Shown here piece by piece: positions 1 to 64,000 of a DNA stretch of 64,000 nt. The number at the start of each line of letters is the position of its first letter. Within the stretch, counting starts at the first letter, position 1. The notes below the pieces were generated by a model, which was given only the letters and a program-made list of their open reading frames with translations, was not told the DNA's origin and made no database searches. The translations under genes and the position numbers were made by a program. Source of the DNA: an uncultured Dehalococcoidales bacterium (GTDB lineage: Bacteria > Chloroflexota > Dehalococcoidia > Dehalococcoidales > UBA5760); assembly GCA_964472625.1 (NCBI GenBank), contig CAYYLM010000003.1, positions 33,294 to 97,293 on the forward strand. The letters run 5' to 3'.

Positions 1-904
1 TTTTTAGCATCCGGTCGACGGCTAGTTTAGCCTTAAACCTAGTTTCTTCTGGAACCTTTACCTCAGGAGACAACTCCTCGAGGGACCATAGTATCTTTTC
101 CAGATTTATCTTCTTCATGTTGGGGCAGACAGCCCGCTCGGAAGCGGGTAGGAACCTTTTATTTGGGTTTTCCTTCCTGAGTCGATGCAGAATCCCAATT
201 TCGGTACCGACAATTATTAGCCCGGCATCTGTCCTTTGGGCAAAACCAATCATCCCGCTGGTGCTTAATACCTCGTCGGCAAGGGTAATCACCCCCGGCC
301 GGCACTCCGGATGAACGATTATCTTAGCCTCAGGATAGCGTTGCTTCAGTCTGAGGATATCCTCCGGCATTATCCTAGCATGAGTGGGGCAGTATCCTGG
401 CCAGAGTGTCAATTTCTTATCGGTCTTGGTTGCGACGTAATGGCCCAGATACTGGTCGGGGATGAACAATATCTCGTCACTATCAAGGCTTTCAACCACC
501 CTGACGGCGTTGGCCGAGGTACAGCAGATGTCCGATCCCGCCTTGACCTCCGCTGAAGAGTTAACATAGCAGACAGTACTGGCATGAGCTAGCTCTCTCT
601 TTCTGTACCTAAGCTGGTTAGCAGTGACCATGTTGGCCATGGGACAGCCCGCATTTATGTCGGGGAGCAGGACGGTCTTATCCGGGCTGAGAATAGAGGC
701 TGTCTCTGCCATGAAGTGTACGCCGCAAAAGACGATTACTTTGGCATCCGTCTTGGTAGCCGCCTGGCTCAGGTCTAAAGAGTCGCCGACAAAATCGGCG
801 ATATCCTGAACCTCACCCGCCTGATAGTTGTGAGCCAGGATAACCGCTCGCCTTTGTCCCTTGAGGTCAAGTATCCTTTCGATTAGTTCATTATCGTTTT
901 CCAT
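1..904 (-). CDS. nadA: quinolinate synthase NadA; C-terminal end runs off the window start
   Basis: Absent from the ORF track because no stop lies in the window. My translation of the minus strand from ATG (904..902) gives MENDNELIERILDLKGQRRAVILAHNYQAGEVQDIADFVGDSLDLSQ...KVIVFCGVHFMAETASIL...IIVHPEC..., a typical NadA. Plus-strand track ORFs 117..809 are its shadows. Confidence 0.85.
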   Translation of the reverse strand, partial: MENDNELIERILDLKGQRRAVILAHNYQAGEVQDIADFVGDSLDLSQAATKTDAKVIVFCGVHFMAETASILSPDKTVLLPDINAGCPMANMVTANQLRYRKRELAHASTVCYVNSSAEVKAGSDICCTSANAVRVVESLDSDEILFIPDQYLGHYVATKTDKKLTLWPGYCPTHARIMPEDILRLKQRYPEAKIIVHPECRPGVITLADEVLSTSGMIGFAQRTDAGLIIVGTEIGILHRLRKENPNKRFLPASERAVCPNMKKINLEKILWSLEELSPEVKVPEETRFKAKLAVDRMLK

Positions 905-954
905 TGGTAGTCACTCCGACAGGATACTTCTTGGCAAAATCCTCCGGTAATGTT

Positions 955-984
955 ATTGTATATAAAGTCGATAAAAATAGTCAA
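955..984 (-). promoter_or_regulatory. sigma70-like promoter candidate for nadA
   Basis: Minus strand reads TTGACT (984..979), 18-nt spacer, TACAAT (960..955), about 50 nt upstream of the nadA ATG. Confidence 0.3.
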
Positions 985-1130
985 GTATTAAGGTGGTTGA
1001 GTGAAACTCTGCGTCCCATGAGGTATAATCGTGCCTGAGAATCTTTCATTTGCCGCCAATTTATCCAAATGAGGTGCCGGCAACAAAATAGGTTAGGTAG
1101 CAGAGCTTGGGGTGGGGTTTTCCAGGGGTT

Positions 1131-1718
1131 TCATATTCCCAGTATCTGACGCTTCTTAGCCGCGAATTCCTCTTCAGTGATAATACCCTTACTTCTTAGT
1201 GCTGCCAGCTGTTCCAGCTCTTCAATATAGGATGCTGTACTCGGCTTATGTTTGGGAACGATTGTCCTTGGAGCCGCCATCTTTGTCTCTATGGCCACTT
1301 TTATCCGATCAAACTCTGGCTGACGGGCACCTCTAAACATCACCGTATTCTCATCCCGAGACGGGTCAGTTCCCCGGGTTTCATTCCCGCCGAGCAAAGA
1401 AAAATGGATATAGCCACTGCCAAGCGTAGTCGCCCTCTTCAGACGTACCGAGGAGATCTGTGAAAATAATATGTCTTTCTGGCCCTTAAACCCCTGACTG
1501 AGAAAGGTTTTTTCCTCCTTCCGCTGTATGCGGACCCTGTCTTCTAGGAGTAACAGGTTAGCATTGATGCCTTCGGCTCTCATCGAGATGGGGCTCATGA
1601 GTTGCCCCTTGCCCTGTATTAGGCGTTGACCCTGGTCAATTGAGGCAGCAAATTCGTCAAGATACTTCTGTCTTTCTTCCGGCGTGAGACTCATTTTCTT
1701 TAGTCCGTCTACTCTCAC
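1131..1718 (-). CDS. bacterial PH-like domain protein with C-terminal SHOCT domain
   Basis: The C-terminus YIEELEQLAALRSKGIITEEEFAAKKRQILG is a textbook SHOCT motif. The central GYIHFSLLGG...ENTVMFRGARQPEFDRIKVAIE resembles bPH/DUF4429-type domains. The start is uncertain (GTG 1718 or ATG 1694). Confidence 0.6.
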   Translation of the reverse strand: MRVDGLKKMSLTPEERQKYLDEFAASIDQGQRLIQGKGQLMSPISMRAEGINANLLLLEDRVRIQRKEEKTFLSQGFKGQKDILFSQISSVRLKRATTLGSGYIHFSLLGGNETRGTDPSRDENTVMFRGARQPEFDRIKVAIETKMAAPRTIVPKHKPSTASYIEELEQLAALRSKGIITEEEFAAKKRQILGI

Positions 1719-2561
1719 CTAAACGAAATCTGGACTAGCTGGCTATGCCACTAAATTATTATACCAGAATAACCTGCTCGATAACACATGGCTAGCCGTA
1801 TGCCAAGAGTAAACAGGATTAATCTTGCCTTGAAGGTCTCACCTACCCCACTGGAGAGGGGGTGCTGGAGGTGTCTAGTGAAAAGAAAACAGGGTTTACC
1901 GTAAAACTAACTGACAATTTTGAAGTCCGAGGCATCTTAAGGAAGGAGACAAGCAACTATCAGGTAGGTTGCCAGCGGGAGAAAGGGGGCTAAGTGAGGA
2001 ATAAAAGATGCTCTATTCCGAGGTCGCGCTACTTGACAAGTTGATATCTAGACTAGCGGAAGGAATGGGCCTGGTGCCAATAACTGCTTTTAGTCCGGTT
2101 CCACAAGTAGGCATACCGCTCCCTATTAGACATGGTAAGCCATCTTACTCGGAACCAGAGCCTTCTTAGGTAATTAACCATTGTGGCATTCATAGCAACG
2201 CCTCCTCTCCTAGCTGCCAGGCTGATATGGCAGCACTAACCCCCCAGCCACCTCCGGTTAGTCTAAAATTGACAGATGTCTATATTTTAACCTTAATATG
2301 TCAGTTGTCAATAACCCGTTAGGACTAGCACTTCCTTCAGGGTGCCTTTTCTGGTCAGGAGAGTGCCGTCCAATCTCAGGTTAACCTAGCCCGTACGGTC
2401 AGTGTCCGACCGCAGATGATGAAAGTCCATTTATCCTCAAGCTCAGTGAGATCACCGAAGACTATCCCCCCGCTTACAATTTAGCCGTAGAGTTCGAATC
2501 AGCGTTGACGACCGTATGGTTGAATCTTATAATTCGAGGAAAGATTAGAAAGGAGTATCAG

Positions 2562-3119
2562 ATGTCTCAGGACAGGCTCTCAGTAGTACTAAGGATACTT
2601 GATAGCGAGTCACAGCTTATAGAGCGCGCCGATCGAAAAGCGATTGCGTTACTGTCTATCTTGGGCGTGTTTATGGTCTTTTTCCTCGTCTACTACCGCT
2701 TGGTTCCGGTAAGACCAGTCACGGTCGCTTTAACTGCGTCCTATTTTGTTTTAGCGATATTAGCCATAGCGAGCTTGGTCATGACGGTGCGTCCTAGAAT
2801 CTATCGCCGGGAAGAGGCGGAAAGCCGGGGTGCAGATAATACGCCTTCGTGTGACCCCGCCTTTTTTGGTGAAATCTGCAAATTCTCTAGTCTATCGGCC
2901 TATAGAAAGGCGCTTGAGGATATGGTGAGTGATGAATTAAGCATCTTTAATATCTATACAGGACAGATCTTTAATCTAGCTCAAATAAATACTGTAAAAT
3001 ACCGGCATTTACAACGCGCCACATTCATCACTATCGCCGCACTGGCGGTAGAACTTAGTATCATTATTTACCTGTTTGCTAGTTACATGGGAGTGGGCAT
3101 AATGCCCCCGATTATCTAA
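2562..3119 (+). CDS. small multi-TM membrane protein resembling the Pycsar TM-effector domain (DUF5706-like)
   Basis: AAAGGAG lies 7 nt before ATG 2562; the track ORF starts further upstream at TTG 2505. Layout is an N-terminal helix with ADRKA motif, two adjacent TM helices, a soluble linker (FFGEICKF...YTGQIFNLAQINTVKYRHLQRA) and a C-terminal TM helix. The family pattern is recalled from memory and not searched. Confidence 0.5.
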   Translation: MSQDRLSVVLRILDSESQLIERADRKAIALLSILGVFMVFFLVYYRLVPVRPVTVALTASYFVLAILAIASLVMTVRPRIYRREEAESRGADNTPSCDPAFFGEICKFSSLSAYRKALEDMVSDELSIFNIYTGQIFNLAQINTVKYRHLQRATFITIAALAVELSIIIYLFASYMGVGIMPPII

Positions 3120-3123
3120 CTCA

Positions 3124-3798
3124 TCACTTGGCCGGTTTTTGCCCAGAGACGGTAAAGCCCCAGAAATTCTTATCGATAGCCCAATTCTGGAGCTTGGTTC
3201 TGCTGAGCATGACCTGCATCTCGCTAACCGTGTAAGAGGCCTCGATTGCCGATAGGCAGGTGGGACGCATTTCCTCTGGCTGAGTTTGAGCCCATAGAAA
3301 CCGCTTGACCCGAGGCCTCATGTCACGTCTGAGGTCAACAATGCAGTATCGGCCACCTGACCTTAAAACCCGGTTGATTTCACTAAGGATCGGTTCCGGA
3401 TGTGCCCATTCGTGTAAGGAGCAGTTAGAAAAGACAGCGTCGAAATGCTCATCTTCAAACGGCATCTGGCTGGCATCTGCCTTGACATACTCAACCCTAT
3501 CTGATAGGCCATATTGGTTAGCGTGCTTTCTGGCGGTGGCTATCATACTCTCATCAAAATCCAGGCACTTCAGGGTAGTGCCCTCGGTACTTTTGAGCCA
3601 CTCCAGTCCAAGGTATCCCGGCCCGGAGCCAACCTCAAGAACCAGACCAGAGGTAATCCCGCTTCTCATGATCGGCGCCAGATACTGGGCTTTAAGCCAG
3701 CCTTCAGTCAACATGAAGTGCGTCATATCATCATAGATCCGGGCAAAAAAGCCTCGCCTCTCCTTGAGGTCGGTTTGAGGTGTTCTCGCCTCTGTCAT
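3124..3798 (-). CDS. class I SAM-dependent methyltransferase
   Basis: VLEVGSGPGYLG SAM motif I, DAVFSNCSLHEW and LRSGGRYCIVD motifs (Methyltransf_11-like). Confidence 0.8.
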   Translation of the reverse strand: MTEARTPQTDLKERRGFFARIYDDMTHFMLTEGWLKAQYLAPIMRSGITSGLVLEVGSGPGYLGLEWLKSTEGTTLKCLDFDESMIATARKHANQYGLSDRVEYVKADASQMPFEDEHFDAVFSNCSLHEWAHPEPILSEINRVLRSGGRYCIVDLRRDMRPRVKRFLWAQTQPEEMRPTCLSAIEASYTVSEMQVMLSRTKLQNWAIDKNFWGFTVSGQKPAK

Positions 3799-3826
3799 CT
3801 TAGCCTCCGTATTTTGGGATTTTTAA

Positions 3827-4570
3827 TCATCTCGCCTCTTTAGCTAGCAAAGAAGGCTTCTTACCTTCCTCTACCGCCAGCAACTCTTCGGGGGAGCCCT
3901 CGAAGATAGCTCGGCCATCTTCAATAACGTATCCCCGGTCAACGATATTAATGACCCGCTCAAGCTTTTGGTCAATCAAAAGGACGGTAACCCCCCGCTC
4001 CCGTAGCTCAGCAATTGCCCTAACCACCTTTTTTACCAGTTTGGGGGCCAGTCCTAGGGTGGGACAATCCAGCAGGAGCAATTTCGGGTGAGACATGAGG
4101 GCTCGGCCGATGGCCAGCATCTGCTGTTCCCCTCCGGAGAGGGTCCCCGCGTACTGCTTTTGCCTCTCTTCAAGAACCGGGAAAAGCTGATATACCATCT
4201 GAATATCCGCCGCTATGCCGTCTTGCCCATCTTTGCCACGTCGGTGGTAAGCCCCCAGGATGAGGTTATCGCTGACACTCATCGCCGGGAAAAGCAACTT
4301 CATTTCATCCACGTAGGATATACCCAGCGACACTACCTTCTCTGGGGGCAGGCTATGAATCGGGAGCTTACCGAAGAGCACCTCGCCGCCAACTACCGGG
4401 ATAAGACCGCAAGCTGCTTTCAGCACCGCCGTCTTACCGGAGCCATGATGCCCGATAAGAACGACAATTTCCCCCTGCCTGACATGGAGAGACACACCGC
4501 GCAGGGCCGGCACCGACCCATAACTAGCCTGGACATTATTCATCTGTAGTAGAGTGTCATTTTCTCGCAT
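3827..4570 (-). CDS. livF: branched-chain amino acid ABC transporter ATP-binding protein (LivF-type)
   Basis: Walker A GHHGSGKT, signature LSGGEQQML, Walker B LLLLD. I prefer the start at MRENDTLLQMNNV (4570), 8 nt after the livG stop, over the track start at 4621. Confidence 0.8.
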   Translation of the reverse strand: MRENDTLLQMNNVQASYGSVPALRGVSLHVRQGEIVVLIGHHGSGKTAVLKAACGLIPVVGGEVLFGKLPIHSLPPEKVVSLGISYVDEMKLLFPAMSVSDNLILGAYHRRGKDGQDGIAADIQMVYQLFPVLEERQKQYAGTLSGGEQQMLAIGRALMSHPKLLLLDCPTLGLAPKLVKKVVRAIAELRERGVTVLLIDQKLERVINIVDRGYVIEDGRAIFEGSPEELLAVEEGKKPSLLAKEAR

Positions 4571-4577
4571 CACGATA

Positions 4578-5429
4578 TTAGCTCCCCTCGTCCTCCAACT
4601 GCTCGCCACCCAGGTAAGCATCTATCACCCGCTTGTTCTTCTGTATCTCAATCGGGGTGCCCTCGGCAATCTTCTCCCCATAATCGAGAACAATTACCTG
4701 ACTGGCAATCCCCATTAATATATCGGTTAGATGCTCCACAATCAAGATGGTCATCCCCTGACTCTGAAGTTCGAAAATCAACTGATTCAGCTTATCTACT
4801 TCGTCTGACAGTAGCCCACTGTAAGGCTCGTCCAGAAGCAGCAGCTCGGAACCGGTAGCCAAAGCCCGGGCCAGTCCCACGAGCTTCTGTTGGCCCCAAG
4901 AGAGACTACCTGGTGGGCTTAAGGCCTTCTCCCTTAAGCCCACCAGGGATAACTGTTTCATGGCGGCCTCAAAAACACTCTGCTCATCAGCCCTGGCTCG
5001 AGCTAATCTCAGTCCAGAGCTCATGAAGTCGGTCTTCGCCTGCAAGTGGCAACCAACCATAACATTCTCGACAACTGTCATATTACGGAAGAGCTGTGTA
5101 TCCTGAAAAAGCTGGCTTATACCAAGTGCCGCGATTTGGTGGGGGGTCATCCCATTTATCTTTTGCCCCTTGAACCAGATTTCCCCCTCAGCGAGGGGCA
5201 GCAGTCCGCTGATAATCTTAAGTAAGGTAGATTTCCCGGCTCCGTTGGGGCCGATCATAACCAGAATATTTCCCCGGGCAACCGAAAAGCTCACCTTTTT
5301 GAGGACGGTAAGAACGCCAAAGGACTTGGATACATTGCTTACCTCAAGCAGGCGCGTATCATCGGTGCTTCTTTCCCGCCTCCTTCGGGGCATGATTACG
5401 GTCCTGATACCGGCTAGGTTAGCTTTCAT
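4578..5429 (-). CDS. livG: branched-chain amino acid ABC transporter ATP-binding protein (LivG-type)
   Basis: GPNGAGKST, LSWGQQKLVGLARAL, LLLLDEP. An alternative start is at MPRRRR (5393). Confidence 0.8.
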   Translation of the reverse strand: MKANLAGIRTVIMPRRRRERSTDDTRLLEVSNVSKSFGVLTVLKKVSFSVARGNILVMIGPNGAGKSTLLKIISGLLPLAEGEIWFKGQKINGMTPHQIAALGISQLFQDTQLFRNMTVVENVMVGCHLQAKTDFMSSGLRLARARADEQSVFEAAMKQLSLVGLREKALSPPGSLSWGQQKLVGLARALATGSELLLLDEPYSGLLSDEVDKLNQLIFELQSQGMTILIVEHLTDILMGIASQVIVLDYGEKIAEGTPIEIQKNKRVIDAYLGGEQLEDEGS

Positions 5430-6456
5430 CTAACACCGCCCTCTTTCTGGGTGCTGCTCTACGCACTATTGAAATTAGCCCCTGAGGCATAAAGAGCAGG
5501 GCCACCACTAAGATGATACCATAAGCAATGAGCTCGTAGGAACCGCTGAGACCACCAACTAGGACCGGGATGGATTCCCGTAACAGCTGACGTAAACCCA
5601 CGATGAGACCAGCTCCCAGAAAAGCACCCCAAGGACTTGACCGGCCGCCAATAATGGCCATTAGGGCTACCATGGCAGAAAGCTGCACCGTAAAGGTACC
5701 GGGTTCTATGATCCGAGTGTAATGAGCATAGGCACTGCCGGCTAGGCTAGCATAGACTGCACTCAGGACAAAAACCCACACCTTGTATTTCGTTACGTCA
5801 ACTCCTACAACCTGGGCCGCATCCTCGCTACCACCGGCGTGGACATTCAGCGCCCTTAGGGCCCTCCCCGGCCGGGAATCAGCTAGGTTCAAGGAAAAGG
5901 TGAGCAGGAGAATGGCTATTATCCATATCAGGTAGTAATTAAAGAATAGATTTTGAGAGGTAAAGGGGCCTAGTGACAGGGGCGGGATGCTCATCATGCC
6001 CATGGTACCACCCGTCAGGTCTATCAGGCTGCTAACCAGATAGTAGAACACCAAATTCAGGGCCAGGGTTACCCCAGCCAGAATAAGACCGTGCAGCTTG
6101 AACATGAATCGGCCGATAAAGGCGGCGATACCCCCGGTAATAAGCGCCGCCAGAAAGAGGGCTGGCCAGGGAACAAAGTCATACTTTGTGGTCAGGATGC
6201 CGGAAATATAGGCGCCACAGCCGAAAAAGGCAGCGTGCCCCAGAGATATCTGACCAGCCAGACCCATAAGCATAATAAGCCCCATGGTTATGATAGAATA
6301 AAGCCCAATATCCACCATAACCGTAATGGGGTAGGGGCTAGCTCCCAAGGGTATGGTCAGCAGGACGATGGCAAACAGGGCGAGCACCAGATTCTGGCGC
6401 TTTGCTGTCGCCACCCTTTTAGGTATTTCTCTAATGACCCTGGTGTTGGCTAACAT
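5419..6456 (-). CDS. livM: branched-chain amino acid ABC transporter permease (LivM-type)
   Basis: Polytopic membrane ORF with GQISLGHAAFFGCGAY motif, in a Liv operon context. Confidence 0.8.
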   Translation of the reverse strand: MLANTRVIREIPKRVATAKRQNLVLALFAIVLLTIPLGASPYPITVMVDIGLYSIITMGLIMLMGLAGQISLGHAAFFGCGAYISGILTTKYDFVPWPALFLAALITGGIAAFIGRFMFKLHGLILAGVTLALNLVFYYLVSSLIDLTGGTMGMMSIPPLSLGPFTSQNLFFNYYLIWIIAILLLTFSLNLADSRPGRALRALNVHAGGSEDAAQVVGVDVTKYKVWVFVLSAVYASLAGSAYAHYTRIIEPGTFTVQLSAMVALMAIIGGRSSPWGAFLGAGLIVGLRQLLRESIPVLVGGLSGSYELIAYGIILVVALLFMPQGLISIVRRAAPRKRAVLDES

Positions 6457-6458
6457 CC

Positions 6459-7331
6459 CTATCCTTGTCCGGCGGTAACTAATAAGCCACGGCGTCGAGA
6501 TAAAAAGATGACCACCAAAATTAATAACGCGATAGCATTATGATACCCGCCCGGTATCACTCCCGCCGTTATTGCTTCAATCATTCCATAAATAAAACCA
6601 CCCAGTATGACACCTTCAGCCCTGGTTATCCCGCCCACAAAGGCGGCCAGGAGCCCTTTAGCGGCTAGTGGTAAGCCCATGCTATAGGAAGTCATCGTTA
6701 GTGGGGTTATCAGGGCACCGACGACAGCACCCAGACCGGCAGCCAGAATGAAGGAGAACAGGGCCATTCTCTCTATGCTTATCCCCATCAACCTTGCCCC
6801 TAGGGGTTCATTGGCACAGGCGCGCAGGGCTTTGCCTTGGATGGTACGCCCAAAATAGAAGAACAGTCCGATCACCATGAGCAGGGTAATCCCGATAACC
6901 CAGGGGGTCTGTCCGAAGATAGTTGCTCCCCACAGCTGAATACTCGGCGTGTCCAAGAAAGCAGGCAGAATCCTGAATTCCCATCCCCAGACACGGAGCG
7001 CTACTCCCTCAATAATGAAGGTAAAACCAAGGGTAAGGAAGACCTTGGTCGCGCCTGAGGCATTCCGCGCCGGGTAGATAATAAACCGGTAGAACCCGGC
7101 GCCGACCAAGCCCGTAATTACCACCGCCAAAGCGATGCTGGCCGGGAGCGGTATGCCCGTGGTGTAGAAGCTAACCGTGAGCATGCCACCGAGCATCACA
7201 AACTCGCCCTGAGCCAGGTTAAGCACCCGGGTGACACTATAAACCACGAAAAAACCCAAGCCCAAGGCGGTATAGATGCTGCCCAGATTTAAGCCGCTAA
7301 AGAAGATCTGCAGAGCAGTCGAAAAGTCCAA
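6459..7331 (-). CDS. livH: branched-chain amino acid ABC transporter permease (LivH-type)
   Basis: Polytopic membrane ORF with LNLAQGEFVMLG motif; 2-nt gap to livM. Confidence 0.8.
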   Translation of the reverse strand: MDFSTALQIFFSGLNLGSIYTALGLGFFVVYSVTRVLNLAQGEFVMLGGMLTVSFYTTGIPLPASIALAVVITGLVGAGFYRFIIYPARNASGATKVFLTLGFTFIIEGVALRVWGWEFRILPAFLDTPSIQLWGATIFGQTPWVIGITLLMVIGLFFYFGRTIQGKALRACANEPLGARLMGISIERMALFSFILAAGLGAVVGALITPLTMTSYSMGLPLAAKGLLAAFVGGITRAEGVILGGFIYGMIEAITAGVIPGGYHNAIALLILVVIFLSRRRGLLVTAGQG

Positions 7332-7370
7332 GCTGCCCCCGATGAATATTTGCTAAGCGTACCACACGCT

Positions 7371-8555
7371 CTATGGTGCGAGAACCATCTCGCCATCCTT
7401 GAAGGTAACTATGACCAAAGTCTGCTCAACCTGACCAAAATGGTCCTCCGGCGACATAGTATAAACGGAGGTCAAGAGTTGGAGGTTCTCGGTACTCTCA
7501 AGGGCATCCCTCAGTTGGCTCCTGATTTCCGTCACATCGGTGGAGGTTGTCCCCATTCTCTTTAAGCCATCTTCAATAAACGTGATGTACTGGGCACCGA
7601 GCATCTGCCATAGGGAAGGACTATGGTCGTAGCGTTCCGTGAAGAGCTGAGTAAAGTCACGGTATAGCGCTTTGTAGCGGTCGCTGTCGGGGAGCTGCTC
7701 CCAGATGTCCATTTTGGTTGTGGAAGCCAAGAGAGGAGGCTCCATCTTATAGTATTCCCCAAACGATGCTAACGCGTCTGGCATTACCTGCGGTGGTGTA
7801 GCCATAATTGGAAGCGAGATACCTAATTCTCTGGCCTGCTTAACCGCCATGTTAGCGGTGGGGCTGCTCCCCCAGACAAATATCAATTGAGCTTCAGAGT
7901 TCTTGATGTTGGTTAACTGGGTGGTTAAATCAGTAGCCCCGGGGTCAAAATACTGCTCCTCAACAATAGTCAGATTGTAGCTTGGGCTGCGCTGAGGCAG
8001 GTATACCTTGCCCCCCTGACCATAGCCACTGTTTTCTAGCAGCGTGGCATACTCAGAAATACCCATCTCCTGGCTCATGTACTCAAGGCTTAGCGCAATG
8101 TAGTTATCCTCCGTTCCAGCCGGTCGGAAGACCCATGCCCCAAGCTGGTCATCGAGCAAACCTGTCCCAGAGAGTATCACCGTCGGCACCCCTGACTCAT
8201 TAGCCACCGGCACTATGCTCATTCCTAGAGCCGTTACCGTGCCCTCTATAAGAGCATGGACCTGGTCTACCTCGATAAGCTTCTTGACCACCAGGGTTGT
8301 CTCGGTAGCCTCGCTTTTGTTGTCATAGATGACAACCTCCAGCGGGATGCCGTTTACACCACCTGCCTCATTGACATTGTCAACCATGAGCTCCATGCCC
8401 TCCAAAAACTGGGACCCCAGGCCAGCATAGCTTCCTGTCTGAGCGACAGCAACTCCTATCTTGTAGGATGCTACCGACTCAGCTTTCTTACAGGACACTA
8501 GTCCGCCGATGAGGAAGACAGCCGCCACTAGTCCGAGAACTATTTTTTTGGTCAT
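7371..8555 (-). CDS. Liv-type periplasmic/lipoprotein substrate-binding protein, copy 1
   Basis: Lipoprotein signal (LIGGLVSCKK); YKIGVAVAQTGSYAGLG is typical of type I PBPs (Peripla_BP_6-like). Confidence 0.8.
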   Translation of the reverse strand: MTKKIVLGLVAAVFLIGGLVSCKKAESVASYKIGVAVAQTGSYAGLGSQFLEGMELMVDNVNEAGGVNGIPLEVVIYDNKSEATETTLVVKKLIEVDQVHALIEGTVTALGMSIVPVANESGVPTVILSGTGLLDDQLGAWVFRPAGTEDNYIALSLEYMSQEMGISEYATLLENSGYGQGGKVYLPQRSPSYNLTIVEEQYFDPGATDLTTQLTNIKNSEAQLIFVWGSSPTANMAVKQARELGISLPIMATPPQVMPDALASFGEYYKMEPPLLASTTKMDIWEQLPDSDRYKALYRDFTQLFTERYDHSPSLWQMLGAQYITFIEDGLKRMGTTSTDVTEIRSQLRDALESTENLQLLTSVYTMSPEDHFGQVEQTLVIVTFKDGEMVLAP

Positions 8556-8672
8556 AACTTTAACTCCTTTGGTATTTGTTAAACTGTTAAGTATTATACC
8601 AAGTGCTACAGAGGTTAACCATCAGCATTTCACATTTTATGGCGAACTCTGCCTGTAGAACCTAGCCACTAG

Positions 8673-9854
8673 TTAGGGCAGGGGAACCATCTCACCGTCT
8701 CTGAAGGTAACCAGCACCATCCTCCATTCTGTCTGACCAAAGTGGTCGTCGGGGGTCATGGTATAAACGCCGGTGTATAGCTCGAGGCTGACGCCCTGCT
8801 CAAAGGCATCCCTGATCTTGCTTCTGGCTTCTTCTAAACCGAGCTGTCCGGCATTTGCCCTCTTCAGCCCGTCCTCAATAAACAGGATGAACTGCCCACC
8901 CAGAAGGCCCCACATGGATGCCCCGTGGCCGTATCTGGCCTCAAACGCCTCCGCAAACTCTTTATACTTCGCCTTATCAGGGTCAGTGTCATCCAGATAC
9001 TGCCATATGTCAAACTTCGAGGTGCTCGCCACAAAAGGCGGCTCCATCTCAAAGTACTGTCCAAATTCAGCCACCAAGTTGGGAGCCACGTTAGGTGGCG
9101 TACCAACAATCGGCAGGCTAATACCCATCTCCCGGGCCTGCTTGATAGCCAGTGTTGCCACTGGAGTGCCACCCCACAGGAAGATAGCCTCAGCCCCAGA
9201 ATTCTTTATGTTAGTTAGCTGGGGAGTCAGGTCGGTAGCCGTGGGGTCAAAATACTGCTCCGTGGCGATGGTCAGATTATAGTCCGGGCTCATCAGGGGC
9301 AGAAACAACTTACCCCCCTCACCAAAAGAGGAATTCTCGATCAGCGTGGCATAGCGGGAAACGCCCAGCCCCTGCAAATACTCGAAGTTAAGGGTAACGT
9401 AAGATGCCTCCGTTCCGGTGGGCCGGAAAACCCAGTCACCGAGCTGGTCATCGTACATTGTCGTTCCGGTGAGTATCGCCGCTGGCACCTTATTCTCATT
9501 AGCTATCGGTACCAGACTCATGGAGGTACCGGTAGCGGTGGCGGAAGTCAGAATGTGGACTCTGTCCACATCTATCATCTGCTTAGCCGCCAGGGTTGCC
9601 TCAGTTGCCTGACTCTTATCATCGTAAATTACGAGCTCAAGAGGGATTCCATTTATGCCACCAGCTTCATTGACCTTATCGGTCATTAGCTGTAACCCCT
9701 CCAGGGCTTGGAGCCCCAGCCCGGCATACTGGCCCGTCTCCGAGGCAACGATGCCTAATTTATAGGACGCCACCGGCTCAGTTTTCTTGCACGACACCAG
9801 CCCGCCAATGATTAAAACCGCTGACATGATAACCATAATTACTCTCTTGATCAT
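8673..9854 (-). CDS. Liv-type substrate-binding lipoprotein, copy 2 (tandem paralog)
   Basis: Collinear with copy 1 over its full length (same lipobox, EAGG[VI]NGIPLE[VL]VIYD, NLTI..EQYFDP.ATDLT.QLTNIKNS). Confidence 0.8.
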   Translation of the reverse strand: MIKRVIMVIMSAVLIIGGLVSCKKTEPVASYKLGIVASETGQYAGLGLQALEGLQLMTDKVNEAGGINGIPLELVIYDDKSQATEATLAAKQMIDVDRVHILTSATATGTSMSLVPIANENKVPAAILTGTTMYDDQLGDWVFRPTGTEASYVTLNFEYLQGLGVSRYATLIENSSFGEGGKLFLPLMSPDYNLTIATEQYFDPTATDLTPQLTNIKNSGAEAIFLWGGTPVATLAIKQAREMGISLPIVGTPPNVAPNLVAEFGQYFEMEPPFVASTSKFDIWQYLDDTDPDKAKYKEFAEAFEARYGHGASMWGLLGGQFILFIEDGLKRANAGQLGLEEARSKIRDAFEQGVSLELYTGVYTMTPDDHFGQTEWRMVLVTFRDGEMVPLP

Positions 9855-9968
9855 TTAATATGACCTCCTTCCTAGCACAGAACTATTCATTAACAGCATC
9901 CCTGCGGCATCATCTTGAACACCGTGGTATCTGCTGGTAAATCGCTATTCACGAAATAATAACCTATC

Positions 9969-10841
9969 TTAGTCTGCCGCCCACCAACTAAATTTAATAA
10001 CTCCCAGCCCATCATGGTGTGTTACCGTTGGGTAGACGGGGGTGATAAAGCATTCGGCACAGGGAAACCGGGACAAAGCAAGCTCTCTAAGCTCCTCGGC
10101 TTCAGTCAGGGCGTCGGTATGATTTATAGCTACGTTTAACCTTCTCCCGTCACTTCTCTCACTTACTATTTCAAACAGCTTTTTCAGCGCTTGCTCTCGA
10201 GTTTTACACCTAACTAGGGGTGTCATCTGCCCTTCAGTGGATGCGGCTACCTCAAGCAGCGCTGTGTTGGTAACCTTAGAACTTGCCCAGGGAAGAGCCT
10301 TATGTATCCTACCCCCCTTAGCCAGAAGAGAGAGGTCGTCAATCAGGGAAATCATGCTAACTCTACTTACCAGATTATTAGTCATTTCGGAGACCTCGGC
10401 TAGGCTCTTACCGGCCGCGGCAGCTCTGGCAGCTTCTATAGCAATGAGCATCTGGGCCCCGCAAACGGTGCGAGTATCTATGACTGCAATGGCAGTTTGA
10501 GGTAGCTCCTCTTTGACCTTTTTTTTCGCCTGTATTGCAGTATTAAACATCATCCCGAACTTTGAACTGTAGCATAGGTATAAAATAGACTCTGCCCTCT
10601 GGCTTAACTCTCGGAATGTTTGCGCGAAATAGCCTATTGAGGCAGATGAAGAGGTAGGCACATCGCCGCCTTCCTTCCACTTCGGTATTTGCCGATAATA
10701 CCACTGAAGGTCTATCTCGGTCTCGAGATATTGTTTACCATCTATGATTATCGTTAACGGTACTAGTCTAATATCGTAAGCGTCCGTTAGTTCCTTAGTC
10801 ATCTGTGAGACGGTATCGGTTATGACGGCAACTCTCTTCAA
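9969..10841 (-). CDS. DegV family fatty-acid-binding protein (FakB-like), paralog 1
   Basis: MKRVAVITDT...TSSSASIGYF...LAKGGRIHKA motifs typical of DegV. Confidence 0.85.
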   Translation of the reverse strand: MKRVAVITDTVSQMTKELTDAYDIRLVPLTIIIDGKQYLETEIDLQWYYRQIPKWKEGGDVPTSSSASIGYFAQTFRELSQRAESILYLCYSSKFGMMFNTAIQAKKKVKEELPQTAIAVIDTRTVCGAQMLIAIEAARAAAAGKSLAEVSEMTNNLVSRVSMISLIDDLSLLAKGGRIHKALPWASSKVTNTALLEVAASTEGQMTPLVRCKTREQALKKLFEIVSERSDGRRLNVAINHTDALTEAEELRELALSRFPCAECFITPVYPTVTHHDGLGVIKFSWWAAD

Positions 10842-10875
10842 TATGGCCTCCGCTTATGCCATTTCACCATAGTGA

Positions 10876-11226
10876 CTATGCCCGGCGTGTGGCTGGTTTG
10901 GTTTGCCGTGCCTCACCCAGTACGTTGGCTACAAACTCCAGGGGTATCCGGCTTCTCTTCGCTATCCTCATCACTGCTTCCCGAAGGAGGCTGTTTAGAA
11001 GCCCGGCATCCTTACACTTGGGCAGAAGGGTAGCGAAGGCACTCTGTAGTTCGGTAATCGAGGCTTCCTCCTCGTGCAGCTCAAGACACTGCTCACAATC
11101 AGCGGCAGCCTCAATAAGGTCACGCAGGCTATCCTGAAGTAGCTCTCCCTGCCGGGCAAGAAATCTCTTGGCGCGCCCAAGCTGCTCTCGGTTAACCTTT
11201 AGGCTATAAACAATCGGATCATCCAT
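10876..11226 (-). CDS. hypothetical protein (116 aa)
   Basis: Strong RBS (AAAGGAGGGGGAG directly before the ATG) on the minus strand. Helical, acidic, no recognisable family. Confidence 0.5.
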   Translation of the reverse strand: MDDPIVYSLKVNREQLGRAKRFLARQGELLQDSLRDLIEAAADCEQCLELHEEEASITELQSAFATLLPKCKDAGLLNSLLREAVMRIAKRSRIPLEFVANVLGEARQTKPATRRA

Positions 11227-11358
11227 CTCCCCCTCCTTTAAAGGGGTCTACAAAAGGTGTGACAGAATATACTATACTTGGGTAGACGGCCCTTGTCAAT
11301 AGTCACAATCGGTCAACATTGGCTCTGGCAACACTTCACGGGGGCCTAAAAAAGGGTA

Positions 11359-11388
11359 TTGACCCGATAGGTATACTTCAGGTATCAT
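11359..11388 (+). promoter_or_regulatory. sigma70-like promoter candidate for the degV-degV-fabF-plsX run
   Basis: TTGACC (11359..11364), 18-nt spacer, TATCAT (11383..11388), 35 nt upstream of the degV start. Confidence 0.3.
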
Positions 11389-11422
11389 CTGCAGTATGCG
11401 TACCGAGAGGGAGAGCTAGGTA

Positions 11423-12295
11423 GTGAAAAAGGTAGCCGTCATGACTGATACTGTAAGCTATATGCCGGAGCAAGTCGCTAGGGAGAATGATATCACCATC
11501 GTACCGGCCTATGTTATCGTGGGCGGCAAATCACATCGCGAGAGTGAGATTGACCTTGCCTGGTTTTATAAACAAGCACCTGAGTGGAAGGAGGCAGACA
11601 GACTCCCAACAACTTCGTCTCCGTCTATAGATGACTTTCTAGGGGCCTACCGCAGACTGAGCCAGCAGGCTGATGGTATTGTATACATCGCCTATAGCAG
11701 CAAGCTTGGCATGGCGGTAAGTGCATCTTCACAAGCCAAGGCGCTGGCCCAAGACGAGCTGCCCCAAACCGCTATAGAAGTGGTTGATTCCCAGAGTGCC
11801 TGTGGTGCCCAGATGCTGGTTGCCCTGGAGGCAGCTAGGGCTGCCGCTGCCGACAAGAGTTTCTCTGAGGTTGTTAAGGTAGCCAAGAATCTGGTAGAGA
11901 AGGTGACCTTTGTTTTCATATCTGATGACCTTTACTATCTGGCCAAGGGAGGCAGGATACATCGGGCTTGTCCCTGGGCGGCCTCAAAAATAACTAACTC
12001 GGTACTTCTGGAGATGGACGCTAGGACTGATGGGCAGAATACCCCTATGGCAAGATGCCGAACCAAAGGCGAGGCCCTAAAGACACTGTTTGATGTGGTG
12101 AAACAGCGGAGCGGTAGCCGGAAACTGCACGTGGCGATAAATCACGCCGATGTGCTGGCAGAGGCTGAGGAATTGAGAAAAAAGGCCTTAACTAACTTCC
12201 AGTGTAGTGAGGTTTTCATCAGTCATATCGGGCCGCTGGTAACAACTCACACAGGGGTGGGAAGCCGCATGTTTTGCTGGTGGGCTGAGGAGTGA
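11423..12295 (+). CDS. DegV family fatty-acid-binding protein, paralog 2
   Basis: Collinear with paralog 1; by eye roughly half the positions are identical, and the WWA C-terminus is the same. Confidence 0.85.
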   Translation: MKKVAVMTDTVSYMPEQVARENDITIVPAYVIVGGKSHRESEIDLAWFYKQAPEWKEADRLPTTSSPSIDDFLGAYRRLSQQADGIVYIAYSSKLGMAVSASSQAKALAQDELPQTAIEVVDSQSACGAQMLVALEAARAAAADKSFSEVVKVAKNLVEKVTFVFISDDLYYLAKGGRIHRACPWAASKITNSVLLEMDARTDGQNTPMARCRTKGEALKTLFDVVKQRSGSRKLHVAINHADVLAEAEELRKKALTNFQCSEVFISHIGPLVTTHTGVGSRMFCWWAEE

Positions 12296-12431
12296 CCGGG
12301 GCTAGGCTATGATTGTAAGGTGGTGTATAATTTAGTGTCTTAAACAATACCCACGTTACCTCAAATACCATTTCTGTTTCCAGGCAGCTTGAGTATCTTT
12401 AGGACTGAAATTATATAAATGGAGGTTCAAC

Positions 12432-13307
12432 ATGAAAAGGGTTGCCATTAGTTGTGATGGGGGAACCGTATTACCCAAGACAGCAGAGAAGTACGGTGTT
12501 ACCGTAATTCCCTGTCCGATTATTATGGATGGCAAGCAGTACCTGGAGCCAGAGGTAAACATGGATGAGCTTTACACCACATTAGATAACAGGGAGAACC
12601 TGCCCACGACCGCGATAGCTAATCCCGAGGAGTTTGCCCAGCATTTCACTAGGCTCAGCCAGGAAGCAGAGGCTATCCTGCACATATGCCAAACGCCCGT
12701 TTTTACCGCACTCTATAAGAATGCCCTGCAAGCTAGGGAGATGCTCAGCGAAAAGTTACCCAAAACAAGGATTGAAGTAGTTAATTCATTTACCGCTGGC
12801 ATAGGCCCCGTCACTCTGGCCATCGGGGCAGCCAAGGCCGCTGCCCAAGGCAAGGGTGTGGATGAGGTTAAGAAGCTCGTGAATTCCATCATACCACGGC
12901 TCAGCTTTATCTCTAATCGTGATACCCTCTTCTACCTTGATAAGGGCGGCCGGATATGTGAGGCCCGCGATTGGGCTAAAGCCGAACCAGCCAATAGCTT
13001 TCGGGCTATCCTTGAGGTTAATGCCGCAACCGAAGGCGTTTTCAAACCCCTAGCCAGGGTCAAGACCCTGACTCAGGTAATGGAGAAGTTCCTTGAGATA
13101 GCCAAAGAGAGAAGCGGGGACGGGCAAAAATTACACGGGACCTTTGGCTATTCCCGAGGTGCCGAAGAGCGCGTTAGCAAACTGAAGGAGATGCTCCTCT
13201 CTGAGCTTCAATTTGACTGGCTCTATGCTGCTGAATATTCAGCAGCGGTAGTGGTGCATAACGGCCGGGGACAAATGGACCTTGCTTTCTACACCCTGCC
13301 AAGCTAG
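12432..13307 (+). CDS. DegV family fatty-acid-binding protein, paralog 3 (more divergent)
   Basis: LPTTAIANPEEF, LDKGGRICEA; DegV fold motifs; RBS GGAGG before the ATG. Confidence 0.8.
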   Translation: MKRVAISCDGGTVLPKTAEKYGVTVIPCPIIMDGKQYLEPEVNMDELYTTLDNRENLPTTAIANPEEFAQHFTRLSQEAEAILHICQTPVFTALYKNALQAREMLSEKLPKTRIEVVNSFTAGIGPVTLAIGAAKAAAQGKGVDEVKKLVNSIIPRLSFISNRDTLFYLDKGGRICEARDWAKAEPANSFRAILEVNAATEGVFKPLARVKTLTQVMEKFLEIAKERSGDGQKLHGTFGYSRGAEERVSKLKEMLLSELQFDWLYAAEYSAAVVVHNGRGQMDLAFYTLPS

Positions 13308-13513
13308 GTTATATGTTCACGCTAGTCAAGACCTAGGGGCAGGTGGCGTTATCGGATGGGGAAATCGGGTTCACGATCTGTGTGAAGGTACTACTGATAC
13401 CGCTCCCTTTGCCCCTAGATGTCTCCCATGATAAGATGGCAGGTAGTCATTGCGGCTAATGGTATCTCATTAGCGCCCGCTAGCCTTATGAATAAAGGAG
13501 AGGATGCTGGAAC

Positions 13514-14746
13514 ATGAAGCGGGTAGTCGTTACCGGGATGGGGGTCATTTGCCCTATCGGCTTAAACGTAGCGGAGTTCGGGACAAACCTGGCGGTGGGG
13601 AAATCAGGTATCGACCGTATTAGCTGTTTTGACACTACTAACTCCCCGGTAAAAGTAGCTGGCGAGGTAAGGAACTTTGACCAGACCAAACATATGGACC
13701 TAAAGACAGTCCAGCGCACCCGGCGGGCGATTCACTTTGCCATCCCGGCTACCAAAGAAGCTATAGCTCGAGCTAACCTGGATATGACTCAAGAGCCACC
13801 AGAACGGGTGGGCGTTGTTTCCTCTACTACGATGGAGGATGACTACACAGTACAACGACAATGGGCATCCTCAAACCCAAACACGAAGGCAAGACGAGCT
13901 GACCCGCTGTTTTTTACCAAGGCAGCACCCAGCGCCGTCTCTCTACAAGTAGGTATGCTCCTTAGAGCCAGAGGCCCCAATACCAGTGTCAACAGCCTCT
14001 GTGCCAGCGGCACTGATACTATCGGCACTGCCCTGAACTTCATCCGCTTTGGCTATGCTGATGTCATGATAGCCGCTGCCTCTGATGCCTCACTGGATGA
14101 AACAACCATCTCCGCGCTGAGTGTCCTGGGTTCCCTGACCAAAGAGCCCGACCCAGATAAGGCAAGCCGGCCCTTTGACCTGAACCGTAGCGGCTTTGTC
14201 TACGGGGAAGGGTGTGGGGTACTGGTGCTGGAGAGCCTGGAGCATGCCCAGAAGCGAGGCGCTCCAATTCTGGCTGAGGTGGTGGGGGCTGCCTGGACGT
14301 TCGATGCCCATGATGCCACCGCCCCCAATCCAGAAACCGAAGCCTTAGCCATGATGAACGCCCTCAAGGACGCCGGGGTAAGCCCGGAGGATGTGGACTA
14401 CATCAACGCCCACGGCACCAGCACCAAGCTGAACGATGTCAGTGAGACCCGGGCTATCAAGATGGCCTTTGGAGACCGCGCCTACCAGATTCCCATAAGT
14501 GCCCACAAGTCCATGTTCGGCCACCTGATCACGGCTGGTGGTGCCGTTGAATCGATTGGTGCCATCTTAACCATAAATAATGGCATCATTCCACCCACGA
14601 TACACTACGAGACCCCCGACCCGGACTGCGACCTGGACTATGTGCCCAATGTGGCTCGGGAGGCAGAGGTAAATATCTGTCTCAAGGATAGCTTTGGCCT
14701 CGGGGGGCAGAATTGCTGCCTTGTCTTCAAAAGGCTTAAGGATTAA
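13514..14746 (+). CDS. fabF: 3-oxoacyl-ACP synthase II
   Basis: KAS II catalytic triad contexts NSLCASGTD, NAHGTSTKLND, HKSMFGHLITAGG. Confidence 0.9.
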   Translation: MKRVVVTGMGVICPIGLNVAEFGTNLAVGKSGIDRISCFDTTNSPVKVAGEVRNFDQTKHMDLKTVQRTRRAIHFAIPATKEAIARANLDMTQEPPERVGVVSSTTMEDDYTVQRQWASSNPNTKARRADPLFFTKAAPSAVSLQVGMLLRARGPNTSVNSLCASGTDTIGTALNFIRFGYADVMIAAASDASLDETTISALSVLGSLTKEPDPDKASRPFDLNRSGFVYGEGCGVLVLESLEHAQKRGAPILAEVVGAAWTFDAHDATAPNPETEALAMMNALKDAGVSPEDVDYINAHGTSTKLNDVSETRAIKMAFGDRAYQIPISAHKSMFGHLITAGGAVESIGAILTINNGIIPPTIHYETPDPDCDLDYVPNVAREAEVNICLKDSFGLGGQNCCLVFKRLKD

Positions 14747-14790
14747 TGACAATCGTTCGTAGCGCGGGTTGAGGTAAAGGGAGACGGCTT

Positions 14791-15741
14791 TTGACCGGAA
14801 TTAGACGGAGAGTGAGGATAGCCATTGATGCCATGGGGGGTGATTACGCTCCTCAGGAGATAGTCCAAGGTGCTGTAGCAGCCGCCGGGAGGGATAAGGG
14901 TGTCGAACCGATACTGGTTGGGCCGCTTGATATTCTGGAGAAGGAACTAGCCAAGTACGATACCGGGGGACTAGCGATTCGCTGCGCCCCTGCTGATGAC
15001 TTCATTAAGAAAGGGGAAAATCCGGCTCTGGCTGTCCGGCGTAAACCCAATTCCTCAATAGCCGTCGCCACCAGGATGGTGAAGGCGGGGGAGGCTGATG
15101 GCCTGCTTGGAGCTACCGATACTGGTGCCCTGATTGCCAGTATCATGCAGTATCTGGGGATGATAGCAGGCGTAGACCGCCCGGTATTTGGTGGTGCCCT
15201 TCCCGGCTTTGCTCCCAAAACCGCCATATTCGACCTGGGGGCAAATATGGACTGTAAGCCACAGCACCTCTTAAACTTCGCCATCATCGGTACGGTTTAT
15301 GCCCGGATATTTATGAATATCCCCCATCCCACGGTGGCTCTGCTGAATGTTGGGGTGGAGGAGGGTAAGGGTAACCAGCTAGCCAGGGAAGCCTACAGCC
15401 TCTTCAAAAGGAGCAGCCTGAATTTCATCGGCAATATAGAGGGGGACCAGCTCAGGAGTGGGCTGGCTGATGTCGCTATCTGCGATGCCTTCGTGGGTAA
15501 TATAGTGCTCAAGCTGATTGAGTCCTTAGGCCTGTTCGCCGATTCAGACGTACCGGGAGCCTATCGTGACCTAGGTGGTGGCATTATCTGGGGAGCTAGC
15601 GGTATTGTGAGAAAGATGCACGGCAGTAGCTGGGCTCATCATGTAGCCGTAAAAATAAACGATGTTAAACAGGTGGTTGAAGTAGACCTGATCGGTACCC
15701 TCAAATCGGAGTTCGCCAGAATCATGAAGGAGCTAAAATAA
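14791..15741 (+). CDS. plsX: phosphate acyltransferase PlsX
   Basis: RIAIDAMGGDYAPQEIV N-terminus and overall PlsX collinearity; TTG start in the track. Confidence 0.85.
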   Translation: MTGIRRRVRIAIDAMGGDYAPQEIVQGAVAAAGRDKGVEPILVGPLDILEKELAKYDTGGLAIRCAPADDFIKKGENPALAVRRKPNSSIAVATRMVKAGEADGLLGATDTGALIASIMQYLGMIAGVDRPVFGGALPGFAPKTAIFDLGANMDCKPQHLLNFAIIGTVYARIFMNIPHPTVALLNVGVEEGKGNQLAREAYSLFKRSSLNFIGNIEGDQLRSGLADVAICDAFVGNIVLKLIESLGLFADSDVPGAYRDLGGGIIWGASGIVRKMHGSSWAHHVAVKINDVKQVVEVDLIGTLKSEFARIMKELK

Positions 15742-15832
15742 GCTAGTGCCCAGAGCGCTGTACCCTAAGGCGAGGGTTACTGGGATAAGAAACTAATTAG
15801 AGAGGGATAAGGAAATTATAGTCGCTATCGTC

Positions 15833-16873
15833 GTGGTGGCCATTCTGGGTTCCATAGCCGCCCTTACCTATCTTGTCCCCTATAAGAGAACCCATAAGCG
15901 ATGGGCTGAGATTCAAGAAATCCTGGCTGACCTGAAATCACTAGAGCCGCACCCGAATTACCAGGAGGCAGTGAGAGTCAATGTTGAGTTCTTCAGGGCA
16001 ATTCGGTGCCCCTTCAGTTATCTATGGTGGTTAGCCTTCCGGGCACCAAAACTGAGAAGAAACCGGACTAAGCTCGTTGAGATCATTGACCTGCCCTTTC
16101 CCAAGTGGCAAAAGGAGGTCTTGGAAACGCTCTCCTGGTTTGAAGTCTGGATGCGAATTCTAGTTCCGATCCGGGAACAGATTATTCGGGAACTGGTGAG
16201 GCTTAAGAAAACTAAGCAAGAGCCTATCGTAGTCGCTAGTATCGGCTGTGGGGGTATGGAGCTGGAGAGACAGGTTATCTATCAGCTTCTGAGAAAGCGC
16301 TTTGACCTTCCGGTAATCTTTGTCGGCGTTGATTCTTCTCCGGCTAGCTTTGAGGTGGCCACCGCAAAGTTTAGGAATCTTACCGCTAAGGGGCTGGTCC
16401 AGATAAAAGCTGCCTCTCACCTGGGGAATGATGACCTGAACCAGCTTAAGGCTGAGGCGGCTTCCCAGAAATTACTGTTGGTGTTTTTAGAGGCCGATGC
16501 CTTTGACCTAGAAGGGCTTGCCGAAGACTCCTTTGACCTTGTCTATCACACTCGACTGCGGCATCACCTAACGCATGAAGAGGGTAGGAGGTTAGACAAA
16601 CTCGCTTCCCATTTAGCCCCCCGGCTCGTGGAATTGGACGACCTATTCAGTGTCTTGGGGATTATCCTGATTAGCGTCTTCGTGTGGCGTTTTCCGGCGG
16701 TGCTGAATGGAGCGGTTTTCAGCTATCTTAAGGACTTCTCCCGGAAGGAAGTTTTGGCTAAGAGGGAGGGGGGTTGGGAGGTTGATTTCTCCCGAAAACC
16801 CTTTTCGTGTTACCTGAGAGTCCACAATAAGGTGAGCCACCCCACCCCAGCCGGACATAGCACTGGGACGTGA
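15833..16873 (+). CDS. hypothetical protein with a methyltransferase-like core and hydrophobic segments
   Basis: VASIGCGGMELE...VGVDSS resembles SAM motifs I/II. There is a hydrophobic N-terminus and a hydrophobic stretch near the C-terminus (LFSVLGIILISVFVW). Start (GTG) uncertain. Confidence 0.45.
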   Translation: MVAILGSIAALTYLVPYKRTHKRWAEIQEILADLKSLEPHPNYQEAVRVNVEFFRAIRCPFSYLWWLAFRAPKLRRNRTKLVEIIDLPFPKWQKEVLETLSWFEVWMRILVPIREQIIRELVRLKKTKQEPIVVASIGCGGMELERQVIYQLLRKRFDLPVIFVGVDSSPASFEVATAKFRNLTAKGLVQIKAASHLGNDDLNQLKAEAASQKLLLVFLEADAFDLEGLAEDSFDLVYHTRLRHHLTHEEGRRLDKLASHLAPRLVELDDLFSVLGIILISVFVWRFPAVLNGAVFSYLKDFSRKEVLAKREGGWEVDFSRKPFSCYLRVHNKVSHPTPAGHSTGT

Positions 16874-16907
16874 TATAATAACCTGATGAGCCTTTTAGGA
16901 GGGCGAA

Positions 16908-17441
16908 GTGTCAAAGAGGCTAACGGTTATCCCGGAGCAGTGTTGCGGTTGCCGCGTCTGCGAGCTGGTCTGTGCCATCAAGCACTTCAACGTGAACAAT
17001 CCCCAGAAGTCAGCGATACGGGTGCTCAATATGTATCCCCATCCGGTGATAAGGATGCCCATTGTCTGCAGCCAATGCAAAGCTCCGGTATGTGCTCAGG
17101 TATGCCCGACCGATGCCCTGAAATGGGTTAACGGTGTTGTTGAGCTTGATGAGGCGGAGTGCATCTCCTGTGACAAGTGTGTAGAATCCTGTCCTTTCGG
17201 AGCCATCTATGCCCACGAAGACTGTGAACTGCCTATCAAGTGTGATATGTGCGGCGGGGACCCGGAGTGTGTTAAGAAATGCCCGACGCGAGCGCTCAGA
17301 CTGCTGCCGGAGGCTGTCCTTGGCGAAGCCAAACGTATTAGCAATATCTTAAGCTACACCGCCATGAAGGAGATTGAGCTGTATGAAAAGGGTGAGAAGA
17401 AGGTAATCCGCTACGCCGAGATCGGTAAGGAGGAGCTATGA
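16908..17441 (+). CDS. 4Fe-4S dicluster/polyferredoxin-like subunit associated with AOR
   Basis: Four Cys clusters (CCGCRVCELVC, CSQCKAPVCAQVCP, CISCDKCVESCP, CDMCGGDPECVKKCP). AGGAGG RBS before the GTG. Its stop overlaps the AOR start (ATGA). Confidence 0.8.
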   Translation: MSKRLTVIPEQCCGCRVCELVCAIKHFNVNNPQKSAIRVLNMYPHPVIRMPIVCSQCKAPVCAQVCPTDALKWVNGVVELDEAECISCDKCVESCPFGAIYAHEDCELPIKCDMCGGDPECVKKCPTRALRLLPEAVLGEAKRISNILSYTAMKEIELYEKGEKKVIRYAEIGKEEL

Positions 17442-19285
17442 GCCCAAGATCAGGGTACTTTAAGAAACACCTCTGCGTCGACCTAAGCGAGGGCACCATC
17501 GCCTATCTCGATCTTTTGGACACATTTCTGGAAAGGTATATCGGCGGGCGCGGTTTTGGAGCCAAGCTGGTCTGGGACAACCTGCTTAAGCACAATTTCA
17601 AGATAGACCCCCTCGGTCCCGAAAACATTCTGGTGGTCGCCCCCGGCCCCCTGACCGGAGTCTACCTGCCCTCATCGGGTAAGAATTCCTTTGTCAGCAT
17701 CTCCCCGGCTACTGGTATTTATGGTGATTCCTCCATGGGTGGTAGCTTCGGCGTCGAATTAAGGCAGGCCGGCATCGATGTCCTTTCGATTACGGGCAGA
17801 GCCCCGGAACTAGCCGTCCTTTCTATTGAGAACGACCAAGCCAGGATATTACCCATGCCCGAGCTTAAGGGCAAGACCTGTCTTCAGGCGGAAGGCATGA
17901 TAAAGGAGCGACTGGGAACCCAAGCTGCCCACGTGGCCGCTATCGGCGTTGCCGGCGAGAATCTGGTTGGGTTTGCCAGTATCAACTCGGATTGGAGCCG
18001 TAATGCGGGTAGAGCTGGTATGGGAGCGGTCATGGGCTCAAAGAACCTTAAAGCGATTGTGGTCCAGGGCAATAAGGACCTTCCCGTCCATGACATGGCT
18101 GGGCTGATAAGTGAGGCCGACCGAGCCTATAAGTATATGAGAGAACACACCTTTTTCAAAATGTGGCAGAGTCAGGGCCTGATGAACGTCGTGGATTACG
18201 CCAACGAGACCGGGATTCTACCGACCTTTAATTTTAAGGACAGCGTCTTCGCCAAGACCGGGCAGATTGATGGCGCCACCATGCTGAGCCAATATAAGAT
18301 AGGTGACAGTGCCTGCTTCGCCTGCCCCATGTGCTGCGGTAATATCTGTCTCGTCAAGAGCGGCAAATATGTGGGCACGGTAACTGAGGGACCGGAGTAT
18401 GAGACGTGCGCCATGCTGGGACCGAATCTAGGCATCGATAACTTTGCCGCCATACTGGCTATAGCCCAGCGCTGTGACGAACTGGGGATGGATACCATTT
18501 CTACTGGCAGCATCGTCGGCGCCGTGATCGAGGGGTACGAGAAGGGAATTCTCTCCCTTGCCGACCTTGACGGCAGAGAAATCACCTGGGGAGACGAGGA
18601 CGGCATCCTGGAGCTGATTGAGAAGACCGGTAAGCGTCGGGGTATCGGGGGCATTCTGGCTGACGGTTCCCGGGGTGTTATTGCCCGGTGGCCGGAAATG
18701 GACCGGCTCATCCTGCAAGTTAAGGGACTCGAGCAGTCGGCCTACGACAGCCGGGCCAGTATTTCCATGGCTCTTGCCTACGCTACCTCGGACATAGGAG
18801 CCCATCACACCCGCGCCTGGACAATCGCCAAGGAAATGGAGGAGGGTCGGAGCTGGACCGATGAAGAGCGGGTCAACATCGTCATCTATCATCAGAAATT
18901 GCGTCCGCTATTTGATATGCTCGGTGTCTGCCGACTTCCCTGGATTGAACTGGGGTTAAATGAGCTCCACTACGAAAAGTTCTACAATTGTGTCACGGGC
19001 AGGGAATTGACCCTGGAGCAACTCTTAGAGCTGTCCAATGACATCTATGACCTGACTCGTCTCATGAATACCCGGCTGGGTATCACTCGCAAGGACGATA
19101 GCCTTCCCTACAAGGTCTGGGCAAACCCTCCCCTCACCGGTCCCAACGCGGGTAAGGTGATCGATAGACAAGACTTCCAAAGGCTCCTCTCTCTGTACTA
19201 TCAGAAACGGGGCTGGGACGAGGACGGTATCCCACCAGCCGCTGTGGCTGAGAAGTCGGAAGTGAAAGAACCGGAAAGCAGATAA
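17438..19285 (+). CDS. aor: aldehyde:ferredoxin oxidoreductase family (tungsten/molybdopterin) enzyme
   Basis: 615 aa, collinear with the AOR family (GGRGFGAKL, SPATG, CFACPMCCG cluster ligands, EYETCAMLGPNLG, AYATSDIGAHHTRAW). Confidence 0.85.
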   Translation: MSPRSGYFKKHLCVDLSEGTIAYLDLLDTFLERYIGGRGFGAKLVWDNLLKHNFKIDPLGPENILVVAPGPLTGVYLPSSGKNSFVSISPATGIYGDSSMGGSFGVELRQAGIDVLSITGRAPELAVLSIENDQARILPMPELKGKTCLQAEGMIKERLGTQAAHVAAIGVAGENLVGFASINSDWSRNAGRAGMGAVMGSKNLKAIVVQGNKDLPVHDMAGLISEADRAYKYMREHTFFKMWQSQGLMNVVDYANETGILPTFNFKDSVFAKTGQIDGATMLSQYKIGDSACFACPMCCGNICLVKSGKYVGTVTEGPEYETCAMLGPNLGIDNFAAILAIAQRCDELGMDTISTGSIVGAVIEGYEKGILSLADLDGREITWGDEDGILELIEKTGKRRGIGGILADGSRGVIARWPEMDRLILQVKGLEQSAYDSRASISMALAYATSDIGAHHTRAWTIAKEMEEGRSWTDEERVNIVIYHQKLRPLFDMLGVCRLPWIELGLNELHYEKFYNCVTGRELTLEQLLELSNDIYDLTRLMNTRLGITRKDDSLPYKVWANPPLTGPNAGKVIDRQDFQRLLSLYYQKRGWDEDGIPPAAVAEKSEVKEPESR

Positions 19286-19540
19286 AGGTGCCATCATAAA
19301 GAGCACAACTTTGGTGAGCTCTCAGCCGGTTATCTTAAGAGATGGCTTGACCAATACCAGCCTGCTGGGAATATTTGGGGACTTAATCATTGGGACATTC
19401 AAACTATACTTAGAAGGCTTCAGAAGAAGACTGGTCTAACCCGCAATACCCACACCTTCCGCCAAACCTTTACCTGTCTATTACGCAAAGCAGGAGTTAA
19501 CGCTATGGCTATTAAGGATTTAGGTACTGGGAGAGTCTAG
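19286..19540 (+). pseudogene. C-terminal fragment of a tyrosine recombinase/phage integrase (remnant)
   Basis: My translation gives ...LKRWLDQYQPAGNIWGLNHWDIQTILRRLQKKTGLTRNTHTFRQTFTCLLRKAGVNAMAIKDLGTGRV*. The HTFR..F...L...G....I...LG box matches the integrase catalytic domain. There is no N-terminal part, no start, and it ends before the catalytic Tyr. Confidence 0.6.
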
Positions 19541-19552
19541 AATAAGGCACCG

Positions 19553-19756
19553 CTATTCTAAGTTTGTATCCAAATCAGTAATAGGCGTATTTTTATATAT
19601 TATCTTCATGCAGTTAAGGCACTGCCAGCCATCTTCATGGGCTATAATATATTTCCCTTCATAATAGCACTTAGGACATACCAAGGGTGGCTTAGGTGAC
19701 TTCGTGCTTTGTGGTAATGTGTTAGTTGTCATTCTACAGCTATGAAACCTCCCCAT
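19553..19756 (-). CDS. small zinc-ribbon protein, paralog A
   Basis: CPKC...HEDGWQCLNCMKIIYK (CxxC...CxxC). A paralog lies at 25116..25313; differences in the conserved core are mostly synonymous. An alternative start is MTTNT. Confidence 0.55.
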   Translation of the reverse strand: MGRFHSCRMTTNTLPQSTKSPKPPLVCPKCYYEGKYIIAHEDGWQCLNCMKIIYKNTPITDLDTNLE

Positions 19757-20029
19757 AATTACAAAAAATTAGAGCGCCAAGAGTTACTTCCCAATAAGTA
19801 GTCCTCTACGCTCTAGTTATATTCCTATGTCCCTATAAGCTTAGTGCTACTTCTTATGGTCAAAAACTGAGTTGGAATTATAATTCTTTTCCAATGAATT
19901 GTCAATCCCCCAAACACGGGGGGGTTCCTTACAACTACGCATTTTGTCTTTAGTATTAATACGAAAGGGGGATTGATTGGCTTCAGTATGAGGCTATAAT
20001 CGATAGTAGCTCCGGTATGGAGGTGTAAT

Positions 20030-20308
20030 ATGGCCTTCCCTGACAAGGTGGTGAGAGATATATGGAAAATACATTCTGGAAGGTGTACTTGTTTTGACAC
20101 AACACACGGCCACCTAGGCATCTGTTACAAGCCCCTAATCTGGGAGAATAGGGGCAAAGAAATAGCAGGTTCATGGGAGGCTCATCGTATACGTGCTGAT
20201 GGGCCTGATAAGCACACAAATTGTGAAATCTTGTGCATGGAATGCTATAAGCTAGTTAAAGAGTCACAATCTTCCGACCTGTGTCTTGCTGGCTTGAAAA
20301 CCAAATGA
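20030..20308 (+). CDS. small HNH-like nuclease-fold protein
   Basis: GGAGGTG RBS. The pattern C.C...H...WEAHRI....G....NCEILCMEC resembles minimal HNH proteins, but with HH->HR and CH->CY substitutions. Confidence 0.5.
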   Translation: MAFPDKVVRDIWKIHSGRCTCFDTTHGHLGICYKPLIWENRGKEIAGSWEAHRIRADGPDKHTNCEILCMECYKLVKESQSSDLCLAGLKTK

Positions 20309-20485
20309 GTCGGACCAAGCGAGTGAGCCTATCGATTCTGGGTATTTTAACTTGTCAGCAGTTAAATAACAGTATTATTTAGCAAAGCTTGTTTCGGCAC
20401 TTCTAGGCACAACTACATTCAATGTCATCGATCCCCCCAGCTAAAAGGTCGGTAGCTCTATATGGGTGGTCTCGCCATAGATGGG

Positions 20486-21448
20486 TTATTGGCTAGACTT
20501 GAGGATAATTCCTTGGTGGGCACAGCTCGGGTCTTTTACTCCAGTCATAGTCATGGCTCTTCTGAGTTCCTCAGCAAGTTCAGTTATTACCGTCCTAACG
20601 CCTTCCTCACCACCGGCTGCTAAACCATAGAGTATGGGCCTGCCCAAGCCTACAGCTCGAGCCCCGAAAGCCAAACCTTTTAGAATATCGCTTCCCCGCC
20701 TGAAGCCACCGTCTACGATGATAGGAATTTGCTTGGTGATAACTCTATCAATTTCTTCCATGACTTCAAGTGGGTGAGGGAGATAGTCGATAGTGTGGGC
20801 GCCGTGATTAGAAACCACGATGACATCGGCACCTACCTTTAGGGCGCTCTCAGCATCCCAAGGACTTAGGATTCCCTTCAGAACGAAGGGACGGCTTACC
20901 CTTCGCTTGATTTCTTTGAGCTCATCTACCGACATTGGGGAACAATCTCTAGCCACCTGTTTATCCAGCACCTTGGTCCCTTGTCCGGCATCTACCTCAA
21001 TACCTAACCAGGTGACACCGGCCATCTCTGCCTGGGACAACATTTCCGTAACCCTGGTGCGGTCGGAATAGGGCTTGATGGTCTGCACTATTGGCACCCC
21101 GGTAGCCACGAGTTCTTTGAGGTTAGAAGGGGTTGGGCTGCCTACCCACATCATAGAGCCGGTCTCTTTTAGAGCTCTAGCAACCTTGATTAACCCGTTG
21201 TGCTGAATCTGTGTAATCGGCATTGTCATCGAGGACATGATTATCGGCACTTTGAGACTCACATCGAGTAGTCTTGTTTCAGTAGTTACATCAATTGAAT
21301 TTATCGCCCGTTGCAAAAACCGATAGTTTCTGAAGATTTCTTCGTTGTGCTTAATAACGTATTCGGTTTCCACGCCCCTCAGTACAAAACCAAATTTCTT
21401 GCCTTCTAGAATTTCCGTACCCTTGCGGTAAATCTCACCTAGGGTCAT
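20486..21448 (-). CDS. FMN-dependent alpha-hydroxy-acid dehydrogenase/oxidase family protein
   Basis: VVSNHGAHTIDY, VDGGFRRGSDILKGLAFGARAVGLGRP motifs of the FMN_dh family. Confidence 0.8.
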   Translation of the reverse strand: MTLGEIYRKGTEILEGKKFGFVLRGVETEYVIKHNEEIFRNYRFLQRAINSIDVTTETRLLDVSLKVPIIMSSMTMPITQIQHNGLIKVARALKETGSMMWVGSPTPSNLKELVATGVPIVQTIKPYSDRTRVTEMLSQAEMAGVTWLGIEVDAGQGTKVLDKQVARDCSPMSVDELKEIKRRVSRPFVLKGILSPWDAESALKVGADVIVVSNHGAHTIDYLPHPLEVMEEIDRVITKQIPIIVDGGFRRGSDILKGLAFGARAVGLGRPILYGLAAGGEEGVRTVITELAEELRRAMTMTGVKDPSCAHQGIILKSSQ

Positions 21449-21578
21449 CGTTCGCCCCCTTTACATGGATACTTTAGTTTCTCATAGTGCATTTCTTTAC
21501 GGATTTTTTCCTAGCATGTTATCGTTAATCTTATAGGTTTTAGAGGGCGTGTGTAAACTGGTTATAGTATGTGAAGAC

Positions 21579-22757
21579 TTATGTTCTACGCCCAGGCTCT
21601 GTTTCTGGGATTTTCAACGCAATGAAAGTGGCGGCCACTGATAGAATCATAAGAACTAAAAGTGAAGTGTCGAGGTTCTGAGTGGTATCTAATACACGTC
21701 CTCCAATTAGTGGGCCAATTACTCCGCCAACGTATCCTATAGATAGCATCATTCCACTTGTCATTCCAACCTCGCTTTCATGCGCCAGTTCTAAAGGTAG
21801 GGCCATAAGCGTTGTGAATCTGGTACCAAAAGCTATACCAACTAACGCCATAACAAACCAACTAGTATTGATAGTAATATATTGAGCACCCCAGAAGGCG
21901 ATTGCCAAGACTATAGAGGGCACCCACAGAAAAGGTTTCCGTAGGCCAACTCTATGAGATAGCCTCGGCATTAGAAGAAATGTCGGAAGAATTACCCAAA
22001 TAGTAATAGAGGCAATAAGTCCCGCTAGGCTTGGAGATGCGCCTTTTAGCATCATCATTACTGGTGCCCAGCCATTCCAATTCCACGTGGCGAATGTGTG
22101 GATAGACATTAAAACTGCCACCAACCAAAGATGCTTATTTGAAAACGCACTACGAAAACTAGTAATAGACGTTCTCGATTTTTCAATATGACTGGACTTT
22201 GAATTAGGCTGTCTGATAAGAATCCACCAAGATACCGCAGCTATTATTGTGGGAATGCTCCATATTAGGAATACTCCCTGGTAGGTCTCAGCTAAGGGCA
22301 GAATAATTGGCACTGTAATGGCAAGCCCCAAGGCTGTTCCTATGGGAAATCCTGAATTTACTATGCCCATAGCCACATTGGCCTTGTCTTTACTAAAGTA
22401 TACGCTTACTAATTTTGGTAAATTTGGGAAGGTCCAGCCAAACCCGAATCCAAAGATGAAAGTATAAGCAAGCAAACTAGTGAAGTCGCTAGCGGTACTC
22501 CTTAAGACAGCACCGGCAGCCATCATTACCAAACCTATGCCTATTGTCTTCTTGATACCTACACGGTCACTGACAAGACCAGCCGGAATGGCCGTCACCA
22601 CTAACATTAATACTGGCGCACTAAGCAGAAGGCTGGTTTGTGTATGAGTAAGTAGAAGGTGCTCCTTTATGATGGGCTCCATAGGGGGCACACAAAACAT
22701 CGGTGCCCACATGGCAATCCCAATTAAGAAGGCGCAGAATATAACATTACGAGGCAT
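21579..22757 (-). CDS. MFS transporter
   Basis: About 12 TM segments, GLVSDRVGIKKT loop motif between TM2 and TM3. Visibly AT-richer than the flanking genes. Confidence 0.8.
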   Translation of the reverse strand: MPRNVIFCAFLIGIAMWAPMFCVPPMEPIIKEHLLLTHTQTSLLLSAPVLMLVVTAIPAGLVSDRVGIKKTIGIGLVMMAAGAVLRSTASDFTSLLAYTFIFGFGFGWTFPNLPKLVSVYFSKDKANVAMGIVNSGFPIGTALGLAITVPIILPLAETYQGVFLIWSIPTIIAAVSWWILIRQPNSKSSHIEKSRTSITSFRSAFSNKHLWLVAVLMSIHTFATWNWNGWAPVMMMLKGASPSLAGLIASITIWVILPTFLLMPRLSHRVGLRKPFLWVPSIVLAIAFWGAQYITINTSWFVMALVGIAFGTRFTTLMALPLELAHESEVGMTSGMMLSIGYVGGVIGPLIGGRVLDTTQNLDTSLLVLMILSVAATFIALKIPETEPGRRT

Positions 22758-22934
22758 CTAGATAGGTTTGACCTTTTCACTTCAATGCTGCTCGGTAGAG
22801 ATTACGTATAGTTAATCAAGCCTAGATTTCTTTATCCTTAGGATGCAATCAATAAACCGAAGTGCTTTCAAATTTGGGCTTAACGCCCGCCGAGCGTTTT
22901 AATCAATGTCCACCTAATTTTTGTGCCTGAAAAG

Positions 22935-23010
22935 TGGTGGGCGGTACAGGACTTGAACCTGTGACCTCTTGCGTGTGAAGCAAGCGCTCTAACCACTGAG
23001 CTAACCGCCC
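22935..23010 (-). tRNA. tRNA-Val (anticodon CAC), CCA encoded
   Basis: The minus strand folds as a cloverleaf: GGGCGGT/ACCGCCC acceptor, GCTC/GAGC D-stem, CTTGC-TTCACAC-GCAAG anticodon arm, ACAGG-TTCAAGT-CCTGT T-arm, then A-CCA; 76 nt. Confidence 0.9.
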
Positions 23011-23088
23011 CAAATCGTACCTATTTTAACCCTAAAGATCAGCTTTGTAAAATAGGGCGCTTGCTTCGTATTTTCTGCATAGGTGTGC

Positions 23089-23553
23089 TTAGCTACCTAG
23101 CTTCTCTCCAAAAACTCTTCCATAATCCTGGCATGTCCTCATGCCTTCGACTGTCTCAACAGTAGCCTCGTTTAAGTTAAAGGGGCCCAACTGAAACGGC
23201 TGCATCTTGTGCACCCTTTGCAGGGTATCCAAGATAATAGCCGGCGCATAAGCATCGTGTTTGTAGGAAACATCATGTGTGTATGGACCAAAGGCACCGC
23301 CCAGTTTGCCCTCCAGTTTTGCCTGCCGAGCCATGGAGAGAAATATTTTCATCGGTTGGGGCACGTCCAGAGAATAGGTGGGAGAGCCGAAGATGTAGCC
23401 GTCATACCCTGCCAACTCCGACGTAGCGCTCAAGTCCTCTATTTTCTTTACTACCACCTCCTGTCCGCTAAAACGGATGCCCTCAGCAATGTATTCGGCC
23501 ATCTTTTCAGTTCTGCCGGTAAGACTGAAGTATGCAACTAGAACTCTTTTCAT
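23089..23553 (-). CDS. flavodoxin family protein
   Basis: MKRVLVAYFSLTGRTEKMA FMN-phosphate loop, IFGSPTY. The start is taken at the second Met. Confidence 0.75.
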   Translation of the reverse strand: MKRVLVAYFSLTGRTEKMAEYIAEGIRFSGQEVVVKKIEDLSATSELAGYDGYIFGSPTYSLDVPQPMKIFLSMARQAKLEGKLGGAFGPYTHDVSYKHDAYAPAIILDTLQRVHKMQPFQLGPFNLNEATVETVEGMRTCQDYGRVFGEKLGS

Positions 23554-23934
23554 AAACAACCCCCCAGCTTAAGAGCTTACTTTTGTATATTCATACTCCG
23601 TGCTTGATAAAACGCTTAGTTCTGGGATTTGTCCCCAAATAACTATAGGTTAGGCGAGCATAATACTTCCCAAGTTCGGCAGGTATCTCTAGCTAACTTT
23701 CGCCGGTCGCTAATGGAGCAGACAGATCGTCAATGTTTCCTGTTCCGTTAGCTGAATTATACAAAGAAATAACTCAACAAACCAAGCTTATGTTCATGGT
23801 CTTCTTTTTGCACAAGAACGCAAATTGAGGCAGATATAGGGTTAAAGCGAGTTGGACCAGTATCTGAGCGGGTTTGAATGGCCCTCTGAATCCGAATGGA
23901 TGAATTTTACTGTAGAGGTTTTCTGGACCAGGAG

Positions 23935-24162
23935 TTACTCGAGAGGCTTACCCCTCACCGGGTTTTCAACAACAATGTCAAAGGGACAGCTAATCGCCCC
24001 GGTTGGGCATACTGCCTCGCAGTCTGTGCACCAACCGCATTCTTCAGTTTCAACTATTGTTAATACTTCATCAATAACAACCAGCGCGTTACAATGGCAT
24101 ACACTCACACATAATCGACAACAATTACACTTTTCCAGATCTAAAACAGGCATTCTAACCAT
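23935..24162 (-). CDS. 2x[4Fe-4S] ferredoxin
   Basis: CNCCRLCVSVC and CGWCTDCEAVCP cluster motifs; 75 aa. Confidence 0.75.
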   Translation of the reverse strand: MVRMPVLDLEKCNCCRLCVSVCHCNALVVIDEVLTIVETEECGWCTDCEAVCPTGAISCPFDIVVENPVRGKPLE

Positions 24163-24214
24163 GGCAATATACCTCTTGTTACGTTAACTCAAATTGTCAA
24201 TTCTGTCTGTGACC

Positions 24215-24892
24215 TTAGTCTCCAAAAGATACTCTGGCAATATCCTTCAAGGCTTCTCTATCGGTGATTACAATGCGATGACGGTCCATCCTAAGGGTTC
24301 CCTTCGATGCCAGAGCTTTGAGAGACCGGGCAACCACCTCGCGGGCTGTACCGGCCAGGGCTGCCATTTCCTGTTGGGTAAGTCGCTGAACGGGACCGGT
24401 GCCGTCTCCGGCATATTCGAGCAATATTTTGGCTACCCTACGAATAACTGGCCTGAAGGAAAGGTCCTCCACTAAGGATGTTAGGTGACGAACGCGACTT
24501 GCCAGTACATTTATAACATTTAGAGCCACCTGAGAGTGATCACGCAGAATCTTATCAAAAGCGCGTTTTTCTATTCTGTAGATGACAACTGGTCCCATGG
24601 CCTGGGCACTAAATGGATTCGGAGCGCCGTCGAATGCAGGGACGTCATTGAAAGACTCTCCCGGCCGCACAATGCCGAAAATTTGCTCTTTACCATCTGA
24701 CGAAGTCTTGAAGATTTTCACAGCGCCAGAGAACACAAAATATAGAGCCTTAGCCGGCTCACCCTCGAGGGCAATTAGGTCCCCCCTCTCAAATACCTTC
24801 TCAACGACAAGCTTCTGGATCAGATTTAGTTCTTCATCATTCAGATTTGAAAAGTAGGGGCTCTCATGTAAGAAAGATGCTTCGACTACCAT
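24215..24892 (-). CDS. Crp/Fnr family transcriptional regulator
   Basis: cNMP-binding-like beta-roll (GEPAKALYFVFSGAVKIF) and a C-terminal HTH (LTQQEMAALAGTAREVVARSLKAL). Confidence 0.85.
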   Translation of the reverse strand: MVVEASFLHESPYFSNLNDEELNLIQKLVVEKVFERGDLIALEGEPAKALYFVFSGAVKIFKTSSDGKEQIFGIVRPGESFNDVPAFDGAPNPFSAQAMGPVVIYRIEKRAFDKILRDHSQVALNVINVLASRVRHLTSLVEDLSFRPVIRRVAKILLEYAGDGTGPVQRLTQQEMAALAGTAREVVARSLKALASKGTLRMDRHRIVITDREALKDIARVSFGD

Positions 24893-25115
24893 ACCCTTTA
24901 AACCGGAGAATAACTGCTAGATATATTTCAGCCTTATATCCTACCACAGTTTACCGCTTTTCTAAACCACTTGTCTTTGATTTGGTGCCACGGGAGATAT
25001 CCTAATGCCGTTTGGGTTAGATATTGAGATGAAAGTCACATACATAGGACCTGAACAGGGGTAATCTTAAATAGAGTATCGATTGAATTGAATATATGAG
25101 AGGAGATTGATACGC

Positions 25116-25313
25116 ATGGTAGAAAGATTTCTAGAACCCGAGTTATACGGAAAACCACCGTCGGTCTGCCCCAAAGCCAATTGTGGAAGCACGTTTTTCA
25201 TCCCACATGAGGATGGGTGGCAGTGTTTTAATTGCATGAAGATTATCTATAAAGCTAACCGAAGCGTAACGAACCCACCCATTTTAAGGCGATACCAGCG
25301 GGAGAAGAACTGA
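25116..25313 (+). CDS. small zinc-ribbon protein, paralog B
   Basis: AGGAG RBS before ATG 25116 (the track starts at TTG 25107). KPPSVCPKANCG...HEDGWQCFNCMKIIYK matches paralog A. Confidence 0.55.
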   Translation: MVERFLEPELYGKPPSVCPKANCGSTFFIPHEDGWQCFNCMKIIYKANRSVTNPPILRRYQREKN

Positions 25314-25482
25314 AAATTGGCGGATTAGAACTCGATGGGGGGCACCGATATTTCCCCAAAAGGGAGAAAGAGGATGAATAAACATAGCAAAAACTGGCTA
25401 ATGGTTATGGCTTTGGTGTTAGGTGCTGGGGCATGTTCACAAAGTACTTAGTTAGTTGTTTCGATTTAGGAGGAGAGACGCC

Positions 25483-26280
25483 ATGGCTAGAATCTTAATA
25501 ATACCCTTGTTGTTAGCTGGTCTTGTGCTGCCGAGTTTATTAATCGGTTGCAGTGGAACTGGAAATACTGAAACGGAGTGCGACGTGACTACAAAAGCTG
25601 CGATTCCTCTAATAGATACCAATGTACCCCCGGCGATGGAAACAGCGACCTTTGCTTTAGGCTGATTCTGGGGACCGGACTCCCGGTTCGGGAGTCTAGA
25701 GGGGGTGATACGTACTCGTGTCGGATACGCCGGAGGGAGTACGGAAAACCCTACCTATTACAGCTTGGGCGATCACAGCGAGACAATTCAAATCGATTAC
25801 GACCCAACTCAGATATCATATAGGCAGTTATTAGAGGTTTTCTGGAATAGCCATAACCCAATATATGAACCTTGGTCACGGCAGTACATGTCAATAATAT
25901 TTTATCACAGCGAAGAGCAGAAAAGGCTGGCTATAGAGACGAAAGAGAGTGAGGAAGCTAGGCTGGGAAAGCATATTTTTACCGAGATCGTCCCCTTCTC
26001 GGAGTTCTATTTAGCTGAGGATTATCATCAGAAGTATTATCTCCGACAAGAGCCAGCCCTAATGGTAGAGTTTTCTGCTATCTACCCGGCTACCGAAGAC
26101 TTTATAGCTTCCACAGCGGTAGCCCGTGTTAACGGGTATGTTGGTGGCTACGGCGAACTGGCAACTCTTGAGGAGAGGTTGGGCCTCTTGGGCTTGTCTG
26201 AGGCAGGGATAAAAAGGTTGCTAGAAATTGCAGCTAGAGGACTTGAGCCAGTTTGTACCCTTCCCGATACCCCCAGCTAG
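25483..26280 (+). CDS. msrA: peptide-methionine (S)-S-oxide reductase MsrA with in-frame UGA (candidate selenocysteine) and lipoprotein signal
   Basis: Track ORFs 25456..25665 and 25705..26280 share one frame, split only by TGA 25663..25665. Read-through gives [39 protein letters not shown]...IDYDP..ISYRQLLEVFW. AGGAGGA RBS before ATG 25483. Signal peptide with LLIGC lipobox. Confidence 0.75.
25678..25696 (+). promoter_or_regulatory. SECIS-like stem-loop downstream of the msrA UGA
   Basis: Perfect 7-bp hairpin GACTCCC-GGTTC-GGGAGTC starting 12 nt after the TGA. The G/U-containing apical loop lies about 20-22 nt after the UGA. Confidence 0.55.
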
Positions 26281-26379
26281 GCAGTGCTGGTTCAACATCA
26301 TATAAATGAAATAGTGATAAGGACCTTATGGACTAAGATGACGGACAATGGCTTGAGCAGTGAAAAGGGCAAAGCCGGC

Positions 26380-27582
26380 ATGATGAGACTGGTCGCAGTG
26401 ATTCTGATCACCGTTCTCTCAGCTTACTTGTTGGCCAGCTGTTCGATGGTCGGTAGGCAGGTCAGGTTTGAGTTGCCGACGGACAATCTCCCACAAGACA
26501 AACCAGCTGATGACTTCAGTTGGGAGGTGGTACTTGGTGATGTGAACGGTGACAGTCAGCTAGATGTCATCTTTGCTGACGATGGTCAGAATAGGCTCTA
26601 TATCAATTACGGCTCTGGAGTGTTTAGCGATGTCACTTCAACGAGCATGCCGCCAGATACCGATTTGACTTGGGGCACAGCGCTGGGGGACATTAACGGT
26701 GATGGTCACCTGGACGTGGTGTTTGCGAATACCGGTCAAAATCGACTGTGTCTAAACGACGGCTCTGGGGTATTCAGGGATGTCACCTTGACCAATCTTC
26801 CGGAGGATAACGACGACAGCCGGGATGTGGCTGTTGGCGATGTAAATGGTGATGGTCATCTGGATATTGTCTTTGCCAGTCGCTTTGGCCCTAATCGGCT
26901 TCTCCTGAACGATGGATCTGGGGTATTCGGTGATGCGCCACCAGCCGACTTCTCCTCGGGTGGTGGCAACACCCGCGGGGTTGCTCTAGGGGATGTCAAC
27001 AATGACGATAACCTGGACATTGTATTTGCTGTCAAGGATGCCCGGAACCGGCTCCTTCTGAACGATGGATCTGGGACATTCAGTGATGTTACTGAAACCA
27101 ACCTTCCTTATGAGTACGATAATAGCCGAGGAATAGCGCTCGGAGATGTCAATAACGATGGTTATCTTGATATCGTCTTTGCTAATCGTCTGTCCAATCA
27201 GGGTCAGAGCAAGATCTATCTCAACGACGGTTACGGAGTGTTTACCGACGTCACCACCACTCACCTGCCTAAAGCCAACCACTGGAGCACTGATGTTGCT
27301 TTAGCGGACCTAGACGGCGATGGTGATCAGGATGTCGTGTTCGCCAACTTTGACGAGCAAAGCGTAATTTACCTTAACAACGGCTTGGGTGTATTTGAAA
27401 ATATTACCTCAACGCAACTTCCGGTTGGTAAGCAGCAGAGCCTTGGCGTTGCTCTCGGGGATGCTGATAGCGATGGTGACCTAGATATCATCTTTGCCAA
27501 CGCCGGTCAGAACAGTTTGTGGAACAATGTGACAGAACACTCGGTCTCTTTCGGCCCTGTCGGCTGCCGGTGCCCTAGCTGA
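26380..27582 (+). CDS. FG-GAP/VCBS repeat beta-propeller lipoprotein
   Basis: Repeated GDVNGDGHLD[IV]VFAN.GQNRL.LNDGSGVF.DVT units. The signal peptide MMRLVAVILITVLSAYLLASCS sets the preferred start at 26380 (track start 26284). Confidence 0.75.
   Translation: MMRLVAVILITVLSAYLLASCSMVGRQVRFELPTDNLPQDKPADDFSWEVVLGDVNGDSQLDVIFADDGQNRLYINYGSGVFSDVTSTSMPPDTDLTWGTALGDINGDGHLDVVFANTGQNRLCLNDGSGVFRDVTLTNLPEDNDDSRDVAVGDVNGDGHLDIVFASRFGPNRLLLNDGSGVFGDAPPADFSSGGGNTRGVALGDVNNDDNLDIVFAVKDARNRLLLNDGSGTFSDVTETNLPYEYDNSRGIALGDVNNDGYLDIVFANRLSNQGQSKIYLNDGYGVFTDVTTTHLPKANHWSTDVALADLDGDGDQDVVFANFDEQSVIYLNNGLGVFENITSTQLPVGKQQSLGVALGDADSDGDLDIIFANAGQNSLWNNVTEHSVSFGPVGCRCPS
26524..27528 (+). repeat. in-frame tandem FG-GAP repeat units (about 7 copies, approximate limits)
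   Basis: Periodic repetition of the [GD][DV]NGDG.LD..FA motif about every 47-50 codons, visible at the protein and partly at the DNA level. Confidence 0.6.
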
Positions 27583-27724
27583 GTTTCCCAGTGCCATTGA
27601 CTCTTACACCATAGCCATACATTCGATCTCGACGAATATCTCGGGCAAGACAAGCCCGGCGACGAGGGTAGTGCAGGGGCAGGTGGGTCTTTGGGGAAAA
27701 AGGCGTGATAGACTTGGTTCGTTG

Positions 27725-29011
27725 TCACAGGGTGCCCCACACTTTCAGTGCCGCCTCAAGCTCGGGGTTTTCCTTAGCTGCCTGCTCTAGCGGGATCCCA
27801 GCCATCACAGCATCAATTGCCTGCCGGAAGGCTTTGCCGCCGGCCCTGGGTCCCATAGGATGACCATGGATGGCGCCTCCGGCTCCGATGATCCAATCGG
27901 CCCCTAGGTCCTGCACCAAGCGTGGTACCGATCCCTGATGTACCCCCCCTCCGGGCATCGGGAAGGTGGCAGATAGGTCATAGAAGGGAGCACGCAGCAT
28001 CTGTGCTAGCTGAAGGTGCCGGTCTTTCAGGAAGGAAAACTTAGCGTAAGGGGAAGGATAAACTATGATATCGGCTCCGGCTAGGCGGGGGAGCTTACCC
28101 AGAACTAGTGATGAGGACATTCCGGAGACCGGCGATTCGTAGAGAACACCGGCGAAGTCGAGATGGGCTAATATCGGCACGTCAATCTCCGGGTCTTCAG
28201 CCAAGCCCTGCAATACTGATATGCCGGCTGTTAGGTAATTGAGCATGAGAGCGTTAGCCCCGGCGTCTATGGCTCTTTTGGCATTATCGCGCACCCTATC
28301 TGCACTATCCGTTATGTTGACGGTGTACAATGTTCTTTCCCCAGTCTCCTCAAAGGTCTGTCTTTCTGCCTCCATATAAAGCTTGACTCTATCCTCCAGC
28401 CGGCTGAATGGAGCGTCAGCCAGTAACTCATCATCCTTTATTATATCCACCCCGCCAGCAGCGGCTTCGCGGAAGAGTTTCGCTCCCACCTCGGGCGGGA
28501 AGCCGGTGCAGGGCTTGATCATATTATTCAGTAGTGGTCTTTCTGGTATGTCCAGTAGCTTCCGAATGCCGGGTATGCCGAATTTGGGTCCTTTGAATTC
28601 GCGGACAAAGGAGCGGGGGAAATGGAGATCCAGGAGCTTCAGGCGACCCATCATGGAGATGTTCCCGATGACGGTACTGAGCAGCATGGGTATCTGGGCA
28701 CCGAAATTGATGTGGGGGAAGGCGATATTGACCACAAAGGTCCGCCTCTCAATTCCCGCCGGCAGCTCAAACTCGTAGTGAGGTATCTCATATATGCCGA
28801 CGACCTTGCCAGCATGCTTCTGCCGCACCGCCGGCGTCTCCTCGGGTACGGGTACCCAGGTCCCGGTACTCTGCTCGATGGCAATGGAAACGGCATAATT
28901 CAGCACGTCTACATCGGGTTCTTGCTCGATTAGGTAGGTAGCAATTACGTGCTCTTCTGGATTGATACCTTCGGGCACATGGTACAAGGTCCAATCGTAC
29001 ATACTCTGCAT
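27725..29011 (-). CDS. RuBisCO large-subunit-like protein (form IV RLP)
   Basis: GGVDIIKDDE (carbamate Lys/metal ligands) and GAGGAIHGHP are conserved. IKPCTG, AHLDFAG and PGGGVH replace carboxylase residues. AAGGAGGA RBS before ATG 29011 (the track start 29059 overlaps the upstream gene). Confidence 0.8.
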   Translation of the reverse strand: MQSMYDWTLYHVPEGINPEEHVIATYLIEQEPDVDVLNYAVSIAIEQSTGTWVPVPEETPAVRQKHAGKVVGIYEIPHYEFELPAGIERRTFVVNIAFPHINFGAQIPMLLSTVIGNISMMGRLKLLDLHFPRSFVREFKGPKFGIPGIRKLLDIPERPLLNNMIKPCTGFPPEVGAKLFREAAAGGVDIIKDDELLADAPFSRLEDRVKLYMEAERQTFEETGERTLYTVNITDSADRVRDNAKRAIDAGANALMLNYLTAGISVLQGLAEDPEIDVPILAHLDFAGVLYESPVSGMSSSLVLGKLPRLAGADIIVYPSPYAKFSFLKDRHLQLAQMLRAPFYDLSATFPMPGGGVHQGSVPRLVQDLGADWIIGAGGAIHGHPMGPRAGGKAFRQAIDAVMAGIPLEQAAKENPELEAALKVWGTL

Positions 29012-29043
29012 TATCGTATATCCTCCTTGTTGATTAAGGCTGG

Positions 29044-29910
29044 CTAAAGCTTCACCCACGCCGGCACGTTAACCGGCATATCCTTGAAATCTTGGCATAC
29101 TTTAACGACGGCGGGCTCCACCGGGGTGCGCTCGATGCTTGATGCCCCGAGATAGCCGACGGCTTCGGTAGCCGCCAGTACAGGGGCCGTGCTCTTGGGG
29201 TCAGCCATGATGCCACCGTGAGTGATCGCTAGGAAGTCCTTCTGCGGTCGAACCTGCTTGGCGGCATCGATCAGCTCCTTAGTCACGCGGATGCTTTCGT
29301 TGGTGCTCATGACGGTTTCCGCACCAATCAGTCCACCCGCGGTCAGTCCGACGTGACAGGCTACCATGTCGACACCAGCCTTAGCCACTGTCTGAGCTTC
29401 TTGTGGAGTGAAGCAATAGCCGATGGTGAAGTAACCCAGTTCGTGAGCGAGTTCTAGTACCTTGGCTTCCTTATCAAAGCCCAAGCCCGATTCTTCCAGG
29501 TTCTTCCGGTACTTGGCGTCAGCGTCAATTAGGCCGACCGTGGGAAAGTTCATGAAACCCGAGACGCCAATATCCGCTAGTTGCCGGAACCACTGCTCCC
29601 AGACGGTTCTCGGGTCTTGGGCACAGAACCCGGCGATTACTGGTACCTCATTTACCTGAGCGGCTATTTCAGGGGCGTAATCCATAACCATTTCATTGTT
29701 CTGTCCTACCGGCATCAGCCCGCATAGTGAGCCAGCCCCGAAGTGCCGGAACCGGCCAGAGTTGTAAATACCAATAATATCCACCCCACCCCTTTCCTCC
29801 AGCTTGGCGGTGAAGCCGTCGCCAGCCCCGGCGACAATGATGGGCTTTCCCTCCTTCAATGTCTTCTTAAGCCGGCTTACGAGTTCCTCAGGGGTGTACC
29901 TCTTGGTCAT
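29044..29910 (-). CDS. phosphoenolpyruvate-hydrolase-like TIM-barrel protein (TIM-br_sig_trns family)
   Basis: KPIIVAGAGDGFTAKLEERGGVDIIGIYNSGRFRHFGAGSLCGLMPVGQNNEMV matches the family hallmark region. AGGAGGAAAGAA precedes ATG 29910. Confidence 0.75.
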   Translation of the reverse strand: MTKRYTPEELVSRLKKTLKEGKPIIVAGAGDGFTAKLEERGGVDIIGIYNSGRFRHFGAGSLCGLMPVGQNNEMVMDYAPEIAAQVNEVPVIAGFCAQDPRTVWEQWFRQLADIGVSGFMNFPTVGLIDADAKYRKNLEESGLGFDKEAKVLELAHELGYFTIGYCFTPQEAQTVAKAGVDMVACHVGLTAGGLIGAETVMSTNESIRVTKELIDAAKQVRPQKDFLAITHGGIMADPKSTAPVLAATEAVGYLGASSIERTPVEPAVVKVCQDFKDMPVNVPAWVKL

Positions 29911-29953
29911 TTCTTTCCTCCTAATTATAAATACTGTGCCTGGCAAGTTTATC

Positions 29954-31300
29954 CTAGAACGGAATGAACTCAGCTATATTATAATGGCTGCCCTTCTTCC
30001 AGGTGCCGGATAGCATCTCATCCAGTAGCTTTGCCATCAGGTCAGCAAACTCTGGCTCGTTCATATGCTGGTCTACCAGCAGCACATCCAGATTGGGCTT
30101 ATCCCGGTCAACCACTTGGCGCAAAGCGTCAACAAAACGTTCGGCACGCAGCGACCATTCAGGCTTCTCAGGATCGGAAACCCAGCAGGGAGCTGGTGAC
30201 TCCTCGGCCCAACCCAAATCCGGATTGGGACCGGCGGTGTCGTAGGCTCCCCATCCGCGCATCGGTACGCATAAAGCAGTCGGGCCAGTCGCTTGGTTGA
30301 GCTTATCAGCAATGTGCTTACCGATCATAAAGGCTTCGTCGAGTGAAGTACCGACGATGGTAACCGTTGGATTGTGGACATGAACCACCCGTCCCGGGAT
30401 GTCGAGTTCTCCTTTATATTTCTGCGGTACTGTCGCCGCGGGACCGAAATTTATCATATCCAGGCCTCCGGTGGAGACTACCTGGGGAATACCCGTGCGA
30501 CCGGCTGCCGTCAGGCGGTCAGGGCCAGCACTCAGGACACCACCAAGCAATAGGTCAGCGATTTCGTGGGTAGTGATGTCCAACATGCCGACAATATAGC
30601 CATCTAGGATCAACTCTTCCATTGAGCGACCTCCAGTGCCTACCGCGTGGTTAATCATCACGTCGTACCTTCCCCCGTCCTCAAAGTACTTGGAGGCCCG
30701 CAGCACGCAGGGTGTAGTTACCCCGAACATCGTGCAGCCGATAAGTGACTTCTCCTCCGCGACTCTTGGCTCAGGGACGGTAGCCATGCCCACGATGGCA
30801 CCAGCCGCATTGTTCAAGATTTTGCGCGTTACCACATTGAGCCCACCTTCGGCGATGGGGTAGAGCATACCAATATCCTTGGTGCCAACATAGGGGCGAA
30901 CATCACCCGAAGCCATGGTTGAAAGCACCAATTTAGGCATGCCCACGGGCAGCTTCTGCATAGCCTGCGTTGCCATACTCGTGCCCATCGAGCCGCCCAT
31001 GGCAATTATGCCGTCTAGCCTGCCGTGCTCCAGTAACTCAATGAGAACCCTGATGGCACCCTCAACGATGACCTCCGACGCCTTAGCCCGCTCCAGGGCA
31101 AAGATTTCGCCGGTGGCGCGTCCAACCTTGGCGACTACCTCACTGAGGCTGATATCAGCCCAGCCTACCTCTTTACCCACACTCATTTCCAGAATAATAG
31201 GGTTACCGCCAGCAGCACGCACTCGTTCAGCTAGGAAACGAATCTCAGTGCCCTTAGTATCTAAGATGCCGGCGACTACAATATTGGGTTTCTTCGTCAT
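29954..31300 (-). CDS. UPF0261 / Tm-1-like ATP-binding domain protein
   Basis: N-terminus IVVAGILDTKGTEIRFLAERV and a length of about 450 aa are typical of UPF0261. Confidence 0.75.
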   Translation of the reverse strand: MTKKPNIVVAGILDTKGTEIRFLAERVRAAGGNPIILEMSVGKEVGWADISLSEVVAKVGRATGEIFALERAKASEVIVEGAIRVLIELLEHGRLDGIIAMGGSMGTSMATQAMQKLPVGMPKLVLSTMASGDVRPYVGTKDIGMLYPIAEGGLNVVTRKILNNAAGAIVGMATVPEPRVAEEKSLIGCTMFGVTTPCVLRASKYFEDGGRYDVMINHAVGTGGRSMEELILDGYIVGMLDITTHEIADLLLGGVLSAGPDRLTAAGRTGIPQVVSTGGLDMINFGPAATVPQKYKGELDIPGRVVHVHNPTVTIVGTSLDEAFMIGKHIADKLNQATGPTALCVPMRGWGAYDTAGPNPDLGWAEESPAPCWVSDPEKPEWSLRAERFVDALRQVVDRDKPNLDVLLVDQHMNEPEFADLMAKLLDEMLSGTWKKGSHYNIAEFIPF

Positions 31301-31386
31301 TTCACTTACCTAGAACTGATTGTTGTCGGCTTAGTCTTAAGCCCTTTTCAACACCCTCGTAGCTTCGCGTAGTCGTCTTTGTCACT

Positions 31387-31415
31387 ATGATAAAATGGGT
31401 GCGGTCTGATGTCAA
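31387..31415 (-). promoter_or_regulatory. near-consensus sigma70 promoter for the UPF0261/TIM/RLP operon
   Basis: Minus strand: TTGACA (31415..31410), 17-nt spacer, TATCAT (31392..31387), about 87 nt upstream of ATG 31300. The leader contains the hairpin GGCTTA-AGAC-TAAGCC. Confidence 0.45.
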
Positions 31416-31757
31416 TATGGTCTCACACGCCACTCACGAAAAGGTTGGACAATAGGGCGCCTTGTTCGTAGCGGGTGTTACTCTCTAAACTTAGCTTAGG
31501 CGATTGACCAAAGAACTTGTGGTAGATTCTAAGATATTTGAAAGAGGGGATACGAAAGGCAGGCATGGATGGTGGGCTTATCTTCGTGTCCAGTAATTCG
31601 ATACAATGAGCCAATTGTGCATTACTTATGTGCTGTGAGAAACTGTAAGAACTCAGGTGTCGTGTTAGAAAAAATCCCAATTGTTTGCTTGCTTGGGCTG
31701 GAACAAGAGAAGTCTGTTTGCTTAAAGCCTTTTTCCGAACGGATCGCTTCAGTGCAT

Positions 31758-33407
31758 CTAGGGCCCTAATCTCGATAGCTCCACGGGCCTACTCTCCAAG
31801 GCCATTGTGTCGTCTTTCTTGCTAAGGACGATGTTGCTTAGCCACTGAGCATTATTTTCCTCGTCATAGTCACTACGGTAATGTGCGCCCCGGCTCTCCG
31901 TACGCAGCAAAGCCGAACGGATGACCATCTCGGACACCGTGACCATGTTAGTCAGTTTGATAGCATCTATTAATTGTCTAGGTCCCGTGATACGTGCTTC
32001 GCCTAGTCCGGAGCGTATCTGTTGCAAGTCAACAAGGGCCTCTCTTAGGCCACCATCGCTCCTGATAATACCAGCCTTGAACCACATAGTTCTTTTGATC
32101 TGAAGTAGCAAGTCGTCCAAGGGACATTTCCCGTCTTGGGAGAGCAGTGATCGTATCCTTTGAAGCTCAGGCTCAATCTGCTTCAGGTCTATTCTAGCTC
32201 GTGGAGTTTTCGACGCCCTAGATGCTGCCGATAGCCCGGCCTTCTTGCCGAAGACGAAGATTTCGGTAAGTGAATTACCTCCCAAGCGGTTGGCACCATG
32301 CACACCACTGCACACCTCACCTGCCGCGAAGAGTCCAGGTAACGAAGTGCTGCAGCCTTCATCTATCTTGATGCCGCCCATTTGGAAGTGAGCGACCGGG
32401 GTCACTAAGAGTGTCGCTTTGGCATCAGCCGTAACTCGAGTGGGCAGAAGGGCTTGTACCTGACGCATGGCCTTCTCTGGCACATCGGATAGATCTAGTG
32501 CTAATGCACCCTGGATATCTCGACCTTCAATCAACTCAGTCATCATAGCTTGCGCTAGTTTATCCCGGGTCATACGCGCCGTGTCTCGAAGTCCGTATTT
32601 CTCCAGAAGATCGGCACCTAGAGAATTTCTAATGGTGCCACCTACCCGGCCCACTATGAATTCGTATAGGATAACCTGGCTTATGGCTCCTACTGCAGTG
32701 CCCGTGGGATAGAATTGAACCATCTCCATATCCTGAAGTGGGACCCCAGCATCATAGGCCAAGGCATAGCCGTCCCCGGTTGTTCCCTTGGCGGTGCTTG
32801 TCCTCGAGTAGAGTTGCCCCAGTCCCCCTAACGCCAGTATTACGGCCTTAGCGTTGATGACGAAAACACTCCCCTTTCCATCAATTCCGATAGCACCCTG
32901 GACTCTTTCCTCACCAATTAGTCTAGTTATGAGTATCCCCTCCGCAAATTCTATCCCCGAGGCTATAGCCGCCGCCCGGAGCGGAAGCGTAAAACCCAGC
33001 CCATTTTTCACTGTCGCAACACAGCGGGGATAACTATGGCCCGGGACAGAACTTACGATAAGCTCACCACCTTTTTTGCTAAAGGCGATTCCTAACTCCT
33101 GTAGTTCAAGTACCTGGTGTGCTGAACCCTCCGCAAGGAGCTGGACTAACCTCTGATCATTAATGAACCGCCCGGCCGATATGGCGTCTTTAAAGTATGA
33201 CTCTGGGCTGTCCTCTGGCTTGATCACTACGCACATTTTGCCCGCGGCGATGGCGGTATTGTTGCCATAACCAGCCTGGGATTGGGAGAGCAAGACTACC
33301 TTTGCACCATGTTTTGCAGCCGCGATTGCAGCCCTCAGTCCGGCTCCCCCGCCGCCAATCACTAAGACATCAGTATCAATTTGAGTTGGCATTGACAAGT
33401 CCATCAT
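31758..33407 (-). CDS. FAD-dependent oxidoreductase of the SdhA/FrdA/NadB flavoprotein family
   Basis: DVLVIGGGGAGLRAA dinucleotide fold, HFQMGGIKID, GLFAAGEV..GVHGANRLGGNSL, RTESRGAHYRSDY. It lacks the SdhA covalent-FAD His context, and the NadB versus other assignment cannot be resolved by eye. Confidence 0.75.
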   Translation of the reverse strand: MMDLSMPTQIDTDVLVIGGGGAGLRAAIAAAKHGAKVVLLSQSQAGYGNNTAIAAGKMCVVIKPEDSPESYFKDAISAGRFINDQRLVQLLAEGSAHQVLELQELGIAFSKKGGELIVSSVPGHSYPRCVATVKNGLGFTLPLRAAAIASGIEFAEGILITRLIGEERVQGAIGIDGKGSVFVINAKAVILALGGLGQLYSRTSTAKGTTGDGYALAYDAGVPLQDMEMVQFYPTGTAVGAISQVILYEFIVGRVGGTIRNSLGADLLEKYGLRDTARMTRDKLAQAMMTELIEGRDIQGALALDLSDVPEKAMRQVQALLPTRVTADAKATLLVTPVAHFQMGGIKIDEGCSTSLPGLFAAGEVCSGVHGANRLGGNSLTEIFVFGKKAGLSAASRASKTPRARIDLKQIEPELQRIRSLLSQDGKCPLDDLLLQIKRTMWFKAGIIRSDGGLREALVDLQQIRSGLGEARITGPRQLIDAIKLTNMVTVSEMVIRSALLRTESRGAHYRSDYDEENNAQWLSNIVLSKKDDTMALESRPVELSRLGP

Positions 33408-33534
33408 TTACCCCCTGAATACTGACTGTCTAAAAGATAAATGAATTTGGACTTCCAGTCAAGCATAGCGAAATCATGCCTGATTGGTAATCACCCAAGG
33501 GAGTCAATTTAGTGGTCAACTGAGCTACCGCAAC

Positions 33535-34281
33535 TCACCTTAGGACGGCTTCAGGCATAACAACCGCATTCGTCAGGCGTTGCCCCAGCGCCTGCCACTG
33601 GAACTTCTTATGAAACCTTTCCAGGATATCGATGGTCTTCTTACCCAGCAGTCCCAGGAAGATGGCATTGGCTACGGCATGGGCGGTATCAAACCAGAGG
33701 CTATTAAGCTGAGATATAATGAAGGTCCTCGGTGTCAGGGGATAGATGAAGGCTGTCCAGAACCAGGTATTGACGATGAGGCCAAAGAGGTAACCCCAGA
33801 GGATGCCGAAAGCTGCCAGCCTTTTTCGGTCGGGATTAAGCCGTTTTAACAAATAACCGGCACTGACTCCAGCCATCCCCCAGGCAAACATCTGGTAGAT
33901 GGTCCACGGGCCCTGCCCGAGAAAGAAGTTGGAGATAAGGGCTGTTATCGCCCCCACCATGAATCCAGCCAGTGGGCCGAAGACATAACCCGAGCATATT
34001 ATCAGGTAGGTGCACGGCTGGACACTGGGTATGGCGGCAAAGGGAATTCTAACTACTGCGGAAACGGTGCTCAATATGCCGATGATAGCTATTTCCTTGG
34101 AGCCGATAGCGCTTCCCTCAAATTCAAAGAAGAAGGCGACAATGGTCAAACTGACCAGGATAACCGACATAAGCCCCCAGTTCTGCAAGATGTCAAGCGG
34201 TGAGGGACTAAATATCGGCGCCGTAAAAGCGGCGGCACCCAGTCCGATAATTACTAACAGAAAGATATATCTTGGTTTCAT
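33535..34281 (-). CDS. polytopic membrane protein, putative ECF substrate-capture (S) component
   Basis: 6-7 TM helices, last gene of the ECF operon, ATGA overlap with the ecfA stop. Confidence 0.55.
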   Translation of the reverse strand: MKPRYIFLLVIIGLGAAAFTAPIFSPSPLDILQNWGLMSVILVSLTIVAFFFEFEGSAIGSKEIAIIGILSTVSAVVRIPFAAIPSVQPCTYLIICSGYVFGPLAGFMVGAITALISNFFLGQGPWTIYQMFAWGMAGVSAGYLLKRLNPDRKRLAAFGILWGYLFGLIVNTWFWTAFIYPLTPRTFIISQLNSLWFDTAHAVANAIFLGLLGKKTIDILERFHKKFQWQALGQRLTNAVVMPEAVLR

Positions 34282-35963
34282 GACAGAATATCCAGGGCTT
34301 CGCTAACGGTCAGTATTTTGTTGGAGACCCCATAGCGTTCGAATGATTGTGCCAGGCGGTTTATCTGCGGTGAAAAAAGGAGGGCTTGAGACAGAGCCTG
34401 GTGTTTTTCACCATCGATGATAACCTTTCCCTCGCTCAGGAGGATAACTCGGTCAGCATATTCGGCTACTATCTCGACATCGTGGGTTACTAAAATCACA
34501 GTGTTACCCTCGGTGCGGTATTCATTCAAGAACCGCATCAGTTCGCTTTTCAGGCGATAATCCATGCCCCTGGTTGGTTCATCAAGAATCAAGACCTTGG
34601 GTTTTGTCGCCAGGACTGAAGCCAGTGCCACCCGCTGCTTTTCGCCACCACTCAAGGAACGAGGGTAGTGGTTCTTGTATTCATTAAGCTGAAATCTCTC
34701 CAGCATCTCAGCGGTGCGTGGTTCTATCTCTTCGCGGCTAAAGCCCAAATTCTTCAGGGTGAAGGCAATCTCATCAGAGACGGTATCGGCGAAGAGGTGG
34801 TCGTTGGGGTTTTGAAAAACAAAGCCCACCTTTCGCGCCAGTTCCGCAATCGTCGCTTCTCTGGTATCAATGCCGCTAACCCTAATTCTGCCCTTAGTCG
34901 GTACCAGGAGGCGGTTAAAGTGCTTTGCCAGCGTTGTTTTACCCGAGGCGTTTCGCCCCATAATGGTGATGAACTCCGCCTCGCCTATCTTAAGATTTAT
35001 GTTTCTCAGGGCGAGGAGTCCATTAGGGTAGGTATAGCCGAGCCTCTCGACACTAACTAGGGGGTTGGTGATTTCCCGCCCGTTACCCCCGCTAGTATCT
35101 TGAATCGGCGTAGTATTCTCAAAGACCTTCCTGATGATAGCCCGCCCCTCCTTAACGGTCAGGGGCACCCGGTCTATTTTGACGCCTCTATCGCGTAATT
35201 CCTGAACCAGACGAATCATGGGGGGGACACCGATGCCAATTCGGGAAAGCTCGGGGTAGCAATTGGTCATGACGTCTCTAACCTCACCATCAATAGCCAC
35301 CATCCCATCATTTAAGACTATCAATCGGTCGGCATACTGAAGTACCCTGTCGAGACGGTGCTCAATCAGTATCACGGTAAGACCGAGTTCGTCGTTCAGC
35401 CGGGTTATTATCGACAGCACCTCTTCAGCCCCCTTGGGATCAAGCTCTGAAGTCGGCTCGTCCAGTATTAGGATGTCGGGGTGGAGTGCCAGCACCGAGG
35501 CAATGGCAACCTTCTGTTTTTCCCCACCGGAGAGCTCACTGAGCTGCCGATAACGTAGGTTAGCGATGCCAAGTGTATCCAGTGATTCCTCCACCCGTTT
35601 GGCGATAAGATCTCGGGGGAAGGCGAGGTTCTCCAGCCCAAAGGCAATCTCCCGCTCGACATCCAGGCTCACCAGCTGATTTTCCGGGTCCTGAAACACG
35701 AAGCCGACTCTGGTAGCTAGCTCCTTAGTGGAGTGTTTGAGGGTATCCAGGCCACTAACCAGCACTCGACCATAAATCTTACCGCCGTAAAAGTGGGGTA
35801 TCAGACCATTAAGGCAGCGGCCAAGACTGGACTTACCGCCTCCGGAGGGCCCCGCCACCAGAACAAACTCTCCCTCCCCGATTTCCAGGCTAATGTCCCT
35901 GAGGGCGGGGTGAGTAGTATCGCTATAGTAAAAAGTCAAACCTTCTATTCTAATCAAGGTCAA
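34278..35963 (-). CDS. fused energy-coupling factor ATPase (EcfA-EcfA', two ABC domains)
   Basis: Two Walker A sites (GPSGGGKSS, GRNASGKTT), two LSGGEKQ[KR]VA signatures, two ILDEPT Walker B motifs. Confidence 0.85.
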   Translation of the reverse strand: MTLIRIEGLTFYYSDTTHPALRDISLEIGEGEFVLVAGPSGGGKSSLGRCLNGLIPHFYGGKIYGRVLVSGLDTLKHSTKELATRVGFVFQDPENQLVSLDVEREIAFGLENLAFPRDLIAKRVEESLDTLGIANLRYRQLSELSGGEKQKVAIASVLALHPDILILDEPTSELDPKGAEEVLSIITRLNDELGLTVILIEHRLDRVLQYADRLIVLNDGMVAIDGEVRDVMTNCYPELSRIGIGVPPMIRLVQELRDRGVKIDRVPLTVKEGRAIIRKVFENTTPIQDTSGGNGREITNPLVSVERLGYTYPNGLLALRNINLKIGEAEFITIMGRNASGKTTLAKHFNRLLVPTKGRIRVSGIDTREATIAELARKVGFVFQNPNDHLFADTVSDEIAFTLKNLGFSREEIEPRTAEMLERFQLNEYKNHYPRSLSGGEKQRVALASVLATKPKVLILDEPTRGMDYRLKSELMRFLNEYRTEGNTVILVTHDVEIVAEYADRVILLSEGKVIIDGEKHQALSQALLFSPQINRLAQSFERYGVSNKILTVSEALDILS

Positions 35964-36876
35964 CCCTCTGTTTCAGGTATGCCAGCGGCAGTAGTGCCAC
36001 TAGCAGTGCTGCCATTAGCCCGAGTAGCCATGCCTCCCAGCCGGTAGGACTTACCCATGACACGGTAGGGTAGTAGTGATATTGCCCATAGCCATTGAGA
36101 CCCATAAAGATGCCCAGTGCCGCCGGAAGGAGGCAAAACACCAAGGTGGTAATGTCCGTCGGGCTGAAGCCTAGGTCGCGGTAAAAGGTGCGCTGCCGCC
36201 CACTACCGAAGGCTCGCGACTCCATGGCTTCGGCGACCTGAACGGCTCTATCCAGGGAATTAGATAGCAGGGCGGTCACGATAGCGGTGCGGCTCTTTAT
36301 TCTCTGGGGTAACCGGCCCCTGTCCAGCTCGAGACCCCTTGACCGCTGAACATCGGTAATGCGCGCTATATCATCAAGCAGGGTAGGGATAAACCTGGCA
36401 GAAAGCGAGGTAACCAGTACCGACTTATAGGGTAACCTGAGCTTTATCATCGCCAGCATCATGTCATCAGGGTTAACCGTGAAAGTGAGCAGGGCAAAGG
36501 CGGAGATTATCGAAAGTAGCCTGAGCGACATGACTGCCCCGTAGATGATAGCCTCCAGCGTTATTACCGGAACCCCCACCAGCGGCAGGTGAAACGGAGC
36601 CTCGAACAGAACATGAGTGCCGTGAGAGCTCACCAGGGTATTTATGAGGATGATTGCTGCCGAAAGATAGAGTGCCAGCCTCATAGCGGAAAGCCACTCC
36701 GACCACACCCGGGCTGCCTTTACCAGCGGCAGCGTTGACAGAAACACCACGAGCAGAAAGAGGGGACTGTCGAGCACCAGGGAAAGGATAAGGATGCTGG
36801 TAATCCAGCCCAGCTTGGAGAAGGGATTAAGCCGGTGGACTAGGGTACCTTTATCCTGATATCTAAAGCTCCTCAC
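35950..36876 (-). CDS. ECF transporter transmembrane (T) component, CbiQ/EcfT family
   Basis: Polytopic, with the conserved ARxxxxRG-type coupling motifs (SLSARFIP..., VQRSRGLELD) of EcfT. Confidence 0.8.
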   Translation of the reverse strand: MRSFRYQDKGTLVHRLNPFSKLGWITSILILSLVLDSPLFLLVVFLSTLPLVKAARVWSEWLSAMRLALYLSAAIILINTLVSSHGTHVLFEAPFHLPLVGVPVITLEAIIYGAVMSLRLLSIISAFALLTFTVNPDDMMLAMIKLRLPYKSVLVTSLSARFIPTLLDDIARITDVQRSRGLELDRGRLPQRIKSRTAIVTALLSNSLDRAVQVAEAMESRAFGSGRQRTFYRDLGFSPTDITTLVFCLLPAALGIFMGLNGYGQYHYYPTVSWVSPTGWEAWLLGLMAALLVALLPLAYLKQRVDLD

Positions 36877-37913
36877 TACTGGGGCAACCTCAGTGTCTCT
36901 CCTTCAGTAACCACCACGGCACAGGCATACTTATAATCGTCGGGGTGATTGATCAGGACATCCACGGCAGCTTTTACACCGGCTTCATCCAATCCAGAGA
37001 CCACCCAGACCACGTTCTCGCCGGCGCCAACGCCCTTCGGGTTCCAGATACTCTGGGTCGCCTGGATGAGGCCGGTACCGGCACCGTATCCATTAACCAG
37101 CTCACCAGCTGAGTCGAAGACCACAAGTGCCCCGTCTTCAAAGTGACCGAAAAAGCCGAGCCGGTTCCAGGGCTCGTTTAGCTCCTCGACTGGTGCAAAG
37201 TCACTGGTGCCCACCAAGACGAGGTTACTGGACTCCTTATCCCCGGCTGATAGCTCATCAAAACTCTGGCAGGTAACATCCGGGACACCCAGCCCCATTA
37301 GTCTATCAGCTATCTGTCTTGCCTCCTCTTCCCAGCCACTCTGATAGGCAACCACGGTAGGGTAAACCACTCCTCTGATGCCGTGAACAAACGGCTCCGG
37401 AAAGTCGCCGATTATGGCCGGAATAAACTGGCGGAAGCTCCAATCGTGATAGTCCCAGTGCTCACTATCTCCATCCCGAAGAATATAGCCCCCGGCGCCG
37501 GTGCTGAGCGAAATGCCGTTTATATAGAAAAGCCAGTCTTCCTTGGTCTTGTTGGACCCCTCGTATTTAGAGCTGATACCCTCTATTGAGCTCACAAAGC
37601 CGCCCCCGTATTTGGTCTCGACGCTGGCCACCATCTGCAGGCCGTCCAGAGCCGTAGTGTCCTCACCAATGGCTACACTCTTTTCCAAAATAGCCGGCTC
37701 ACTGAAACCTCGGGTAACTATGATGCTGACTGAGGAGCCTGAGCTAGCCAGACCGCTGTCTTCTTGGGGGGGGAGACTCTCAGCCGGGCTGGGGTTACCT
37801 TCGTGGGAAGCGACGTTACCCCCCAGTGCTCCCGACACGCCGTCGGCACAGCCACAGAGCAGGGCTGTGAGCAGGGCTATGATAGCCAGGCTGATAAACT
37901 GCCTAGGCCGCAC
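36876..37913 (-). CDS. DUF4430 (transcobalamin-like C-terminal domain) lipoprotein
   Basis: LLCGC lipobox. SVSIIVTRGF...TALDGLQ...KYGGGFVSSIEGI...EDWLFYINGISLSTGAGGYILRDGDSEHWDYHDW fits DUF4430. Confidence 0.65.
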   Translation of the reverse strand: MRPRQFISLAIIALLTALLCGCADGVSGALGGNVASHEGNPSPAESLPPQEDSGLASSGSSVSIIVTRGFSEPAILEKSVAIGEDTTALDGLQMVASVETKYGGGFVSSIEGISSKYEGSNKTKEDWLFYINGISLSTGAGGYILRDGDSEHWDYHDWSFRQFIPAIIGDFPEPFVHGIRGVVYPTVVAYQSGWEEEARQIADRLMGLGVPDVTCQSFDELSAGDKESSNLVLVGTSDFAPVEELNEPWNRLGFFGHFEDGALVVFDSAGELVNGYGAGTGLIQATQSIWNPKGVGAGENVVWVVSGLDEAGVKAAVDVLINHPDDYKYACAVVVTEGETLRLPQ

Positions 37914-38439
37914 GACGCTTCCTCCTCCTTCGGATAGTAAGGGGAATAGCGATTGCCAAAACTACCGCGATAATTAACCACATTATGGGAGACCCCGCCG
38001 CAAGTTCAGCTATCTTCCCGACCGGCGGTGCCAGGCCCACCAGAACACGGAGTGGTATTTTAACCCCACAGCCAACCTTCAGTTCTGATGCGGGCATTAG
38101 AGAGATGGCACATACCGTCGCCTCATAATCGCCGCGTGCCCCAAGCGGCGGCGTTACGGCTACTTCCACCACCTGACTATCGCCTGGCTCCAGAATAAAT
38201 TCCTCCGGGGAAACGCTGGACCATTCCTTAATTTCACCCTCGACATATACCTGGCATAACCCTTGTTCCCCAGAGGTATTGATGACCACTACCGATTGGG
38301 AGGCCTTCATCAGTGGGTAGGCCTCAAGCTCAAGCTGTCCGGGGGTTACCCCGATCCCCGAAGCCAGTACTCCACCGGGGAACAGTAATAGCCCCAGCAA
38401 CAAGGTAAGCGGTAGTAACACCCCTAATTTCCTAGTCAA
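37903..38439 (-). CDS. secreted Ig-like-fold protein with C-terminal TM anchor and polybasic tail
   Basis: Signal peptide, beta-rich middle, hydrophobic IMWLIIAVVLAIAIPL followed by RRRRKRRAA. Confidence 0.5.
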   Translation of the reverse strand: MTRKLGVLLPLTLLLGLLLFPGGVLASGIGVTPGQLELEAYPLMKASQSVVVINTSGEQGLCQVYVEGEIKEWSSVSPEEFILEPGDSQVVEVAVTPPLGARGDYEATVCAISLMPASELKVGCGVKIPLRVLVGLAPPVGKIAELAAGSPIMWLIIAVVLAIAIPLTIRRRRKRRAA

Positions 38440-38501
38440 CGAACCTGCTTCCTCTCTTAACTACAGGAGGTAGTTAGCCTCCAGTAGGCACATCTCTACC
38501 A

Positions 38502-40511
38502 TTATGGCGCTTCCGCTGCCCAGAAGATGACGGTGCCGCTTTGCTCACCCACCCCAGTATAGCTTTCCGGGACGGTAAGCGTGGCGGAGCACTCCGCATC
38601 ATTACCACGGCTAATTACTTCAGCGAACAGGTCCCACAGGTCGCCATTAAGTTCGAGACCCTCGAAATAGAGATCCCCAGCCTCTCCGGACATTTCACAG
38701 GTCACCTCGGCATCCCAGGCACCGACGTTGGTTATGGTTATCAGTTGAGGATCACTCGTGTCCCGGGGGCCCAGCTCACCGAAGTCTAGGCTGCTTGGCT
38801 CGACGGTAATGGCTATCGCCGGTATGATAGTGGCCGTCAAGCCTACTTCACCGGTAACTCCAGAACCGGTGCCGACGGTGACGGTAACCCGGTTACTGCG
38901 GATAAAGCCCTCCTTCTCCGCGTAGATCTCAAGGGTGGCATCCATATCTACGGTGATATCCACCGTACCTAGGGCCCCGGTAGTGTAGTTAGTGTTGGCA
39001 TGGACGGTTGCCCCTTCACAGGGCGACCAATCATTGGTACTATCGCTGTACTCACTTACGGTGACGGTAAATTGCTCGCCTACCGCAGGCTCGGTGTTGT
39101 CAACCTCAATCCTGAGCGGTAGAGCGCCCCAGTTATTATCGGTGATGTAATAGAAGAGGATCTCCTGGTGCGGCGGGTTAGGGGGTGTGGTCTCGCCAAG
39201 GATAAAACCTCCGGCGCCAACTAGGGCACTGAAATAGTCCACCCGGTAGAGCCAGGCGCTAGTCATCGAGCCTTCCTCCCCCCCGATTGAGGTTATATAT
39301 AGACTCTCAAACGCCTCCCCATACTCGTCAGTTGTTTCGTAGGCGAAACTACCAGCCTGAGATGCTTCGTCCAAGGCTCCGAGTACCGTCGGATTCTCAG
39401 AATAGTAGGGATTGTTGCTGTTGGTCGCCGTAACTATCGACTCCGTAACCGTAACACTGCCACTCCAGATGGTGCTGCTCTGCCCTTCGATTCTGACGTC
39501 AACGCTATACCCCTCTTCCCCAGTCGGCTCCAGGGCGACCACCGGATAGGAATCACCCAGCGAGGCAATTATGGCTTTGGCCGTTGTCTGGGACGGCCAG
39601 GCCCCCGGATAACCGTCCTGAAAGTAGAACTCACCACCCGCCTGCTGGTAAGTCAGGAGGTCATCAACCGGGGTATTATCCCCGGTGGAAGTCCAGCTGG
39701 CACCGTTGGGGTCTTGGCCGCAGGCCACTATGGCACTTATTGCCCAGGAATCAGTCTCGGCATTAGTCGAACCCCAGGACAAAAAACCGCCGTTAGCCTG
39801 TTGGGTTGATTTAATATAGGCTAGGGCACTAACTATCGGTGCGGAACCGGCTGTCTCCCCGGCGGAAATTAAGGCCATCACGGCCGCACCAGTCATGTCA
39901 ACATCACTGGCTAACCCCACCGAATAGGCCCAGCCACCGTCTCCGTTCTGGTTATCTATAATAAAATCTACCGCATCGGTGATAATCTGATAACTCTGAC
40001 TCCGTCCCGCAGCGATTAGCGCCATGACGCCAAAGATATCATCGTTGAGAGACGCTTCCTCACCAATCTGCTGGGTGATATCGTCATAGGTTCCTTCCAG
40101 CAGAGAAACAAAGTCACGGCCGCCGAAATTAGTGGGGTCCTCATCCGAAGCAACAATAGCTAATATCATCCGCGAGTAGTCAGTTGGCGAACTGGCGCTA
40201 CCGGCATTAGCAGCTAGGTAATCAACGATAGAGTTGTCGCCCACCTGCCAGTTGTGGGGGTCCTCATCGGCCGCGGCGATTGCCATCGTCACCCAGGCCG
40301 AATCAACGAAGCTACCGATTGAGCCATCGCTGCCCTGCTCACCACTGAGGTAGTCCAGAGCGTTTGCCACCTCGGGGTCGGTAGCCTGCATGGGGTAGGA
40401 GTCTGCTGCCATAACCGGGGCGATGAACAGTGATGCTGAAGTCGCGGCTAGGGCAATTATTGCGGTAACAATGTGAGCTATAGTCTTTTGCCTCTTCACA
40501 GTAAAACGCAC
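38502..40511 (-). CDS. secreted multidomain protein: prenyltransferase/squalene-oxidase-like alpha/alpha repeats + DUF4430 + Ig-like domains
   Basis: Signal peptide (VMA/AD). Repeats ALDYLSGEQGSDGSIG, DFIIDNQNGDGGWAYS, ALAYIKSTQQANGGFLSWG. Then a DUF4430-like block (VDVRIEG...TVLGALD...SAWLYRVD...GAGGFIL). The GTG start is uncertain by about 4 codons. Confidence 0.65.
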   Translation of the reverse strand: MRFTVKRQKTIAHIVTAIIALAATSASLFIAPVMAADSYPMQATDPEVANALDYLSGEQGSDGSIGSFVDSAWVTMAIAAADEDPHNWQVGDNSIVDYLAANAGSASSPTDYSRMILAIVASDEDPTNFGGRDFVSLLEGTYDDITQQIGEEASLNDDIFGVMALIAAGRSQSYQIITDAVDFIIDNQNGDGGWAYSVGLASDVDMTGAAVMALISAGETAGSAPIVSALAYIKSTQQANGGFLSWGSTNAETDSWAISAIVACGQDPNGASWTSTGDNTPVDDLLTYQQAGGEFYFQDGYPGAWPSQTTAKAIIASLGDSYPVVALEPTGEEGYSVDVRIEGQSSTIWSGSVTVTESIVTATNSNNPYYSENPTVLGALDEASQAGSFAYETTDEYGEAFESLYITSIGGEEGSMTSAWLYRVDYFSALVGAGGFILGETTPPNPPHQEILFYYITDNNWGALPLRIEVDNTEPAVGEQFTVTVSEYSDSTNDWSPCEGATVHANTNYTTGALGTVDITVDMDATLEIYAEKEGFIRSNRVTVTVGTGSGVTGEVGLTATIIPAIAITVEPSSLDFGELGPRDTSDPQLITITNVGAWDAEVTCEMSGEAGDLYFEGLELNGDLWDLFAEVISRGNDAECSATLTVPESYTGVGEQSGTVIFWAAEAP

Positions 40512-40553
40512 CCCCTATAATCAATTTTAGTAGTGAATAAACAACTATATTTG

Positions 40554-40582
40554 ATTATATCGGGGTAAAACAAGCATGTCAA
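40554..40582 (-). promoter_or_regulatory. perfect-consensus sigma70 promoter for the ECF/transcobalamin-like operon
   Basis: Minus strand: TTGACA (40582..40577), exactly 17 nt, TATAAT (40559..40554). The predicted leader to the first gene is only about 35 nt. Confidence 0.55.
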
Positions 40583-40658
40583 TACCGAACAGGGCTTGTG
40601 TCGCGAGAAGAAACTAAACTGCGAACTACAAGGACGGGCTAAAATAGCCTAATAGCTC

Positions 40659-41441
40659 TCATTTTCTGGCCCTATCAACTATCCGGTAGCCAATCTCCGC
40701 TTCTTCCAACCTTTTAATAAGACCGGAGATTTCATCTTCGCTACAGGCTACTACCGGCTGCAGGCCACAGTGGGCCGCCTCAATCGCAGCTTCCTGGACA
40801 CCATACCGATGGAAATTGACTTTTAGCCGCTTTAGGGTAACCAGTGCCTCAATTCCTAGGGCACCAATGAAGGGTTTACCCTTCACTTCCTGCCGCAATC
40901 TGGTAAGATCAACATTCCGGGAACCACCTTTAGTGACGCTGGGCACTCTGAAGATGGTCACCGTACCCAGTTTAAATTTTACTATCCCCTCTATGTTGGT
41001 TACCCCGACGTCCTCACCGGCGCCGGCGTCAGATGTGGTTATCCCCCTGGCGCCATTGGTAACCTTGGGAGTAGCATAAAGCAGGCCGCCTTTCATCTTT
41101 AGACCGACGGTCTCCCCTTTGGTCAGTTCGCATTCGGCGATAGCGGTACAGACCGAGATATTGGTGATAACCTTTTCCACAGAAGTCGTGTAGCGTCTCA
41201 ACTCCCTCAGCATCCTGACTATCCAGTTCACACCCTCGTCGGTTACCCTATAATTAGAACGGCCGTCGGCAGCCAAAAGTCTATCTTTTATCAGTTGGCT
41301 AACGTAATCCGAGATTGCCTGTGGGGTGATAGCTAGCCTTTTAGCAATTTCCTGCTGTTGGACACTAGGCCCACTATCAGCTATCGCCACCAGTATCTGC
41401 AACTTTGTCGCCAGGCTTTTATTACGCAGTATCTCGACCAT
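40659..41441 (-). CDS. winged-helix (MarR-like) DNA-binding protein with uncharacterised C-terminal domain
   Basis: N-terminal QQEIAKRLAITPQAISDYVSQLIKDRLL wHTH. No family is recognisable for the C-terminal ~170 aa. Confidence 0.6.
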   Translation of the reverse strand: MVEILRNKSLATKLQILVAIADSGPSVQQQEIAKRLAITPQAISDYVSQLIKDRLLAADGRSNYRVTDEGVNWIVRMLRELRRYTTSVEKVITNISVCTAIAECELTKGETVGLKMKGGLLYATPKVTNGARGITTSDAGAGEDVGVTNIEGIVKFKLGTVTIFRVPSVTKGGSRNVDLTRLRQEVKGKPFIGALGIEALVTLKRLKVNFHRYGVQEAAIEAAHCGLQPVVACSEDEISGLIKRLEEAEIGYRIVDRARK

Positions 41442-41750
41442 GACTCAATGAAGCACGACCAGAATGATTATAACTTAACCTATTATAGCAGTTTTCCTAC
41501 CGAATATTAACCGGGCTACCCGAACTATCTACAGGGATATCCTCAAATTAGGTTCTACATAGAGGCTACGGGTTTGCATCCACCCGAGTATGCTTGCCAA
41601 AGGAGTTAAGTAGAAAGAATTGTATTCACCTTCATCTACCGATGTCCCACCAATGCGATCGATTGTCATCTAGGCATTTGTGTATTCGGTGGCATTACAT
41701 AATTCGGTGAAGCTTGGCCTTGGCCACTTGCCGGGGGGAAATAAGCTGGG

Positions 41751-42245
41751 CTATGGTAAGAAGTCAAGTTCTTCCACACCGAACTGGGCGCAGACGATGT
41801 GGAATTCGCCGTCGATCTCTTGGAAGTATATGCGAACCCTCTTCCCTTCATGAAAGATAGGCTGGTCTTCGACTACTTGGGTGATATCGCCAACTGTGCC
41901 GCCCGGCGTGATGATTTGCAGCCTATCTTGAGCAAAGGGGGCGCCTTTCACATACTCCTCTATCGACAGATCAGTGTAGGTAAGAATGCTGGTCTTGTCT
42001 TCATTCCATTTGCTTTCAACCCCTCGCACGGTACCTTCAACGATGTAATCGGCAGTGCTGATAATGTATTGTCTATCCTGACATTCGGCGATGAGGGCAG
42101 AGGCGCCCCCCGTCTGTTTGACCACTACCGGGCCTGGGGATGGCGAGGGCTGGAGCTCCGGCACTGTCGGTGTGCATCCCGCTAGGACTATCAAGAGGCT
42201 GAGTGACGTGGTAACGAGTGCCGTCCCAAACGTGGCTATTTTCAT
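41751..42245 (-). CDS. hypothetical lipoprotein
   Basis: Signal peptide with LAGC lipobox and a Pro-rich linker; no recognisable family. Confidence 0.55.
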   Translation of the reverse strand: MKIATFGTALVTTSLSLLIVLAGCTPTVPELQPSPSPGPVVVKQTGGASALIAECQDRQYIISTADYIVEGTVRGVESKWNEDKTSILTYTDLSIEEYVKGAPFAQDRLQIITPGGTVGDITQVVEDQPIFHEGKRVRIYFQEIDGEFHIVCAQFGVEELDFLP

Positions 42246-42306
42246 AGCTTTGACCTCTCTATCGCGTTGTCTTCAGTGACTGAGCTGAGGTCTATGAGAG
42301 TTTGGT

Positions 42307-43593
42307 TCAAGTAGCCGGGTTCAAAACACGGCCTATGAATAGTATGCTGCCGGTTTCAATATCGCGAATCAGAAAGATGAAGGGGCGATTAGCAGTGAAT
42401 TCAACCGGTGTCCCGGGTAGTGCCGTTACCTTCATAATAACTGCCGTAGCCGCTGCTGCTTCCGTACCGGCTTCATCCACCGAAACAAATGCCTTATGAA
42501 CCACGGCTGATATGAACAGGTCGCGACCACCGGTCATGCCGGAAAAGTCCGCACCTTCAGTAAAAGCGATGGGCATACCCATTGCCATAAGGGCCTCCTT
42601 CAATTTGAAGGCTGAATCAAACTCGAATTTGGGCATGGCCAGGGCGACCTGTCTCTGATCCAGAGCATTTACAATAGCGTTTACTTGCTCGGCATTTAGC
42701 GATTCTTCAAACGCCTCAAACTGACCAGCTCGGGGCAGTAAAATTACCATCGAGAGTTCACCACCGTCATAAGGCAGCTCAACCGCCTGATAGTTGTCAT
42801 CTTCGGTGTAGTCAAATGATTCCGTTTGCCTCATCATCGGCACGGTCACCTCTCCGCCGTCGAGCCGGTAAAATTGGCTATCGCTGGTTATCGCCTCGTT
42901 GAAAGGATACTGCCAGGCTGCATTGAAGTAAATGGCGTTCGTAAGGACGAGCCTGGTGAGTATATCAATCAGGCCCTGCGGGATGAGGTCTTCAATTCGA
43001 CCTTCCGTCTGGTCACTGACCCAGTTGTTAATGATGAGCCGGGACTCTTCCGGCGCGCTGGCAAAGTCTAAGGGTCTGAGTCCGGCACCATAGTTCTCTG
43101 CCAATACGTCAAGGAAGGTGGGGAGAAAGTGATAACCCTTTTGGCCCCAGATGGCATTAACGATGTGCAATCGGAACCCCTCATCATCCTTACCTTCAGC
43201 GCCTTCGCCGCGCTTTCCGAGTTCTATATCGAGGCTATTGAATGCTGGATGCAGGCGATTTTGAGAGAGAGTGAAATGAAGGGCATCGGCCATCTGCTGT
43301 TCGGTCTCGCCTCGGGCACCAGCGTAGGTCATCGCTAGCGCTAGCGATATGCTATAGGGAGAGTAGAAGAGGTTACCATCTTCTTCCCTGAGTGCCTGAT
43401 ATAGATTGAACGCAAAAGCGCTATTCCCCTCAACCAGAGGTTTAAGGTCAGTTTCAGTCACTTCTGGTGAAGTCACGCGCGGCTTCTCCGATTGTACTAT
43501 CTCACCGGCTACCGCTTGGACACAGGACGTCAGGCACAGCGGTACTACTACCAGCATACACAGAAAAACCTTTTTCATTTTAGCTGCCTCCAA
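42307..43593 (-). CDS. serpin family serine protease inhibitor, secreted
   Basis: FYSPYSISLALAMTYAGARGET, hinge/RCL DEAGTEAAAATAVIMKVTALPG, then FTANRPFIFLIRD. N-terminal signal peptide (start possibly MKKVF at 43578). Confidence 0.8.
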   Translation of the reverse strand: MEAAKMKKVFLCMLVVVPLCLTSCVQAVAGEIVQSEKPRVTSPEVTETDLKPLVEGNSAFAFNLYQALREEDGNLFYSPYSISLALAMTYAGARGETEQQMADALHFTLSQNRLHPAFNSLDIELGKRGEGAEGKDDEGFRLHIVNAIWGQKGYHFLPTFLDVLAENYGAGLRPLDFASAPEESRLIINNWVSDQTEGRIEDLIPQGLIDILTRLVLTNAIYFNAAWQYPFNEAITSDSQFYRLDGGEVTVPMMRQTESFDYTEDDNYQAVELPYDGGELSMVILLPRAGQFEAFEESLNAEQVNAIVNALDQRQVALAMPKFEFDSAFKLKEALMAMGMPIAFTEGADFSGMTGGRDLFISAVVHKAFVSVDEAGTEAAAATAVIMKVTALPGTPVEFTANRPFIFLIRDIETGSILFIGRVLNPAT

Positions 43594-43875
43594 CTGATAT
43601 CTTAATAATACACCAAGCCGGTTTGCTAGTCACTATGTATAACGAAAGGAATTAATTTTGGTTAGGACTCTTGCCAAAAACGTTGAAATAGAGTAGGTAA
43701 TTATATATTCGACCAGTGTCAGCAGTGCGAGGACTCAGTTTTAAGGTCACAACGGCTTGTCATGTTAGATTTGGATTTGCACCTTATGACGTTCTGTTAC
43801 CTCGAGGATAAAAAGGTCCGTTGTTGAACGTCTTAGGCATCATGCACGAGGCTAGTTAATACCTTGGCTCAATGC

Positions 43876-43904
43876 TTGACTGGAAGTCCTAACTCGTTTA
43901 TCTT
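43876..43904 (+). promoter_or_regulatory. sigma70-like promoter candidate for the PD40 gene
   Basis: TTGACT, 17-nt spacer, TATCTT, 30 nt upstream of ATG 43934. Confidence 0.3.
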
Positions 43905-43933
43905 TTAGGCAAATGGACGCTACTCAGGGGTAA

Positions 43934-44977
43934 ATGATGGTCAAGCCGGGCAAGATATGCTTTATGGTGGTCGCAATTCTGGCTTTTGTTCTCATCCTCG
44001 TGGGCTGCCGCTCTAGCCCGTCGACCAAGATAACCTTTGTTACCGACCGTGATGGCGATGCAGAAATCTATGTGATGAATGCCGATGGCTCTAACCAGAC
44101 TAACCTCACCAATGCCCCGTCTTTGGATAGTATGCCGTCCTGGTCGCCGGACGGTACCAGGATAGCCTTTATGACCTACCGCGATGGCAATTTGGAAATC
44201 TATGTGATAGATGCCGACGGTTCCAACCAGACTAACCTCACTAATTACCCGGCGGCGCAAGATGACATGCCGTCCTGGTCACCGGACGGTACCAAGATAG
44301 CCTTTAGGACTAACCGTGATGGCAATGATGAAATCTATGTGATGGATGCCGACGGCTCCAACCAGACCAACATCACCAAGAACCCGGCTGGTGATGTTAA
44401 GCCATCCTGGTCACCGGACAGCACCAGAATAGCCTTTGAAACCCAACGCGGTGGCAATTGTGAAATCTATGTAGTGGATGCCGACGGTTCTAACCAGACC
44501 AATCTCACCAATAATCCAACCCTTGACACTTGGTTTATCAGTTGGTTGCTACCCTGGTCGCCGGACGGTACCAAGATAGCCTTTAATACCAACCGTGATG
44601 GCAATTTGGAAATCTATGTGATGAATACCGACGGTTCTAACCAGACCAACCTCACCAATAACCCGGCTAATGATCAGTCTCCGTCTTGGTCACCGGACGG
44701 TACCAGAATAGCCTTTGAGTCCTACCGTGATGGCAATTCTGAAATCTACGTGATGGATGCTAATGGTTCTAATCAGACCAGACTTACCAATAACCAATTT
44801 ATGGATAGTATGCCATTCTGGTCACCGGACGGTACCAAAATAGCCTTTAGTACCAATCATGATGGCAATTCTGAAATCTACGTGATGGATGCCGATGGCT
44901 CCAACCAGACTAAGCTCACTGAGAACAATGCTACCGATATTAACGAAGCCTGGTCACCTAATCTGCATATACCATAA
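43934..44977 (+). CDS. TolB-like PD40/WD40-like beta-propeller repeat lipoprotein
   Basis: Seven units of [33 protein letters not shown]. Signal peptide with LVGC lipobox. Confidence 0.8.
44021..44963 (+). repeat. seven in-frame tandem PD40 repeat units with long near-identical DNA stretches (approximate limits)
   Basis: Strings such as GATGCCGACGGTTCTAACCAGACCAA and TGGTCACCGGACGGTACCA recur about every 135 nt. Confidence 0.6.
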
Positions 44978-45134
44978 ATCTGTTCGCTCCTTAAAGGCAT
45001 TATCCTTACCGATCCCGGCTGGACAGGGTGGGCGATAAAGCCTATAATCTCAGATAGTCATGGATTTCTTATCTGAGCTTTTTCTCTCAGAGTAACATGA
45101 TTTTGGGAAATAGAGATAACCGAGGGGTAATAAT

Positions 45135-45650
45135 ATGGGTGATTTGAAAGCGCTCTGCCGAGATGTCCCAGGCTTTCCCAAGAAAGGGATAGTTTTTAAG
45201 GATATCACCCCGCTGCTCCAGGATGGGCAGAGATTCAAGGAGATCATTGATAGATTTGGGGAGAGGTACCGCGATAGGGGAATCGATGTTGTCGTTAGCG
45301 TTGAGGCGAGGGGTTTCATTATCGGCCCGGCCATAGCCTACCGGCTGGGAGCTGGTGTGGTTCCGGTCAGAAAGAAGGGGAAACTCCCTTGGCATTGCTA
45401 TCAGGCTAGCTACGACCTTGAGTATGGGACAGATACCTTGGAGATTCACCAGGATGCCATAAGACCGGGAGAGAAGGTCTTGATTGTGGACGACCTTCTG
45501 GCTACCGGTGGAACCGTGGAGGCGGTCATTAATCTGGTAGAGAAGCTTAAGGGAAAGGTGATAGAGGTTGCCTTCCTGATAGAGTTGACGGCGCTGAAAG
45601 GAAGAGAACGCATAAAGGATTACCCCGTATTTTCGCTGATAGAGTGTTGA
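45135..45650 (+). CDS. apt: adenine phosphoribosyltransferase
   Basis: FPKKGIVFKDITPLL, VLIVDDLLATGGT PRPP motif; 171 aa. Confidence 0.9.
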   Translation: MGDLKALCRDVPGFPKKGIVFKDITPLLQDGQRFKEIIDRFGERYRDRGIDVVVSVEARGFIIGPAIAYRLGAGVVPVRKKGKLPWHCYQASYDLEYGTDTLEIHQDAIRPGEKVLIVDDLLATGGTVEAVINLVEKLKGKVIEVAFLIELTALKGRERIKDYPVFSLIEC

Positions 45651-45659
45651 AAGTGCCCT

Positions 45660-45690
45660 ATAGCTAAGAGAGTGTAGCTATGTTTCTCTT
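45660..45690 (+). terminator. weak intrinsic-terminator-like hairpin after apt
   Basis: ATAGCTA-AGAGAGTG-TAGCTAT followed by the T-rich GTTTCTCTTTCCTTTC. The stem is AT-rich, so support is weak. Confidence 0.3.
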
Positions 45691-45784
45691 TCCTTTCTGG
45701 CGCTGCCGGTAATTCCCGAAATCCGGTTGACCGACCTGGGGCTGGTGAATGTCAACCAGCTTAGACTGATTAAGAGGGTTTAAT

Positions 45785-46483
45785 ATGCATTATCCAAGAG
45801 GGACTCCCCTTTTTGAGAATCGCTATGATGCCGGGAGACAGCTAGCCGAGAAGCTGAGTGAGTATCAGGGACAGCCGGTGGTGGTGCTGGCGGTTCCTAA
45901 CGGTGGTTTACCGGTGGCGTTGCAGGTGGCCCTGGCGCTTGGGGTTGACCTTGATGTCGTTATTTCCCGGAAGCTACCGATACCCTTAAGGCCGGAGGGT
46001 GGCTTCGGGGCGATCGCTGATGACGGGGCGGCAATTCTCAACGAGGTGGTGGTGAGGGAAGTTGGCCTGACACAGGAGCAGATAAATTACGAAATTAACA
46101 AGGTAAGGGTTGATATCCGCCAGCGCAGCCTGCTCTACCGGGGAAACCGACCGCTTACTGTTGTTAGCGGTAAGACAGTGATAATTATCGATGACGGACT
46201 GGCTTCTGGTTATACCATGATGGCGGCGGTGGAGTCGGTGCGCCGCCGCCGTCCCCAAGAGATCGTGGTGGCGGTACCGGCTGCCTCAGCCGTGGCGGTA
46301 AAGCAGTTGGAGAAGGTGGCTGACCGGGTGGTAACCGGTATCACCGGTTTCATGCCCAATTTCTATGTATCCGATTTCTATCGCTACTGGCATGTCCTCA
46401 GTGATAATGAGGGGTTCAGGTGCCTCAAGGAATGGCGCCTGCGGCGCTTCGGGCCTGACCTGGAAACGTTACACAAGAAGTAG
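45785..46483 (+). CDS. phosphoribosyltransferase family protein (predicted PRTase)
   Basis: VLAVPNGGLPVA and the VIIIDDGLASGYTM PRPP-binding motif. Confidence 0.7.
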   Translation: MHYPRGTPLFENRYDAGRQLAEKLSEYQGQPVVVLAVPNGGLPVALQVALALGVDLDVVISRKLPIPLRPEGGFGAIADDGAAILNEVVVREVGLTQEQINYEINKVRVDIRQRSLLYRGNRPLTVVSGKTVIIIDDGLASGYTMMAAVESVRRRRPQEIVVAVPAASAVAVKQLEKVADRVVTGITGFMPNFYVSDFYRYWHVLSDNEGFRCLKEWRLRRFGPDLETLHKK

Positions 46484-46559
46484 CCGCTGTGTTATTTGCC
46501 GGTGGCGCTGTCAACGGGTTTGTGGAGGAAGCGTGGCTCTATTTGGTCGCTCAGCTCTC

Positions 46560-46946
46560 TCAGTTTTCCCTCTCAATGGTAATCTCGGTTCCTGAGGCTA
46601 CCTGATTAAAAACGGTGGCATCGCCAGTAACCTTGCCGAAGACATTAACCGGGCTGGCGGGCCTTATTTCCTCACCCCGGCTCATCGGGGTCGGGCCGAA
46701 GAAGATACAGAAGGCAGTGCCCGGCGGCCAGTAGCCGAGGTCGCCCACGTCGACTACTTCCCGGGCATTTTCCGGTTCCAGGCTGAGGGGGATGGAGAAG
46801 TATATCTCCTCGCCCCAGCGGTCTCCCCGGCTTTTTATCGGCAGGGCGTCCCAGATTGCCTGGGCTGTCTTGGTGTCATTCAGTTCGGCGGTTGCCTCAA
46901 TCTTGCCGGCTTTGATGCTGATTCTTTTCCCCATGGTTGTAACCAC
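46560..46946 (-). CDS. cyclophilin-like fold family protein
   Basis: The pattern ...TAQAIWDALP...WGEEIYF...GDLGYWPPG.AFCIFFGPTP... resembles the Cyclophil_like family. Confidence 0.6.
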   Translation of the reverse strand: MVTTMGKRISIKAGKIEATAELNDTKTAQAIWDALPIKSRGDRWGEEIYFSIPLSLEPENAREVVDVGDLGYWPPGTAFCIFFGPTPMSRGEEIRPASPVNVFGKVTGDATVFNQVASGTEITIEREN

Positions 46947-46958
46947 CTCCTTAAGTAG

Positions 46959-47732
46959 TTACTCAAGCCGCCAGGAGTACCGGGCATAAAGGTTTATACC
47001 CAGAATTAACAGGAGCAGGGAGAGGGCGATGGTAAGACCCGGGTGACCTGCGGTCAGCGGATTATAGCCGACGAATTCTTCCCCGGTGAGAAAGTATTTA
47101 GCCAGGTTGCTGGCTGACGAAATCGGATAGATTCGGGAGAACTGCTGTAGGGCCGGCGGTAGGAATTCATAGGGAGCAAACATACCGGAGAGAGAGGCGG
47201 TGACCACGGAAATTCCCACCCCGGTCATGATGGCTCCGTGCTGGCGTCGGATGAGGGTGCCGATGATAAGCCCGATACCGGCCGAGGCACAGACGATTAG
47301 TATCAGGAAGCCAGCCGCCTGCCCGGCTTGAAGGGCGGTGCCTTGGAAGCGGCCCCCGATTGCGAAACCGACTGCGAGAACCAGCCCGGCGGCTATGGCT
47401 GAGAGGGTACCCAGTGCCAGGATGCGGCCGGCGAAGTCACTGCGGGGGCTTATCGGCATTGATATCAGCTTGGCGAGCATCCCATTTTCCCGGTCGCCGG
47501 TGATGCTCGAAGGCAAGTTGGCCATGCCGGCTATCATCAGGGCAAAGACCATCATTGAAATCGTGATGGTGCCTCTATGGTAGGGCAATACCATCTTGGG
47601 GACGCTTCCGAGGAAGCTGGTTGAACTGATGATTACCCAGATGATGGGCCAGGCTATCGTCCAGAATAGGACGGCTCTTTCCCGGAGGAATTCCTTGATG
47701 GTTCTGGAGAACGAGGCGATTACCTGCCCCAC
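46959..47732 (-). CDS. ABC-2 type transporter permease
   Basis: Six TM helices; 1-nt gap to the upstream ATPase gene. Confidence 0.75.
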   Translation of the reverse strand: MGQVIASFSRTIKEFLRERAVLFWTIAWPIIWVIISSTSFLGSVPKMVLPYHRGTITISMMVFALMIAGMANLPSSITGDRENGMLAKLISMPISPRSDFAGRILALGTLSAIAAGLVLAVGFAIGGRFQGTALQAGQAAGFLILIVCASAGIGLIIGTLIRRQHGAIMTGVGISVVTASLSGMFAPYEFLPPALQQFSRIYPISSASNLAKYFLTGEEFVGYNPLTAGHPGLTIALSLLLLILGINLYARYSWRLE

Positions 47733-47733
47733 G

Positions 47734-48660
47734 CTACTCAGCCTCCAGCATGGTTTTCTCGGTCAGTTTGAAGAAGACGTCTTCCAGTGACGGCCGGGTC
47801 ATTTCTAATCGTGTTACCTTAAAGCCAGCGCGGTCGAGGTGTCTCGCTACCTCAGCCAGAACCTTACCCCCGTCTCTGGAGTAGATTCGGTAACCCTCTT
47901 CGGTTTCCAGAAGCCGCTGGTCGATACTTAATTTCCGTAATATCCCGATTATCTTGTCGGACTTCACCTGTGTCTCCACGGTTATCACATCCTCCAGACC
48001 GTGGGCCCGCTTCAGCGCCTCCGGCTCATCCTCGGCGATGATCTTGCCGCTGTCTATCAAGCCGACTCTTGAGGCTAGCTCGGCATCACTGCCCAGGTGG
48101 GTAATGAGAAGGATGGTGGTCTTTTTATCTTTTATCGCGGTGATTAGGCTGAAGAAGTTCCTCCTCGCAGCCGGGTCGAGACCGGTGGTCGGCTCATCTA
48201 GTATCAGGACCCTGACCCCGGGGAAGAGTGCCGTGGCTACCTCCAGTCTCTTGCGCATCCCCCCGGAAAATTTTTCCACCCTTTTATCGGCATCGCCAGC
48301 CAGTCCAATCTTCTCCAGCATGTCGTTTGCCAGCTTCTTCGCCTCACTGGCGGAGTGGTCAAGGAGCCGGGCGAAGTAGTTCAGGTTCTCCCGGGCGGTG
48401 AGCTTGGGGGCGGAAAAGTTCTCTTGGGGAACGTAGCCGATGAGTTTCTTGGCTTCCTTCGGTGGCTGGCCGTAGACGAGCACACCTCCGGATGAGGGCT
48501 TTCTTATTGAGGCGATGATTGAGGCTAGCGTCGTCTTTCCCGAACCGTTGGGCCCCATGAGGGCGTAGAATTCACCCTCGGCGATATTAAGGCTCAGTCC
48601 GCTGAGCACCTCTTTATCCCCGAAGCGTTTAGTCAGCTTTTCTACATCTATAGCGTTCAT
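47734..48660 (-). CDS. ABC transporter ATP-binding protein (DrrA/ABC-2 exporter type)
   Basis: GPNGSGKTT, FSGGMRKRLEVA, LILDEPTTGLD. Confidence 0.85.
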   Translation of the reverse strand: MNAIDVEKLTKRFGDKEVLSGLSLNIAEGEFYALMGPNGSGKTTLASIIASIRKPSSGGVLVYGQPPKEAKKLIGYVPQENFSAPKLTARENLNYFARLLDHSASEAKKLANDMLEKIGLAGDADKRVEKFSGGMRKRLEVATALFPGVRVLILDEPTTGLDPAARRNFFSLITAIKDKKTTILLITHLGSDAELASRVGLIDSGKIIAEDEPEALKRAHGLEDVITVETQVKSDKIIGILRKLSIDQRLLETEEGYRIYSRDGGKVLAEVARHLDRAGFKVTRLEMTRPSLEDVFFKLTEKTMLEAE

Positions 48661-48687
48661 TCTAACTTCGCCAGCCAGGCGGCATCT

Positions 48688-49764
48688 TTACCAGCCGTAG
48701 TCCATGGCTATCTTGCCGGCTTTATATACCGTCCATAGCTTTCTAAGTCTTGGTAGTAGAGCCGGGTGTTTGATGACCCTGCTGATATACGGGGCGTGTC
48801 CCTCCCCTTCTTTAAATCCCGAGAAGAGCTTGCCGATATTGGCTAGGTCTTGGTTAGTGAAACTTTTCATAATGAGTGCCCCTTGGCACAGGGTAGGGTG
48901 GGCCATGGGATGGTTTTTCACCTCCCGCTCGTAGTTCTCTAGGTGGTTAATGCTTTTCTTGAGTATCCGGCTGGCCTGAATAATTGGGGCTAGCCCGCTG
49001 GAACCCGAGGGGTTAGGCATCGCGGCCGCATCGCCGATGAGGGCGAGGTTTCCCCTGGCCAGCTTGCCGCTTATTCCTGAGGCGGGAATTGGGCCGGCTT
49101 CCTTTTTTATTATCTGCTGCTTGTCCAGACCTTTATATTGTAAAAAGGCATCCAGATGGGCGAAATCCCCACCTAAGCCGACATTGATAACCCCGTCTTT
49201 GGGGAATATCCAGGCATAGCCGAAGGAAAACCTCTTATCAAAGTAGAACTCCAGGTAGTCCATGCCTGAGGTATCACTGCTAATCTTATACTGGGAAGCA
49301 GCGATAAAGTCATAACTCATCCCCAGGTATCGGGCGAGACTGGATTTGGGACCATCGGCACCAATCAGGGTGTCGTAGCCGATAATCTCTCCGTTTTCCA
49401 GCTTGACTTGGTTACTGGCTACGGCAACTGCTTCCGAGCTTAACCTGATTTTCCCACCCCGCAGCCCAACCTCCCTAGCCATTCCCTGGAGCCACTCGGT
49501 TCTGTTCAGGACAGCGCACTCCTTATCTATCAGGTCAAAGATGTCACCGGGGAAGATTAGTTTTGCCCCCTTGACCCGCTTGGCAATGTAGGGGCTGGAG
49601 TCAAAAGGGAGCTCGTTTAGCCACTGGAGACCCACGGCTTCCCCGCAGGCGGTTGATCTGATTTCTGGCTCCTTCTCCAGGACCAGGGGTCTTATACCGG
49701 CTTCAATCAGGTTAAGGGCGGTAATCAGCCCGGCCGGCCCGGCGCCAACGATAACTACTTTCAT
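48688..49764 (-). CDS. geranylgeranyl-reductase-family FAD-dependent oxidoreductase
   Basis: MKVVIVGAGPAGL Rossmann motif, GADGPKS, LIGDAAAMPNP. Confidence 0.75.
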   Translation of the reverse strand: MKVVIVGAGPAGLITALNLIEAGIRPLVLEKEPEIRSTACGEAVGLQWLNELPFDSSPYIAKRVKGAKLIFPGDIFDLIDKECAVLNRTEWLQGMAREVGLRGGKIRLSSEAVAVASNQVKLENGEIIGYDTLIGADGPKSSLARYLGMSYDFIAASQYKISSDTSGMDYLEFYFDKRFSFGYAWIFPKDGVINVGLGGDFAHLDAFLQYKGLDKQQIIKKEAGPIPASGISGKLARGNLALIGDAAAMPNPSGSSGLAPIIQASRILKKSINHLENYEREVKNHPMAHPTLCQGALIMKSFTNQDLANIGKLFSGFKEGEGHAPYISRVIKHPALLPRLRKLWTVYKAGKIAMDYGW

Positions 49765-50279
49765 GCCTGCTTCTTGACCACATACCGGATGAGCGTCTTC
49801 ACGACCTTGGCGTCGGGTTGGGTCAGGTATTCCTCTTCATGGGGTCCGGCTATCTGGTAGCCGTTTTCTTCGATGAACCGGTGTAGTCGCTCAATGGTAG
49901 GGCCTTCCTGGTCGTAGGCTCCAATATGCAGAATCTGGGCTACAGTGCCGTAATCCCAGGTCTCCAATCTTACCTCAACGGCCGGGACTTTCTGGGGGAG
50001 GGAATTGGTATCATTCGGGACGGGCAGGCCCATAATTATATTCCACTCATCTTTGGAGACAAGGTGAGCGTCTGGGTAGCGGCCGCGGAGCCCGCTTACC
50101 TTAAAGGTGGGCAGCCCCTGTTTCTTTAGGTCGAATTTTAGCGTGTAGGCGGAGCCATAGAGCGCTGGCATGACCTCGGGGAAGACCTTGTCGGGAGCGC
50201 CCTTCCCCTGGACTACCGCCATCTTCTGCGGTGGCAGTTCTATAATTTCTGGGTCCGTCTTAGACTTTCGTGGTGACAT
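49761..50279 (-). CDS. GyrI-like small-molecule-binding domain protein
   Basis: GGGAGG RBS before ATG 50279. The EIIELPPQKMAVV...ILHIGAYDQEGPTIERLHRFIEENGY pattern is typical of GyrI-like proteins. Its stop overlaps the next gene start by 4 nt. Confidence 0.6.
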   Translation of the reverse strand: MSPRKSKTDPEIIELPPQKMAVVQGKGAPDKVFPEVMPALYGSAYTLKFDLKKQGLPTFKVSGLRGRYPDAHLVSKDEWNIIMGLPVPNDTNSLPQKVPAVEVRLETWDYGTVAQILHIGAYDQEGPTIERLHRFIEENGYQIAGPHEEEYLTQPDAKVVKTLIRYVVKKQA

Positions 50280-50425
50280 GTGACTAACCTCCCGGTTAAA
50301 AGTTCTTAGCACATTATCGCCCTGGCTGAGTCCCATGAGCAGGGATGGCAATTACTAAAAGTGGCCTAAACTCCGCTTGAGCTTTCCTGCCTAGCTTTAA
50401 TTATGACCTATCGCTTAATTCGCTG

Positions 50426-50719
50426 CTACTCAGTAGCCATTACCTGATAGACGCTGACCTTTGGCCTCTCTGTAAGCAGCGGTTCAATCTGCTTTTCTAG
50501 CCTAGCTCTGGTTTCTGATTGTGCCCAGTTTCTCCAATCGTTAAGGCTTTGCCAGGTGCTCAGTACCGAGACGATTGAAGCGTCCTCAATACTGGCCAGG
50601 CTCTCACCACTTATGTATCCCGGCTGGTGGATAGCTGAAGTTCTAAGTTCCCGGAGCAGATGGATAAGTTCCCCTTTCTTAGCCTCTTTTTGGTGTCGCT
50701 CTATGATGACCCTTATCAT
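50426..50719 (-). CDS. ABM (antibiotic biosynthesis monooxygenase-like) domain protein
   Basis: 97 aa; ferredoxin-like ABM pattern (...PGYISGESL......VSVLSTWQSLNDWRNW...). Confidence 0.6.
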   Translation of the reverse strand: MIRVIIERHQKEAKKGELIHLLRELRTSAIHQPGYISGESLASIEDASIVSVLSTWQSLNDWRNWAQSETRARLEKQIEPLLTERPKVSVYQVMATE

Positions 50720-50809
50720 GGTACTTTACCTCCCGGCCGCGATTAATCATCTTTTGTGTCCGCATCATAATTGTAAACCTGTTTTACTACCCTATCAAGG
50801 CTTCTTGGC

Positions 50810-52051
50810 TTACTGTTTAGCCCCCTGCTCCTGAATAAGCCTTTCACCGTACTCAAGCAGGGTTTTAGTTCGCTCTGGAGATACCTTTTTTGAATTAAGA
50901 TAGGCTTTCAGAGCCTCAAACGGGGTTATTTCCTCGGCGGCTAGCTTCCCCAGCCTGAGGCGTGTCTCACGTTTGATATCCCGGGCAACGCTGAAGTGGT
51001 GGGCTTCTTTCAGGGCGCTGCGGATGTCACTGTCTCTAAGGGCGCCCTCAAGCTCTGCCGGCAGGCTAATATTCAGCCTCACTATGCTGTCCCCGATGTT
51101 ACTAGCTTGTTCCGTGATGGCCTTAATCACGGTTAACGTGGGGTCAGCCTCCTCGGGCTCAATATTGGCGTTGATGGTGACAAAACGGCGCCCAGATAGC
51201 TGGTGGAAGTGAAAGGAAACCCGTCGCTTCCCGGTTTCCCCATCTGGCTCAATGTCCACCACGTAGAATCCCTTTTCATCAGTCTCTTCGCTGAAATTAA
51301 GCCGCTCCAGACTACCGGCATAGACTACCGGTGGATTTTCATGCACAACCTGGTGGCGGTGAATGTGCCCCAGGGCGATATAATCAAAAGCCGGGTGGGC
51401 GATACTGCCGGGGAGCAGGGTATGCTCCTGCCCGATAGTCATCGACGACTCTGAACCTACCTTGGCACCAACGACCCAGACATGGGCCGCCAGTATGGCG
51501 GGCAGTTTGGGGTCAAGTTTTTGCACGTTGGCGGTGAAGATATTGGTTAGCACCTGCTCAAGACGCTCGTTAATCTCCTTGAAGTTAAGGTTTTTCGTTT
51601 CTTCCTTGCTGAGCAGGGCGCTTCGTCTCAGCCAGGGTAGGGAGACTATCTGGAGCACGCCGCTCCTTAACGGGATACGGTATACGTCGGGGCGGCTTGA
51701 GACGTAGACCTTCTGAATAGCTAGGGTGTCGAAGATTTCGGTAGCCGTAGCCCGGCCGAAGGCGTTGGGGAGGTCGTGATTACCGGTGAGGAGGAAGACT
51801 GGGATATCCATAGTGGCCAGTCGGTTAATACGCCGGGCAAATTCCCGTTGCTGGGTGGGGGTTGGCTCCCGGCTCTTATAGGCATCGCCACAGAAAAGGA
51901 CAAGGTCAGCCTTATTCTCAATGGCATAGTCTACTAACTGGTCAAGCGCTGCCAGGAAATCAAGCAGGCGGGAGGATAGTCCGGTGGCCGGGTCAAGGCG
52001 TCCGTAGGTCTCCACACCGAGGTGAAGGTCAGCAAAGTGGATGATTTTCAA
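50810..52051 (-). CDS. sbcD: exonuclease SbcD / Mre11-type nuclease
   Basis: MKIIHFADLHLG, LFCGDAYK, LLTGNHD, GHIH calcineurin-like phosphoesterase motifs. Confidence 0.8.
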   Translation of the reverse strand: MKIIHFADLHLGVETYGRLDPATGLSSRLLDFLAALDQLVDYAIENKADLVLFCGDAYKSREPTPTQQREFARRINRLATMDIPVFLLTGNHDLPNAFGRATATEIFDTLAIQKVYVSSRPDVYRIPLRSGVLQIVSLPWLRRSALLSKEETKNLNFKEINERLEQVLTNIFTANVQKLDPKLPAILAAHVWVVGAKVGSESSMTIGQEHTLLPGSIAHPAFDYIALGHIHRHQVVHENPPVVYAGSLERLNFSEETDEKGFYVVDIEPDGETGKRRVSFHFHQLSGRRFVTINANIEPEEADPTLTVIKAITEQASNIGDSIVRLNISLPAELEGALRDSDIRSALKEAHHFSVARDIKRETRLRLGKLAAEEITPFEALKAYLNSKKVSPERTKTLLEYGERLIQEQGAKQ

Positions 52052-52081
52052 TTGCTTCCTCGCTTAAACTTCCACACTAGC

Positions 52082-53464
52082 CTAGCTGGAACTCGGCTTT
52101 CTCTCTTCCTTCCATATCTTGCTGCCGGGGGGCAGGGTGAAGAGGGGTTCGCCAGAGAGCTTGGCGGCTAGGGTTTCCCTCAGTACCTCGATGGGGACGC
52201 GTATTTGGTTCATGGTGTCTCGTTCTCGGATGGTTACCGCCTTATCCTCAAGTGACTCAAAGTCAACAGTAACGCAGAACGGGGTGCCGATCTCGTCCTG
52301 GCGCCGGTAGCGCCGCCCGATGCTCTGGGCATCATCGTAGCTTACAGCCCAGCACTGACGCAGGTCACTATAGACCTCCCTGGCTAGTTGCACCAGTGGC
52401 TCCCGTCGGCTTAGGGGTAGCACGGCTACCTTGATGGGGGCTAACTCCGGGTTGAGGTGGAGCAGCACCCGGAGCTCTTCGTTATCCAGTTCTTCGTCAT
52501 AGGTGTCGCAGAGAACTGCCAGGAAGGTGCGGTCAACACCGGCTGATGGCTCAATGACATAGGGGACGAGTTGCTCTTTGGAATCTTCGTCAAAGTAGGT
52601 GAGGCTCTTGCCACTGTATTTGGCGTGCTGGGTGAGGTCGTAGTCACCGCGGTTGGCAATGCCTTCCAGCTCTTCCCAGCCCATGGGGAAGAGGTAGTCG
52701 ATGTCGTAGCAGTCCCGGGCGTAGTGGGCCAGTTCGTGCTTCATATGCTGGCGCAGCCTTAAGTTTTCCTTCCTGATACCCAGTCTCAGGTACCAGTTGA
52801 GACGCTCCTCAAGCCAGTAGTTAAACCATTCCTCGTCGGTGCCTGGTTTGACGAAGTATTCAATCTCCATCTGCTCAAATTCCCGGCTGCGGAAGATGAA
52901 ATTGCCGGTGGTAATCTCATTGCGGAATGATTTGCCTATCTGAGCGACGCCAAAGGGCAGTTTCTTTCGGGTGGTATCGACCACGTTACTGAAATTAACG
53001 AAGATACCCTGGGCCGTCTCCGGGCGCAAATAAACTATGTTGGCAGCCTCCTCAATCGGCCCCATGAAGGTCTTAAACATGAGATTAAACATATGAGGCT
53101 CGGTCAGTTCCCCGCCGCAGGCAGGACAGCGGTTAGTCTCCAGATCATCGGTGCGCCACCTCTGGTGACAGCTCTTGCACTCGGCAAGGGGGTCACTAAA
53201 CCCTTGAAGGTGTCCGCTGGCTTCCCAGGTCTGAGGGTGCATCAGGATACTGGTATCCAGGCCGACGATATCTTCGCGCTCTTGAATTACGGCTCGCCAC
53301 CAGGCCTCCGTAATATTTCGCTTTAATTCTACGCCGAGCGGGCCATAGTCCCAGCAGCTGGACAGGCCGCCGTAGATCTCACTTGAGGGGTAAATGAAAC
53401 CACGTCGCCGGGATAGCGAGACAATCTTCTCCATGTTAACCTTACCCGGGGTCTTTTTCGTCAC
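52082..53464 (-). CDS. glyQS: glycine--tRNA ligase (dimeric class II, GlyQS type)
   Basis: RRGFIYPSSEIYGG, YLRPETAQGIFVNF, GKSFRNEI, IEPSAGVDR motifs. The start may be the internal MEKIV (53434). Confidence 0.9.
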   Translation of the reverse strand: MTKKTPGKVNMEKIVSLSRRRGFIYPSSEIYGGLSSCWDYGPLGVELKRNITEAWWRAVIQEREDIVGLDTSILMHPQTWEASGHLQGFSDPLAECKSCHQRWRTDDLETNRCPACGGELTEPHMFNLMFKTFMGPIEEAANIVYLRPETAQGIFVNFSNVVDTTRKKLPFGVAQIGKSFRNEITTGNFIFRSREFEQMEIEYFVKPGTDEEWFNYWLEERLNWYLRLGIRKENLRLRQHMKHELAHYARDCYDIDYLFPMGWEELEGIANRGDYDLTQHAKYSGKSLTYFDEDSKEQLVPYVIEPSAGVDRTFLAVLCDTYDEELDNEELRVLLHLNPELAPIKVAVLPLSRREPLVQLAREVYSDLRQCWAVSYDDAQSIGRRYRRQDEIGTPFCVTVDFESLEDKAVTIRERDTMNQIRVPIEVLRETLAAKLSGEPLFTLPPGSKIWKEERKPSSS

Positions 53465-53658
53465 GGCGGTCGCTCCTTGCCACTACTGAGCTTATTCTGG
53501 TAAGCATTGTAGCTAAAAAGGGGGTGCATTGTAAAGCCACCTCTGGGTAAATCGTCAGTTTGCCCTTAAGCTACGCTTACTGGTAAAATGGAGAGATATC
53601 TCAAGCTTCCTTCAGTTTTTATCTGTGACATAGCGTTTATCAGATTGCGAGGTGCACA

Positions 53659-54288
53659 GTGATTATTGAGAGGGTGGTCGTTAGTCCGTTTGCCACTAAC
53701 TGCTATATTGTGGGCTCTGAGTCTAGCCAGGAAGGCATTATCATCGACCCCGGTGATGAATCAAAGGTGATTTTAAGGAAGGTTGCTGATTTGGGACTTG
53801 ACATAAAATTAATCGTGCTCACCCACGGGCATATCGACCACATCGGTGCCCTCAAGGATGTTAAGGAGGCAACCGGCGCTGAGATGGCGATTCACACTGA
53901 TGATGCCCAGTCTCTGCGTGGGAAGGGTGGCTTAATCATTAGCCTCGTCTCGGGTCTGTCTTATCCCAAGCCACCTCCCCCCGACCGCTTGCTCAAGGAT
54001 GGCGACAGTCTGGATGTTGCCGACCTACATCTCAGGGTTCTCCACACCCCGGGGCATACCCCGGGCGGTATCTGTCTGTCGGGGGAGGGGGTGGTCTTCA
54101 GTGGCGACACCCTGTTTAACTCTGGCATTGGCCGTACTGACCTACCCGGTGGCAGTTACCGCCAGCTAATGGAGAGTATTCATACCAAGCTCATGGTACT
54201 GCCCGATGATACCATCGTCTACCCCGGTCACGGCCCGGAGACTACCATCGGGGCCGAACGGGCTGGTAACCCTTTCTTAAGCGATTAA
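53659..54288 (+). CDS. MBL-fold metallo-hydrolase (glyoxalase II-like)
   Basis: VLTHGHIDHIGA, HTPGHTPG, GDTLF motifs. Confidence 0.8.
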   Translation: MIIERVVVSPFATNCYIVGSESSQEGIIIDPGDESKVILRKVADLGLDIKLIVLTHGHIDHIGALKDVKEATGAEMAIHTDDAQSLRGKGGLIISLVSGLSYPKPPPPDRLLKDGDSLDVADLHLRVLHTPGHTPGGICLSGEGVVFSGDTLFNSGIGRTDLPGGSYRQLMESIHTKLMVLPDDTIVYPGHGPETTIGAERAGNPFLSD

Positions 54289-54296
54289 GCGGGTTT

Positions 54297-56336
54297 CTAG
54301 ACTAGTCCCCCAAAATGCACCAGCACCGGCGCCAGCACCAGAGCCACTATTGACATCAGCTTTATCATGATGTTCAGGGATGGCCCCGAGGTGTCCTTCA
54401 TCGGGTCGCCCACAGTATCACCAACCACGGCGGCTTTATGGGCGTCGGAGCCCTTACCGCCGAAGGCACCGGTCTCAATCCATTTCTTGGCGTTGTCCCA
54501 GGAACCGCCGGCGTTGGCAAAGGTGACCGCCAGGATAAATCCGCAGGCTACGGCACCGATTAGGAAGCCACCGAGCGCTACCGCTCCCAATATCAGGCCA
54601 ACAATAATGGGAACGACGATGGTCAGCACCCCGGGCAGAATCATCTGCTTGATGGCAGAGCGGGTGCAGATATCGACGCACTTCCCGTATTCGGGCTTAG
54701 CCTTGCCCTCCATTAACCCCTTTATCTCGCGGAACTGCCGGCGCACCTCATTGACGATGGAGAAGCTGGTTTTACCCACCGCGTTCAGGGTCAGGGCGCA
54801 GAAGATAGCCGGCATCATCACGCCGAGCAGGATGCCGCCGATAACCCTCGGGTCAAGCAGGCTTATCTCGGCAAACTTGATGCCCACTGCCTGGGTATAG
54901 GCAAGTAGCAGGGCCAGGGCAGTAAGCCCGGCAGCACCAATGGCAAAGCCCTTGCCGGTGGCAGCGGTGGTGTTACCCAGTGAGTCTAGGGCATCGGTTC
55001 GTTCTCGGATTTCTGGGGGCAGGTCTGACATTTCGACGATGCCGCCGGCATTATCGGCCACCGGGCCGTAGGCGTCGGTGGCATCCTGGATGCCCAGGGT
55101 AGCCAGCATGCCGACCCCGGCAATGGCGATGCCGTAGATATCGGCGAAGCGATAGGCAATCAGCATGGCGACGACGACCAGGATGATGGGCGGGAGAGTG
55201 CTCATCAGACCATTGGCGAAGCCCCTGGTGAGGAGAGTGCCGGCCCCCGTTTGTGACGAGTCGGCGATGCCCAGGGTTGGTTTGTAGGCGTAGGAGGTGA
55301 AGTAATTGGTGCTCTCACCAATCAGCACCCCGGCAATGAGACCGGCCAGGATTGCCCAGAAGACACCGATATTTATATTCAAGAAGTGGACGGCGAGAAA
55401 GGCAAAGACGGCGGTGAGGACCGAGGCTAGAATGGTGCCCCGGCGTAGAGCATTGAGTAGTGCCCCCATCTTGGCAGCTACCTTGCCGCTAATTCGTACC
55501 GCAAATATGCCGATAATTGAGGCGACGATGCCGCCGGCGGCGACCAGCATGGGCAAGAACCAGGCGGTGGTGGTGTTATCGGTTAGCTTGGCAGAGAAGA
55601 CGGCGATTGCTGCTAGGGCCATAGTGGCGATGATGGAGTCGACATAGGACTCAAAGAGGTCGGCACCCATACCAGCTACATCACCGACATTGTCACCCAC
55701 AAAGTCAGCGATGACGGCAGCGTTTCTGGGGTCGTCCTCGGGGATTCCCTTCTCAACCTTACCCACGATGTCAGCCCCGGTGTCGGCAGCCTTGGTGTAG
55801 ATGCCACCGCCGACTCGGGCAAAGATGGCTACTGAGGAGGCACCGAAACCGAAGGCGGGGATAACCTTTAGGAAGAGGTCGGGGTTTTGGCCGAAGGCAA
55901 AATAGAGGACACTTAAGCCGATGATGCCGATACCGACCACGCACATCCCCATAACCGCTCCGCTACGGAAGGAAACCCTGAGGCCGTCGTTCAGGCTCTT
56001 TTGAGCAGCGGCGGCGGTTCTGGAGTTGGCTCTGATGGCGATATTCATGCCGATAAAGCCAGCCATAGCCGAGGCAACAGCACCCAGAGCGAAGACCAGG
56101 GACACCCACCAGCCGAGCATGGGTACCACACCGAGAATGACGGCGACCACGGCCACGAAGATGACCAAGATTCTATATTCTCTACCGAGGAAGGCTAAGG
56201 CTCCCTCCTTAATGGCGGCGGATATCTGTCTTATTTTGTCGGAACCCTGGTCCTGCTTTAGGACGTAGCGAGCTAGGAGCCCGGCAATACCGAGCCCGAT
56301 GGCGCCACAGATCACGGCCACAATCATTGGGGTCAT
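54297..56336 (-). CDS. hppA: membrane-bound proton/sodium-translocating pyrophosphatase
   Basis: 679 aa, about 16 TM helices, GGGIYTKAADTGADIVGKVE, DNVGDVAGMGADLFESY, GDTVGDPMKDTSGPSLN. Confidence 0.9.
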   Translation of the reverse strand: MTPMIVAVICGAIGLGIAGLLARYVLKQDQGSDKIRQISAAIKEGALAFLGREYRILVIFVAVVAVILGVVPMLGWWVSLVFALGAVASAMAGFIGMNIAIRANSRTAAAAQKSLNDGLRVSFRSGAVMGMCVVGIGIIGLSVLYFAFGQNPDLFLKVIPAFGFGASSVAIFARVGGGIYTKAADTGADIVGKVEKGIPEDDPRNAAVIADFVGDNVGDVAGMGADLFESYVDSIIATMALAAIAVFSAKLTDNTTTAWFLPMLVAAGGIVASIIGIFAVRISGKVAAKMGALLNALRRGTILASVLTAVFAFLAVHFLNINIGVFWAILAGLIAGVLIGESTNYFTSYAYKPTLGIADSSQTGAGTLLTRGFANGLMSTLPPIILVVVAMLIAYRFADIYGIAIAGVGMLATLGIQDATDAYGPVADNAGGIVEMSDLPPEIRERTDALDSLGNTTAATGKGFAIGAAGLTALALLLAYTQAVGIKFAEISLLDPRVIGGILLGVMMPAIFCALTLNAVGKTSFSIVNEVRRQFREIKGLMEGKAKPEYGKCVDICTRSAIKQMILPGVLTIVVPIIVGLILGAVALGGFLIGAVACGFILAVTFANAGGSWDNAKKWIETGAFGGKGSDAHKAAVVGDTVGDPMKDTSGPSLNIMIKLMSIVALVLAPVLVHFGGLV

Positions 56337-56448
56337 TATTTGCTCTCCTCTCTAGCTTGGGAATCTTTAAATCGCAACTGCGCTTGCTTTCTTCAAAAGT
56401 CATAAAGTGACCAAGACCTATTGCTAGGCTAAAGTACTTTGAGACTTA

Positions 56449-57099
56449 CTAAAGCTTGTCCTCAAATAGCTTCAATTTCTTCTCAAGTTTGCTTTGCTGC
56501 CTAACTAGCGTCAGGTCACTGCGTGTCCTTTCTAGGACGCCGCGCACCATATCGGTGGTGCGGCGTAAGCCGCCGGTGATAGCATCGGGAAAATCCATAG
56601 TAACTAGGATATTGTAAATATCATCCATAGCCGTAAGTAGCTCTTCAACCCGTGACAGGTCATCCCTTCTGATGCTGTCCAGGAGGTAGCGCCTCAGCTC
56701 ACCGACCGCTTCACCGAGTCCGTTGAGATAGGCGGTGAAGCTAATTTCGAGTTCATCGGGGGTGGGTGCTTTCTTCTCGGTAATCAGGGCTAGGGTGATG
56801 CTGGCCTCGGCGAATTCCTTCTGGGCATCATGGAAAAAGCCAGCGTGTCCTAGCTCACTATAGCTGGCGATGGCCTGTTCGGCCTCTCTGAGCAGACTGC
56901 GGGCTGACTTAAGCAGCTTATCTGCCGGCCTAAACTCCTGGCGGTGTACCGCCCGGATAGCAGTGGAGGCGTGGCGGATTACTTCACGGCACAGGGGCAG
57001 AACCTTTTCTCTGGTCTCATCTTTGGCGGTAAAGTCTTTTCGGATCTGCTCGGCAATCGAGTCCAAATTATCGGTTAGTCTATTCATACCCTGCCTCAA
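56449..57099 (-). CDS. translin family protein
   Basis: Helical ~210-aa protein. YLNGLGEAVGELRRYLLD...LRRTTDMVRGVLERTRSDL is collinear with the translin pattern (YL.G..D..GEL.R ... LR.K.D). Recalled pattern, not searched. Confidence 0.55.
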   Translation of the reverse strand: MRQGMNRLTDNLDSIAEQIRKDFTAKDETREKVLPLCREVIRHASTAIRAVHRQEFRPADKLLKSARSLLREAEQAIASYSELGHAGFFHDAQKEFAEASITLALITEKKAPTPDELEISFTAYLNGLGEAVGELRRYLLDSIRRDDLSRVEELLTAMDDIYNILVTMDFPDAITGGLRRTTDMVRGVLERTRSDLTLVRQQSKLEKKLKLFEDKL

Positions 57100-58159
57100 T
57101 TCTGGCTACTATCTCTCGGGCAGCTTCCTTGGGAGACTCAGCACCCAGGATGGCGCTAATGACGGCTACTGAGTCAGCGCCGCAGGCGATCACCTCGGCG
57201 GCGTTGTCTTTGGTGATACCCCCAATAGCGACTAGGGGCAGCTTTACCGCCTGTCTGACCTGACGCAGCCTCTCAAGCCCAACAATGACCGCTTTTTCTT
57301 TGGAGGGGGTTGGGTAGATTGAGCCGATGGCAACGTAATCAGCCCCGTCAGATTCGGCGGCGATGGCCTGATCTACGGTAGTGGTGGAGCAACCCAGGAT
57401 TTTATCTATCGGCATAAGTTTGCGGGCTACCGTGATGGGCAGGTCATCCTGTCCCAGATGCAGGCCGTCAGCATCCGTGGCCAGAGCCAGGTCTAGGTAA
57501 TCATTGACGATGAAGAGCACGTTATGCTCAGCACACAGTGCTTTAAGCTGCTGGGCAATGGGCAGTAACTCCTTCTTGCTGGTGAGTTTATCCCTGAGTT
57601 GAAGCGTTTTTGCCCCGCCCTGGATTATCTGGCGGGCTACTTCTAGGTGGCTACGCCCCTTCAGGGCTTGGGTGTCAATGATGGCGTGGAGTCCACTCAG
57701 GTGCGGTGCCCTATCTCGTCGGAGCAGCCGGGAGAGGAGTTCTCGCTCTATAGTATAAAGGTTAAATCGAGCCTGTTTAAACTGCTCCGGGTCTAATTTA
57801 GGTATCGTATCCTGGGTCTTAGCCAGTTCCTCGATAGTGCGCAGTGACTCCTGAACTCTTCTCGCGTTAGCCACGACCACTAGTGGTAGCTCCTTTTCCT
57901 TTTCCTGCCCTGGTGCTAGCGTACTGGCGCCGACGTCGTGCTCCGAGTCTCGGGCCTCAACGAGCTGTTTATTAAATGTCAGTTCTCCCCTTACGAGCTC
58001 ATGGCGCATGAGTTTTAGCTGCTGGCTTAAAACGGCGTCGTCAAGTACCAGGCGGGCGATATCTTCAAGAACGCGTAGCCCTTCACCGGTGCGATTCAGG
58101 TTAGCATCGATAACGCGCCGTATCTTCAGCAGCCGTGCTTCTGGCGTCGCCATTTTCAC
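57080..58159 (-). CDS. thiE: thiamine-phosphate synthase with ~150-aa N-terminal extension
   Basis: The C-terminal half (LQLRDK..., FIVNDYLDLALATDADGLHLGQDDL, VAIGSIYPTPSK, VAIGGI) is ThiE. The N-terminal helical domain is extra. Confidence 0.8.
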   Translation of the reverse strand: MKMATPEARLLKIRRVIDANLNRTGEGLRVLEDIARLVLDDAVLSQQLKLMRHELVRGELTFNKQLVEARDSEHDVGASTLAPGQEKEKELPLVVVANARRVQESLRTIEELAKTQDTIPKLDPEQFKQARFNLYTIERELLSRLLRRDRAPHLSGLHAIIDTQALKGRSHLEVARQIIQGGAKTLQLRDKLTSKKELLPIAQQLKALCAEHNVLFIVNDYLDLALATDADGLHLGQDDLPITVARKLMPIDKILGCSTTTVDQAIAAESDGADYVAIGSIYPTPSKEKAVIVGLERLRQVRQAVKLPLVAIGGITKDNAAEVIACGADSVAVISAILGAESPKEAAREIVARIEAGYE

Positions 58160-58249
58160 ACTTCCCAGTCGCTAATTCTAGCATAGTTGCGGTTGGATGG
58201 TAAACAGGAAGCTTCGGCATTTTTTACTGCGGTGGCTTTGAGTTCGTGC

Positions 58250-58621
58250 TTAATCCCCGGTTATGGCGTTTTCGATGAGCTCAATTCGTAACGGCATACC
58301 TTTCCAGTTCAGTTCTATGGCCACGGTATCAATACGCCATAAGGAGGCTGGCTTGTCCCGAGATTGCTGGTAATGCCAGGCGGTAGCTACCATCTTTTCC
58401 TTCTTGGCGGGAGTGATTGACTCTTCAGGGCTGCCGAACTTAAGGCTTCTTTTAGTTCTCACCTCAATGAAGACGAGGTAATCTTGGTGCCGGGCGATAA
58501 TATCAATCTCGCCATGGGGACACCGGTAGTTGGTTTCCAGGATATGGTAGCCACGCCTAGTAAGGAAATCGCGGGCTATTTTTTCCCCCAGAATACCGGT
58601 TCTCGGCGCTTCATTTCTCAA
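58250..58621 (-). CDS. yraN: YraN family (UPF0102) endonuclease-like protein
   Basis: GEKIARDFLTRRGYHILETNYRCPHGEIDIIA...VFIEVRTK. Confidence 0.8.
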   Translation of the reverse strand: MRNEAPRTGILGEKIARDFLTRRGYHILETNYRCPHGEIDIIARHQDYLVFIEVRTKRSLKFGSPEESITPAKKEKMVATAWHYQQSRDKPASLWRIDTVAIELNWKGMPLRIELIENAITGD

Positions 58622-59276
58622 TTACTTCCTTAACTGGCATAAAGGAGCGGCGGTGAATGGGGCACGGCCCCCTTTGGCACAGGTAAAAAAGGTGTTCTTT
58701 AGTGCCGTAGCCTTTATGTTTGGCTAGTCCGTAGCCGGGGTAGACCCGGTCAAGCTGAATCATAAAGTGGTCTCGGGCCACTTTAGCCACGATGGAGGCA
58801 CAGGCGATGGAGAAGCACAGCCGGTCGCCATTGGTTATCCCTTTTTGGGACAGAGATATGTCAGGAAGGCGCAGGTGGTCAATGAGCAGGGAGTCGGCTG
58901 GTGGTGAAAGCCGGGTAATAGCCTGCTTCATGGCGAGGATGGTTGCCTTGATGATATTCTGGGCGTCTATTGTCTCGGCAGGGACCATACCGATGCCTAT
59001 TGAGATAGCAGTTTTCTTAATATCGTGAAAAAGGCACTCACGTTTGGCGGGGCTTAACTGTTTGCAGTCCCTTATTTCTCTGGACCAGATAGTAGCTATC
59101 GGGAGGGGCATGATGACCGCCGCAGCGACCACCGGGCCGGCTAAAGCGCCCCTTCCGGCTTCATCGACTCCAGCAATAAGCTGATGACCCTGGGCGATGA
59201 GGTTATTTTCCTCAATAAGAGACGGTCTCACGAGATTATCTTTAGGCCTTAGTCGCATCGATTTTCTACCTGGCAA
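58611..59276 (-). CDS. rnhB: ribonuclease HII
   Basis: AGVDEAGRGALAGPVVAAAV, DSKQL-like CKQLS, ASIVAKV. Confidence 0.9.
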   Translation of the reverse strand: MPGRKSMRLRPKDNLVRPSLIEENNLIAQGHQLIAGVDEAGRGALAGPVVAAAVIMPLPIATIWSREIRDCKQLSPAKRECLFHDIKKTAISIGIGMVPAETIDAQNIIKATILAMKQAITRLSPPADSLLIDHLRLPDISLSQKGITNGDRLCFSIACASIVAKVARDHFMIQLDRVYPGYGLAKHKGYGTKEHLFYLCQRGPCPIHRRSFMPVKEVIEK

Positions 59277-59292
59277 CTTACCTAGGTTTTGC

Positions 59293-60336
59293 TCAGTCTA
59301 GGCTCTCTTGTATTATACCACCACCCAAAACAGTGTTATCCTGATAGAATACGATAGTTTGGCCAGGGGTGACGGCGCTTTGCGGTTGGTGAAACTCAAC
59401 CTTAGCGGTTCTTTGGTTGAGGTAGAGTTTTGCCGGCGCTTCTTTGGACTGGTAGCGAATCTTGGCAGTTATGTTGTCTAGGTTTTGCGGAGGTTTTCCC
59501 GCCACCCAGCTAAGCTTACGGGCGGTAAGTCGCCGGCTTAAAAGCTGGTCTTTCGAGCCGACTACTAAGCGGTTATTCTGGATATCGAGCCGGAGCACAT
59601 ACTGGCGCTCGCCGGTGCTGAACCCCAGCCCCTGCCTTTGCCCTACGGTGTAGTAGGCTAAGCCGCCGTGTTTACCGACGATTCTGCCACTACTGTCAAC
59701 GATGTCTCCGGGTTTTACCGGGATATGTCTGGCTAGAAATGAGCGGTAGTCGCTACCCGGGATAAAGCATATGTCGTGGCTTTCACGCTGGCGGCGGCTG
59801 GTTAATCCTTTTTCTTCAGCCAGCTTTCTGACCTCTGCTTTGTCCCGGTCACCCAGGGGAAGCATTATATATGGTAGCTCGCTCTGTCCCAGGGTATAGA
59901 GAAAATAGGACTGGTCTTTAGCCGTGTCGGTGGCTCTGAGCAGGCGGTAGCCCTCTGGCGATTTCTCGACTCGGGCATAATGGCCGGTGGCTAGGTAGTC
60001 AGCTCCCATGGCTAAGGCTCTCCGTAGCAGCAGCCCGAACTTAATGTGCTTGTTACAGATAGGGCACGGGTTTGGTGTCCGCCCCTCGCTGTATTCCTGG
60101 CAGAAGTAGTCGATGACCAGGCTTCGAAACTCGGCTTCAAGGTTTAGTTCGTGGAGAGGGATGTTAAGCGAGCTTGAGGTTTGCTTTAGGATAGCGATAT
60201 TGTCTTCGTAGTCAGGGTCGGCCCACAGCTTCAGGTGGATCCCGATAACCTCATAGCCCTCGTCCTTCAGTAGCCAGGCTGCCAGTGATGAGTCCACTCC
60301 GCCACTCATGGCCACGGCTACTTTTTTCTTAGGCAT
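59293..60336 (-). CDS. mnmA: tRNA 2-thiouridine(34) synthase MnmA
   Basis: VAVAMSGGVDSS PP-loop, NPCPICN, DQSYFLY. Confidence 0.9.
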   Translation of the reverse strand: MPKKKVAVAMSGGVDSSLAAWLLKDEGYEVIGIHLKLWADPDYEDNIAILKQTSSSLNIPLHELNLEAEFRSLVIDYFCQEYSEGRTPNPCPICNKHIKFGLLLRRALAMGADYLATGHYARVEKSPEGYRLLRATDTAKDQSYFLYTLGQSELPYIMLPLGDRDKAEVRKLAEEKGLTSRRQRESHDICFIPGSDYRSFLARHIPVKPGDIVDSSGRIVGKHGGLAYYTVGQRQGLGFSTGERQYVLRLDIQNNRLVVGSKDQLLSRRLTARKLSWVAGKPPQNLDNITAKIRYQSKEAPAKLYLNQRTAKVEFHQPQSAVTPGQTIVFYQDNTVLGGGIIQESLD

Positions 60337-60345
60337 TTTCCCTGC

Positions 60346-60972
60346 TTAGCTTGCCTCTCTGGAGAGCAGTCGGCGCACCTTGTGCCAGATTATCTCGGCG
60401 ATTTGCTCTTTGCTCTGGGTGGCGTCTACCACCAGCCAGCGCTCAGGCTCACTGGTGGCCAGCTTGAGGTAGCCGTCTCTCACCCTTTGGTGAAAGCTAA
60501 GCTTCTCCCGCTCAAAGCGGTCTTGGTTTGCCACCTTCTTGCGGGCAAGCCCGGCCTCGATGGGACTATCAAGAAGAATGGTCAGGTCGGGTTTCAGGCT
60601 GCTGGTGGCGACGTTGTTGACATACCTGACCATTTCTAAATCCAGCCCTCGTCCGTAGCCCTGGTAGACCGTGGTCGAGTCGGCATAGCGGTCGCTGATA
60701 ACAGTCTTACCATCTTTTAGGCCAGGTATTATTATCTTGGTTACTGACTCAGCGCGGGCGGCATTAAACAAAAGGAGCTCGGTTAAGGGCGATATTTCTT
60801 TATCGTCACCCCACTTGAGCCAGCGCCCCAGTCTCTTCCCGAACGGTGTCCCGCCGGGTTCATAGGTCAGCATTGTCGGAATAGCCAATTTTGATAGCCT
60901 TCGGTACAGCAGCCTGGCCTGGGTGCTCTTGCCGCAGCCCTCGCCGCCCTCAAAGGTGGTAAATAGTGACAT
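60346..60972 (-). CDS. tmk: dTMP kinase
   Basis: FTTFEGGEGCGKSTQ P-loop, DRYADST. Confidence 0.9.
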   Translation of the reverse strand: MSLFTTFEGGEGCGKSTQARLLYRRLSKLAIPTMLTYEPGGTPFGKRLGRWLKWGDDKEISPLTELLLFNAARAESVTKIIIPGLKDGKTVISDRYADSTTVYQGYGRGLDLEMVRYVNNVATSSLKPDLTILLDSPIEAGLARKKVANQDRFEREKLSFHQRVRDGYLKLATSEPERWLVVDATQSKEQIAEIIWHKVRRLLSREAS

Positions 60973-60978
60973 AACTTC

Positions 60979-62490
60979 CTACCTGAAAATCCTCACCCGC
61001 CGGTTGGGGTCTCTACCGGTGCTCTGGGAGAGCAGGGCATTTCGCTCGGCGATAAGGTGCTGTAGCCGGCGAATGTAGGCACTCTGGGGACTGAGTTCTA
61101 CTGGTCCTTCCCCATCCTTAACCTGTGCCACAGCCTCCTCCGCCTCGGTGAGGGCGGCCTTAATGGAGGTTGCTTTGGGCGCGCTCTCGGTGGGGTAGAG
61201 TTCATTTAGTAGCTGCCTGATTTGATGGGGGGTATTGCTCCTGAGGACGTAGATGGGCAGGCTGGCGGCTTCTGCCTCCCTGACCTTTTGCAGCTTGCGG
61301 CGGTAGTAGTTTTTGGAGGTGATGAACAGGTTCGCCTCAGTAAGGCTCTTGACTATATCCAGCGGTAGCTGCATCTCCTGGGCCATCTGCGCAAATCGTC
61401 CCTGGTTTACCCCGAAGAGGTAAAGCCTGGGCGGCTCGTTTTTTTTGATTAGTGGTCGGGCCCTCCGGGTTCTGGCGGTGGTTTCCGGCGGCCTTTTTTC
61501 TATTTTGACTTCTCCATGCTCATCTAGCCAGCGAATCTCGGAATCCAGCGGCTGGCCGCGCAGGATGGCGTCAACTGCCTGGCTAACATCGGGGTGAATG
61601 GCTACCTTGTCCCAGCCTAAGATTTCAACCACGATATCAAAGGTAGGCTGGGAAGTGCGCTCCAGTATGGATTTCTGGGTGCCCCGCCTCTTAGCTTCCT
61701 CGTCGCCGAGGGTTACTGTCTGGATGCCACCGATAAGGTCGGAGAGGGTGGGGTTCATCATCAGGTTTTCCAGGGTGTTGCCGTGGGCGGTGCCGATGAG
61801 CTGGACGCCGCGTTCGGCAATGGTTCGGGCGGCTTGAGCCTCAAGCTCAGTACCGATCTCATCAATGACGATTACCTCCGGCATGTGGTTCTCGACCGCC
61901 TCAATCATGACGGCGTGCTGTTTGGTGGGGGTGGTAACCTGCATCCGTCGGGCATGCCCGATGGCGGGGTGGGGAATATCACCGTCGCCGGCAATCTCGT
62001 TTGAGGTGTCAACGATAATAACCCGCTTGCTGAAGTCGTCAGCCAGCACCCGGGCTGCCTCACGGAGCATGGTTGTCTTGCCGACACCCGGCCCGCCTAA
62101 AAGCATGATGCTCTTACCTGACTGGACGAGGTCTTCAATAACCCTTATTGTGCCGTAGACAGCCCGCCCCACCCGGCAGGTAAGCCCGACGATGCGCCCG
62201 GCGCGGTTACGGATGGCCGAGATACGATGCAGGGTGCGCTCAATCCCGGCCCGGTTGTCATCACCAAAGCTACCGATGCGGGAGACGACATAGCTTAAGT
62301 CCTGTTTGTCAACCTCCTTGGGGTTAAGGACTTCTTCCCGCTGGGGAAAACGGGCCTCAGCGGGACGACCCAAGTCCAGGACTACCTCCAGCAGCTGGTG
62401 GTTGTCACTTCGCTCGTAAAGTGGCTGGCGGATATGCGGTGGCAGAATGTCGAGCAGGGCCTCTAGGTCGTCAGTGATTACTTTCTGCAA
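60979..62490 (-). CDS. AAA-type ATPase with C-terminal R3H-like nucleic-acid-binding region (SpoIIIAA/ycf45-like)
   Basis: GGPGVGKTT Walker A, VIVIDEIG Walker B; length and layout match ycf45-type R3H ATPases. Confidence 0.7.
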   Translation of the reverse strand: MQKVITDDLEALLDILPPHIRQPLYERSDNHQLLEVVLDLGRPAEARFPQREEVLNPKEVDKQDLSYVVSRIGSFGDDNRAGIERTLHRISAIRNRAGRIVGLTCRVGRAVYGTIRVIEDLVQSGKSIMLLGGPGVGKTTMLREAARVLADDFSKRVIIVDTSNEIAGDGDIPHPAIGHARRMQVTTPTKQHAVMIEAVENHMPEVIVIDEIGTELEAQAARTIAERGVQLIGTAHGNTLENLMMNPTLSDLIGGIQTVTLGDEEAKRRGTQKSILERTSQPTFDIVVEILGWDKVAIHPDVSQAVDAILRGQPLDSEIRWLDEHGEVKIEKRPPETTARTRRARPLIKKNEPPRLYLFGVNQGRFAQMAQEMQLPLDIVKSLTEANLFITSKNYYRRKLQKVREAEAASLPIYVLRSNTPHQIRQLLNELYPTESAPKATSIKAALTEAEEAVAQVKDGEGPVELSPQSAYIRRLQHLIAERNALLSQSTGRDPNRRVRIFR

Positions 62491-62492
62491 GA

Positions 62493-63086
62493 TTACTCTC
62501 CTGGCTGAGGATGACTGTTTTTAACAATATCTACGAAGTATTTATGAAATCTCAGGTCGGTGGTTAATTCGGGGTGAAAAGCAGTGGCGATTAGCCTCTC
62601 TTGCCGGGCGGCGACGATGGTGCCGTTATCTAACCGGGTTAGTACTGCTACGTTACCGTTCGCCTGTTCAATTACCGGGGCACGAATAAATACCCCGGGA
62701 AAGGGCTTTTCCCCCAGCGCCGGGATAGCGAGTTCAGCCTCAAAGCTCTCCCTCTGCCGGCCGAAGGCGTTACGTTTGACCACTATATCCATCAGGCCTA
62801 GAGGTTCTACTTTGGAATCCGAGAGCTCCTTGGCCAGGAGTATCAGCCCGGCACAGGTTCCCAGGATGGGTAAGCCGCCTATCGCCAGCTTTTTTATCTT
62901 GTCACTAAGGTCGTAGTCCCGCATTAGCCGGCTGATAGTGGTGCTTTCGCCCCCGGGAATGATTAGCCCGTCCAGGCTGATAAGTTCCAAGGGCAGGCGG
63001 ACGGGCAGGGCTTCTGCTTTTAGTTTGCGCAAGACGGCTATGTGCTCGGCAAAGGCTCCTTGCACGGCAAGGACACCTATTCTCAT
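62493..63086 (-). CDS. pdxT: pyridoxal 5'-phosphate synthase glutaminase subunit PdxT
   Basis: MRIGVLAVQGAF, GTCAG catalytic Cys context, FHPE. ATG 63086 lies 1 nt after the pdxS stop (the track ORF extends spuriously to 63158). Confidence 0.9.
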   Translation of the reverse strand: MRIGVLAVQGAFAEHIAVLRKLKAEALPVRLPLELISLDGLIIPGGESTTISRLMRDYDLSDKIKKLAIGGLPILGTCAGLILLAKELSDSKVEPLGLMDIVVKRNAFGRQRESFEAELAIPALGEKPFPGVFIRAPVIEQANGNVAVLTRLDNGTIVAARQERLIATAFHPELTTDLRFHKYFVDIVKNSHPQPGE

Positions 63087-63087
63087 G

Positions 63088-63969
63088 TTACCATCCTCTA
63101 GATGCCAGTAATTCTTCAGTTGGAATCTGTTTGATATCCAGCCCGGACATGGCTTCACCTAGGTTCTTGGAGACCTCGGCAATGATTTCCGGGTCTTGAT
63201 AGTGGGTGGTCGCCTTGACGATTGCCTTGGCTCTTGGCTCCGGGTTAGAGGACTTAAAGATTCCGGAGCCAACGAAGACCCCGTCGGCGCCCAGTTGCAT
63301 CATCAGGGCAGCATCAGCCGGGGTCGCCACGCCGCCGGCGGCAAAGTTGACCACGGGCAGTTTTCCGGTCTTGTGTAGTTCAGCAACAAGAGCAAACGGA
63401 GCCCCAATTTCCTTAGCCCGGCTCATTAGCTCGTCCTCCGGGGTAGCTACCAGCTGGCGGATGCCGTCGGTGACGGCGCGCATGTGTCTCACCGCTTCGA
63501 CGATATTACCGGTGCCGGCTTCACCCTTAGTTCTAATCATGGCCGCGCCTTCACCGATGCGCCTCAGTGCCTCACCCAGGTCGCGGCAGCCGCAGACAAA
63601 AGGCACCTTAAAGTCATGCTTCCAGATATGGTGGGCTTCATCGGCGGGGGTGAGCACCTCAGACTCATCTATGTAGTCAACGCCCAACGCCTCCAGTGCC
63701 TGAGCCTCGACAAAGTGACCGATACGACACTTAGCCATCACCGGTATTGAAACTGCCTTCATGATAGCTTCGATAATCGTTGGGTCAGCCATGCGAGCCA
63801 CGCCTCCCGCCGCCCGAATATCAGCGGGCACCCGCTCCAGGGCCATCACGGCGCAGGCACCGGCTTCCTCAGCAATTTTGGCATGCTCCGGGCTGACCAC
63901 GTCCATAATCACCCCGCCCTTGAGCATCTGAGCCAGCCCGCTCTTAACCTTCCAGGTTCCGGTTTCCAT
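63088..63969 (-). CDS. pdxS: pyridoxal 5'-phosphate synthase lyase subunit PdxS
   Basis: [44 protein letters not shown]. Confidence 0.9.
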
Positions 63970-64000
63970 AGCTTCCTCGCCTCCCTAATCCTCACTACTT

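Follow-up and report, generated by a model that had tools for sequence, protein, structure and literature searches.

A predicted lipid-anchored selenocysteine methionine sulfoxide reductase A in an uncultured Dehalococcoidales bacterium

The msrA gene of an uncultured Dehalococcoidales bacterium has a TGA codon in place of its catalytic cysteine codon, a hairpin just downstream, and an N-terminus that resembles a lipoprotein signal peptide. Is this a broken gene, or does it encode a selenoprotein that acts outside the cytoplasm? An earlier note, made from the DNA letters, had favored the selenoprotein, and its observations on msrA were correct in all details. We analyzed the gene within a 64,000-nucleotide stretch of DNA (the window; features are on its forward strand unless stated otherwise) and compared it to related loci. 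Taken as a whole, the best explanation is very likely a single intact gene for a selenocysteine-containing MsrA (Sec-MsrA), with the UGA decoded as selenocysteine and the product exported as a lipoprotein.

The msrA gene and its in-frame TGA

Read through the UGA, msrA (25483..26280) is a complete coding sequence for a 265-residue precursor with selenocysteine as residue 61. The gene starts at ATG 25483, with the Shine-Dalgarno-like sequence AGGAGGAG (25468..25475) 7 nt upstream. The sole in-frame TGA is at 25663-25665; beyond it, the frame remains open for 204 codons and ends at the TAG at 26278-26280, without any further disruptions. The read-through translation puts the TGA on the Cys of the GCFWG motif, as the earlier note had it, and gives GUFWG.

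The product has the catalytic domain of MsrA at residues 54–190 (25642..26052; PMSR, Pfam PF01625, 149 bits, E = 1.6e-43), and it scores 130.9 bits against TIGR00401 (NCBIfam; the cutoff is 108.1). This is followed by a C-terminal helical domain, with residues 209–249 matched (26107..26229). The match to PF20939 ("Selenoprotein MsrA helical domain") is marginal, at 24.6 bits with a cutoff of 23.7, and is supported by the continuous alignment of our protein with residues 6–205 of CoMsrA, from Clostridium (Alkaliphilus) oremlandii OhILAs. Entries for CoMsrA (4LWJ, 4U66, and 7C13) are the best matches in the PDB: 4LWJ and related entries match residues 51–250 with E = 1.4e-68, and identity between the two proteins is about 58% over 200 residues. 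In nature, CoMsrA is a selenoprotein. Its Sec form has 20 times the activity of the Cys form, and the enzyme's helical C-terminal domain is essential for activity (PMC4333827).

Across 146 related loci, the catalytic codon is TGA in 137 cases and TGC or TGT in the other 9. The TGA-bearing loci are from Chloroflexota, Desulfobacterota, Nitrospirota, Bacillota, and others; in species-representative genomes, the codon is TGA in 68 of 70. Sec-MsrA had been described as rare in the earlier note, but within the subfamily of MsrA with the helical domain, Sec is the rule. With the conserved TGA, the helical domain, and CoMsrA as the best structural match, the proposed selenocysteine codon stands, and these comparisons make us highly confident that 25483..26280 encodes a Sec-MsrA of the CoMsrA type. 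It is a newly recognized member of an already known selenoprotein family and does not overturn current knowledge.

We also considered that the TGA might have arisen by a nonsense mutation (TGC or TGT to TGA), so that msrA is a pseudogene whose product is either about 60 amino acids or a dead protein of 191 amino acids that starts at GTG 25705. Gene callers do report many 191-amino-acid entries from this GTG: the databases contain dozens of proteins (72–99% identical) that have exactly this length and are cut at the same GTG. Also, the machinery for inserting selenocysteine was not found within the window. But the 191-amino-acid product would entirely lack the catalytic motif, the same TGA is present in several phyla, the frame has no other disruptions, and the hairpin is conserved and covarying (see below). 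Furthermore, a comparison of msrA to the related locus L001 gives dN/dS of 0.44 upstream of the UGA and 0.15 downstream, which indicates purifying selection on either side of the UGA. The earlier note had already judged a pseudogene to be unlikely; the conservation of the TGA effectively refutes it, and we give it practically no weight. In current annotation, msrA and dozens of orthologs are filed as "MsrA" proteins of 191 amino acids that lack the catalytic residue, or show an erroneous Trp in its place; with Sec at the UGA, the enzyme is whole again.

Alternatively, a near-cognate tRNA, a suppressor tRNA, or a changed genetic code could place Trp, Cys, or Gly at the UGA, which would yield an MsrA without selenium. 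Some pipelines do translate homologs this way, and some "full-length" homologs in the databases show W at the catalytic site, which is TGA translated with code 4. However, this genome uses TGA as an ordinary stop codon: it terminates 17 of the 57 genes in the window and is found in frame only in msrA, so the genetic code has not been reassigned. As the catalytic nucleophile, Trp or Gly would be inactive. The site alternates with Cys codons only, which is the classic signature of Sec/Cys exchange; a structure that complies with the SECIS model lies at the right distance; and the closest characterized homolog, CoMsrA, is a proven selenoprotein. We consider it very improbable that the UGA is decoded as anything but selenocysteine.

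Does this lineage use selenocysteine? ARAGORN, Rfam, and Pfam identified no selA, selB, selD, or tRNA-Sec within the 64 kb window. (ARAGORN and Rfam found tRNA-Val only, and Pfam found no SelA, SelB, or SelD among the 56 other non-shadow ORFs of at least 120 amino acids.) Similarly, no tRNA-Sec turned up nearby when 60 related loci were scanned for tRNA genes, and scanning the window for further pairs of ORFs split by a TGA gave no second credible selenoprotein. But in a relative whose MsrA is 93% identical, the contig has a second TGA-interrupted gene, for a SelL-related/AhpC-TSA protein with an F-U-P-F-C motif, and Dehalococcoidia MAGs have 46–49 selenoproteins listed per MAG (PMC13326102). 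Together these suggest that the lineage does use Sec.

The hairpin downstream of the TGA

A hairpin begins 12 nt downstream of the TGA. Its core, GACUCCC-GGUUC-GGGAGUC at 25678-25696, has the 7-bp stem that the earlier note gave. An extra G-U pair widens the hairpin to 25677..25697, and it can be drawn with a stem of 25677-25685/25689-25697 and an apical GUU at 25686-25688 or with a 5-nt loop, GGUUC, at 25685-25689.

We compared this hairpin to the consensus model for bacterial SECIS elements (bSECIS; PMC13188914, Fig. 2), using four constraints. The model has a loop of 3–9 nt on an upper stem of 4–16 bp; here the loop is 5 or 3 nt and the stem is 7–9 bp, and if the loop is read as the 3-nt GUU, it is closed by a G-C pair. 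The model has a G at position 1 or 2 of the loop (typically N1-G-[G/U]-N-N2, with N1 and N2 paired), and G-G-U-U-C is an exact fit. The spacing from the UGA to the apical loop is 19 nt (25666-25684), within the model's 16–37 nt. Finally, the hairpin at 25677-25697 folds at -14.3 kcal/mol, and the model's limit is an MFE of -7.5 kcal/mol or below.

Could such a hairpin arise by chance from the protein sequence that it encodes? We fixed the peptide of 15 residues and redrew its codons 5,000 times according to the codon usage of the window. In 34 of these sequences, a stem of 7 bp or more formed in the same register, and in 16 it was an 8-bp stem. The 45 nt as a whole have an ordinary folding energy, as 717 of the 5,000 draws fold equally well, and the MFE fold of 71 nt favors a different pairing (z = -1.4). 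The case for the hairpin therefore depends on comparative data.

In 68 homologs with TGA, the stem has 32 double-sided compensatory cells, versus 9.6 in shuffles, and none of 500 shuffles reached 32. The covariation is at three stem pairs; the outer three stem pairs are preserved in only about half of the homologs. In close relatives, the hairpin is identical or is compensated by wobble pairs. The loop's GUU is present in all 137 of the TGA forms, while 7 of the 9 Cys forms have lost the loop G. So aligning orthologs, as had been suggested, revealed both the alternation of TGA (137) and Cys codons (9) and the covariation in the hairpin. Because the switch from Sec to Cys goes with the loss of the loop G, these loci are a natural data set for the evolution of SECIS elements within a constrained coding sequence. 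A different hairpin from MFE folding, 25672-25678/25683-25689, was rejected as it shows no covariation.

Another possibility is that the functional RNA is an alternative helix (25663-25665/25688-25690 and 25668-25672/25682-25686) that pairs the UGA itself and either masks the stop or is the real site for SelB. This helix is the RNAalifold consensus for the 68 sequences, and 99.3% of its cells can pair. But the shuffles also reach 99.3%, and there are no compensatory changes; the columns are near-invariant, since they encode F-W-G and S-R/Q-F, so the pairing is uninformative. The alternative helix is also weak (its consensus energy is -7.2 kcal/mol), its apical loop would lie 7 nt past the UGA, outside the 16–37 nt range for bSECIS, and given the ribosome's established footprint, a ribosome decoding the UGA would already have unwound it. 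There is only a slim chance that this helix is the functional one. The covariation lies in the hairpin that the earlier note had called SECIS-like, not in rival folds, and that hairpin agrees with all four constraints of the model; both support 25677-25697 as the predicted SECIS element of msrA.

The N-terminal signal, Cys258, and neighboring genes

The N-terminus of MsrA (25483..25551) is a predicted lipoprotein signal peptide, MARILIIPLLLAGLVLPSLLIG, followed by the Cys that would be lipidated. It passes a lipobox test ([LVI][ASTVI][GAS]C), with an n-region that begins M-A-R, the h-region ILIIPLLLAGLVLPSLL, and the lipobox L-I-G-C (codons 25540-25551), whose last residue is the predicted lipidated Cys23 (25549-25551). 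The assignment is based on a strict pattern rule in the style of PROSITE PS51257: K or R among residues 1–7, no charge in the h-region, [LIVMFWSTAG]2-[LIVMFYSTAGCQ]-[AGS]-C, and the Cys at positions 15–35. The signal is conserved in relatives that are 82–99% identical, and LLVGC or LLIGC is kept in the related loci L001, L164, L165, and L166, which bears out the signal peptide and lipobox described in the earlier note. Seven other proteins in the window have the same type of signal, including two ABC substrate-binding proteins. The window does not contain Lgt or LspA.

Among the 137 Sec-type homologs, 48 pass the strict lipobox rule, and looser scoring finds a lipobox-like or hydrophobic N-terminus in 110. 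So most of the Sec forms that we sampled carry a predicted signal for export or anchoring. An extracytoplasmic selenoenzyme had been expected to be unusual, but these counts indicate that exported Sec-MsrA is a widespread and little discussed variant, not an oddity of one genome. Our literature search found no description of an exported or lipoprotein Sec-MsrA (the original CoMsrA report lay outside the search, so an earlier mention is possible). Also, the selenoproteome surveys that we consulted (including PMC13188914, PMC1976440, PMC2398784, and PMC13326102) say nothing of signal peptides or of Sec-MsrA in lipoprotein form.

Might the protein be a Sec-MsrA but not a surface lipoprotein? Its hydrophobic N-terminus could be a membrane anchor that is not cleaved or a plain secretory signal, or a later start codon could be used and give a cytoplasmic enzyme. 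Of the Sec-type homologs, 63 have a hydrophobic N-terminus that fails the strict rule, and about 20 lack any signal; CoMsrA is cytoplasmic and depends on glutaredoxin; and no gene for an extracytoplasmic reductant is near msrA. On the other hand, ATG 25483 has a strong Shine-Dalgarno sequence, and homology to L001 begins with the ribosome-binding site of this start codon: the block from TTTAGGAG to ATGGCTAGA is conserved, and the sequences further upstream are unrelated. Between the lipobox and the catalytic domain, the only start codons are a GTG (Val35) and an ATG (Met52), neither of which has an obvious ribosome-binding site. The lipobox Cys is present in all close relatives as well as in the 48 of 137 loci, and neighboring genes have lipoboxes too. 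We therefore consider these alternatives unlikely and predict that the window's MsrA is probably an exported lipoprotein.

If MsrA is tethered to the surface of a strict anaerobe, what reduces it outside the cytoplasm? We looked for linked reductants (thioredoxin-like CxxC proteins and CcdA/DsbD-like membrane proteins) among the neighbors of msrA in 110 loci and found nothing recurrent. We count this against export and assign no electron donor to an extracytoplasmic MsrA.

Within MsrA itself, the sole Cys downstream of Sec is Cys258 (codon 26254..26256, in E-P-V-C-T-L-P), which is conserved in L001, L164, L165, and L166. A Cys about 197 residues past Sec, mostly in a P-x-C-P motif, is found in 46 of 133 Sec-type homologs, and 76 of about 133–135 complete Sec-type homologs have no Cys downstream of Sec. 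A 1-Cys enzyme is defined by a mature protein without a resolving Cys, which does not describe the window's MsrA. Because this protein has Cys258, which the clade conserves, we place it in the CoMsrA family but in another redox subtype. Cys258 is a candidate for the resolving residue, and we rate the chances that it acts as one as even.

Just upstream of msrA is a stub of 25 codons (MNKHSKNWLMVMALVLGAGACSQST and a stop; 25375..25452) from a gene for a lipoprotein molybdo-oxidoreductase. The stub matches the N-termini of PF00174 proteins from L164 (MIKHSKKWMITALVLGAVLTVSC) and L165 (MIKYSRNWLIMMALLLGAALTVSC), and in close relatives, the gene for the molybdo-oxidoreductase lipoprotein is directly 5' of msrA. 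Downstream, at 26284..27582, is an FG-GAP-repeat protein with the lipobox LLASC (Pfam FG-GAP_3, 3.8e-76); these coordinates are from the first possible start, and the signal peptide favors an ATG about 32–33 codons further on. This gene is also a same-strand neighbor of msrA in L081, L164, and L166. Genes adjoining msrA encode lipobox proteins in relatives as well. A regulator of the Crp/Fnr family is divergently encoded at 24215..24892 on the reverse strand (Pfam cNMP_binding and HTH_Crp_2) and is also a neighbor of msrA in L081, L164, L165, and L166; it could be linked to the regulation of msrA. In 24 loci, the upstream partner is an msrB, and at least the representative sequence that we inspected has no obvious signal peptide, a point against the proposed explanation.

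Proposed role and comparison with known systems

Following the mechanism established in bacteria, a ribosome arriving at the UGA (25663-25665) would meet the hairpin at 25677-25697, with G-U-U at its apex about 20 nt past the UGA, bound by SelB·GTP·Sec-tRNASec, and would insert selenocysteine instead of terminating. The 22 N-terminal residues would act as the lipoprotein signal peptide, and the mature MsrA would be lipidated on Cys23. A linker of about 25 residues would hold it at the outside of the cytoplasmic membrane, where it may repair oxidized methionines in surface proteins. During catalysis, Sec61 of G-U-F-W-G would attack the sulfoxide and become a selenenic acid; Cys258 would resolve this by forming a selenenylsulfide, and a thiol reductant from outside the protein would then reduce that bond.

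More broadly, and more tentatively, anaerobic bacteria from sediment and groundwater (Dehalococcoidia, Anaerolineae, Desulfobacterota, and Nitrospirota) may display a lipid-anchored Sec-MsrA that forms a selenenylsulfide with its C-terminal Cys. In some lineages it might team up with a lipoprotein molybdoenzyme of the sulfite-oxidase fold and a Crp/Fnr regulator, as a module for extracytoplasmic repair of methionine sulfoxide. The window's genome would have a reduced version, with the molybdoenzyme deleted down to the 25-codon stub. We give this broader reading somewhat less than an even chance.

In the fdhF SECIS element of E. coli, the loop is about 20 nt after the UGA, and G23 and U24 are critical. 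The msrA hairpin is similar in that it lies in the coding sequence directly 3' of the UGA, has a G and then a U in a small loop, and has fdhF-like spacing, with the loop about 20 nt past the UGA. But the primary sequences are unrelated, and no bulged U is evident in the window's hairpin. A lower stem found in some homologs of msrA (UCUGGGG/CCCCGGA) is missing from the window's copy.

Methionine sulfoxide reductases are known outside the cytoplasm: examples are PilB/MsrAB of Neisseria, MsrAB2 of Streptococcus pneumoniae with Etrx/CcdA, and the periplasmic MsrP of E. coli. These enzymes are Cys-based or, for MsrP, use Mo, and they receive electrons from a fused Trx domain and DsbD, from Etrx and CcdA, or from MsrQ. 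Like PilB, MsrAB2, and MsrP, the window's MsrA is predicted to repair methionine sulfoxide outside the cytoplasmic membrane, and the msrA of close relatives adjoins a gene for a lipoprotein of the sulfite-oxidase/MsrP fold. In contrast to all three, the window's MsrA has Sec as its nucleophile and no linked gene for a reductant.

Eukaryotic Sec-MsrA (such as from Chlamydomonas) and other prokaryotic Sec-MsrA proteins also have Sec in place of Cys, in GUFWG/H (PMC13188914, PMC1976440, PMC2398784). In the eukaryotic genes, however, the SECIS element is in the 3'-UTR.

The closest known system is CoMsrA (PDB 4LWJ, 4LWK, 4LWL, 4LWM, 4U66, and 7C13), which has the same order of domains, PMSR and then the C-terminal helical domain, and the same replacement of Cys by Sec in GCFWG. 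CoMsrA is a cytoplasmic 1-Cys enzyme of 209 amino acids, without any Cys, and is recycled by glutaredoxin (PMC4333827). The window's MsrA adds an N-terminal extension of 50 residues with the predicted lipoprotein signal, and it has the conserved Cys258 in a P-x-C-x-x-P tail. This combination of Sec with a C-terminal Cys offers a second redox subtype to compare to the 1-Cys CoMsrA.

An in-frame TGA at the catalytic position of msrA

The msrA gene runs on the + strand from an ATG at 25483, which is preceded by AGGAGGAG at 25468-25475 (direct sequence reading), to a TAG at 26278-26280. Its sole in-frame TGA lies at 25663-25665, with 204 open codons after it, and in the read-through translation this TGA occupies the position of the nucleophilic cysteine in the GCFWG motif of MsrA. 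The ORF reported by the gene caller (191 amino acids from a GTG at 25705) lacks any catalytic motif. Upstream of the ribosome-binding site, the window is unrelated to its nearest species representative (L001, a Dehalococcoidales MAG with 82% identity); homology begins abruptly at that site, which fixes the start codon at ATG 25483. An earlier note had described this ORF layout, the TGA at the catalytic Cys, and a hairpin 12 nt downstream, and direct reading bore out each element.

A protein search found dozens of homologues of exactly 191 amino acids, 72–99% identical and with the same GTG start; these are one truncated gene call repeated across many genomes. Longer homologues have Cys or Trp at the site, and the Trp is a TGA translated with genetic code 4. 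Across the database homologues (P0001-P0120) and the related DNA loci (L001-L167), selenocysteine (Sec)-type msrA is systematically mis-called, mostly as 191-residue fragments from the GTG after the UGA and sometimes as full-length proteins with Trp.

The earlier note favored Sec at the TGA and gave a nonsense pseudogene as the alternative. We sampled DNA from 80 species-representative genomes and 80 metagenome contigs, and we were able to place the site in 146 loci. The alternation of codons that the note had suggested looking for was seen: the catalytic codon is TGA in 137 loci and TGC or TGT in the other 9. Loci with TGA belong to Chloroflexota (Dehalococcoidia and Anaerolineae), Desulfobacterota, Nitrospirota, Bacillota, Planctomycetota, and others, and include the cultured Desulforamulus aeronauticus DSM 10349 (Bacillota). 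Relative to L001, dN/dS is 0.44 before the TGA (59 aligned codons) and 0.15 after it (204 codons), so both halves of msrA are maintained as protein. Furthermore, TGA terminates 17 of the 57 genes in the window and, among these genes, is in frame only in msrA; therefore, the code is standard and one codon is recoded. Together, the recurrence of TGA, the purifying dN/dS in both halves, and the standard code support the Sec reading and exclude a pseudogene for practical purposes.

No genes for Sec insertion were found within the 64-kb window. Indirect support for Sec use is given by a related locus (L164), where a second gene with an in-frame TGA (10817-11293, + strand) lies about 3 kb from msrA. 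The TGA falls within the F-U-P-F-C motif of an AhpC-TSA / SelL-related redox protein, which is likely another selenoprotein of this lineage; we found no counterpart to it in the window. Dehalococcoidia MAGs in BSepDB have 46–49 selenoproteins per genome and are among the most selenoprotein-rich bacteria (PMC13326102). The window is placed in this lineage provisionally, on the sole basis that its closest relative by MsrA is a Dehalococcoidales MAG.

The SECIS hairpin and its competitors

The hairpin GACUCCC-GGUUC-GGGAGUC (25678-25696, + strand) begins 12 nt after the TGA, and an added G-U pair lengthens it to 25677-25697, with a folding energy of -14.3 kcal/mol. The G-rich stretch after the UGA has three mutually exclusive folds, all on the + strand: fold A, which is this hairpin (25677-25685 with 25689-25697); fold B, the minimum-energy hairpin from single-sequence folding (25672-25678 with 25683-25689); and fold C, the RNAalifold consensus (25663-25665 with 25688-25690, and 25668-25672 with 25682-25686), which pairs the UGA itself.

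Covariation across orthologues, another check that the note had proposed, was found for fold A. In an ungapped alignment of 68 TGA-containing homologues, three pairs show compensatory changes (C-G to U-A or A-U, U-A to G-C, and G-C to A-U). We counted 32 double-sided cells, versus 9.6 in column shuffles (0 of 500 shuffles reached 32), and fold A scores above all slid registers. Nearly all of the 68 sequences retain the inner five pairs, and about half, the window among them, retain the outer three. In relatives that are 82–99% identical, the stem is either identical or altered only to a wobble pair. Fold B has no covariation. Fold C is pairable in 99% of cells, only because the peptide fixes these columns: shuffles give an equal value, and there are no compensatory changes. 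Its loop also starts just 7 nt after the UGA, and we rejected it as the SECIS. Fold C may form in free mRNA and might mask the stop codon; it would not be able to persist with a ribosome on the UGA.

The published consensus model for bacterial SECIS elements (bSECIS) has a loop of 3–9 nt, a stem of 4–16 bp, a G within the first two loop positions (N1-G-[G/U]-N-N2), a spacing of 16–37 nt between the UGA and the loop, and a minimum free energy of at most -7.5 kcal/mol (PMC13188914 Fig. 2). Fold A agrees with all four constraints (loop GGUUC, spacing of 19 nt, -14.3 kcal/mol). GUU is present in the loop of all 137 TGA forms (GGUUC in 89, AGUUU in 25, AGUUC in 19, GUUUC in 3, and GGUUU in 1). The loop G is lost in 7 of the 9 Cys forms because a Leu, Ile, or Thr codon stands in place of the Arg or Gln codon (CGG or CAG). 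When we kept the peptide fixed and redrew the codons according to codon usage in the window, 16 of 5000 draws produced an 8-bp stem in this register. From these sequence patterns we conclude that fold A, the SECIS-like hairpin of the note, is the SECIS. The window's msrA is an intact selenoprotein gene with a genuine bacterial SECIS, and this assignment is correct and well supported.

Genomic neighborhood

On one side of msrA is a divergently oriented gene for a Crp/Fnr regulator (24215-24892), and on the other is a gene for an FG-GAP lipoprotein (26284-27582); this arrangement is repeated in L081, L164, and L166. In L165, the regulator and msrA are present as in the window, and the downstream gene has no recorded domain match. 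The MsrA proteins of L164 and L165 are 93% and 88% identical to the window's. Directly upstream of msrA, these two loci encode (at L164 6298-6987 and L165 8990-9721) a lipoprotein of 229–243 amino acids with a molybdopterin domain of the sulfite-oxidase fold (PF00174; it is under all NCBIfam cutoffs, with weak matches to SoxC, SorA, and MsrP). This gene is absent from the window and from the syntenic L166. A 25-codon ORF upstream of the window's msrA (MNKHSKNWLMVMALVLGAGACSQST*, 25375-25452, + strand) has a lipobox-like end, and it is the leftover signal-peptide stub of a deleted gene for such a PF00174 (sulfite-oxidase/MsrP fold) lipoprotein molybdo-oxidoreductase. Between the Crp/Fnr gene and msrA, we also noticed a 68-residue ORF (25107-25313, + strand) with four zinc-ribbon-like cysteines (C-P-x-x-N-C ... 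C-F-N-C); L081, L164, and L166 have similarly sized ORF calls in this place.

The gene most often found beside Sec-type msrA is msrB, which directly precedes it on the same strand in 24 loci (L104, L046, L021, and L086 are examples). In a few loci, MsrB and MsrA are fused in one reading frame (for instance P0051, 394 amino acids). There is no msrB near the window's msrA.

Elsewhere in the window, a RuBisCO large-subunit homologue (444 amino acids) is clustered with PEP-hydrolase-like and UPF0261 proteins (27725-31300, - strand; kept in L166); the cluster may be an operon for a RuBisCO-like protein and not one for carbon fixation. A full-length serpin (42307-43593, - strand; PF00079, E = 1e-123), here in a bacterial genome, sits beside two lipoproteins, one of them small (41751-42245) and the other a PD40 beta-propeller protein (43934-44977). 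Three clustered DegV-family paralogues (fatty-acid-binding proteins; 9969-13307) adjoin fabF and plsX. Another protein (2505-3119, + strand) has a match to PycTM (PF18967), the transmembrane domain of Pycsar effectors, which is a component of a cyclic-nucleotide anti-phage system; we noticed no adjoining cyclase.

Probable export and comparison with characterized MsrA proteins

The first 23 residues of MsrA, MARILIIPLLLAGLVLPSLLIGC, conform to a lipoprotein rule modeled on PS51257, and the lipobox is kept as LLVGC or LLIGC in L001, L164, L165, and L166. Seven other proteins in the window have a signal of this type, including two ABC substrate-binding proteins, which are textbook lipoproteins of single-membrane bacteria; therefore, lipid anchoring is this organism's normal way to hold proteins outside the membrane. 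Judging from its N-terminus, the window's MsrA is probably a membrane-anchored extracytoplasmic enzyme. The note's lipoprotein signal stands, but its view that this is unusual does not: 48 of the 137 Sec forms pass the strict lipobox rule, and a further 63 (in the tally of complete C-termini) have a hydrophobic N-terminus, either signal or anchor. Thus, exported Sec-MsrA is real but common. About 20 Sec forms have no N-terminal signal. In an incomplete literature search, we found no paper that discusses exported forms.

Two Pfam domains are recognized in the read-through protein: PMSR (E = 1.6e-43) and, just over the cutoff, PF20939 (selenoprotein methionine sulfoxide reductase A, helical domain). 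In a comparison with solved structures, the top matches of the protein are entries for the MsrA of Clostridium (Alkaliphilus) oremlandii, or CoMsrA (4LWJ and others; E = 1.4e-68, about 58% identity over residues 51-250); the remaining MsrA structures match much more weakly (E ~1e-31). Sec-MsrA, with its GUFWG/H motif, is listed among the established selenoprotein families of prokaryotes (PMC13188914, PMC1976440, PMC2398784), and the window's msrA belongs to this known and structurally characterized family. A weak match to NF041383 (VPGUxxT family thioredoxin-like (seleno)protein, type 2) in the NCBIfam scan, at 39.9 bits and far under the cutoff, spans the MsrA domain, which suggests that NF041383 joins an MsrA-like module to a Sec-thioredoxin fold.

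The only cysteine after Sec in the window's MsrA is Cys258, near the C-terminus (...RGLEPVCTLP). A cysteine at this position, mostly within P-x-C-P-[VL], is present in 46 of 133 Sec forms, and 76 Sec forms have no cysteine after Sec. In the MsrA proteins of E. coli and cattle, recycling cysteines are at the C-terminus, and by analogy Cys258 might resolve the selenenic acid to a selenenylsulfide. Among the neighbors across related loci, no thioredoxin-like or CcdA/DsbD-like gene recurs beside Sec-type msrA. The lipoprotein form, the subtype with a C-terminal Cys, and the missing reductant are of modest interest and can be tested, but they characterize the family as a whole and not the window in particular.

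CoMsrA is a natural selenoprotein with activity 20-fold above that of its own Cys mutant, and this activity depends on its C-terminal helical domain (PMC4333827). It lacks a resolving cysteine and is recycled by glutaredoxin, not thioredoxin (PMC4333827). In contrast, the window's MsrA has Cys258 downstream of Sec, and it has a lipobox signal where CoMsrA has no N-terminal signal.

Follow-up and report, generated by a model that had tools for sequence, protein, structure and literature searches.

Three minus-strand genes lie side by side in the 64-kb stretch of DNA that was analyzed (the window), encoding a UPF0261 protein of 448 aa (29954..31300; PF06792, E=5e-50; PF23189, E=2e-68), a "PEP hydrolase-like" TIM barrel of 288 aa and of the TIMa type (29044..29910; PF09370, E=3e-88), and a form-IV RuBisCO-like protein (RLP) of 428 aa (27725..29011; PF00016, E=6e-49; PF02788, E=2e-13). 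The open reading frames have exactly the coordinates given in the initial annotation, which had called them tightly spaced, and the gaps are 43 nt (UPF0261–TIM) and 32 nt (TIM–RLP). The near-consensus promoter reported there, a sigma-70-type TTGACA-17-TATCAT on the minus strand (31387..31415), matches at 11 of 12 positions; because sites with at least 11 matches number 8 in the window versus 0.72 ± 0.8 in shuffles, such sites are not due to chance in this genome. The -35 and -10 hexamers and the spacer length are unchanged at two related loci, L095 and L092. The DNA of L095 is 87% identical to that of the window, its flanks are unrelated, and the homology begins approximately 10 nt upstream of the -35 box; in L095 and L100, homology is limited to 31426..27725, spanning the promoter through the RLP stop codon. 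As comparisons with L095, L100, and L092 reveal, this block is inherited as a single unit. Furthermore, a scan of the minus strand within the three-gene unit found no promoter- or terminator-like sites. The three genes are predicted to constitute one operon, from the promoter through the RLP stop codon, for which expression data are lacking.

The 5′ leader of about 86 nt between the promoter and the UPF0261 gene (31301..31386, minus strand) matches no Rfam family at E≤1, and a leader motif conserved in the Bacillota clusters is not present in it. Direct reading of the minus strand identifies a strong ribosome-binding site, AGGAGG, for both the TIM gene (29917..29922) and the RLP gene (29022..29027), and the latter favors the ATG at 29011 over the GTG at 29059 as the RLP start. 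Homologues of the RLP are 427–438 aa in length.

Conservation of the Gene Neighborhood

The co-occurrence of PF06792 and PF09370 with this RLP clade holds in both directions. RLPs with the active-site signature of the window protein are adjoined by PF09370 and UPF0261 genes in 24 of 27 loci, versus 0 of 60 loci in a sister RLP clade linked to an FGGY kinase (Fisher p=2e-18, uncorrected for phylogeny; the locus counts are not phylogenetically independent). Conversely, a RuBisCO-family gene is present in 25 of 26 informative loci with a close TIMa relative, and at least five active-site classes are represented among these genes. Fortuitous adjacency of functionally unrelated genes could be argued from the window-type RLPs without the pair (L012, L016, and L091) and the sole informative TIMa locus without an RLP (L097); however, the genes are found together in four different orders, across at least two bacterial phyla and in many metagenomes, and the window-type RLP signature follows this association. 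The conservation data already contradict this reading, to which we assign a negligible probability.

The module is found in Bacillota (Thermacetogenium, Moorella, and Syntrophomonadaceae), Chloroflexota, and metagenomes. The four gene orders are UPF-TIMa-RLP (the window, L004, L089, L092-L096, and L100), [GlpP]-RLP-TIM1-[ComB]-UPF-TIM2 (about 18 Bacillota loci, including T. phaeum and M. thermoacetica), SorC-ComB-RLP-UPF-TIMa-TIMb (L086-L088), and RLP-ComB alone (L091). The trio represents the minimal core, or reduced form, of a larger conserved module of five to six genes. Besides the RLP, UPF0261, and TIMa, this module may include TIMb, a ComB-like phosphatase, and a regulator of the GlpP or SorC type, none of which were found within the 64 kb of the window. 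No description of an RLP/UPF0261/PF09370 module was found in the searchable literature.

The uncharacterized sister clade (Chloroflexota, Caldisericota, and archaea) is 57–63% identical to the window RLP and shares 16 of 18 active-site positions with it, having M for L284 and S for G354. A XylB-like FGGY kinase is encoded directly upstream in 52 loci, frequent neighbors are a HemL-like class-III aminotransferase and a saccharopine-dehydrogenase-like protein, and neither PF09370 nor UPF0261 occurs among the neighbors. As far as gene context can suggest, it looks as though one kinase family has displaced the other.

The UPF0261 Protein and the TIM Barrel

The window UPF0261 protein passes NF002674 (415 bits; cutoff 335), and its PDB matches are MarK (9mpy, E=1e-62) and Tm-1 (E=1e-61), the three proteins belonging to a common two-domain fold family (E about 1e-62). 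To our knowledge, no UPF0261 proteins other than MarK (Saro_1862) and tomato Tm-1 have a known structure or function. The ATP-binding lysine is retained as Lys16 (equivalent to MarK E16K and Tm-1 K20), as are both conserved acceptor-site histidines, His218 and His309 (MarK H219 and H304), whereas the MarK ketone ligand His348 is replaced by Tyr353. The protein is therefore annotated as a putative ATP-dependent kinase of the Tm-1 N-terminal/MarK type, without biochemical data. MarK, reported in 2025, is the first UPF0261 member with demonstrated ATP-dependent kinase activity, although the activity was seen only after an evolved E16K change, the substrate is an aromatic phenol, and the ATP site lies 25 Å from the acceptor site (PMC12624787). 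The statement that UPF0261 has no assigned enzymatic role is consequently outdated, and the activity of MarK strengthens the idea of a kinase acting before the RLP, which had been advanced as a hypothesis. MarK, which is encoded in an acvCDEF carboxylase operon, uses lignin-derived phenolic ketones as substrates and, unlike the window protein, has no TIM partner.

TIMa matches 2p10 (Mll9387) in the PDB (E=4e-68) and is 78% identical to the TIMa of the six-gene clusters, approximately 48% to T. phaeum TIM1, and 37% to TIM2. Its AF2 model (pLDDT 80) shows a barrel of eight strands whose lids, at 53-68 and 125-131, are disordered, and other than 2p10, Foldseek returned only generic TIM barrels with a TM of ~0.55 (PanB, Pdx1, triosephosphate isomerase, and methylisocitrate lyase). 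UPF0261 and PF09370 are fused in plant Tm-1, in the domain order that the window genes follow (PMC5028733), and their phylogenetic profiles co-occur with a STRING score of 0.988 (PMC8963296).

The known role of Tm-1 is viral replicase binding. The pair might alternatively serve RuBisCO-family proteins as an ATP-dependent accessory or regulator, e.g., an activase-like remodeler or a sensor: it is found with at least five RLP classes whose distal pockets differ greatly, the known activity of Tm-1 is ATP-bridged protein binding (PMC12624787; PMC5028733), and the TIM domain has been termed "signal transduction" (PMC5028733). By contrast, MarK phosphorylates a small molecule (PMC12624787), the pair often occurs where no RLP is present (L155-L171) and is known from plants and fungi as well (PMC5028733), the sister clade has an FGGY sugar kinase in the corresponding place, and the module includes a phosphatase and phospho-sugar-type regulators. 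We consider an accessory role very unlikely.

Active Site and Affiliation of the RuBisCO-Like Protein

The RLP motifs quoted in the initial annotation are all correct: GGVDIIKDDE (K192/D194/E195), IGNISMM (N117), IKPCTG (K166 and C168), HLDFAG (H283, L284, and A287), and PGGGVH (G354-G356). Alignment served to map them to spinach RuBisCO numbering. The signature over 18 spinach positions is ETNMKCKDEHLAVKGGGG. A RuBisCO is ruled out, K177, R295, H298, H327, and S379 (spinach numbering) having been lost, whereas the clade retains E60, T65, N123, K175, K201, D203, E204, H294, and K334. Because only the P1 phosphate site, and not the P2 site, has been preserved, the substrate is inferred to be a monophosphate.

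The nearest characterized protein in sequence and structure is MtnW/YkrW of methionine salvage in Bacillus and Geobacillus, which shares with the RLP the Mg2+/carbamyl-Lys core, a single-phosphate substrate, and a non-polar tail pocket. In the PDB, MtnW enzymes match best (2oek, E=8e-99; 42% identity to G. kaustophilus MtnW), NF007095 is barely passed (413.3 bits; cutoff 409), so that NCBIfam would apply the MtnW name, and JGI labels relatives "DK-MTP-1-P enolase." In addition, the kinase … RLP … phosphatase composition of the fuller modules is like that of MtnK … MtnW-MtnX (PMC5893883). The RLP could thus be a genuine MtnW, i.e., a 2,3-diketo-5-methylthiopentyl-1-phosphate enolase, and the operon a variant of methionine salvage. 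However, TIGR03332 is failed (371 bits; cutoff 513.6), and neighbor-joining distance trees without bootstraps place the RLP outside the YkrW/MtnW clade, grouping it with other TIM/UPF0261-linked RLPs. Lys98 of MtnW, which Imker et al. reportedly identified in 2007 as the catalytic base, is Asn117 here and invariantly Asn throughout the clade, whereas every YkrW-clade member of the trees has Lys; at spinach positions 60, 123, and 334, MtnW has Gly, Lys, and Ser versus E60, N123, and K334. Pfam families of the mtnK/A/B/X/D type were not found among annotated neighbors; MtnA/B/D are absent from the window-type module, its putative kinase is UPF0261 rather than MtnK, and the phosphatase of the fuller modules is of the ComB type rather than HAD-type MtnX. 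Furthermore, the MtnD step requires O2 and is thus impossible in the hosts, all strict anaerobes. A methionine-salvage function is hence judged highly improbable.

The other characterized clade named at the outset, DeepYkr, is also distant in sequence: 3qfw, which we take to be the structure of the DeepYkr-type RLP of R. palustris, gives only 129 bits. DeepYkr of R. rubrum and R. palustris is a 5-methylthioribulose-1-P 1,3-isomerase in the salvage of SAM by-products, isomerizing a ketose monophosphate via an enediolate (PMC5893883), and its partners are MtnP/MtnA and a cupin instead of UPF0261/PF09370. The RLP is accordingly placed, by trees and profiles, in an uncharacterized form-IV clade. 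The interpretation in the initial annotation is supported to this extent, since neither of the two testable findings said to refute it, membership in a characterized clade or a non-conserved neighborhood, was obtained.

The initial statement that the RLP is an enolase or isomerase, and not a CO2 fixer, amounts to no more than an inference. Because the clade keeps E60/N123/K334, carboxyl-group chemistry is not excluded, and the RLP may decarboxylate, carboxylate, or hydrolytically cleave a keto-acid or ketose monophosphate produced by the kinase, rather than merely transfer a proton. This would suit the nine positions retained in the clade, and E60/T65/N123/K334 are likewise present in P0211, the representative nearest the decarboxylase OiaX; moreover, 2-phospho-carboxylic acids are substrates of ComB-family phosphatases according to family annotation. 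Certain UPF0261/TIM-linked RLPs differ from RuBisCO solely by K177N across the 18 sites. The window RLP, however, lacks K177, H327, and S379, its distal pocket is non-polar and not carboxylate-binding, and there are no substrate data. OiaX-like proteins have R295 and H327 (signature ...HRWHK...), whereas the window RLP has L/A/V at 295, 298, and 327, and NF042437 (OiaX) is failed (199 bits; cutoff 700). OiaX-type RLPs of the D-apiose/acid-sugar pathways pair with DUF1537 kinases, a family absent here. In these DUF1537 pathways, according to what Carter et al. are said to have reported in 2018, a dedicated kinase supplies the phospho-keto substrate on which the RLP works, a logic also proposed for the window operon; apiose RLPs are mentioned elsewhere (PMC6302742; PMC7325909). 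Carboxyl or C–C bond chemistry is regarded as unlikely, if less so than methionine salvage.

Proposed Pathway and Perspective

The preferred reading, to which we give an even chance in the absence of biochemical or expression data for any member, is that the operon encodes the minimal core of a widespread, uncharacterized module for converting phosphorylated small molecules in anaerobes. The UPF0261 protein would use ATP to phosphorylate a hydroxyl beside, or conjugated with, a carbonyl, as inferred from a single precedent, on a small, sugar-like keto or deoxy substrate of probably about five carbons. The single phosphate would be held in the P1 site of the RLP (T51, G356, G378, and G379), as inferred from retained residues, and the tail would lie in a pocket where L284/A287/V317 replace the P2-phosphate ligands R295/H298/H327 and render it non-polar. 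The Mg2+/carbamyl-Lys192 center is then inferred to take a proton alpha to the carbonyl, yielding an enediolate and leading to tautomerization, isomerization, or epimerization; the base would probably be the carbamate or Lys166, as in RuBisCO, because the extra base Lys98 of MtnW is absent. TIMa may catalyze an adjacent reaction, of the isomerase or lyase type, on the same skeleton, which is a guess given only generic fold matches. In fuller modules, TIMb and the ComB-family phosphatase would finish the path with removal of the phosphate, following a kinase … RLP … phosphatase salvage logic like that of MtnK … MtnW-MtnX, and a phospho-sugar-sensing regulator of the GlpP or SorC type would control the module; this logic is incomplete in the window because the phosphatase is missing there. 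The order of steps is likewise a guess. Counting against the pathway are the kinase precedent of a single enzyme, MarK, the suitability of E60/N123/K334 for carboxyl chemistry equally well as for simple enolization, and the UPF0261-PF09370 pairs without an RLP. Nevertheless, because the same trio recurs in many anaerobes, it is taken, pending biochemical data, to mark an undescribed small-molecule pathway that is neither CO2 fixation nor standard methionine salvage.

Gene Organization and Inheritance of the Operon

Three minus-strand open reading frames were confirmed exactly as initially annotated: a UPF0261 gene (31300..29954; 448 aa; Pfam PF06792, E=5e-50, and PF23189, E=2e-68), a TIM-barrel gene (29910..29044; 288 aa; PF09370, E=3e-88), and a gene for a form-IV RuBisCO-like protein (RLP; 29011..27725; 428 aa; PF00016, E=6e-49, and PF02788, E=2e-13). 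The tight spacing described for them also holds, with intergenic gaps of 43 and 32 nt, and AGGAGG lies upstream of the start codon of both the TIM-barrel and the RLP gene. The previously noticed TTGACA-17-TATCAT promoter was recovered at 31415..31387 by a simple scan, in which the minus strand inside the unit showed nothing resembling a further promoter or a terminator. Sigma-70-like sites with at least 11 of 12 promoter matches occur at eight positions of the window (2311, 2505, 11299, 19905, 31415, 40582, 41227, and 45020) against 0.72 expected from shuffled sequences, and near-consensus -35/-10 promoters thus seem to be a real feature of this genome. An Rfam search of 27000..32500 (E<=1), which includes the operon leader, returned no family, and the leader could not be aligned with that of L089, a relative's locus sharing the gene order.

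This block of three genes is inherited as one. Contig L092 (SMTZ1_10015262) is 94.7% identical to the window in DNA, flanks included, and in contigs L095 and L100 the identity, 87%, is confined to window positions 31426 to 27725, their flanks being unrelated; the block shared with these two begins approximately 10 nt before the -35 box and ends with the RLP stop codon, and both promoter hexamers and the 17-nt spacer are unchanged in L095 and L092. L089 encodes the same order at 80% (RLP), 82% (TIM barrel), and 83% (UPF0261) identity, with a tRNA gene in front and a molybdate-type ABC transporter adjoining, and the best genome match is L004, an uncultured Dehalococcoidia MAG (91%).

The operon is preceded by a gene for a fumarate-reductase/aspartate-oxidase-like flavoprotein and then by an ECF transporter cluster, and is followed by convergent genes for an FG-GAP repeat protein and MsrA. 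An 85-aa open reading frame without a Pfam match (31423..31680, minus strand), located between the flavoprotein gene and the promoter, lies beyond the stretch that L095 shares with the window and so probably does not belong to the RLP unit. The flavoprotein gene (31758..33407) lacks about 1.1 kb in L092, where window positions 32147..33281 are absent (L092 1-565 corresponds to window 33847..33282, and 555-7409 to 32146..25264), reflecting either sequence lost from L092 or sequence inserted in the window lineage. The ECF set (33535..40511, minus strand) comprises an S component, a fused double ATPase, and a CbiQ-type T component. Next come two DUF4430 proteins, of which one contains a prenyltransferase/squalene-cyclase-like toroid domain. 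Corrinoid-type uptake is a possible function of this cluster, which lies outside the RLP unit. Furthermore, the MsrA gene (25636..26280, plus strand) carries an in-frame TGA at 25663..25665 in the Cys place of the GCFWG active-site motif (upstream read METATFALG*FWGPDS), owing to which a mechanical list of open reading frames cuts the gene short at 25705; with a Pfam match to PF20939, "Selenoprotein MsrA helical domain," the product appears to be a selenoprotein.

Identity of the RuBisCO-Like Protein

The RLP satisfies the form-IV definition, possessing PF02788 and PF00016, the K192/D194/E195 metal site, and replacements of five carboxylase residues. Residues were mapped by alignment to spinach RbcL, using a reference sequence that proved correct in length (475 aa) and at each of the 18 positions checked; these 18 sites consist of 17 RuBisCO catalytic or RuBP-binding positions and T173. 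In spinach numbering, with window residues in brackets, E60 (E46), T65 (T51), N123 (N117), K175 (K166), K201 (K192), D203 (D194), E204 (E195), H294 (H283), K334 (K324), G381, G403, and G404 are kept, and T173 is replaced by Met, K177 by C168, R295 by L284, H298 by A287, H327 by V317, and S379 by G354. The initial statement that carboxylation residues are replaced is thereby borne out for 5 of the 17 catalytic or RuBP-binding residues (12 are kept), and a carboxylating RuBisCO of forms I-III was rejected on account of the Cys, Leu, Ala, Val, and Gly at these five positions. In the same alignment the P1 phosphate site is intact and the P2 site has become non-polar, which implies that the putative substrate is a monophosphate.

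The solved structures closest to the RLP are MtnW enolases (2oek, E=8e-99, 42% identity), and NCBIfam models are divided, NF007095 scoring 413.3 bits (cutoff 409) and TIGR03332 371 bits (cutoff 513.6). A genuine MtnW acting in a variant of methionine salvage is nevertheless regarded as quite unlikely. At positions 60, 123, and 334, where the window RLP has E46, N117, and K324, the residues of MtnW are Gly, Lys98, and Ser. Imker et al. reportedly identified Lys98 (G. kaustophilus numbering) in 2007 as the general base of the MtnW enolase; Lys occupies this position in every YkrW-clade sequence of the tree, and Asn117 is invariant there in 19 of 19 window-clade members. In neighbor-joining trees, for which 150 representatives were taken at 50% identity, G. 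kaustophilus MtnW groups with 26 of them in a clade several nodes apart from the window clade; together with the Asn at the Lys98 position, this supports the placement of the RLP outside the characterized MtnW clade, with the reservation that the trees were not bootstrapped. Genes mtnK, mtnA, mtnB, mtnX, and mtnD are absent from the window as far as it was annotated (about 20-40 kb) and from the annotated flanks of relatives (7-10 kb on each side where the contig allows).

An OiaX-type enzyme (3-oxo-isoapionate-4-phosphate decarboxylase) was likewise rejected (NF042437, 199.5 bits against a cutoff of 700; no DUF1537 among the neighbors in the window and relatives). Other characterized RLPs are much more distant, including the C. 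tepidum RLP (218 bits) and 3qfw (129 bits), the latter presumably of the DeepYkr type. In the tree, the window RLP groups with RLPs of the 18-site signature ETNMKCKDEHLAVKGGGG, found in 88 of the 120 best database matches. Source names of these relatives are generic or automatic "MtnW" labels, and those of the neighboring 50%-identity clusters are all generic. RLP clade names used here rest in part on published work (PMC5893883), and the function of Moorella-type RLPs was considered unknown in 2020 (PMC7325909).

The UPF0261 Protein and the PF09370 Barrel

According to the initial annotation, neither partner of the RLP had an assigned enzymatic role; this remains correct for PF09370, for which no activity is known, but not for UPF0261. 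MarK, a UPF0261 protein with a determined structure (9MPY), was described in 2025 as an ATP-dependent kinase producing ADP, the first catalytic activity for this family, and was activated by introduction of Lys16 (PMC12624787). PDB matches of the window UPF0261 protein include MarK (E=1e-62) and Tm-1 (E=1e-61), and the protein satisfies the family definition by PF06792, PF23189, and an LDTK16G segment aligning with MarK D14-T15-K16, in which Lys16, equivalent to Tm-1 K20 and MarK K16, is native. In the acceptor site, MarK G195, H219, and H304 are kept as G193, H218, and H309, T196 is Val194, and H348, the ketone ligand of MarK, is Tyr353. MarK belongs to an acvCDEF operon and has no TIM partner, unlike the window protein, near which no acv carboxylase gene was found in the annotated window. 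Orthology with MarK was therefore rejected on the two substitutions and the missing acv genes; the proteins belong to one family, with substrates inferred to differ, and kinase activity in the window protein is inferred without an assay.

The arrangement is Tm-1-like in that UPF0261 comes first and the adjacent TIM barrel second, 43 nt apart; the two are fused in Tm-1 (PMC5028733), and phylogenetic profiles indicate that they co-occur (PMC8963296). An accessory or regulatory role for the pair is given little credence beside the catalysis demonstrated in MarK.

AF2 modeled the window TIM protein (pLDDT 80) as a barrel of eight strands in which two lid loops are disordered. A PF09370 structure has been available since 2007. 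Foldseek retrieved 2p10, followed by PanB, Pdx1, triosephosphate isomerase, and methylisocitrate lyase, all at TM ~0.55, and a profile search against the PDB gave 2p10 and, only weakly, nitronate monooxygenase (E=6e-5). Assignments as a PEP hydrolase, FMN enzyme, or aldolase were rejected, as 2p10, the generic barrels, and the weak match leave the chemistry unfixed. The window barrel is of the type designated TIMa or TIM1, of which TIMb or TIM2 is a distinct paralogue; a Cys-His pair ending strand 6 (C185-H186) and the motif MNFPTVGLID are present in TIMa and TIM1 and missing from TIMb and TIM2.

Conservation of the Neighborhood

The neighborhood is conserved in other genomes. In an RLP-seeded survey of 83 loci, RLPs with the window signature have a TIM/UPF0261 partner in 24 loci and lack one in 3, against 0 with and 60 without among RLPs of a sister clade (Fisher p=2e-18, uncorrected for phylogeny), and in a metagenome scan seeded with TIMa, a RuBisCO-family gene accompanies TIMa (at least 69% identical) in 25 informative loci and is lacking in 1. 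These counts are not phylogenetically independent, and many loci are MAGs or short contigs; even so, chance adjacency of the three genes can practically be dismissed.

Fuller modules are found elsewhere. Approximately 18 Bacillota loci, including those of Thermacetogenium phaeum, Moorella thermoacetica, and Syntrophomonadaceae, have the order RLP-TIM1-[ComB-like phosphatase, PF04029]-UPF0261-TIM2, often with a GlpP-like antiterminator gene (PF04309) upstream. The TIM-seeded search yielded many relatives 72-94% identical to the window barrel, and the order SorC-type regulator-ComB-RLP-UPF0261-TIMa-TIMb on 3 of 3 long contigs examined; one contig, L091, contains only RLP-ComB. A search of the whole window detected no remnant of ComB, GlpP, or TIMb.

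Bacillota RLP clusters with a GlpP-like gene are preceded by a conserved leader RNA (L001 9815..9905; equivalents in L003, L005, L007, L008, L009, L010, and L013) of the sequence GGGAC-N-AGAGA-NN-AGAGT-RR-GTCCCAC ... GGGGTGGGAC-TTTTT, which is predicted to form alternative antiterminator or terminator hairpins, with one compensatory change in L009. The core pattern occurs in 9 of 91 loci, namely 8 with a detected glpP-like gene and L008, where none was detected, and is absent from the window. No Rfam family corresponds to it, searches of three Bacillota loci having returned only tRNA and a PYLIS element.

The UPF0261/TIM pair adjoins at least five RLP classes: the window type ETNMKCKDEHLAVKGGGG and those with signatures ETNMKSKDEHLSVKGGGG (55% identity to the window RLP), GTNMKCKDEHT[TA]LRAGGG (41%), EQEVKNKDEH[FL]IIRASGR (36%), and ETNIKNKDEHRHHKSGGG (34-37%). 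Proteins of the ETNIKNKDEHRHHKSGGG class, encoded beside UPF0261 and PF09370 genes on metagenome contigs L142, L144, L146, L148, L149, and L150, score best against RbcL/form III models of NCBIfam (311-323 bits, under the cutoffs) and differ from spinach at only 2 of 18 sites, K177N and an Ile at 173 that also occurs in carboxylating-type representatives. More distant UPF0261-TIM pairs (32-42% identical) have no RLP nearby (L155-L171), and the pair is thus broader than its RLP association. Form-IV RLPs that are served by a kinase of their own are already known, and the operon represents a further version of this arrangement. No paper linking an RLP with UPF0261, Tm-1, PF09370, FGGY, or phosphosulfolactate phosphatase was found in the searchable literature, in which the association is undescribed; much RLP literature is not covered there, and an earlier mention in a review or genome-neighborhood study is not excluded.

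Kinase-Linked RLPs and the Proposed Pathway

The sister clade, hosted mostly by Chloroflexota, Caldisericota, and archaea, is 57-63% identical to the window RLP and the same at 16 of 18 sites. An FGGY kinase, XylB-like at 342 bits against a cutoff of 380, lies directly upstream of the RLP in 52 of its loci (among L021-L083), as in L077 (kinase 8439..9968, RLP 10001..11236); frequent neighbors are a HemL-like class-III aminotransferase, a saccharopine-dehydrogenase-like protein, and DUF401. No characterization of this clade was found. Two unrelated kinase families accompany RLPs whose active sites are nearly identical. No better argument is available for the view that the RLP receives its phosphorylated substrate from the kinase, and the comparison by analogy suggests that this substrate may resemble a pentulose. 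Two other contexts point the same way. In a Desulfosporosinus MAG (L085 5245..15329), an RLP 52% identical to that of the window is surrounded by GlpA/GlpB/GlpC-like, pyruvate kinase, enolase, and FGGY kinase genes, which by analogy points to a possible role in polyol-phosphate metabolism, and the Anaerofustis RLP adjoins a SorC-type regulator.

We propose, with confidence evenly balanced, that the UPF0261 kinase would act first, that the RLP would then enolize a monophosphorylated keto compound at its Mg2+/carbamate center, and that TIMa would catalyze a neighboring step of the isomerase or lyase type; in the fuller modules, further steps by TIMb and a ComB-type phosphatase would follow. Every catalytic step, the step order, and the substrate are inferred; what was observed is the gene unit and how it is conserved, the pattern of residues, and the families to which the proteins belong. 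This salvage-like logic from kinase to phosphatase parallels that of MtnK ... MtnW-MtnX (PMC5893883). Phospho-AI-2/DPD (by analogy with LsrK/LsrR), 5-deoxyribulose-1-P, methylthioribulose-1-P, and a pentulose phosphate were weighed as substrates, and none is asserted.

Residues E60, N123, and K334 handle CO2 or carboxylate in RuBisCO. The window clade retains all three, as does the OiaX-like representative, and the RLP might consequently carry out carboxyl-group or C-C bond chemistry; with K177, H327, and S379 lost and the distal pocket non-polar, this is considered doubtful, if less so than a genuine MtnW. A broader conjecture, held just as tentatively, is that the UPF0261/PF09370 pair is a general and ancient PRK-like partner of the RuBisCO superfamily that makes 1-phospho-2-keto compounds, and that some RLPs, possibly including the window clade, then carboxylate, decarboxylate, or cleave C-C bonds of non-RuBP substrates in anaerobes. 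It rests on the five or more RLP classes that the pair accompanies, of which one is only K177N away from RuBisCO among the 18 sites, and on the three residues retained by the window class. If true, the anaerobes concerned would be acetogens, syntrophs, and Dehalococcoidia, and plant and fungal Tm-1-like proteins would gain their first physiological function.

Perspective

The operon unites three families, the RLP clade, UPF0261 (so far with one recently reported activity), and PF09370, in a directly testable unit, with Moorella thermoacetica and Thermacetogenium phaeum as cultured hosts of the module; the several RLP classes and the exchange of UPF0261 for FGGY in the sister clade offer natural comparisons for the substrate. 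The RLP clade has hundreds of members in anaerobes, automatically annotated as "MtnW" or "RuBisCO." Solving the operon would assign a function to many misannotated "methionine salvage" or "RuBisCO" genes in sediment, digester, and groundwater metagenomes, would reveal a new reaction or pathway within the RuBisCO superfamily, and would provide the first clue to a role of plant and fungal Tm-1-like proteins beyond virus resistance.

Follow-up and report, generated by a model that had tools for sequence, protein, structure and literature searches.

The six-gene operon analyzed here, carried on the minus strand at positions 33535-40582 of a 64,000-nucleotide stretch of DNA from an uncultured Dehalococcoidales bacterium (the window), most likely encodes an ECF importer of the dedicated type (group I) that takes up complete corrinoids (cobamides), along with extracytoplasmic proteins that would capture them, and the bacterium probably has no other way to take up corrinoids. 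This assignment, already put forward in a sequence-only reading of the window, is supported by the likeness of the S component to CbrT, by homologous operons linked to cobalamin riboswitches, by a secreted protein resembling transcobalamin and by an unmet need for corrinoid in the genome. The idea is older than that reading: operons of this type, with a role in B12 scavenging in organisms lacking B12 synthesis, had already been predicted (Burroughs, Balaji, Iyer and Aravind, 2007; PMC1796856), and the Dehalococcoidales operon is a well-supported further member of the type, not a new kind. The fresher point, beyond the known type, is the neighboring gene, which encodes a wHTH-DUF7839 protein.

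Architecture of the operon

The ORF map of the window shows six co-oriented minus-strand genes, designated g1 to g6 in the order of transcription, mostly overlapping and filling exactly the interval that had been proposed for the operon. A spacing of 62 nt separates g1 from g2, and the remaining junctions (g2-g3, g3-g4, g4-g5 and g5-g6) overlap by 11, 1, 14 and 4 nt, respectively. Upstream of g1, a sigma-70-type promoter, TTGACA-17-TATAAT (40554..40582, minus strand), matches the consensus at 12 of 12 positions, as had been claimed; this match is unique within a 10-kb scan, and the TTGACA/TATAAT pair is conserved at five orthologous loci (L002, L004, L116, L117 and L118). The leader measures about 36-48 nt, its length being set by which GTG is the start codon. 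The earlier remark that no cobalamin riboswitch is present was borne out by Rfam, both in the window and in the whole genome, where no RF00174 match was found, and by our own nhmmer model, which likewise found none.

ECF module and S component

Judging from their sequences, g4, g5 and g6 would form an ECF module of group I, that is, a dedicated one in which EcfT, two ATPase domains and an S component are encoded together. The first of these genes (g4, 35950..36876, 308 aa) encodes an EcfT protein of the CbiQ family (PF02361, 97.7 bits against a cut-off of 25, residues 11-228) with about 80 additional C-terminal residues. It is followed by a fused EcfA-EcfA' ATPase (g5, 34278..35963, 561 aa) with two ABC_tran domains, which scores 495 bits with TIGR04520 (cut-off 315) and 469 bits with TIGR04521 (cut-off 330), and by a CbrT-like S component (g6, 33535..34281, 248 aa; PF12822, 60.2 bits against 30.7) with about 60 additional N-terminal residues. 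The genome yielded no further EcfT and no further S component. Among the domain families named in the sequence-only reading, these three assignments and that of DUF4430 in g3 lie above the Pfam or TIGR cut-offs; the DUF4430 match of g1 and the Ig-like match of g2 are sub-threshold.

That reading had allowed for an S component belonging to a characterized non-corrinoid family, but the closest solved relative of g6 is CbrT, a corrinoid S component. The best PDB sequence match is 6FNP_A (E 2.5e-10, 43.9 bits, residues 64-230); 4HZU_S (E 0.008) is the one further solved S component that g6 matched. Structure 6FNP is that of ECF-CbrT from Lactobacillus delbrueckii, which, like the window's system, is an ECF-type ABC importer and which is proven for cobalamin and cobinamide (Santos et al., 2018; PMC5997447). 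In that system the S component, CbrT (182 aa), belongs to group II and is served by a shared ECF module, whereas the module of the window is dedicated and its A and A' domains are fused. In a quick tree, the canonical short CbrT orthologs form a separate long-branch group (97% support) to which g6 is only distantly related, and g6 itself falls within a clade with 100% support that holds 40 rows, of which 15 are riboswitch-led. The S family of g6 comprises 2140 clusters, and some of its members are fused to toroid domains (P0246, P0260, P0271, P0330 and P0278).

Extracytoplasmic proteins

The first gene product (g1, 38502..40511, 669 aa) is a secreted protein, with a signal peptide read from the translated sequence, in which an alpha/alpha toroid is combined with an SLBB (DUF4430-like) domain and two beta-sandwich domains. 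In its AF2 model (pLDDT 90.9, pTM 0.56), g1 is built from the same two kinds of domain as transcobalamin. A Foldseek search of the PDB with this model gave transcobalamin, haptocorrin and intrinsic factor as its top 15 matches, all over both domains (E about 1e-11, about 450 columns), and its comparison with 2pmv_A gave a VIA Z of 20.3 over 335 aligned residues (model 3..425). As in these animal proteins (e.g., 2bb5, 2pmv and 4kki), the toroid precedes the beta domain in one secreted chain; g1 differs from them by a sequence identity of only 12-17% and by its two additional beta-sandwich domains. The animal proteins hand their cargo to endocytic receptors, not to a transporter. The predicted domain orientation of g1 departs from that of holo-transcobalamin (rmsd about 23 Å, the inter-domain arrangement being uncertain at this pTM), and the toroid alone is structurally nearer to class II terpene cyclases (VIA Z 25) than to the transcobalamin alpha domain. 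In Pfam, g1 has no Cobalamin_bind match at E <= 0.01, its toroid matching SQHop_cyclase and Prenyltrans models instead (SQHop_cyclase_C, 30.4 bits), and g1 is therefore described here as transcobalamin-like in its presumed working, not as a member of that family. The DUF4430 score of g1 (20.9 bits) is under the Pfam cut-off of 23.8, and the assignment was made because of the fold and of the Pfam matches recorded for g1 homologs.

The second SLBB protein (g3, 36876..37913, 345 aa) is a lipoprotein with the lipobox LCGC (Cys22), in which the SLBB/DUF4430 domain (PF14478, 48.9 bits against 23.8) is accompanied by a conserved C-terminal alpha/beta domain. In its AF2 model (pLDDT 93.7, pTM 0.92), the N-terminal domain resembles the transcobalamin beta domain (5no0, 5np4 and 3u7z; TM 0.66-0.69, rmsd 2.8-3.7 Å over about 100-107 residues), and the C-terminal domain, for which the Pfam search gave no match, structurally resembles the flavodoxin-like domains of BcsB. 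Full-length g3 is conserved beside EcfT across phyla. ECF transporters are, by the textbook, binding-protein-independent, and a dedicated lipoprotein partner such as g3 is therefore unusual; ECF-CbrT was studied without an extracytoplasmic partner, whereas the operon of the window encodes such proteins. A predicted complex of g6 with g3 gave a weak indication of contact, scoring 0.45 against 0.00 for the best of three controls, with at least 81% of contacts shared between runs and a partner pLDDT of at least 86. Of 80 solved complexes, 58 reached this mark, as did 2 of 110 mismatched pairs, counts that hold only roughly here since our own alignments were used, and scores at that mark of no more than 0.60 include only 7 of the 80 solved complexes yet both of the passing mismatched pairs.

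Between these two genes lies g2 (37903..38439, 178 aa), in which a signal-like N-terminus, a hydrophobic C-terminal stretch and a poly-Arg tail (RRRRKRR) were recognized by eye and point to a protein anchored in the membrane by its C-terminus. Its Ig-like domain is probable (NPCBM_assoc, E 5.6e-4, with 20.5 bits against a cut-off of 24.4), and orthologs were detected only at loci L002 and L008.

These features suggest a route for the ligand. Secreted g1, given its architecture, would bind the corrinoid in the manner of animal transcobalamin, with the ligand held between toroid and SLBB domain. It may be tethered to the membrane by g2, and lipoprotein g3 would bring a second SLBB domain to the membrane surface and hand the ligand to g6. 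EcfT and the fused ATPase would then power release of the ligand from the S component into the cell, a step established for ECF-CbrT (PMC5997447), and the imported corrinoid would be processed by a CobA/BtuR adenosyltransferase. High-affinity capture of scarce corrinoid outside followed by ATP-driven import is also the task of BtuFCD, a type II ABC importer, and of the BtuG/BtuH relay of Bacteroides, the components of which are all unrelated to those of the present operon.

Corrinoid need of the genome

As far as its small genome indicates, the bacterium uses B12-type cofactors yet cannot make them. The auxotrophy that the sequence-only reading had raised as a possibility is thus consistent with the genome, in which corrinoid-dependent proteins are encoded and neither de novo synthesis, nor nucleotide-loop salvage, nor btuFCD was found. 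The genome has at least seven B12-binding domains, seven PF02310 matches exceeding the cut-off, and a CobA/BtuR corrinoid adenosyltransferase is encoded outside the operon. CbiC, CobS, CbiB and HemB were not found, a single TP_methylase was found, and neither a BtuF-type binding protein (Peripla_BP_2) nor FecCD (BtuC) was detected at E <= 0.01, these absences resting on an assembly of 1.37 Mb in 30 contigs that is 93% complete. In a class sample of 151 genomes, in which kin are not independent, the S family is present in 9 of the 26 genomes lacking FecCD and in 13 of the 125 that have it.

Homologous operons and substrate

The regulation of homologous operons points to the same substrate. RF00174 lies just upstream, on the operon strand, in all eight homologous loci scanned directly (8/8), and just upstream of the operon in about 30 genomes according to coordinates from a 50-genome Rfam search; with our own nhmmer model, 40 of 80 homologous loci had a cobalamin riboswitch immediately upstream. 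It heads the corresponding operon in Bacillota and Actinomycetota, and in five genomes (G009, G011, G014, G016 and G028) it is the sole cobalamin riboswitch found. No riboswitch was found in the window or in the 9 Dehalococcoidia and 6 archaeal homologous loci examined, and the regulatory link of the present operon to B12 is therefore by homology only. A further link comes from gene order: at a Lactobacillaceae locus (L103), a true CbrT ortholog (6FNP_A, E 2.4e-53) has on one side a DUF4430 gene of 129 aa (E 1.4e-20) and on the other the gene for PduO, a cobalamin adenosyltransferase, matching the nrdJ-cbrS-cbrT-pduO cluster (PMC5997447), in which cbrS is the DUF4430 gene. This arrangement recurs in Lactobacillaceae loci and so links DUF4430 genetically to a transporter proven for B12.

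The gene set predicted by Burroughs et al. (2007) equals that of the present operon, namely a secreted protein in which toroid and SLBB are fused, additional Ig folds, another SLBB protein paralogous to the first, a CbiO-like ATPase and a CbiQ-like membrane protein. That work was computational and predates the definition of ECF transporters and S components; it covers neither the operon as found in Dehalococcoidia, nor the conserved domain at the C-terminus of the lipoprotein, nor the wHTH-DUF7839 neighbor.

The only operon of this kind studied by mutation, lsa1836-1840 of L. sakei, comes from a bacterium of a heme-rich niche and was linked to the uptake of heme. It shares five core components with the window's operon (an S component, a fused ATPase, EcfT, a beta or SLBB protein and an alpha or toroid protein), with the difference that toroid and SLBB domain are separate proteins in L. 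sakei and joined in g1. The present operon could by analogy import heme, or tetrapyrroles generally, and not corrinoids specifically. In L. sakei, deletion lowered 57Fe-hemin uptake 5- to 8-fold at 5-40 µM and complementation restored it, and heme was docked by the authors between the toroid and beta-domain proteins; moreover, in Lactobacillaceae and in the Bacillus cereus group no riboswitch accompanies the operon (own nhmmer model, 80 loci), and with HemB not found in the Dehalococcoidales genome any heme used would need importing. However, the effect in L. sakei appeared only at hemin concentrations of at least 5 µM, in experiments that covered hemin and not B12, and the long-type Lactobacillaceae S components fall outside the g6 clade in the quick tree. 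The Dehalococcoidales genome, for its part, shows no heme demand by two markers of c-type heme, Cytochrom_C_asm and ORFs with at least two CxxCH motifs, neither of which was found. Half of the homologous loci, including the nearest bacterial relatives outside Dehalococcoidia in the quick tree, are led by cobalamin riboswitches, and the heme link of the L. sakei homolog goes partly against the corrinoid assignment; we consider import of heme by the present operon unlikely.

Import of another bulky cofactor or metabolite, the transcobalamin-like folds acting as generic binders of soluble ligands, is also quite unlikely. SLBB domains do bind diverse ligands, a distinct metabolite was suggested for B12-making archaea (PMC1796856), the locus of the window has no riboswitch, and in one Dehalococcoidia genome the regulator family adjoins an Opp/Nik-type transporter. 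Yet the positive context is B12 throughout (riboswitches, similarity to CbrT and DUF4430-CbrT-PduO clusters), and the genome has an unmet need for imported corrinoid with no alternative candidate transporter. A cobalt or nickel transporter of the CbiMNQO/NikMNQO type, as suggested by the Pfam name of PF02361, by several NCBIfam ATPase names and by automatic names such as "cobalt transport protein" and "cobalt transporter ATP-binding subunit", is highly improbable, since there is no CbiM/NikM-type S component, g6 being a PF12822 S component closest to CbrT, since TIGR02454 (CbiQ equivalog) scores 70.7, short of its 111.8 cut-off, with the cobalt ATPase equivalogs likewise falling short of theirs, and since an organism unable to build corrin has little use for dedicated cobalt import.

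Candidate regulator of the probable corrinoid-uptake operon

Expression of the operon would start at its consensus promoter. As a tentative proposal, which we hold to be possible and no stronger than that, it may be repressed by the wHTH-DUF7839 protein, bound to a dyad over the -10 box and responding directly or indirectly to corrinoid supply; this protein repressor would replace the cobalamin riboswitch of Bacillota and Actinomycetota and be its counterpart in lineages whose version of the operon has no riboswitch (Dehalococcoidia, Thermoplasmatota and other archaea). If true, this would be a B12-linked transcription factor family unrelated to CarH/LitR. No mention of the wHTH-DUF7839 family was found in the literature searched.

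The gene (40659..41441, minus strand) encodes a MarR-type wHTH (Pfam MarR_2/HTH_24) together with DUF7839 (PF25211, 85.9 bits), and the earlier suggestion that this upstream gene could be the regulator is strengthened by its recurrence as a conserved neighbor in both Dehalococcoidia and Thermoplasmatota. It is upstream and co-oriented at loci L002, L004, L006 and L008 and in genomes G091, G190, G175 and G064, and it lies 6-7 kb upstream of the S gene, in the same orientation, in at least nine Dehalococcoidia genomes. In the class sample, the regulator is present in 10 of 11 genomes with a close S ortholog versus 13 of 140 others. In Thermoplasmatota, it directly adjoins the ECF ATPase gene in 7 of 20 loci, and in an eighth (L122) it lies 2.4 kb from a divergent T-AA'-S set. 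One genome has a wHTH-DUF7839 gene 3 kb upstream of a btuF-cobA-btuCD-cbiB-cobD-cobT cluster.

The candidate operator is an imperfect 22-bp dyad, ATAAtCAA-N6-TTGtTTAT (40537..40558, minus strand), self-complementary at 18 of 22 positions and overlapping the -10 box and the start site. Its core, TAATCAA-N6-TTG, has a single occurrence in the window, against an expected 0.15, and is likewise unique in the genome of 1.37 Mb, and it recurs at the equivalent position at loci L002, L004, L006, L115 and L118, that is, in six orthologous promoters when that of the window is included.

Organization of the operon

Six open reading frames were found head-to-tail on the minus strand (33535-40582), separated by one gap of 62 nt and then overlapping by 11, 1, 14 and 4 nt, behind a promoter, TTGACA-17-TATAAT (40582..40554), which matches the consensus at 12/12 positions and leaves a leader of about 36-48 nt. 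The sequence-only reading had described a six-gene ECF and DUF4430 operon behind a perfect promoter, and reading frames, protein families and promoter all bear it out. The first gene, g1 (38502-40511), encodes alpha/alpha toroid repeats of the squalene-cyclase/prenyltransferase type with a sub-threshold DUF4430 match. The product of g2 (37903-38439) has a weak match to NPCBM_assoc (Ig-like) and, by eye, a signal-like N-terminus, a C-terminal hydrophobic anchor and an RRRRKRR tail; paralogy with the g1 C-terminal domains was rejected, BLASTP finding no similarity (E 9.6). The lipoprotein g3 (36876-37913) carries a lipobox LCGC (Cys22) followed by a clear DUF4430 domain. The importer itself comprises EcfT/CbiQ (g4, 35950-36876), a fused EcfA-EcfA' exceeding both ECF ATPase equivalog cut-offs (g5, 34278-35963) and an ECF S component of PF12822 (g6, 33535-34281). 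EcfT continues for about 80 residues past the CbiQ domain (35950-36190, minus strand), a stretch that apparently comprises further membrane helices and a loop rich in aromatic residues.

The gene directly upstream of the operon (40659-41441), read earlier as a winged-helix protein, indeed encodes a MarR-type winged helix, followed by DUF7839. The reported absence of a cobalamin riboswitch was likewise upheld, in line with the short leader: no riboswitch was found in the window by Rfam or at the operon locus by our nhmmer model (see below), and RF00174 was found nowhere in the 1.37-Mb, 93%-complete genome. Elsewhere in the window, a full-length serpin (PF00079, E 1e-123) is encoded beside a PD40/WD40-like beta-propeller protein (42307-43593, minus strand, and 43934-44977, plus strand); serpins are uncommon in bacteria.

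Relationship to CbrT and to riboswitch-led operons

Among solved structures, g6 was closest to chain A of 6FNP (E 2.5e-10); a single further S component of solved structure was matched, at 0.008. This structure is ECF-CbrT of Lactobacillus delbrueckii, characterised in 2018 and shown to carry cobalamin and cobinamide (PMC5997447). The earlier concern that the S component might belong to a characterised non-corrinoid family thus met with CbrT as its closest solved relative. About 60 N-terminal residues of g6, apparently two helices (34100-34281, minus strand), are absent from CbrT. With 2140 clusters at 50% identity, the S family is a large one. Scanning species genomes by alignment yielded 80 loci, belonging to Dehalococcoidia, Bacillota, Actinomycetota and archaea, in which toroid and/or SLBB genes nearly always accompany the T, A-A' and S genes.

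Linkage of these homologous operons to another substrate had been named as a point to check, and what many of them carry is a cobalamin riboswitch. By coordinates from an RF00174 search, one lies directly upstream of the operon in about 30 of 50 genomes; a direct Rfam scan recovered it in 8/8 loci, each time on the strand of the operon and where the coordinates had placed it, and an nhmmer model built from these eight detected it in 40/80 loci. In five genomes, no other cobalamin riboswitch was found. A quick maximum-likelihood tree places the S component of the window, with full support, in a clade of 40 rows, namely 15 riboswitch-led, 10 from Dehalococcoidia, 6 archaeal and 9 other. Three loci or groups deserve separate mention. 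In Neomoorella stamsii (L012, 10873-11078, plus strand), the cobalamin riboswitch follows the S gene instead of preceding the operon, and probably controls the genes beyond it. None was detected in Bacillus cereus-group operons (L073, L074, L078, L079, L080), and their nearest relatives, Ectobacillus, have one. In Neobacillus cucumis (L033, 1017-1164, plus strand), an FMN riboswitch is located 2.2 kb upstream of the cobalamin riboswitch.

Lactobacillaceae have short S components that are orthologous to CbrT proper (L103 against 6FNP_A, E 2.4e-53). Their genes are flanked by a DUF4430 gene of about 130 aa and by one for a PduO cobalamin adenosyltransferase, and a fragment of a ribonucleotide reductase lies upstream. 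Since this gene order reproduces the published cluster nrdJ-cbrS-cbrT-pduO (PMC5997447), CbrS can be identified, from gene order, as a DUF4430 protein. Other members of the S family carry a fused toroid domain, in many cases together with SLH repeats (P0246, P0260, P0271, P0330, P0278), which points to joint action of the two parts; further relatives (P0300, P0379) are fused behind a double ATPase.

Apparent corrinoid requirement of the host and probable substrate of the importer

The closest relatives of g1 and g6 came from metagenome genomes of Dehalococcoidales and Dehalococcoidia. The genome of the window encodes seven B12-binding domains above the Pfam cut-off, the corrinoid adenosyltransferase CobA/BtuR and a single TP_methylase. 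The initial proposal called for a check of de novo cobalamin synthesis and of btuFCD, and at 93% completeness neither CbiC, CobS, CbiB or HemB, nor a BtuF-type binding protein or FecCD permease, was found. With B12-binding domains and adenosyltransferase present and pathway genes not found, the organism uses corrinoids and appears incapable of producing or remodelling them. By tblastn, neither a second EcfT nor a second S component was found, and the operon is, as far as the gene content indicates, the only visible candidate corrinoid importer of this genome.

Among 151 Dehalococcoidia genomes, the S family was present in 22, of which 11 hold close orthologues; it was found in 0/8 genomes of the same order belonging to families f2-f4. 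FecCD was present in 125/151 genomes. The S family occurred in 9/26 genomes without a FecCD match versus 13/125 with one, and the 11 close-orthologue genomes comprise 6 without a FecCD match, 1 with a weak match only and 4 with both, which fits a partial replacement of one importer type by the other, bearing in mind that FecCD is not B12-specific and that relatives are not independent samples.

As regards the substrate, the main alternative to a corrinoid is heme, to which the Lactobacillus sakei operon lsa1836-1840, with the same five-part organization as here, has been linked. Its deletion mutant indeed showed 57Fe levels 5- to 8-fold lower at 5-40 uM hemin, restored by complementation in trans, but no difference at 1 uM hemin. 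Moreover, the long-type S components of Lactobacillaceae fall outside the clade of the window, and heme demand is not evident from the gene content of the organism, since neither a cytochrome c assembly protein nor a multi-CxxCH ORF was found. Together with the riboswitches at homologous loci, these observations argue for a corrinoid as the substrate in this organism, promiscuous tetrapyrrole transport being a less probable alternative. A cobalt/nickel transporter was rejected because a CbiM-type S component is absent and equivalog scores are below cut-offs.

Many anaerobes, among them Dehalococcoidia employed in bioremediation, are limited by their corrinoid supply, and in the cultured models corrinoid import proceeds via BtuFCD. 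The present genome reveals a lineage in which BtuFCD and nucleotide-loop salvage genes were both not found, and which seems to depend on finished cobamides obtained through transcobalamin-like capture and an ECF importer; this bears on which cobamides such organisms can use and on their feeders. It also bears on a system whose gene set was described, and whose role in B12 scavenging was only predicted, in 2007 (Burroughs et al., 2007; PMC1796856), and for which the sole bench study pointed to heme. Our literature search found nothing relevant linking CbrT or ECF transporters with Dehalococcoidia. Features of note here are the apparent sole dependence on the operon, a conserved unnamed C-terminal domain in g3 and a candidate protein regulator.

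Predicted structures and proposed ligand hand-over

Mature g1 was modelled with a pLDDT of 90.9 and a pTM of 0.56 (40-row alignment). Its 15 best PDB matches by Foldseek were transcobalamin, haptocorrin and intrinsic factor (E 1e-11 to 1e-8), in alignments of about 450 columns covering both domains. Their rmsd was about 23 A, so that the relative orientation of the two domains in the model either differs from transcobalamin-type structures or is poorly predicted. With VIA-align, intrinsic factor aligned with residues 3..425 (Z 20.3), and the toroid alone (residues 1-285) was closest to class II terpene cyclases (Z 25, 2.8 A). Two beta-sandwich domains follow the toroid-SLBB part. The predicted domain plan is thus shared with transcobalamin, but at the sequence level g1 does not belong to that family, no Cobalamin_bind match being found in it.

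The model of g3 (residues 60-345) reached a pLDDT of 93.7 and a pTM of 0.92. Its N-terminal domain resembles the transcobalamin beta domain in isolation, as well as 3u7z, a DUF4430 protein from structural genomics (TM 0.66-0.69), and its C-terminal 190 residues or so (36876-37430, minus strand) form an alpha/beta domain like the flavodoxin-like domains of BcsB (Foldseek E 3e-5). Pfam holds no family for this domain or for the g1 C-terminus, and an Atlas feature search with the former returned low scores only (0.77). The combination of SLBB and this C-terminal domain is conserved directly upstream of EcfT in Dehalococcoidia, Desulfotomaculia, Syntrophomonadaceae, Actinomycetota and Thermoplasmata. 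Toroid proteins without an SLBB domain of their own are encoded at many loci of Bacillota and Actinomycetota, and in such split versions the lipoprotein probably supplies this domain in trans.

A predicted complex of g6 with g3 scored 0.45, against 0.00 for the best of 3 controls, with run agreement on at least 81% of contacts and a partner pLDDT of at least 86, but without an interface in the output. This score was attained by 58/80 solved complexes and 2/110 mismatched pairs, counts that apply here only approximately since the g6-g3 prediction used our own alignments, and among pairs attaining it, scores of 0.60 or less belong to only 7 of the 80 solved complexes, plus both passing mismatches. 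From a mechanistic point of view, a relay from g1 to g3 to g6 would hand the ligand to the S component. As a rule, ECF transporters function without extracytoplasmic binding proteins, to which this operon would be an exception.

A candidate regulator of corrinoid uptake

The wHTH-DUF7839 family is almost wholly archaeal, and no mention of DUF7839 was found in the literature searched. Within the class sample, the regulator was present in 23/151 genomes, including 10/11 with a close S orthologue versus 13/140 others. It lies upstream and co-oriented in four loci (L002, L004, L006, L008), and in G091, G190, G175 and G064 it precedes the S gene by 6-7 kb on the same strand. A regulator HMM was positive in only 4 of the loci fetched by S component, none of the 4 being archaeal. 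Thermoplasmatota carry one copy in 36/121 sampled genomes; among 20 loci fetched, it directly adjoins an ECF ATPase gene in 7, lies 2.4 kb from a divergent T-AA'-S set in an eighth (L122), and has a toroid protein nearby in about 5. In a search centred on the phylum of the Methanofastidiosum genome, DUF7839 was found in 1/121 genomes.

In a Dehalococcoidia genome lacking the ECF S component (L112, G193:C20:27000-41000), the regulator is situated 3 kb upstream of a cluster of btuF, a diphthamide-synthase-like gene, cobA, btuC, btuD, cbiB, cobD and cobT. In G091, from a related genus of the same family, it stands beside the ECF operon, and the two genomes may represent an in-place swap of importer type. 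A constant association with corrinoid genes was ruled out by a complete Dehalococcoidaceae-like genome, where the neighbours are a methyltransferase, an Opp/Nik-type ABC transporter, FeoB and Fur, and by 12/20 archaeal loci with unrelated neighbours (AIR-synthase-like, CoaBC, aconitase).

An imperfect dyad of 22 bp (40537-40558) that overlaps the -10 box is a candidate operator. The window holds a single copy of its core, TAATCAA-N6-TTG (0.15 expected), which is also the sole copy in the genome. Five orthologous promoters carry the core at the equivalent position, amid flanking sequence that is otherwise diverged. Such a pattern would be expected if a repressor took the place of the riboswitch, with putative binding and a putative ligand. 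The conserved wHTH-DUF7839 neighbour is a testable candidate for control of B12 uptake at riboswitch-free operons in archaea and Dehalococcoidia. In one Thermoplasmatota genome (L133, 8438-10669, plus strand), about 1 kb separates the regulator from a TSCPD-domain ribonucleotide reductase, which belongs to a usually B12-dependent type.
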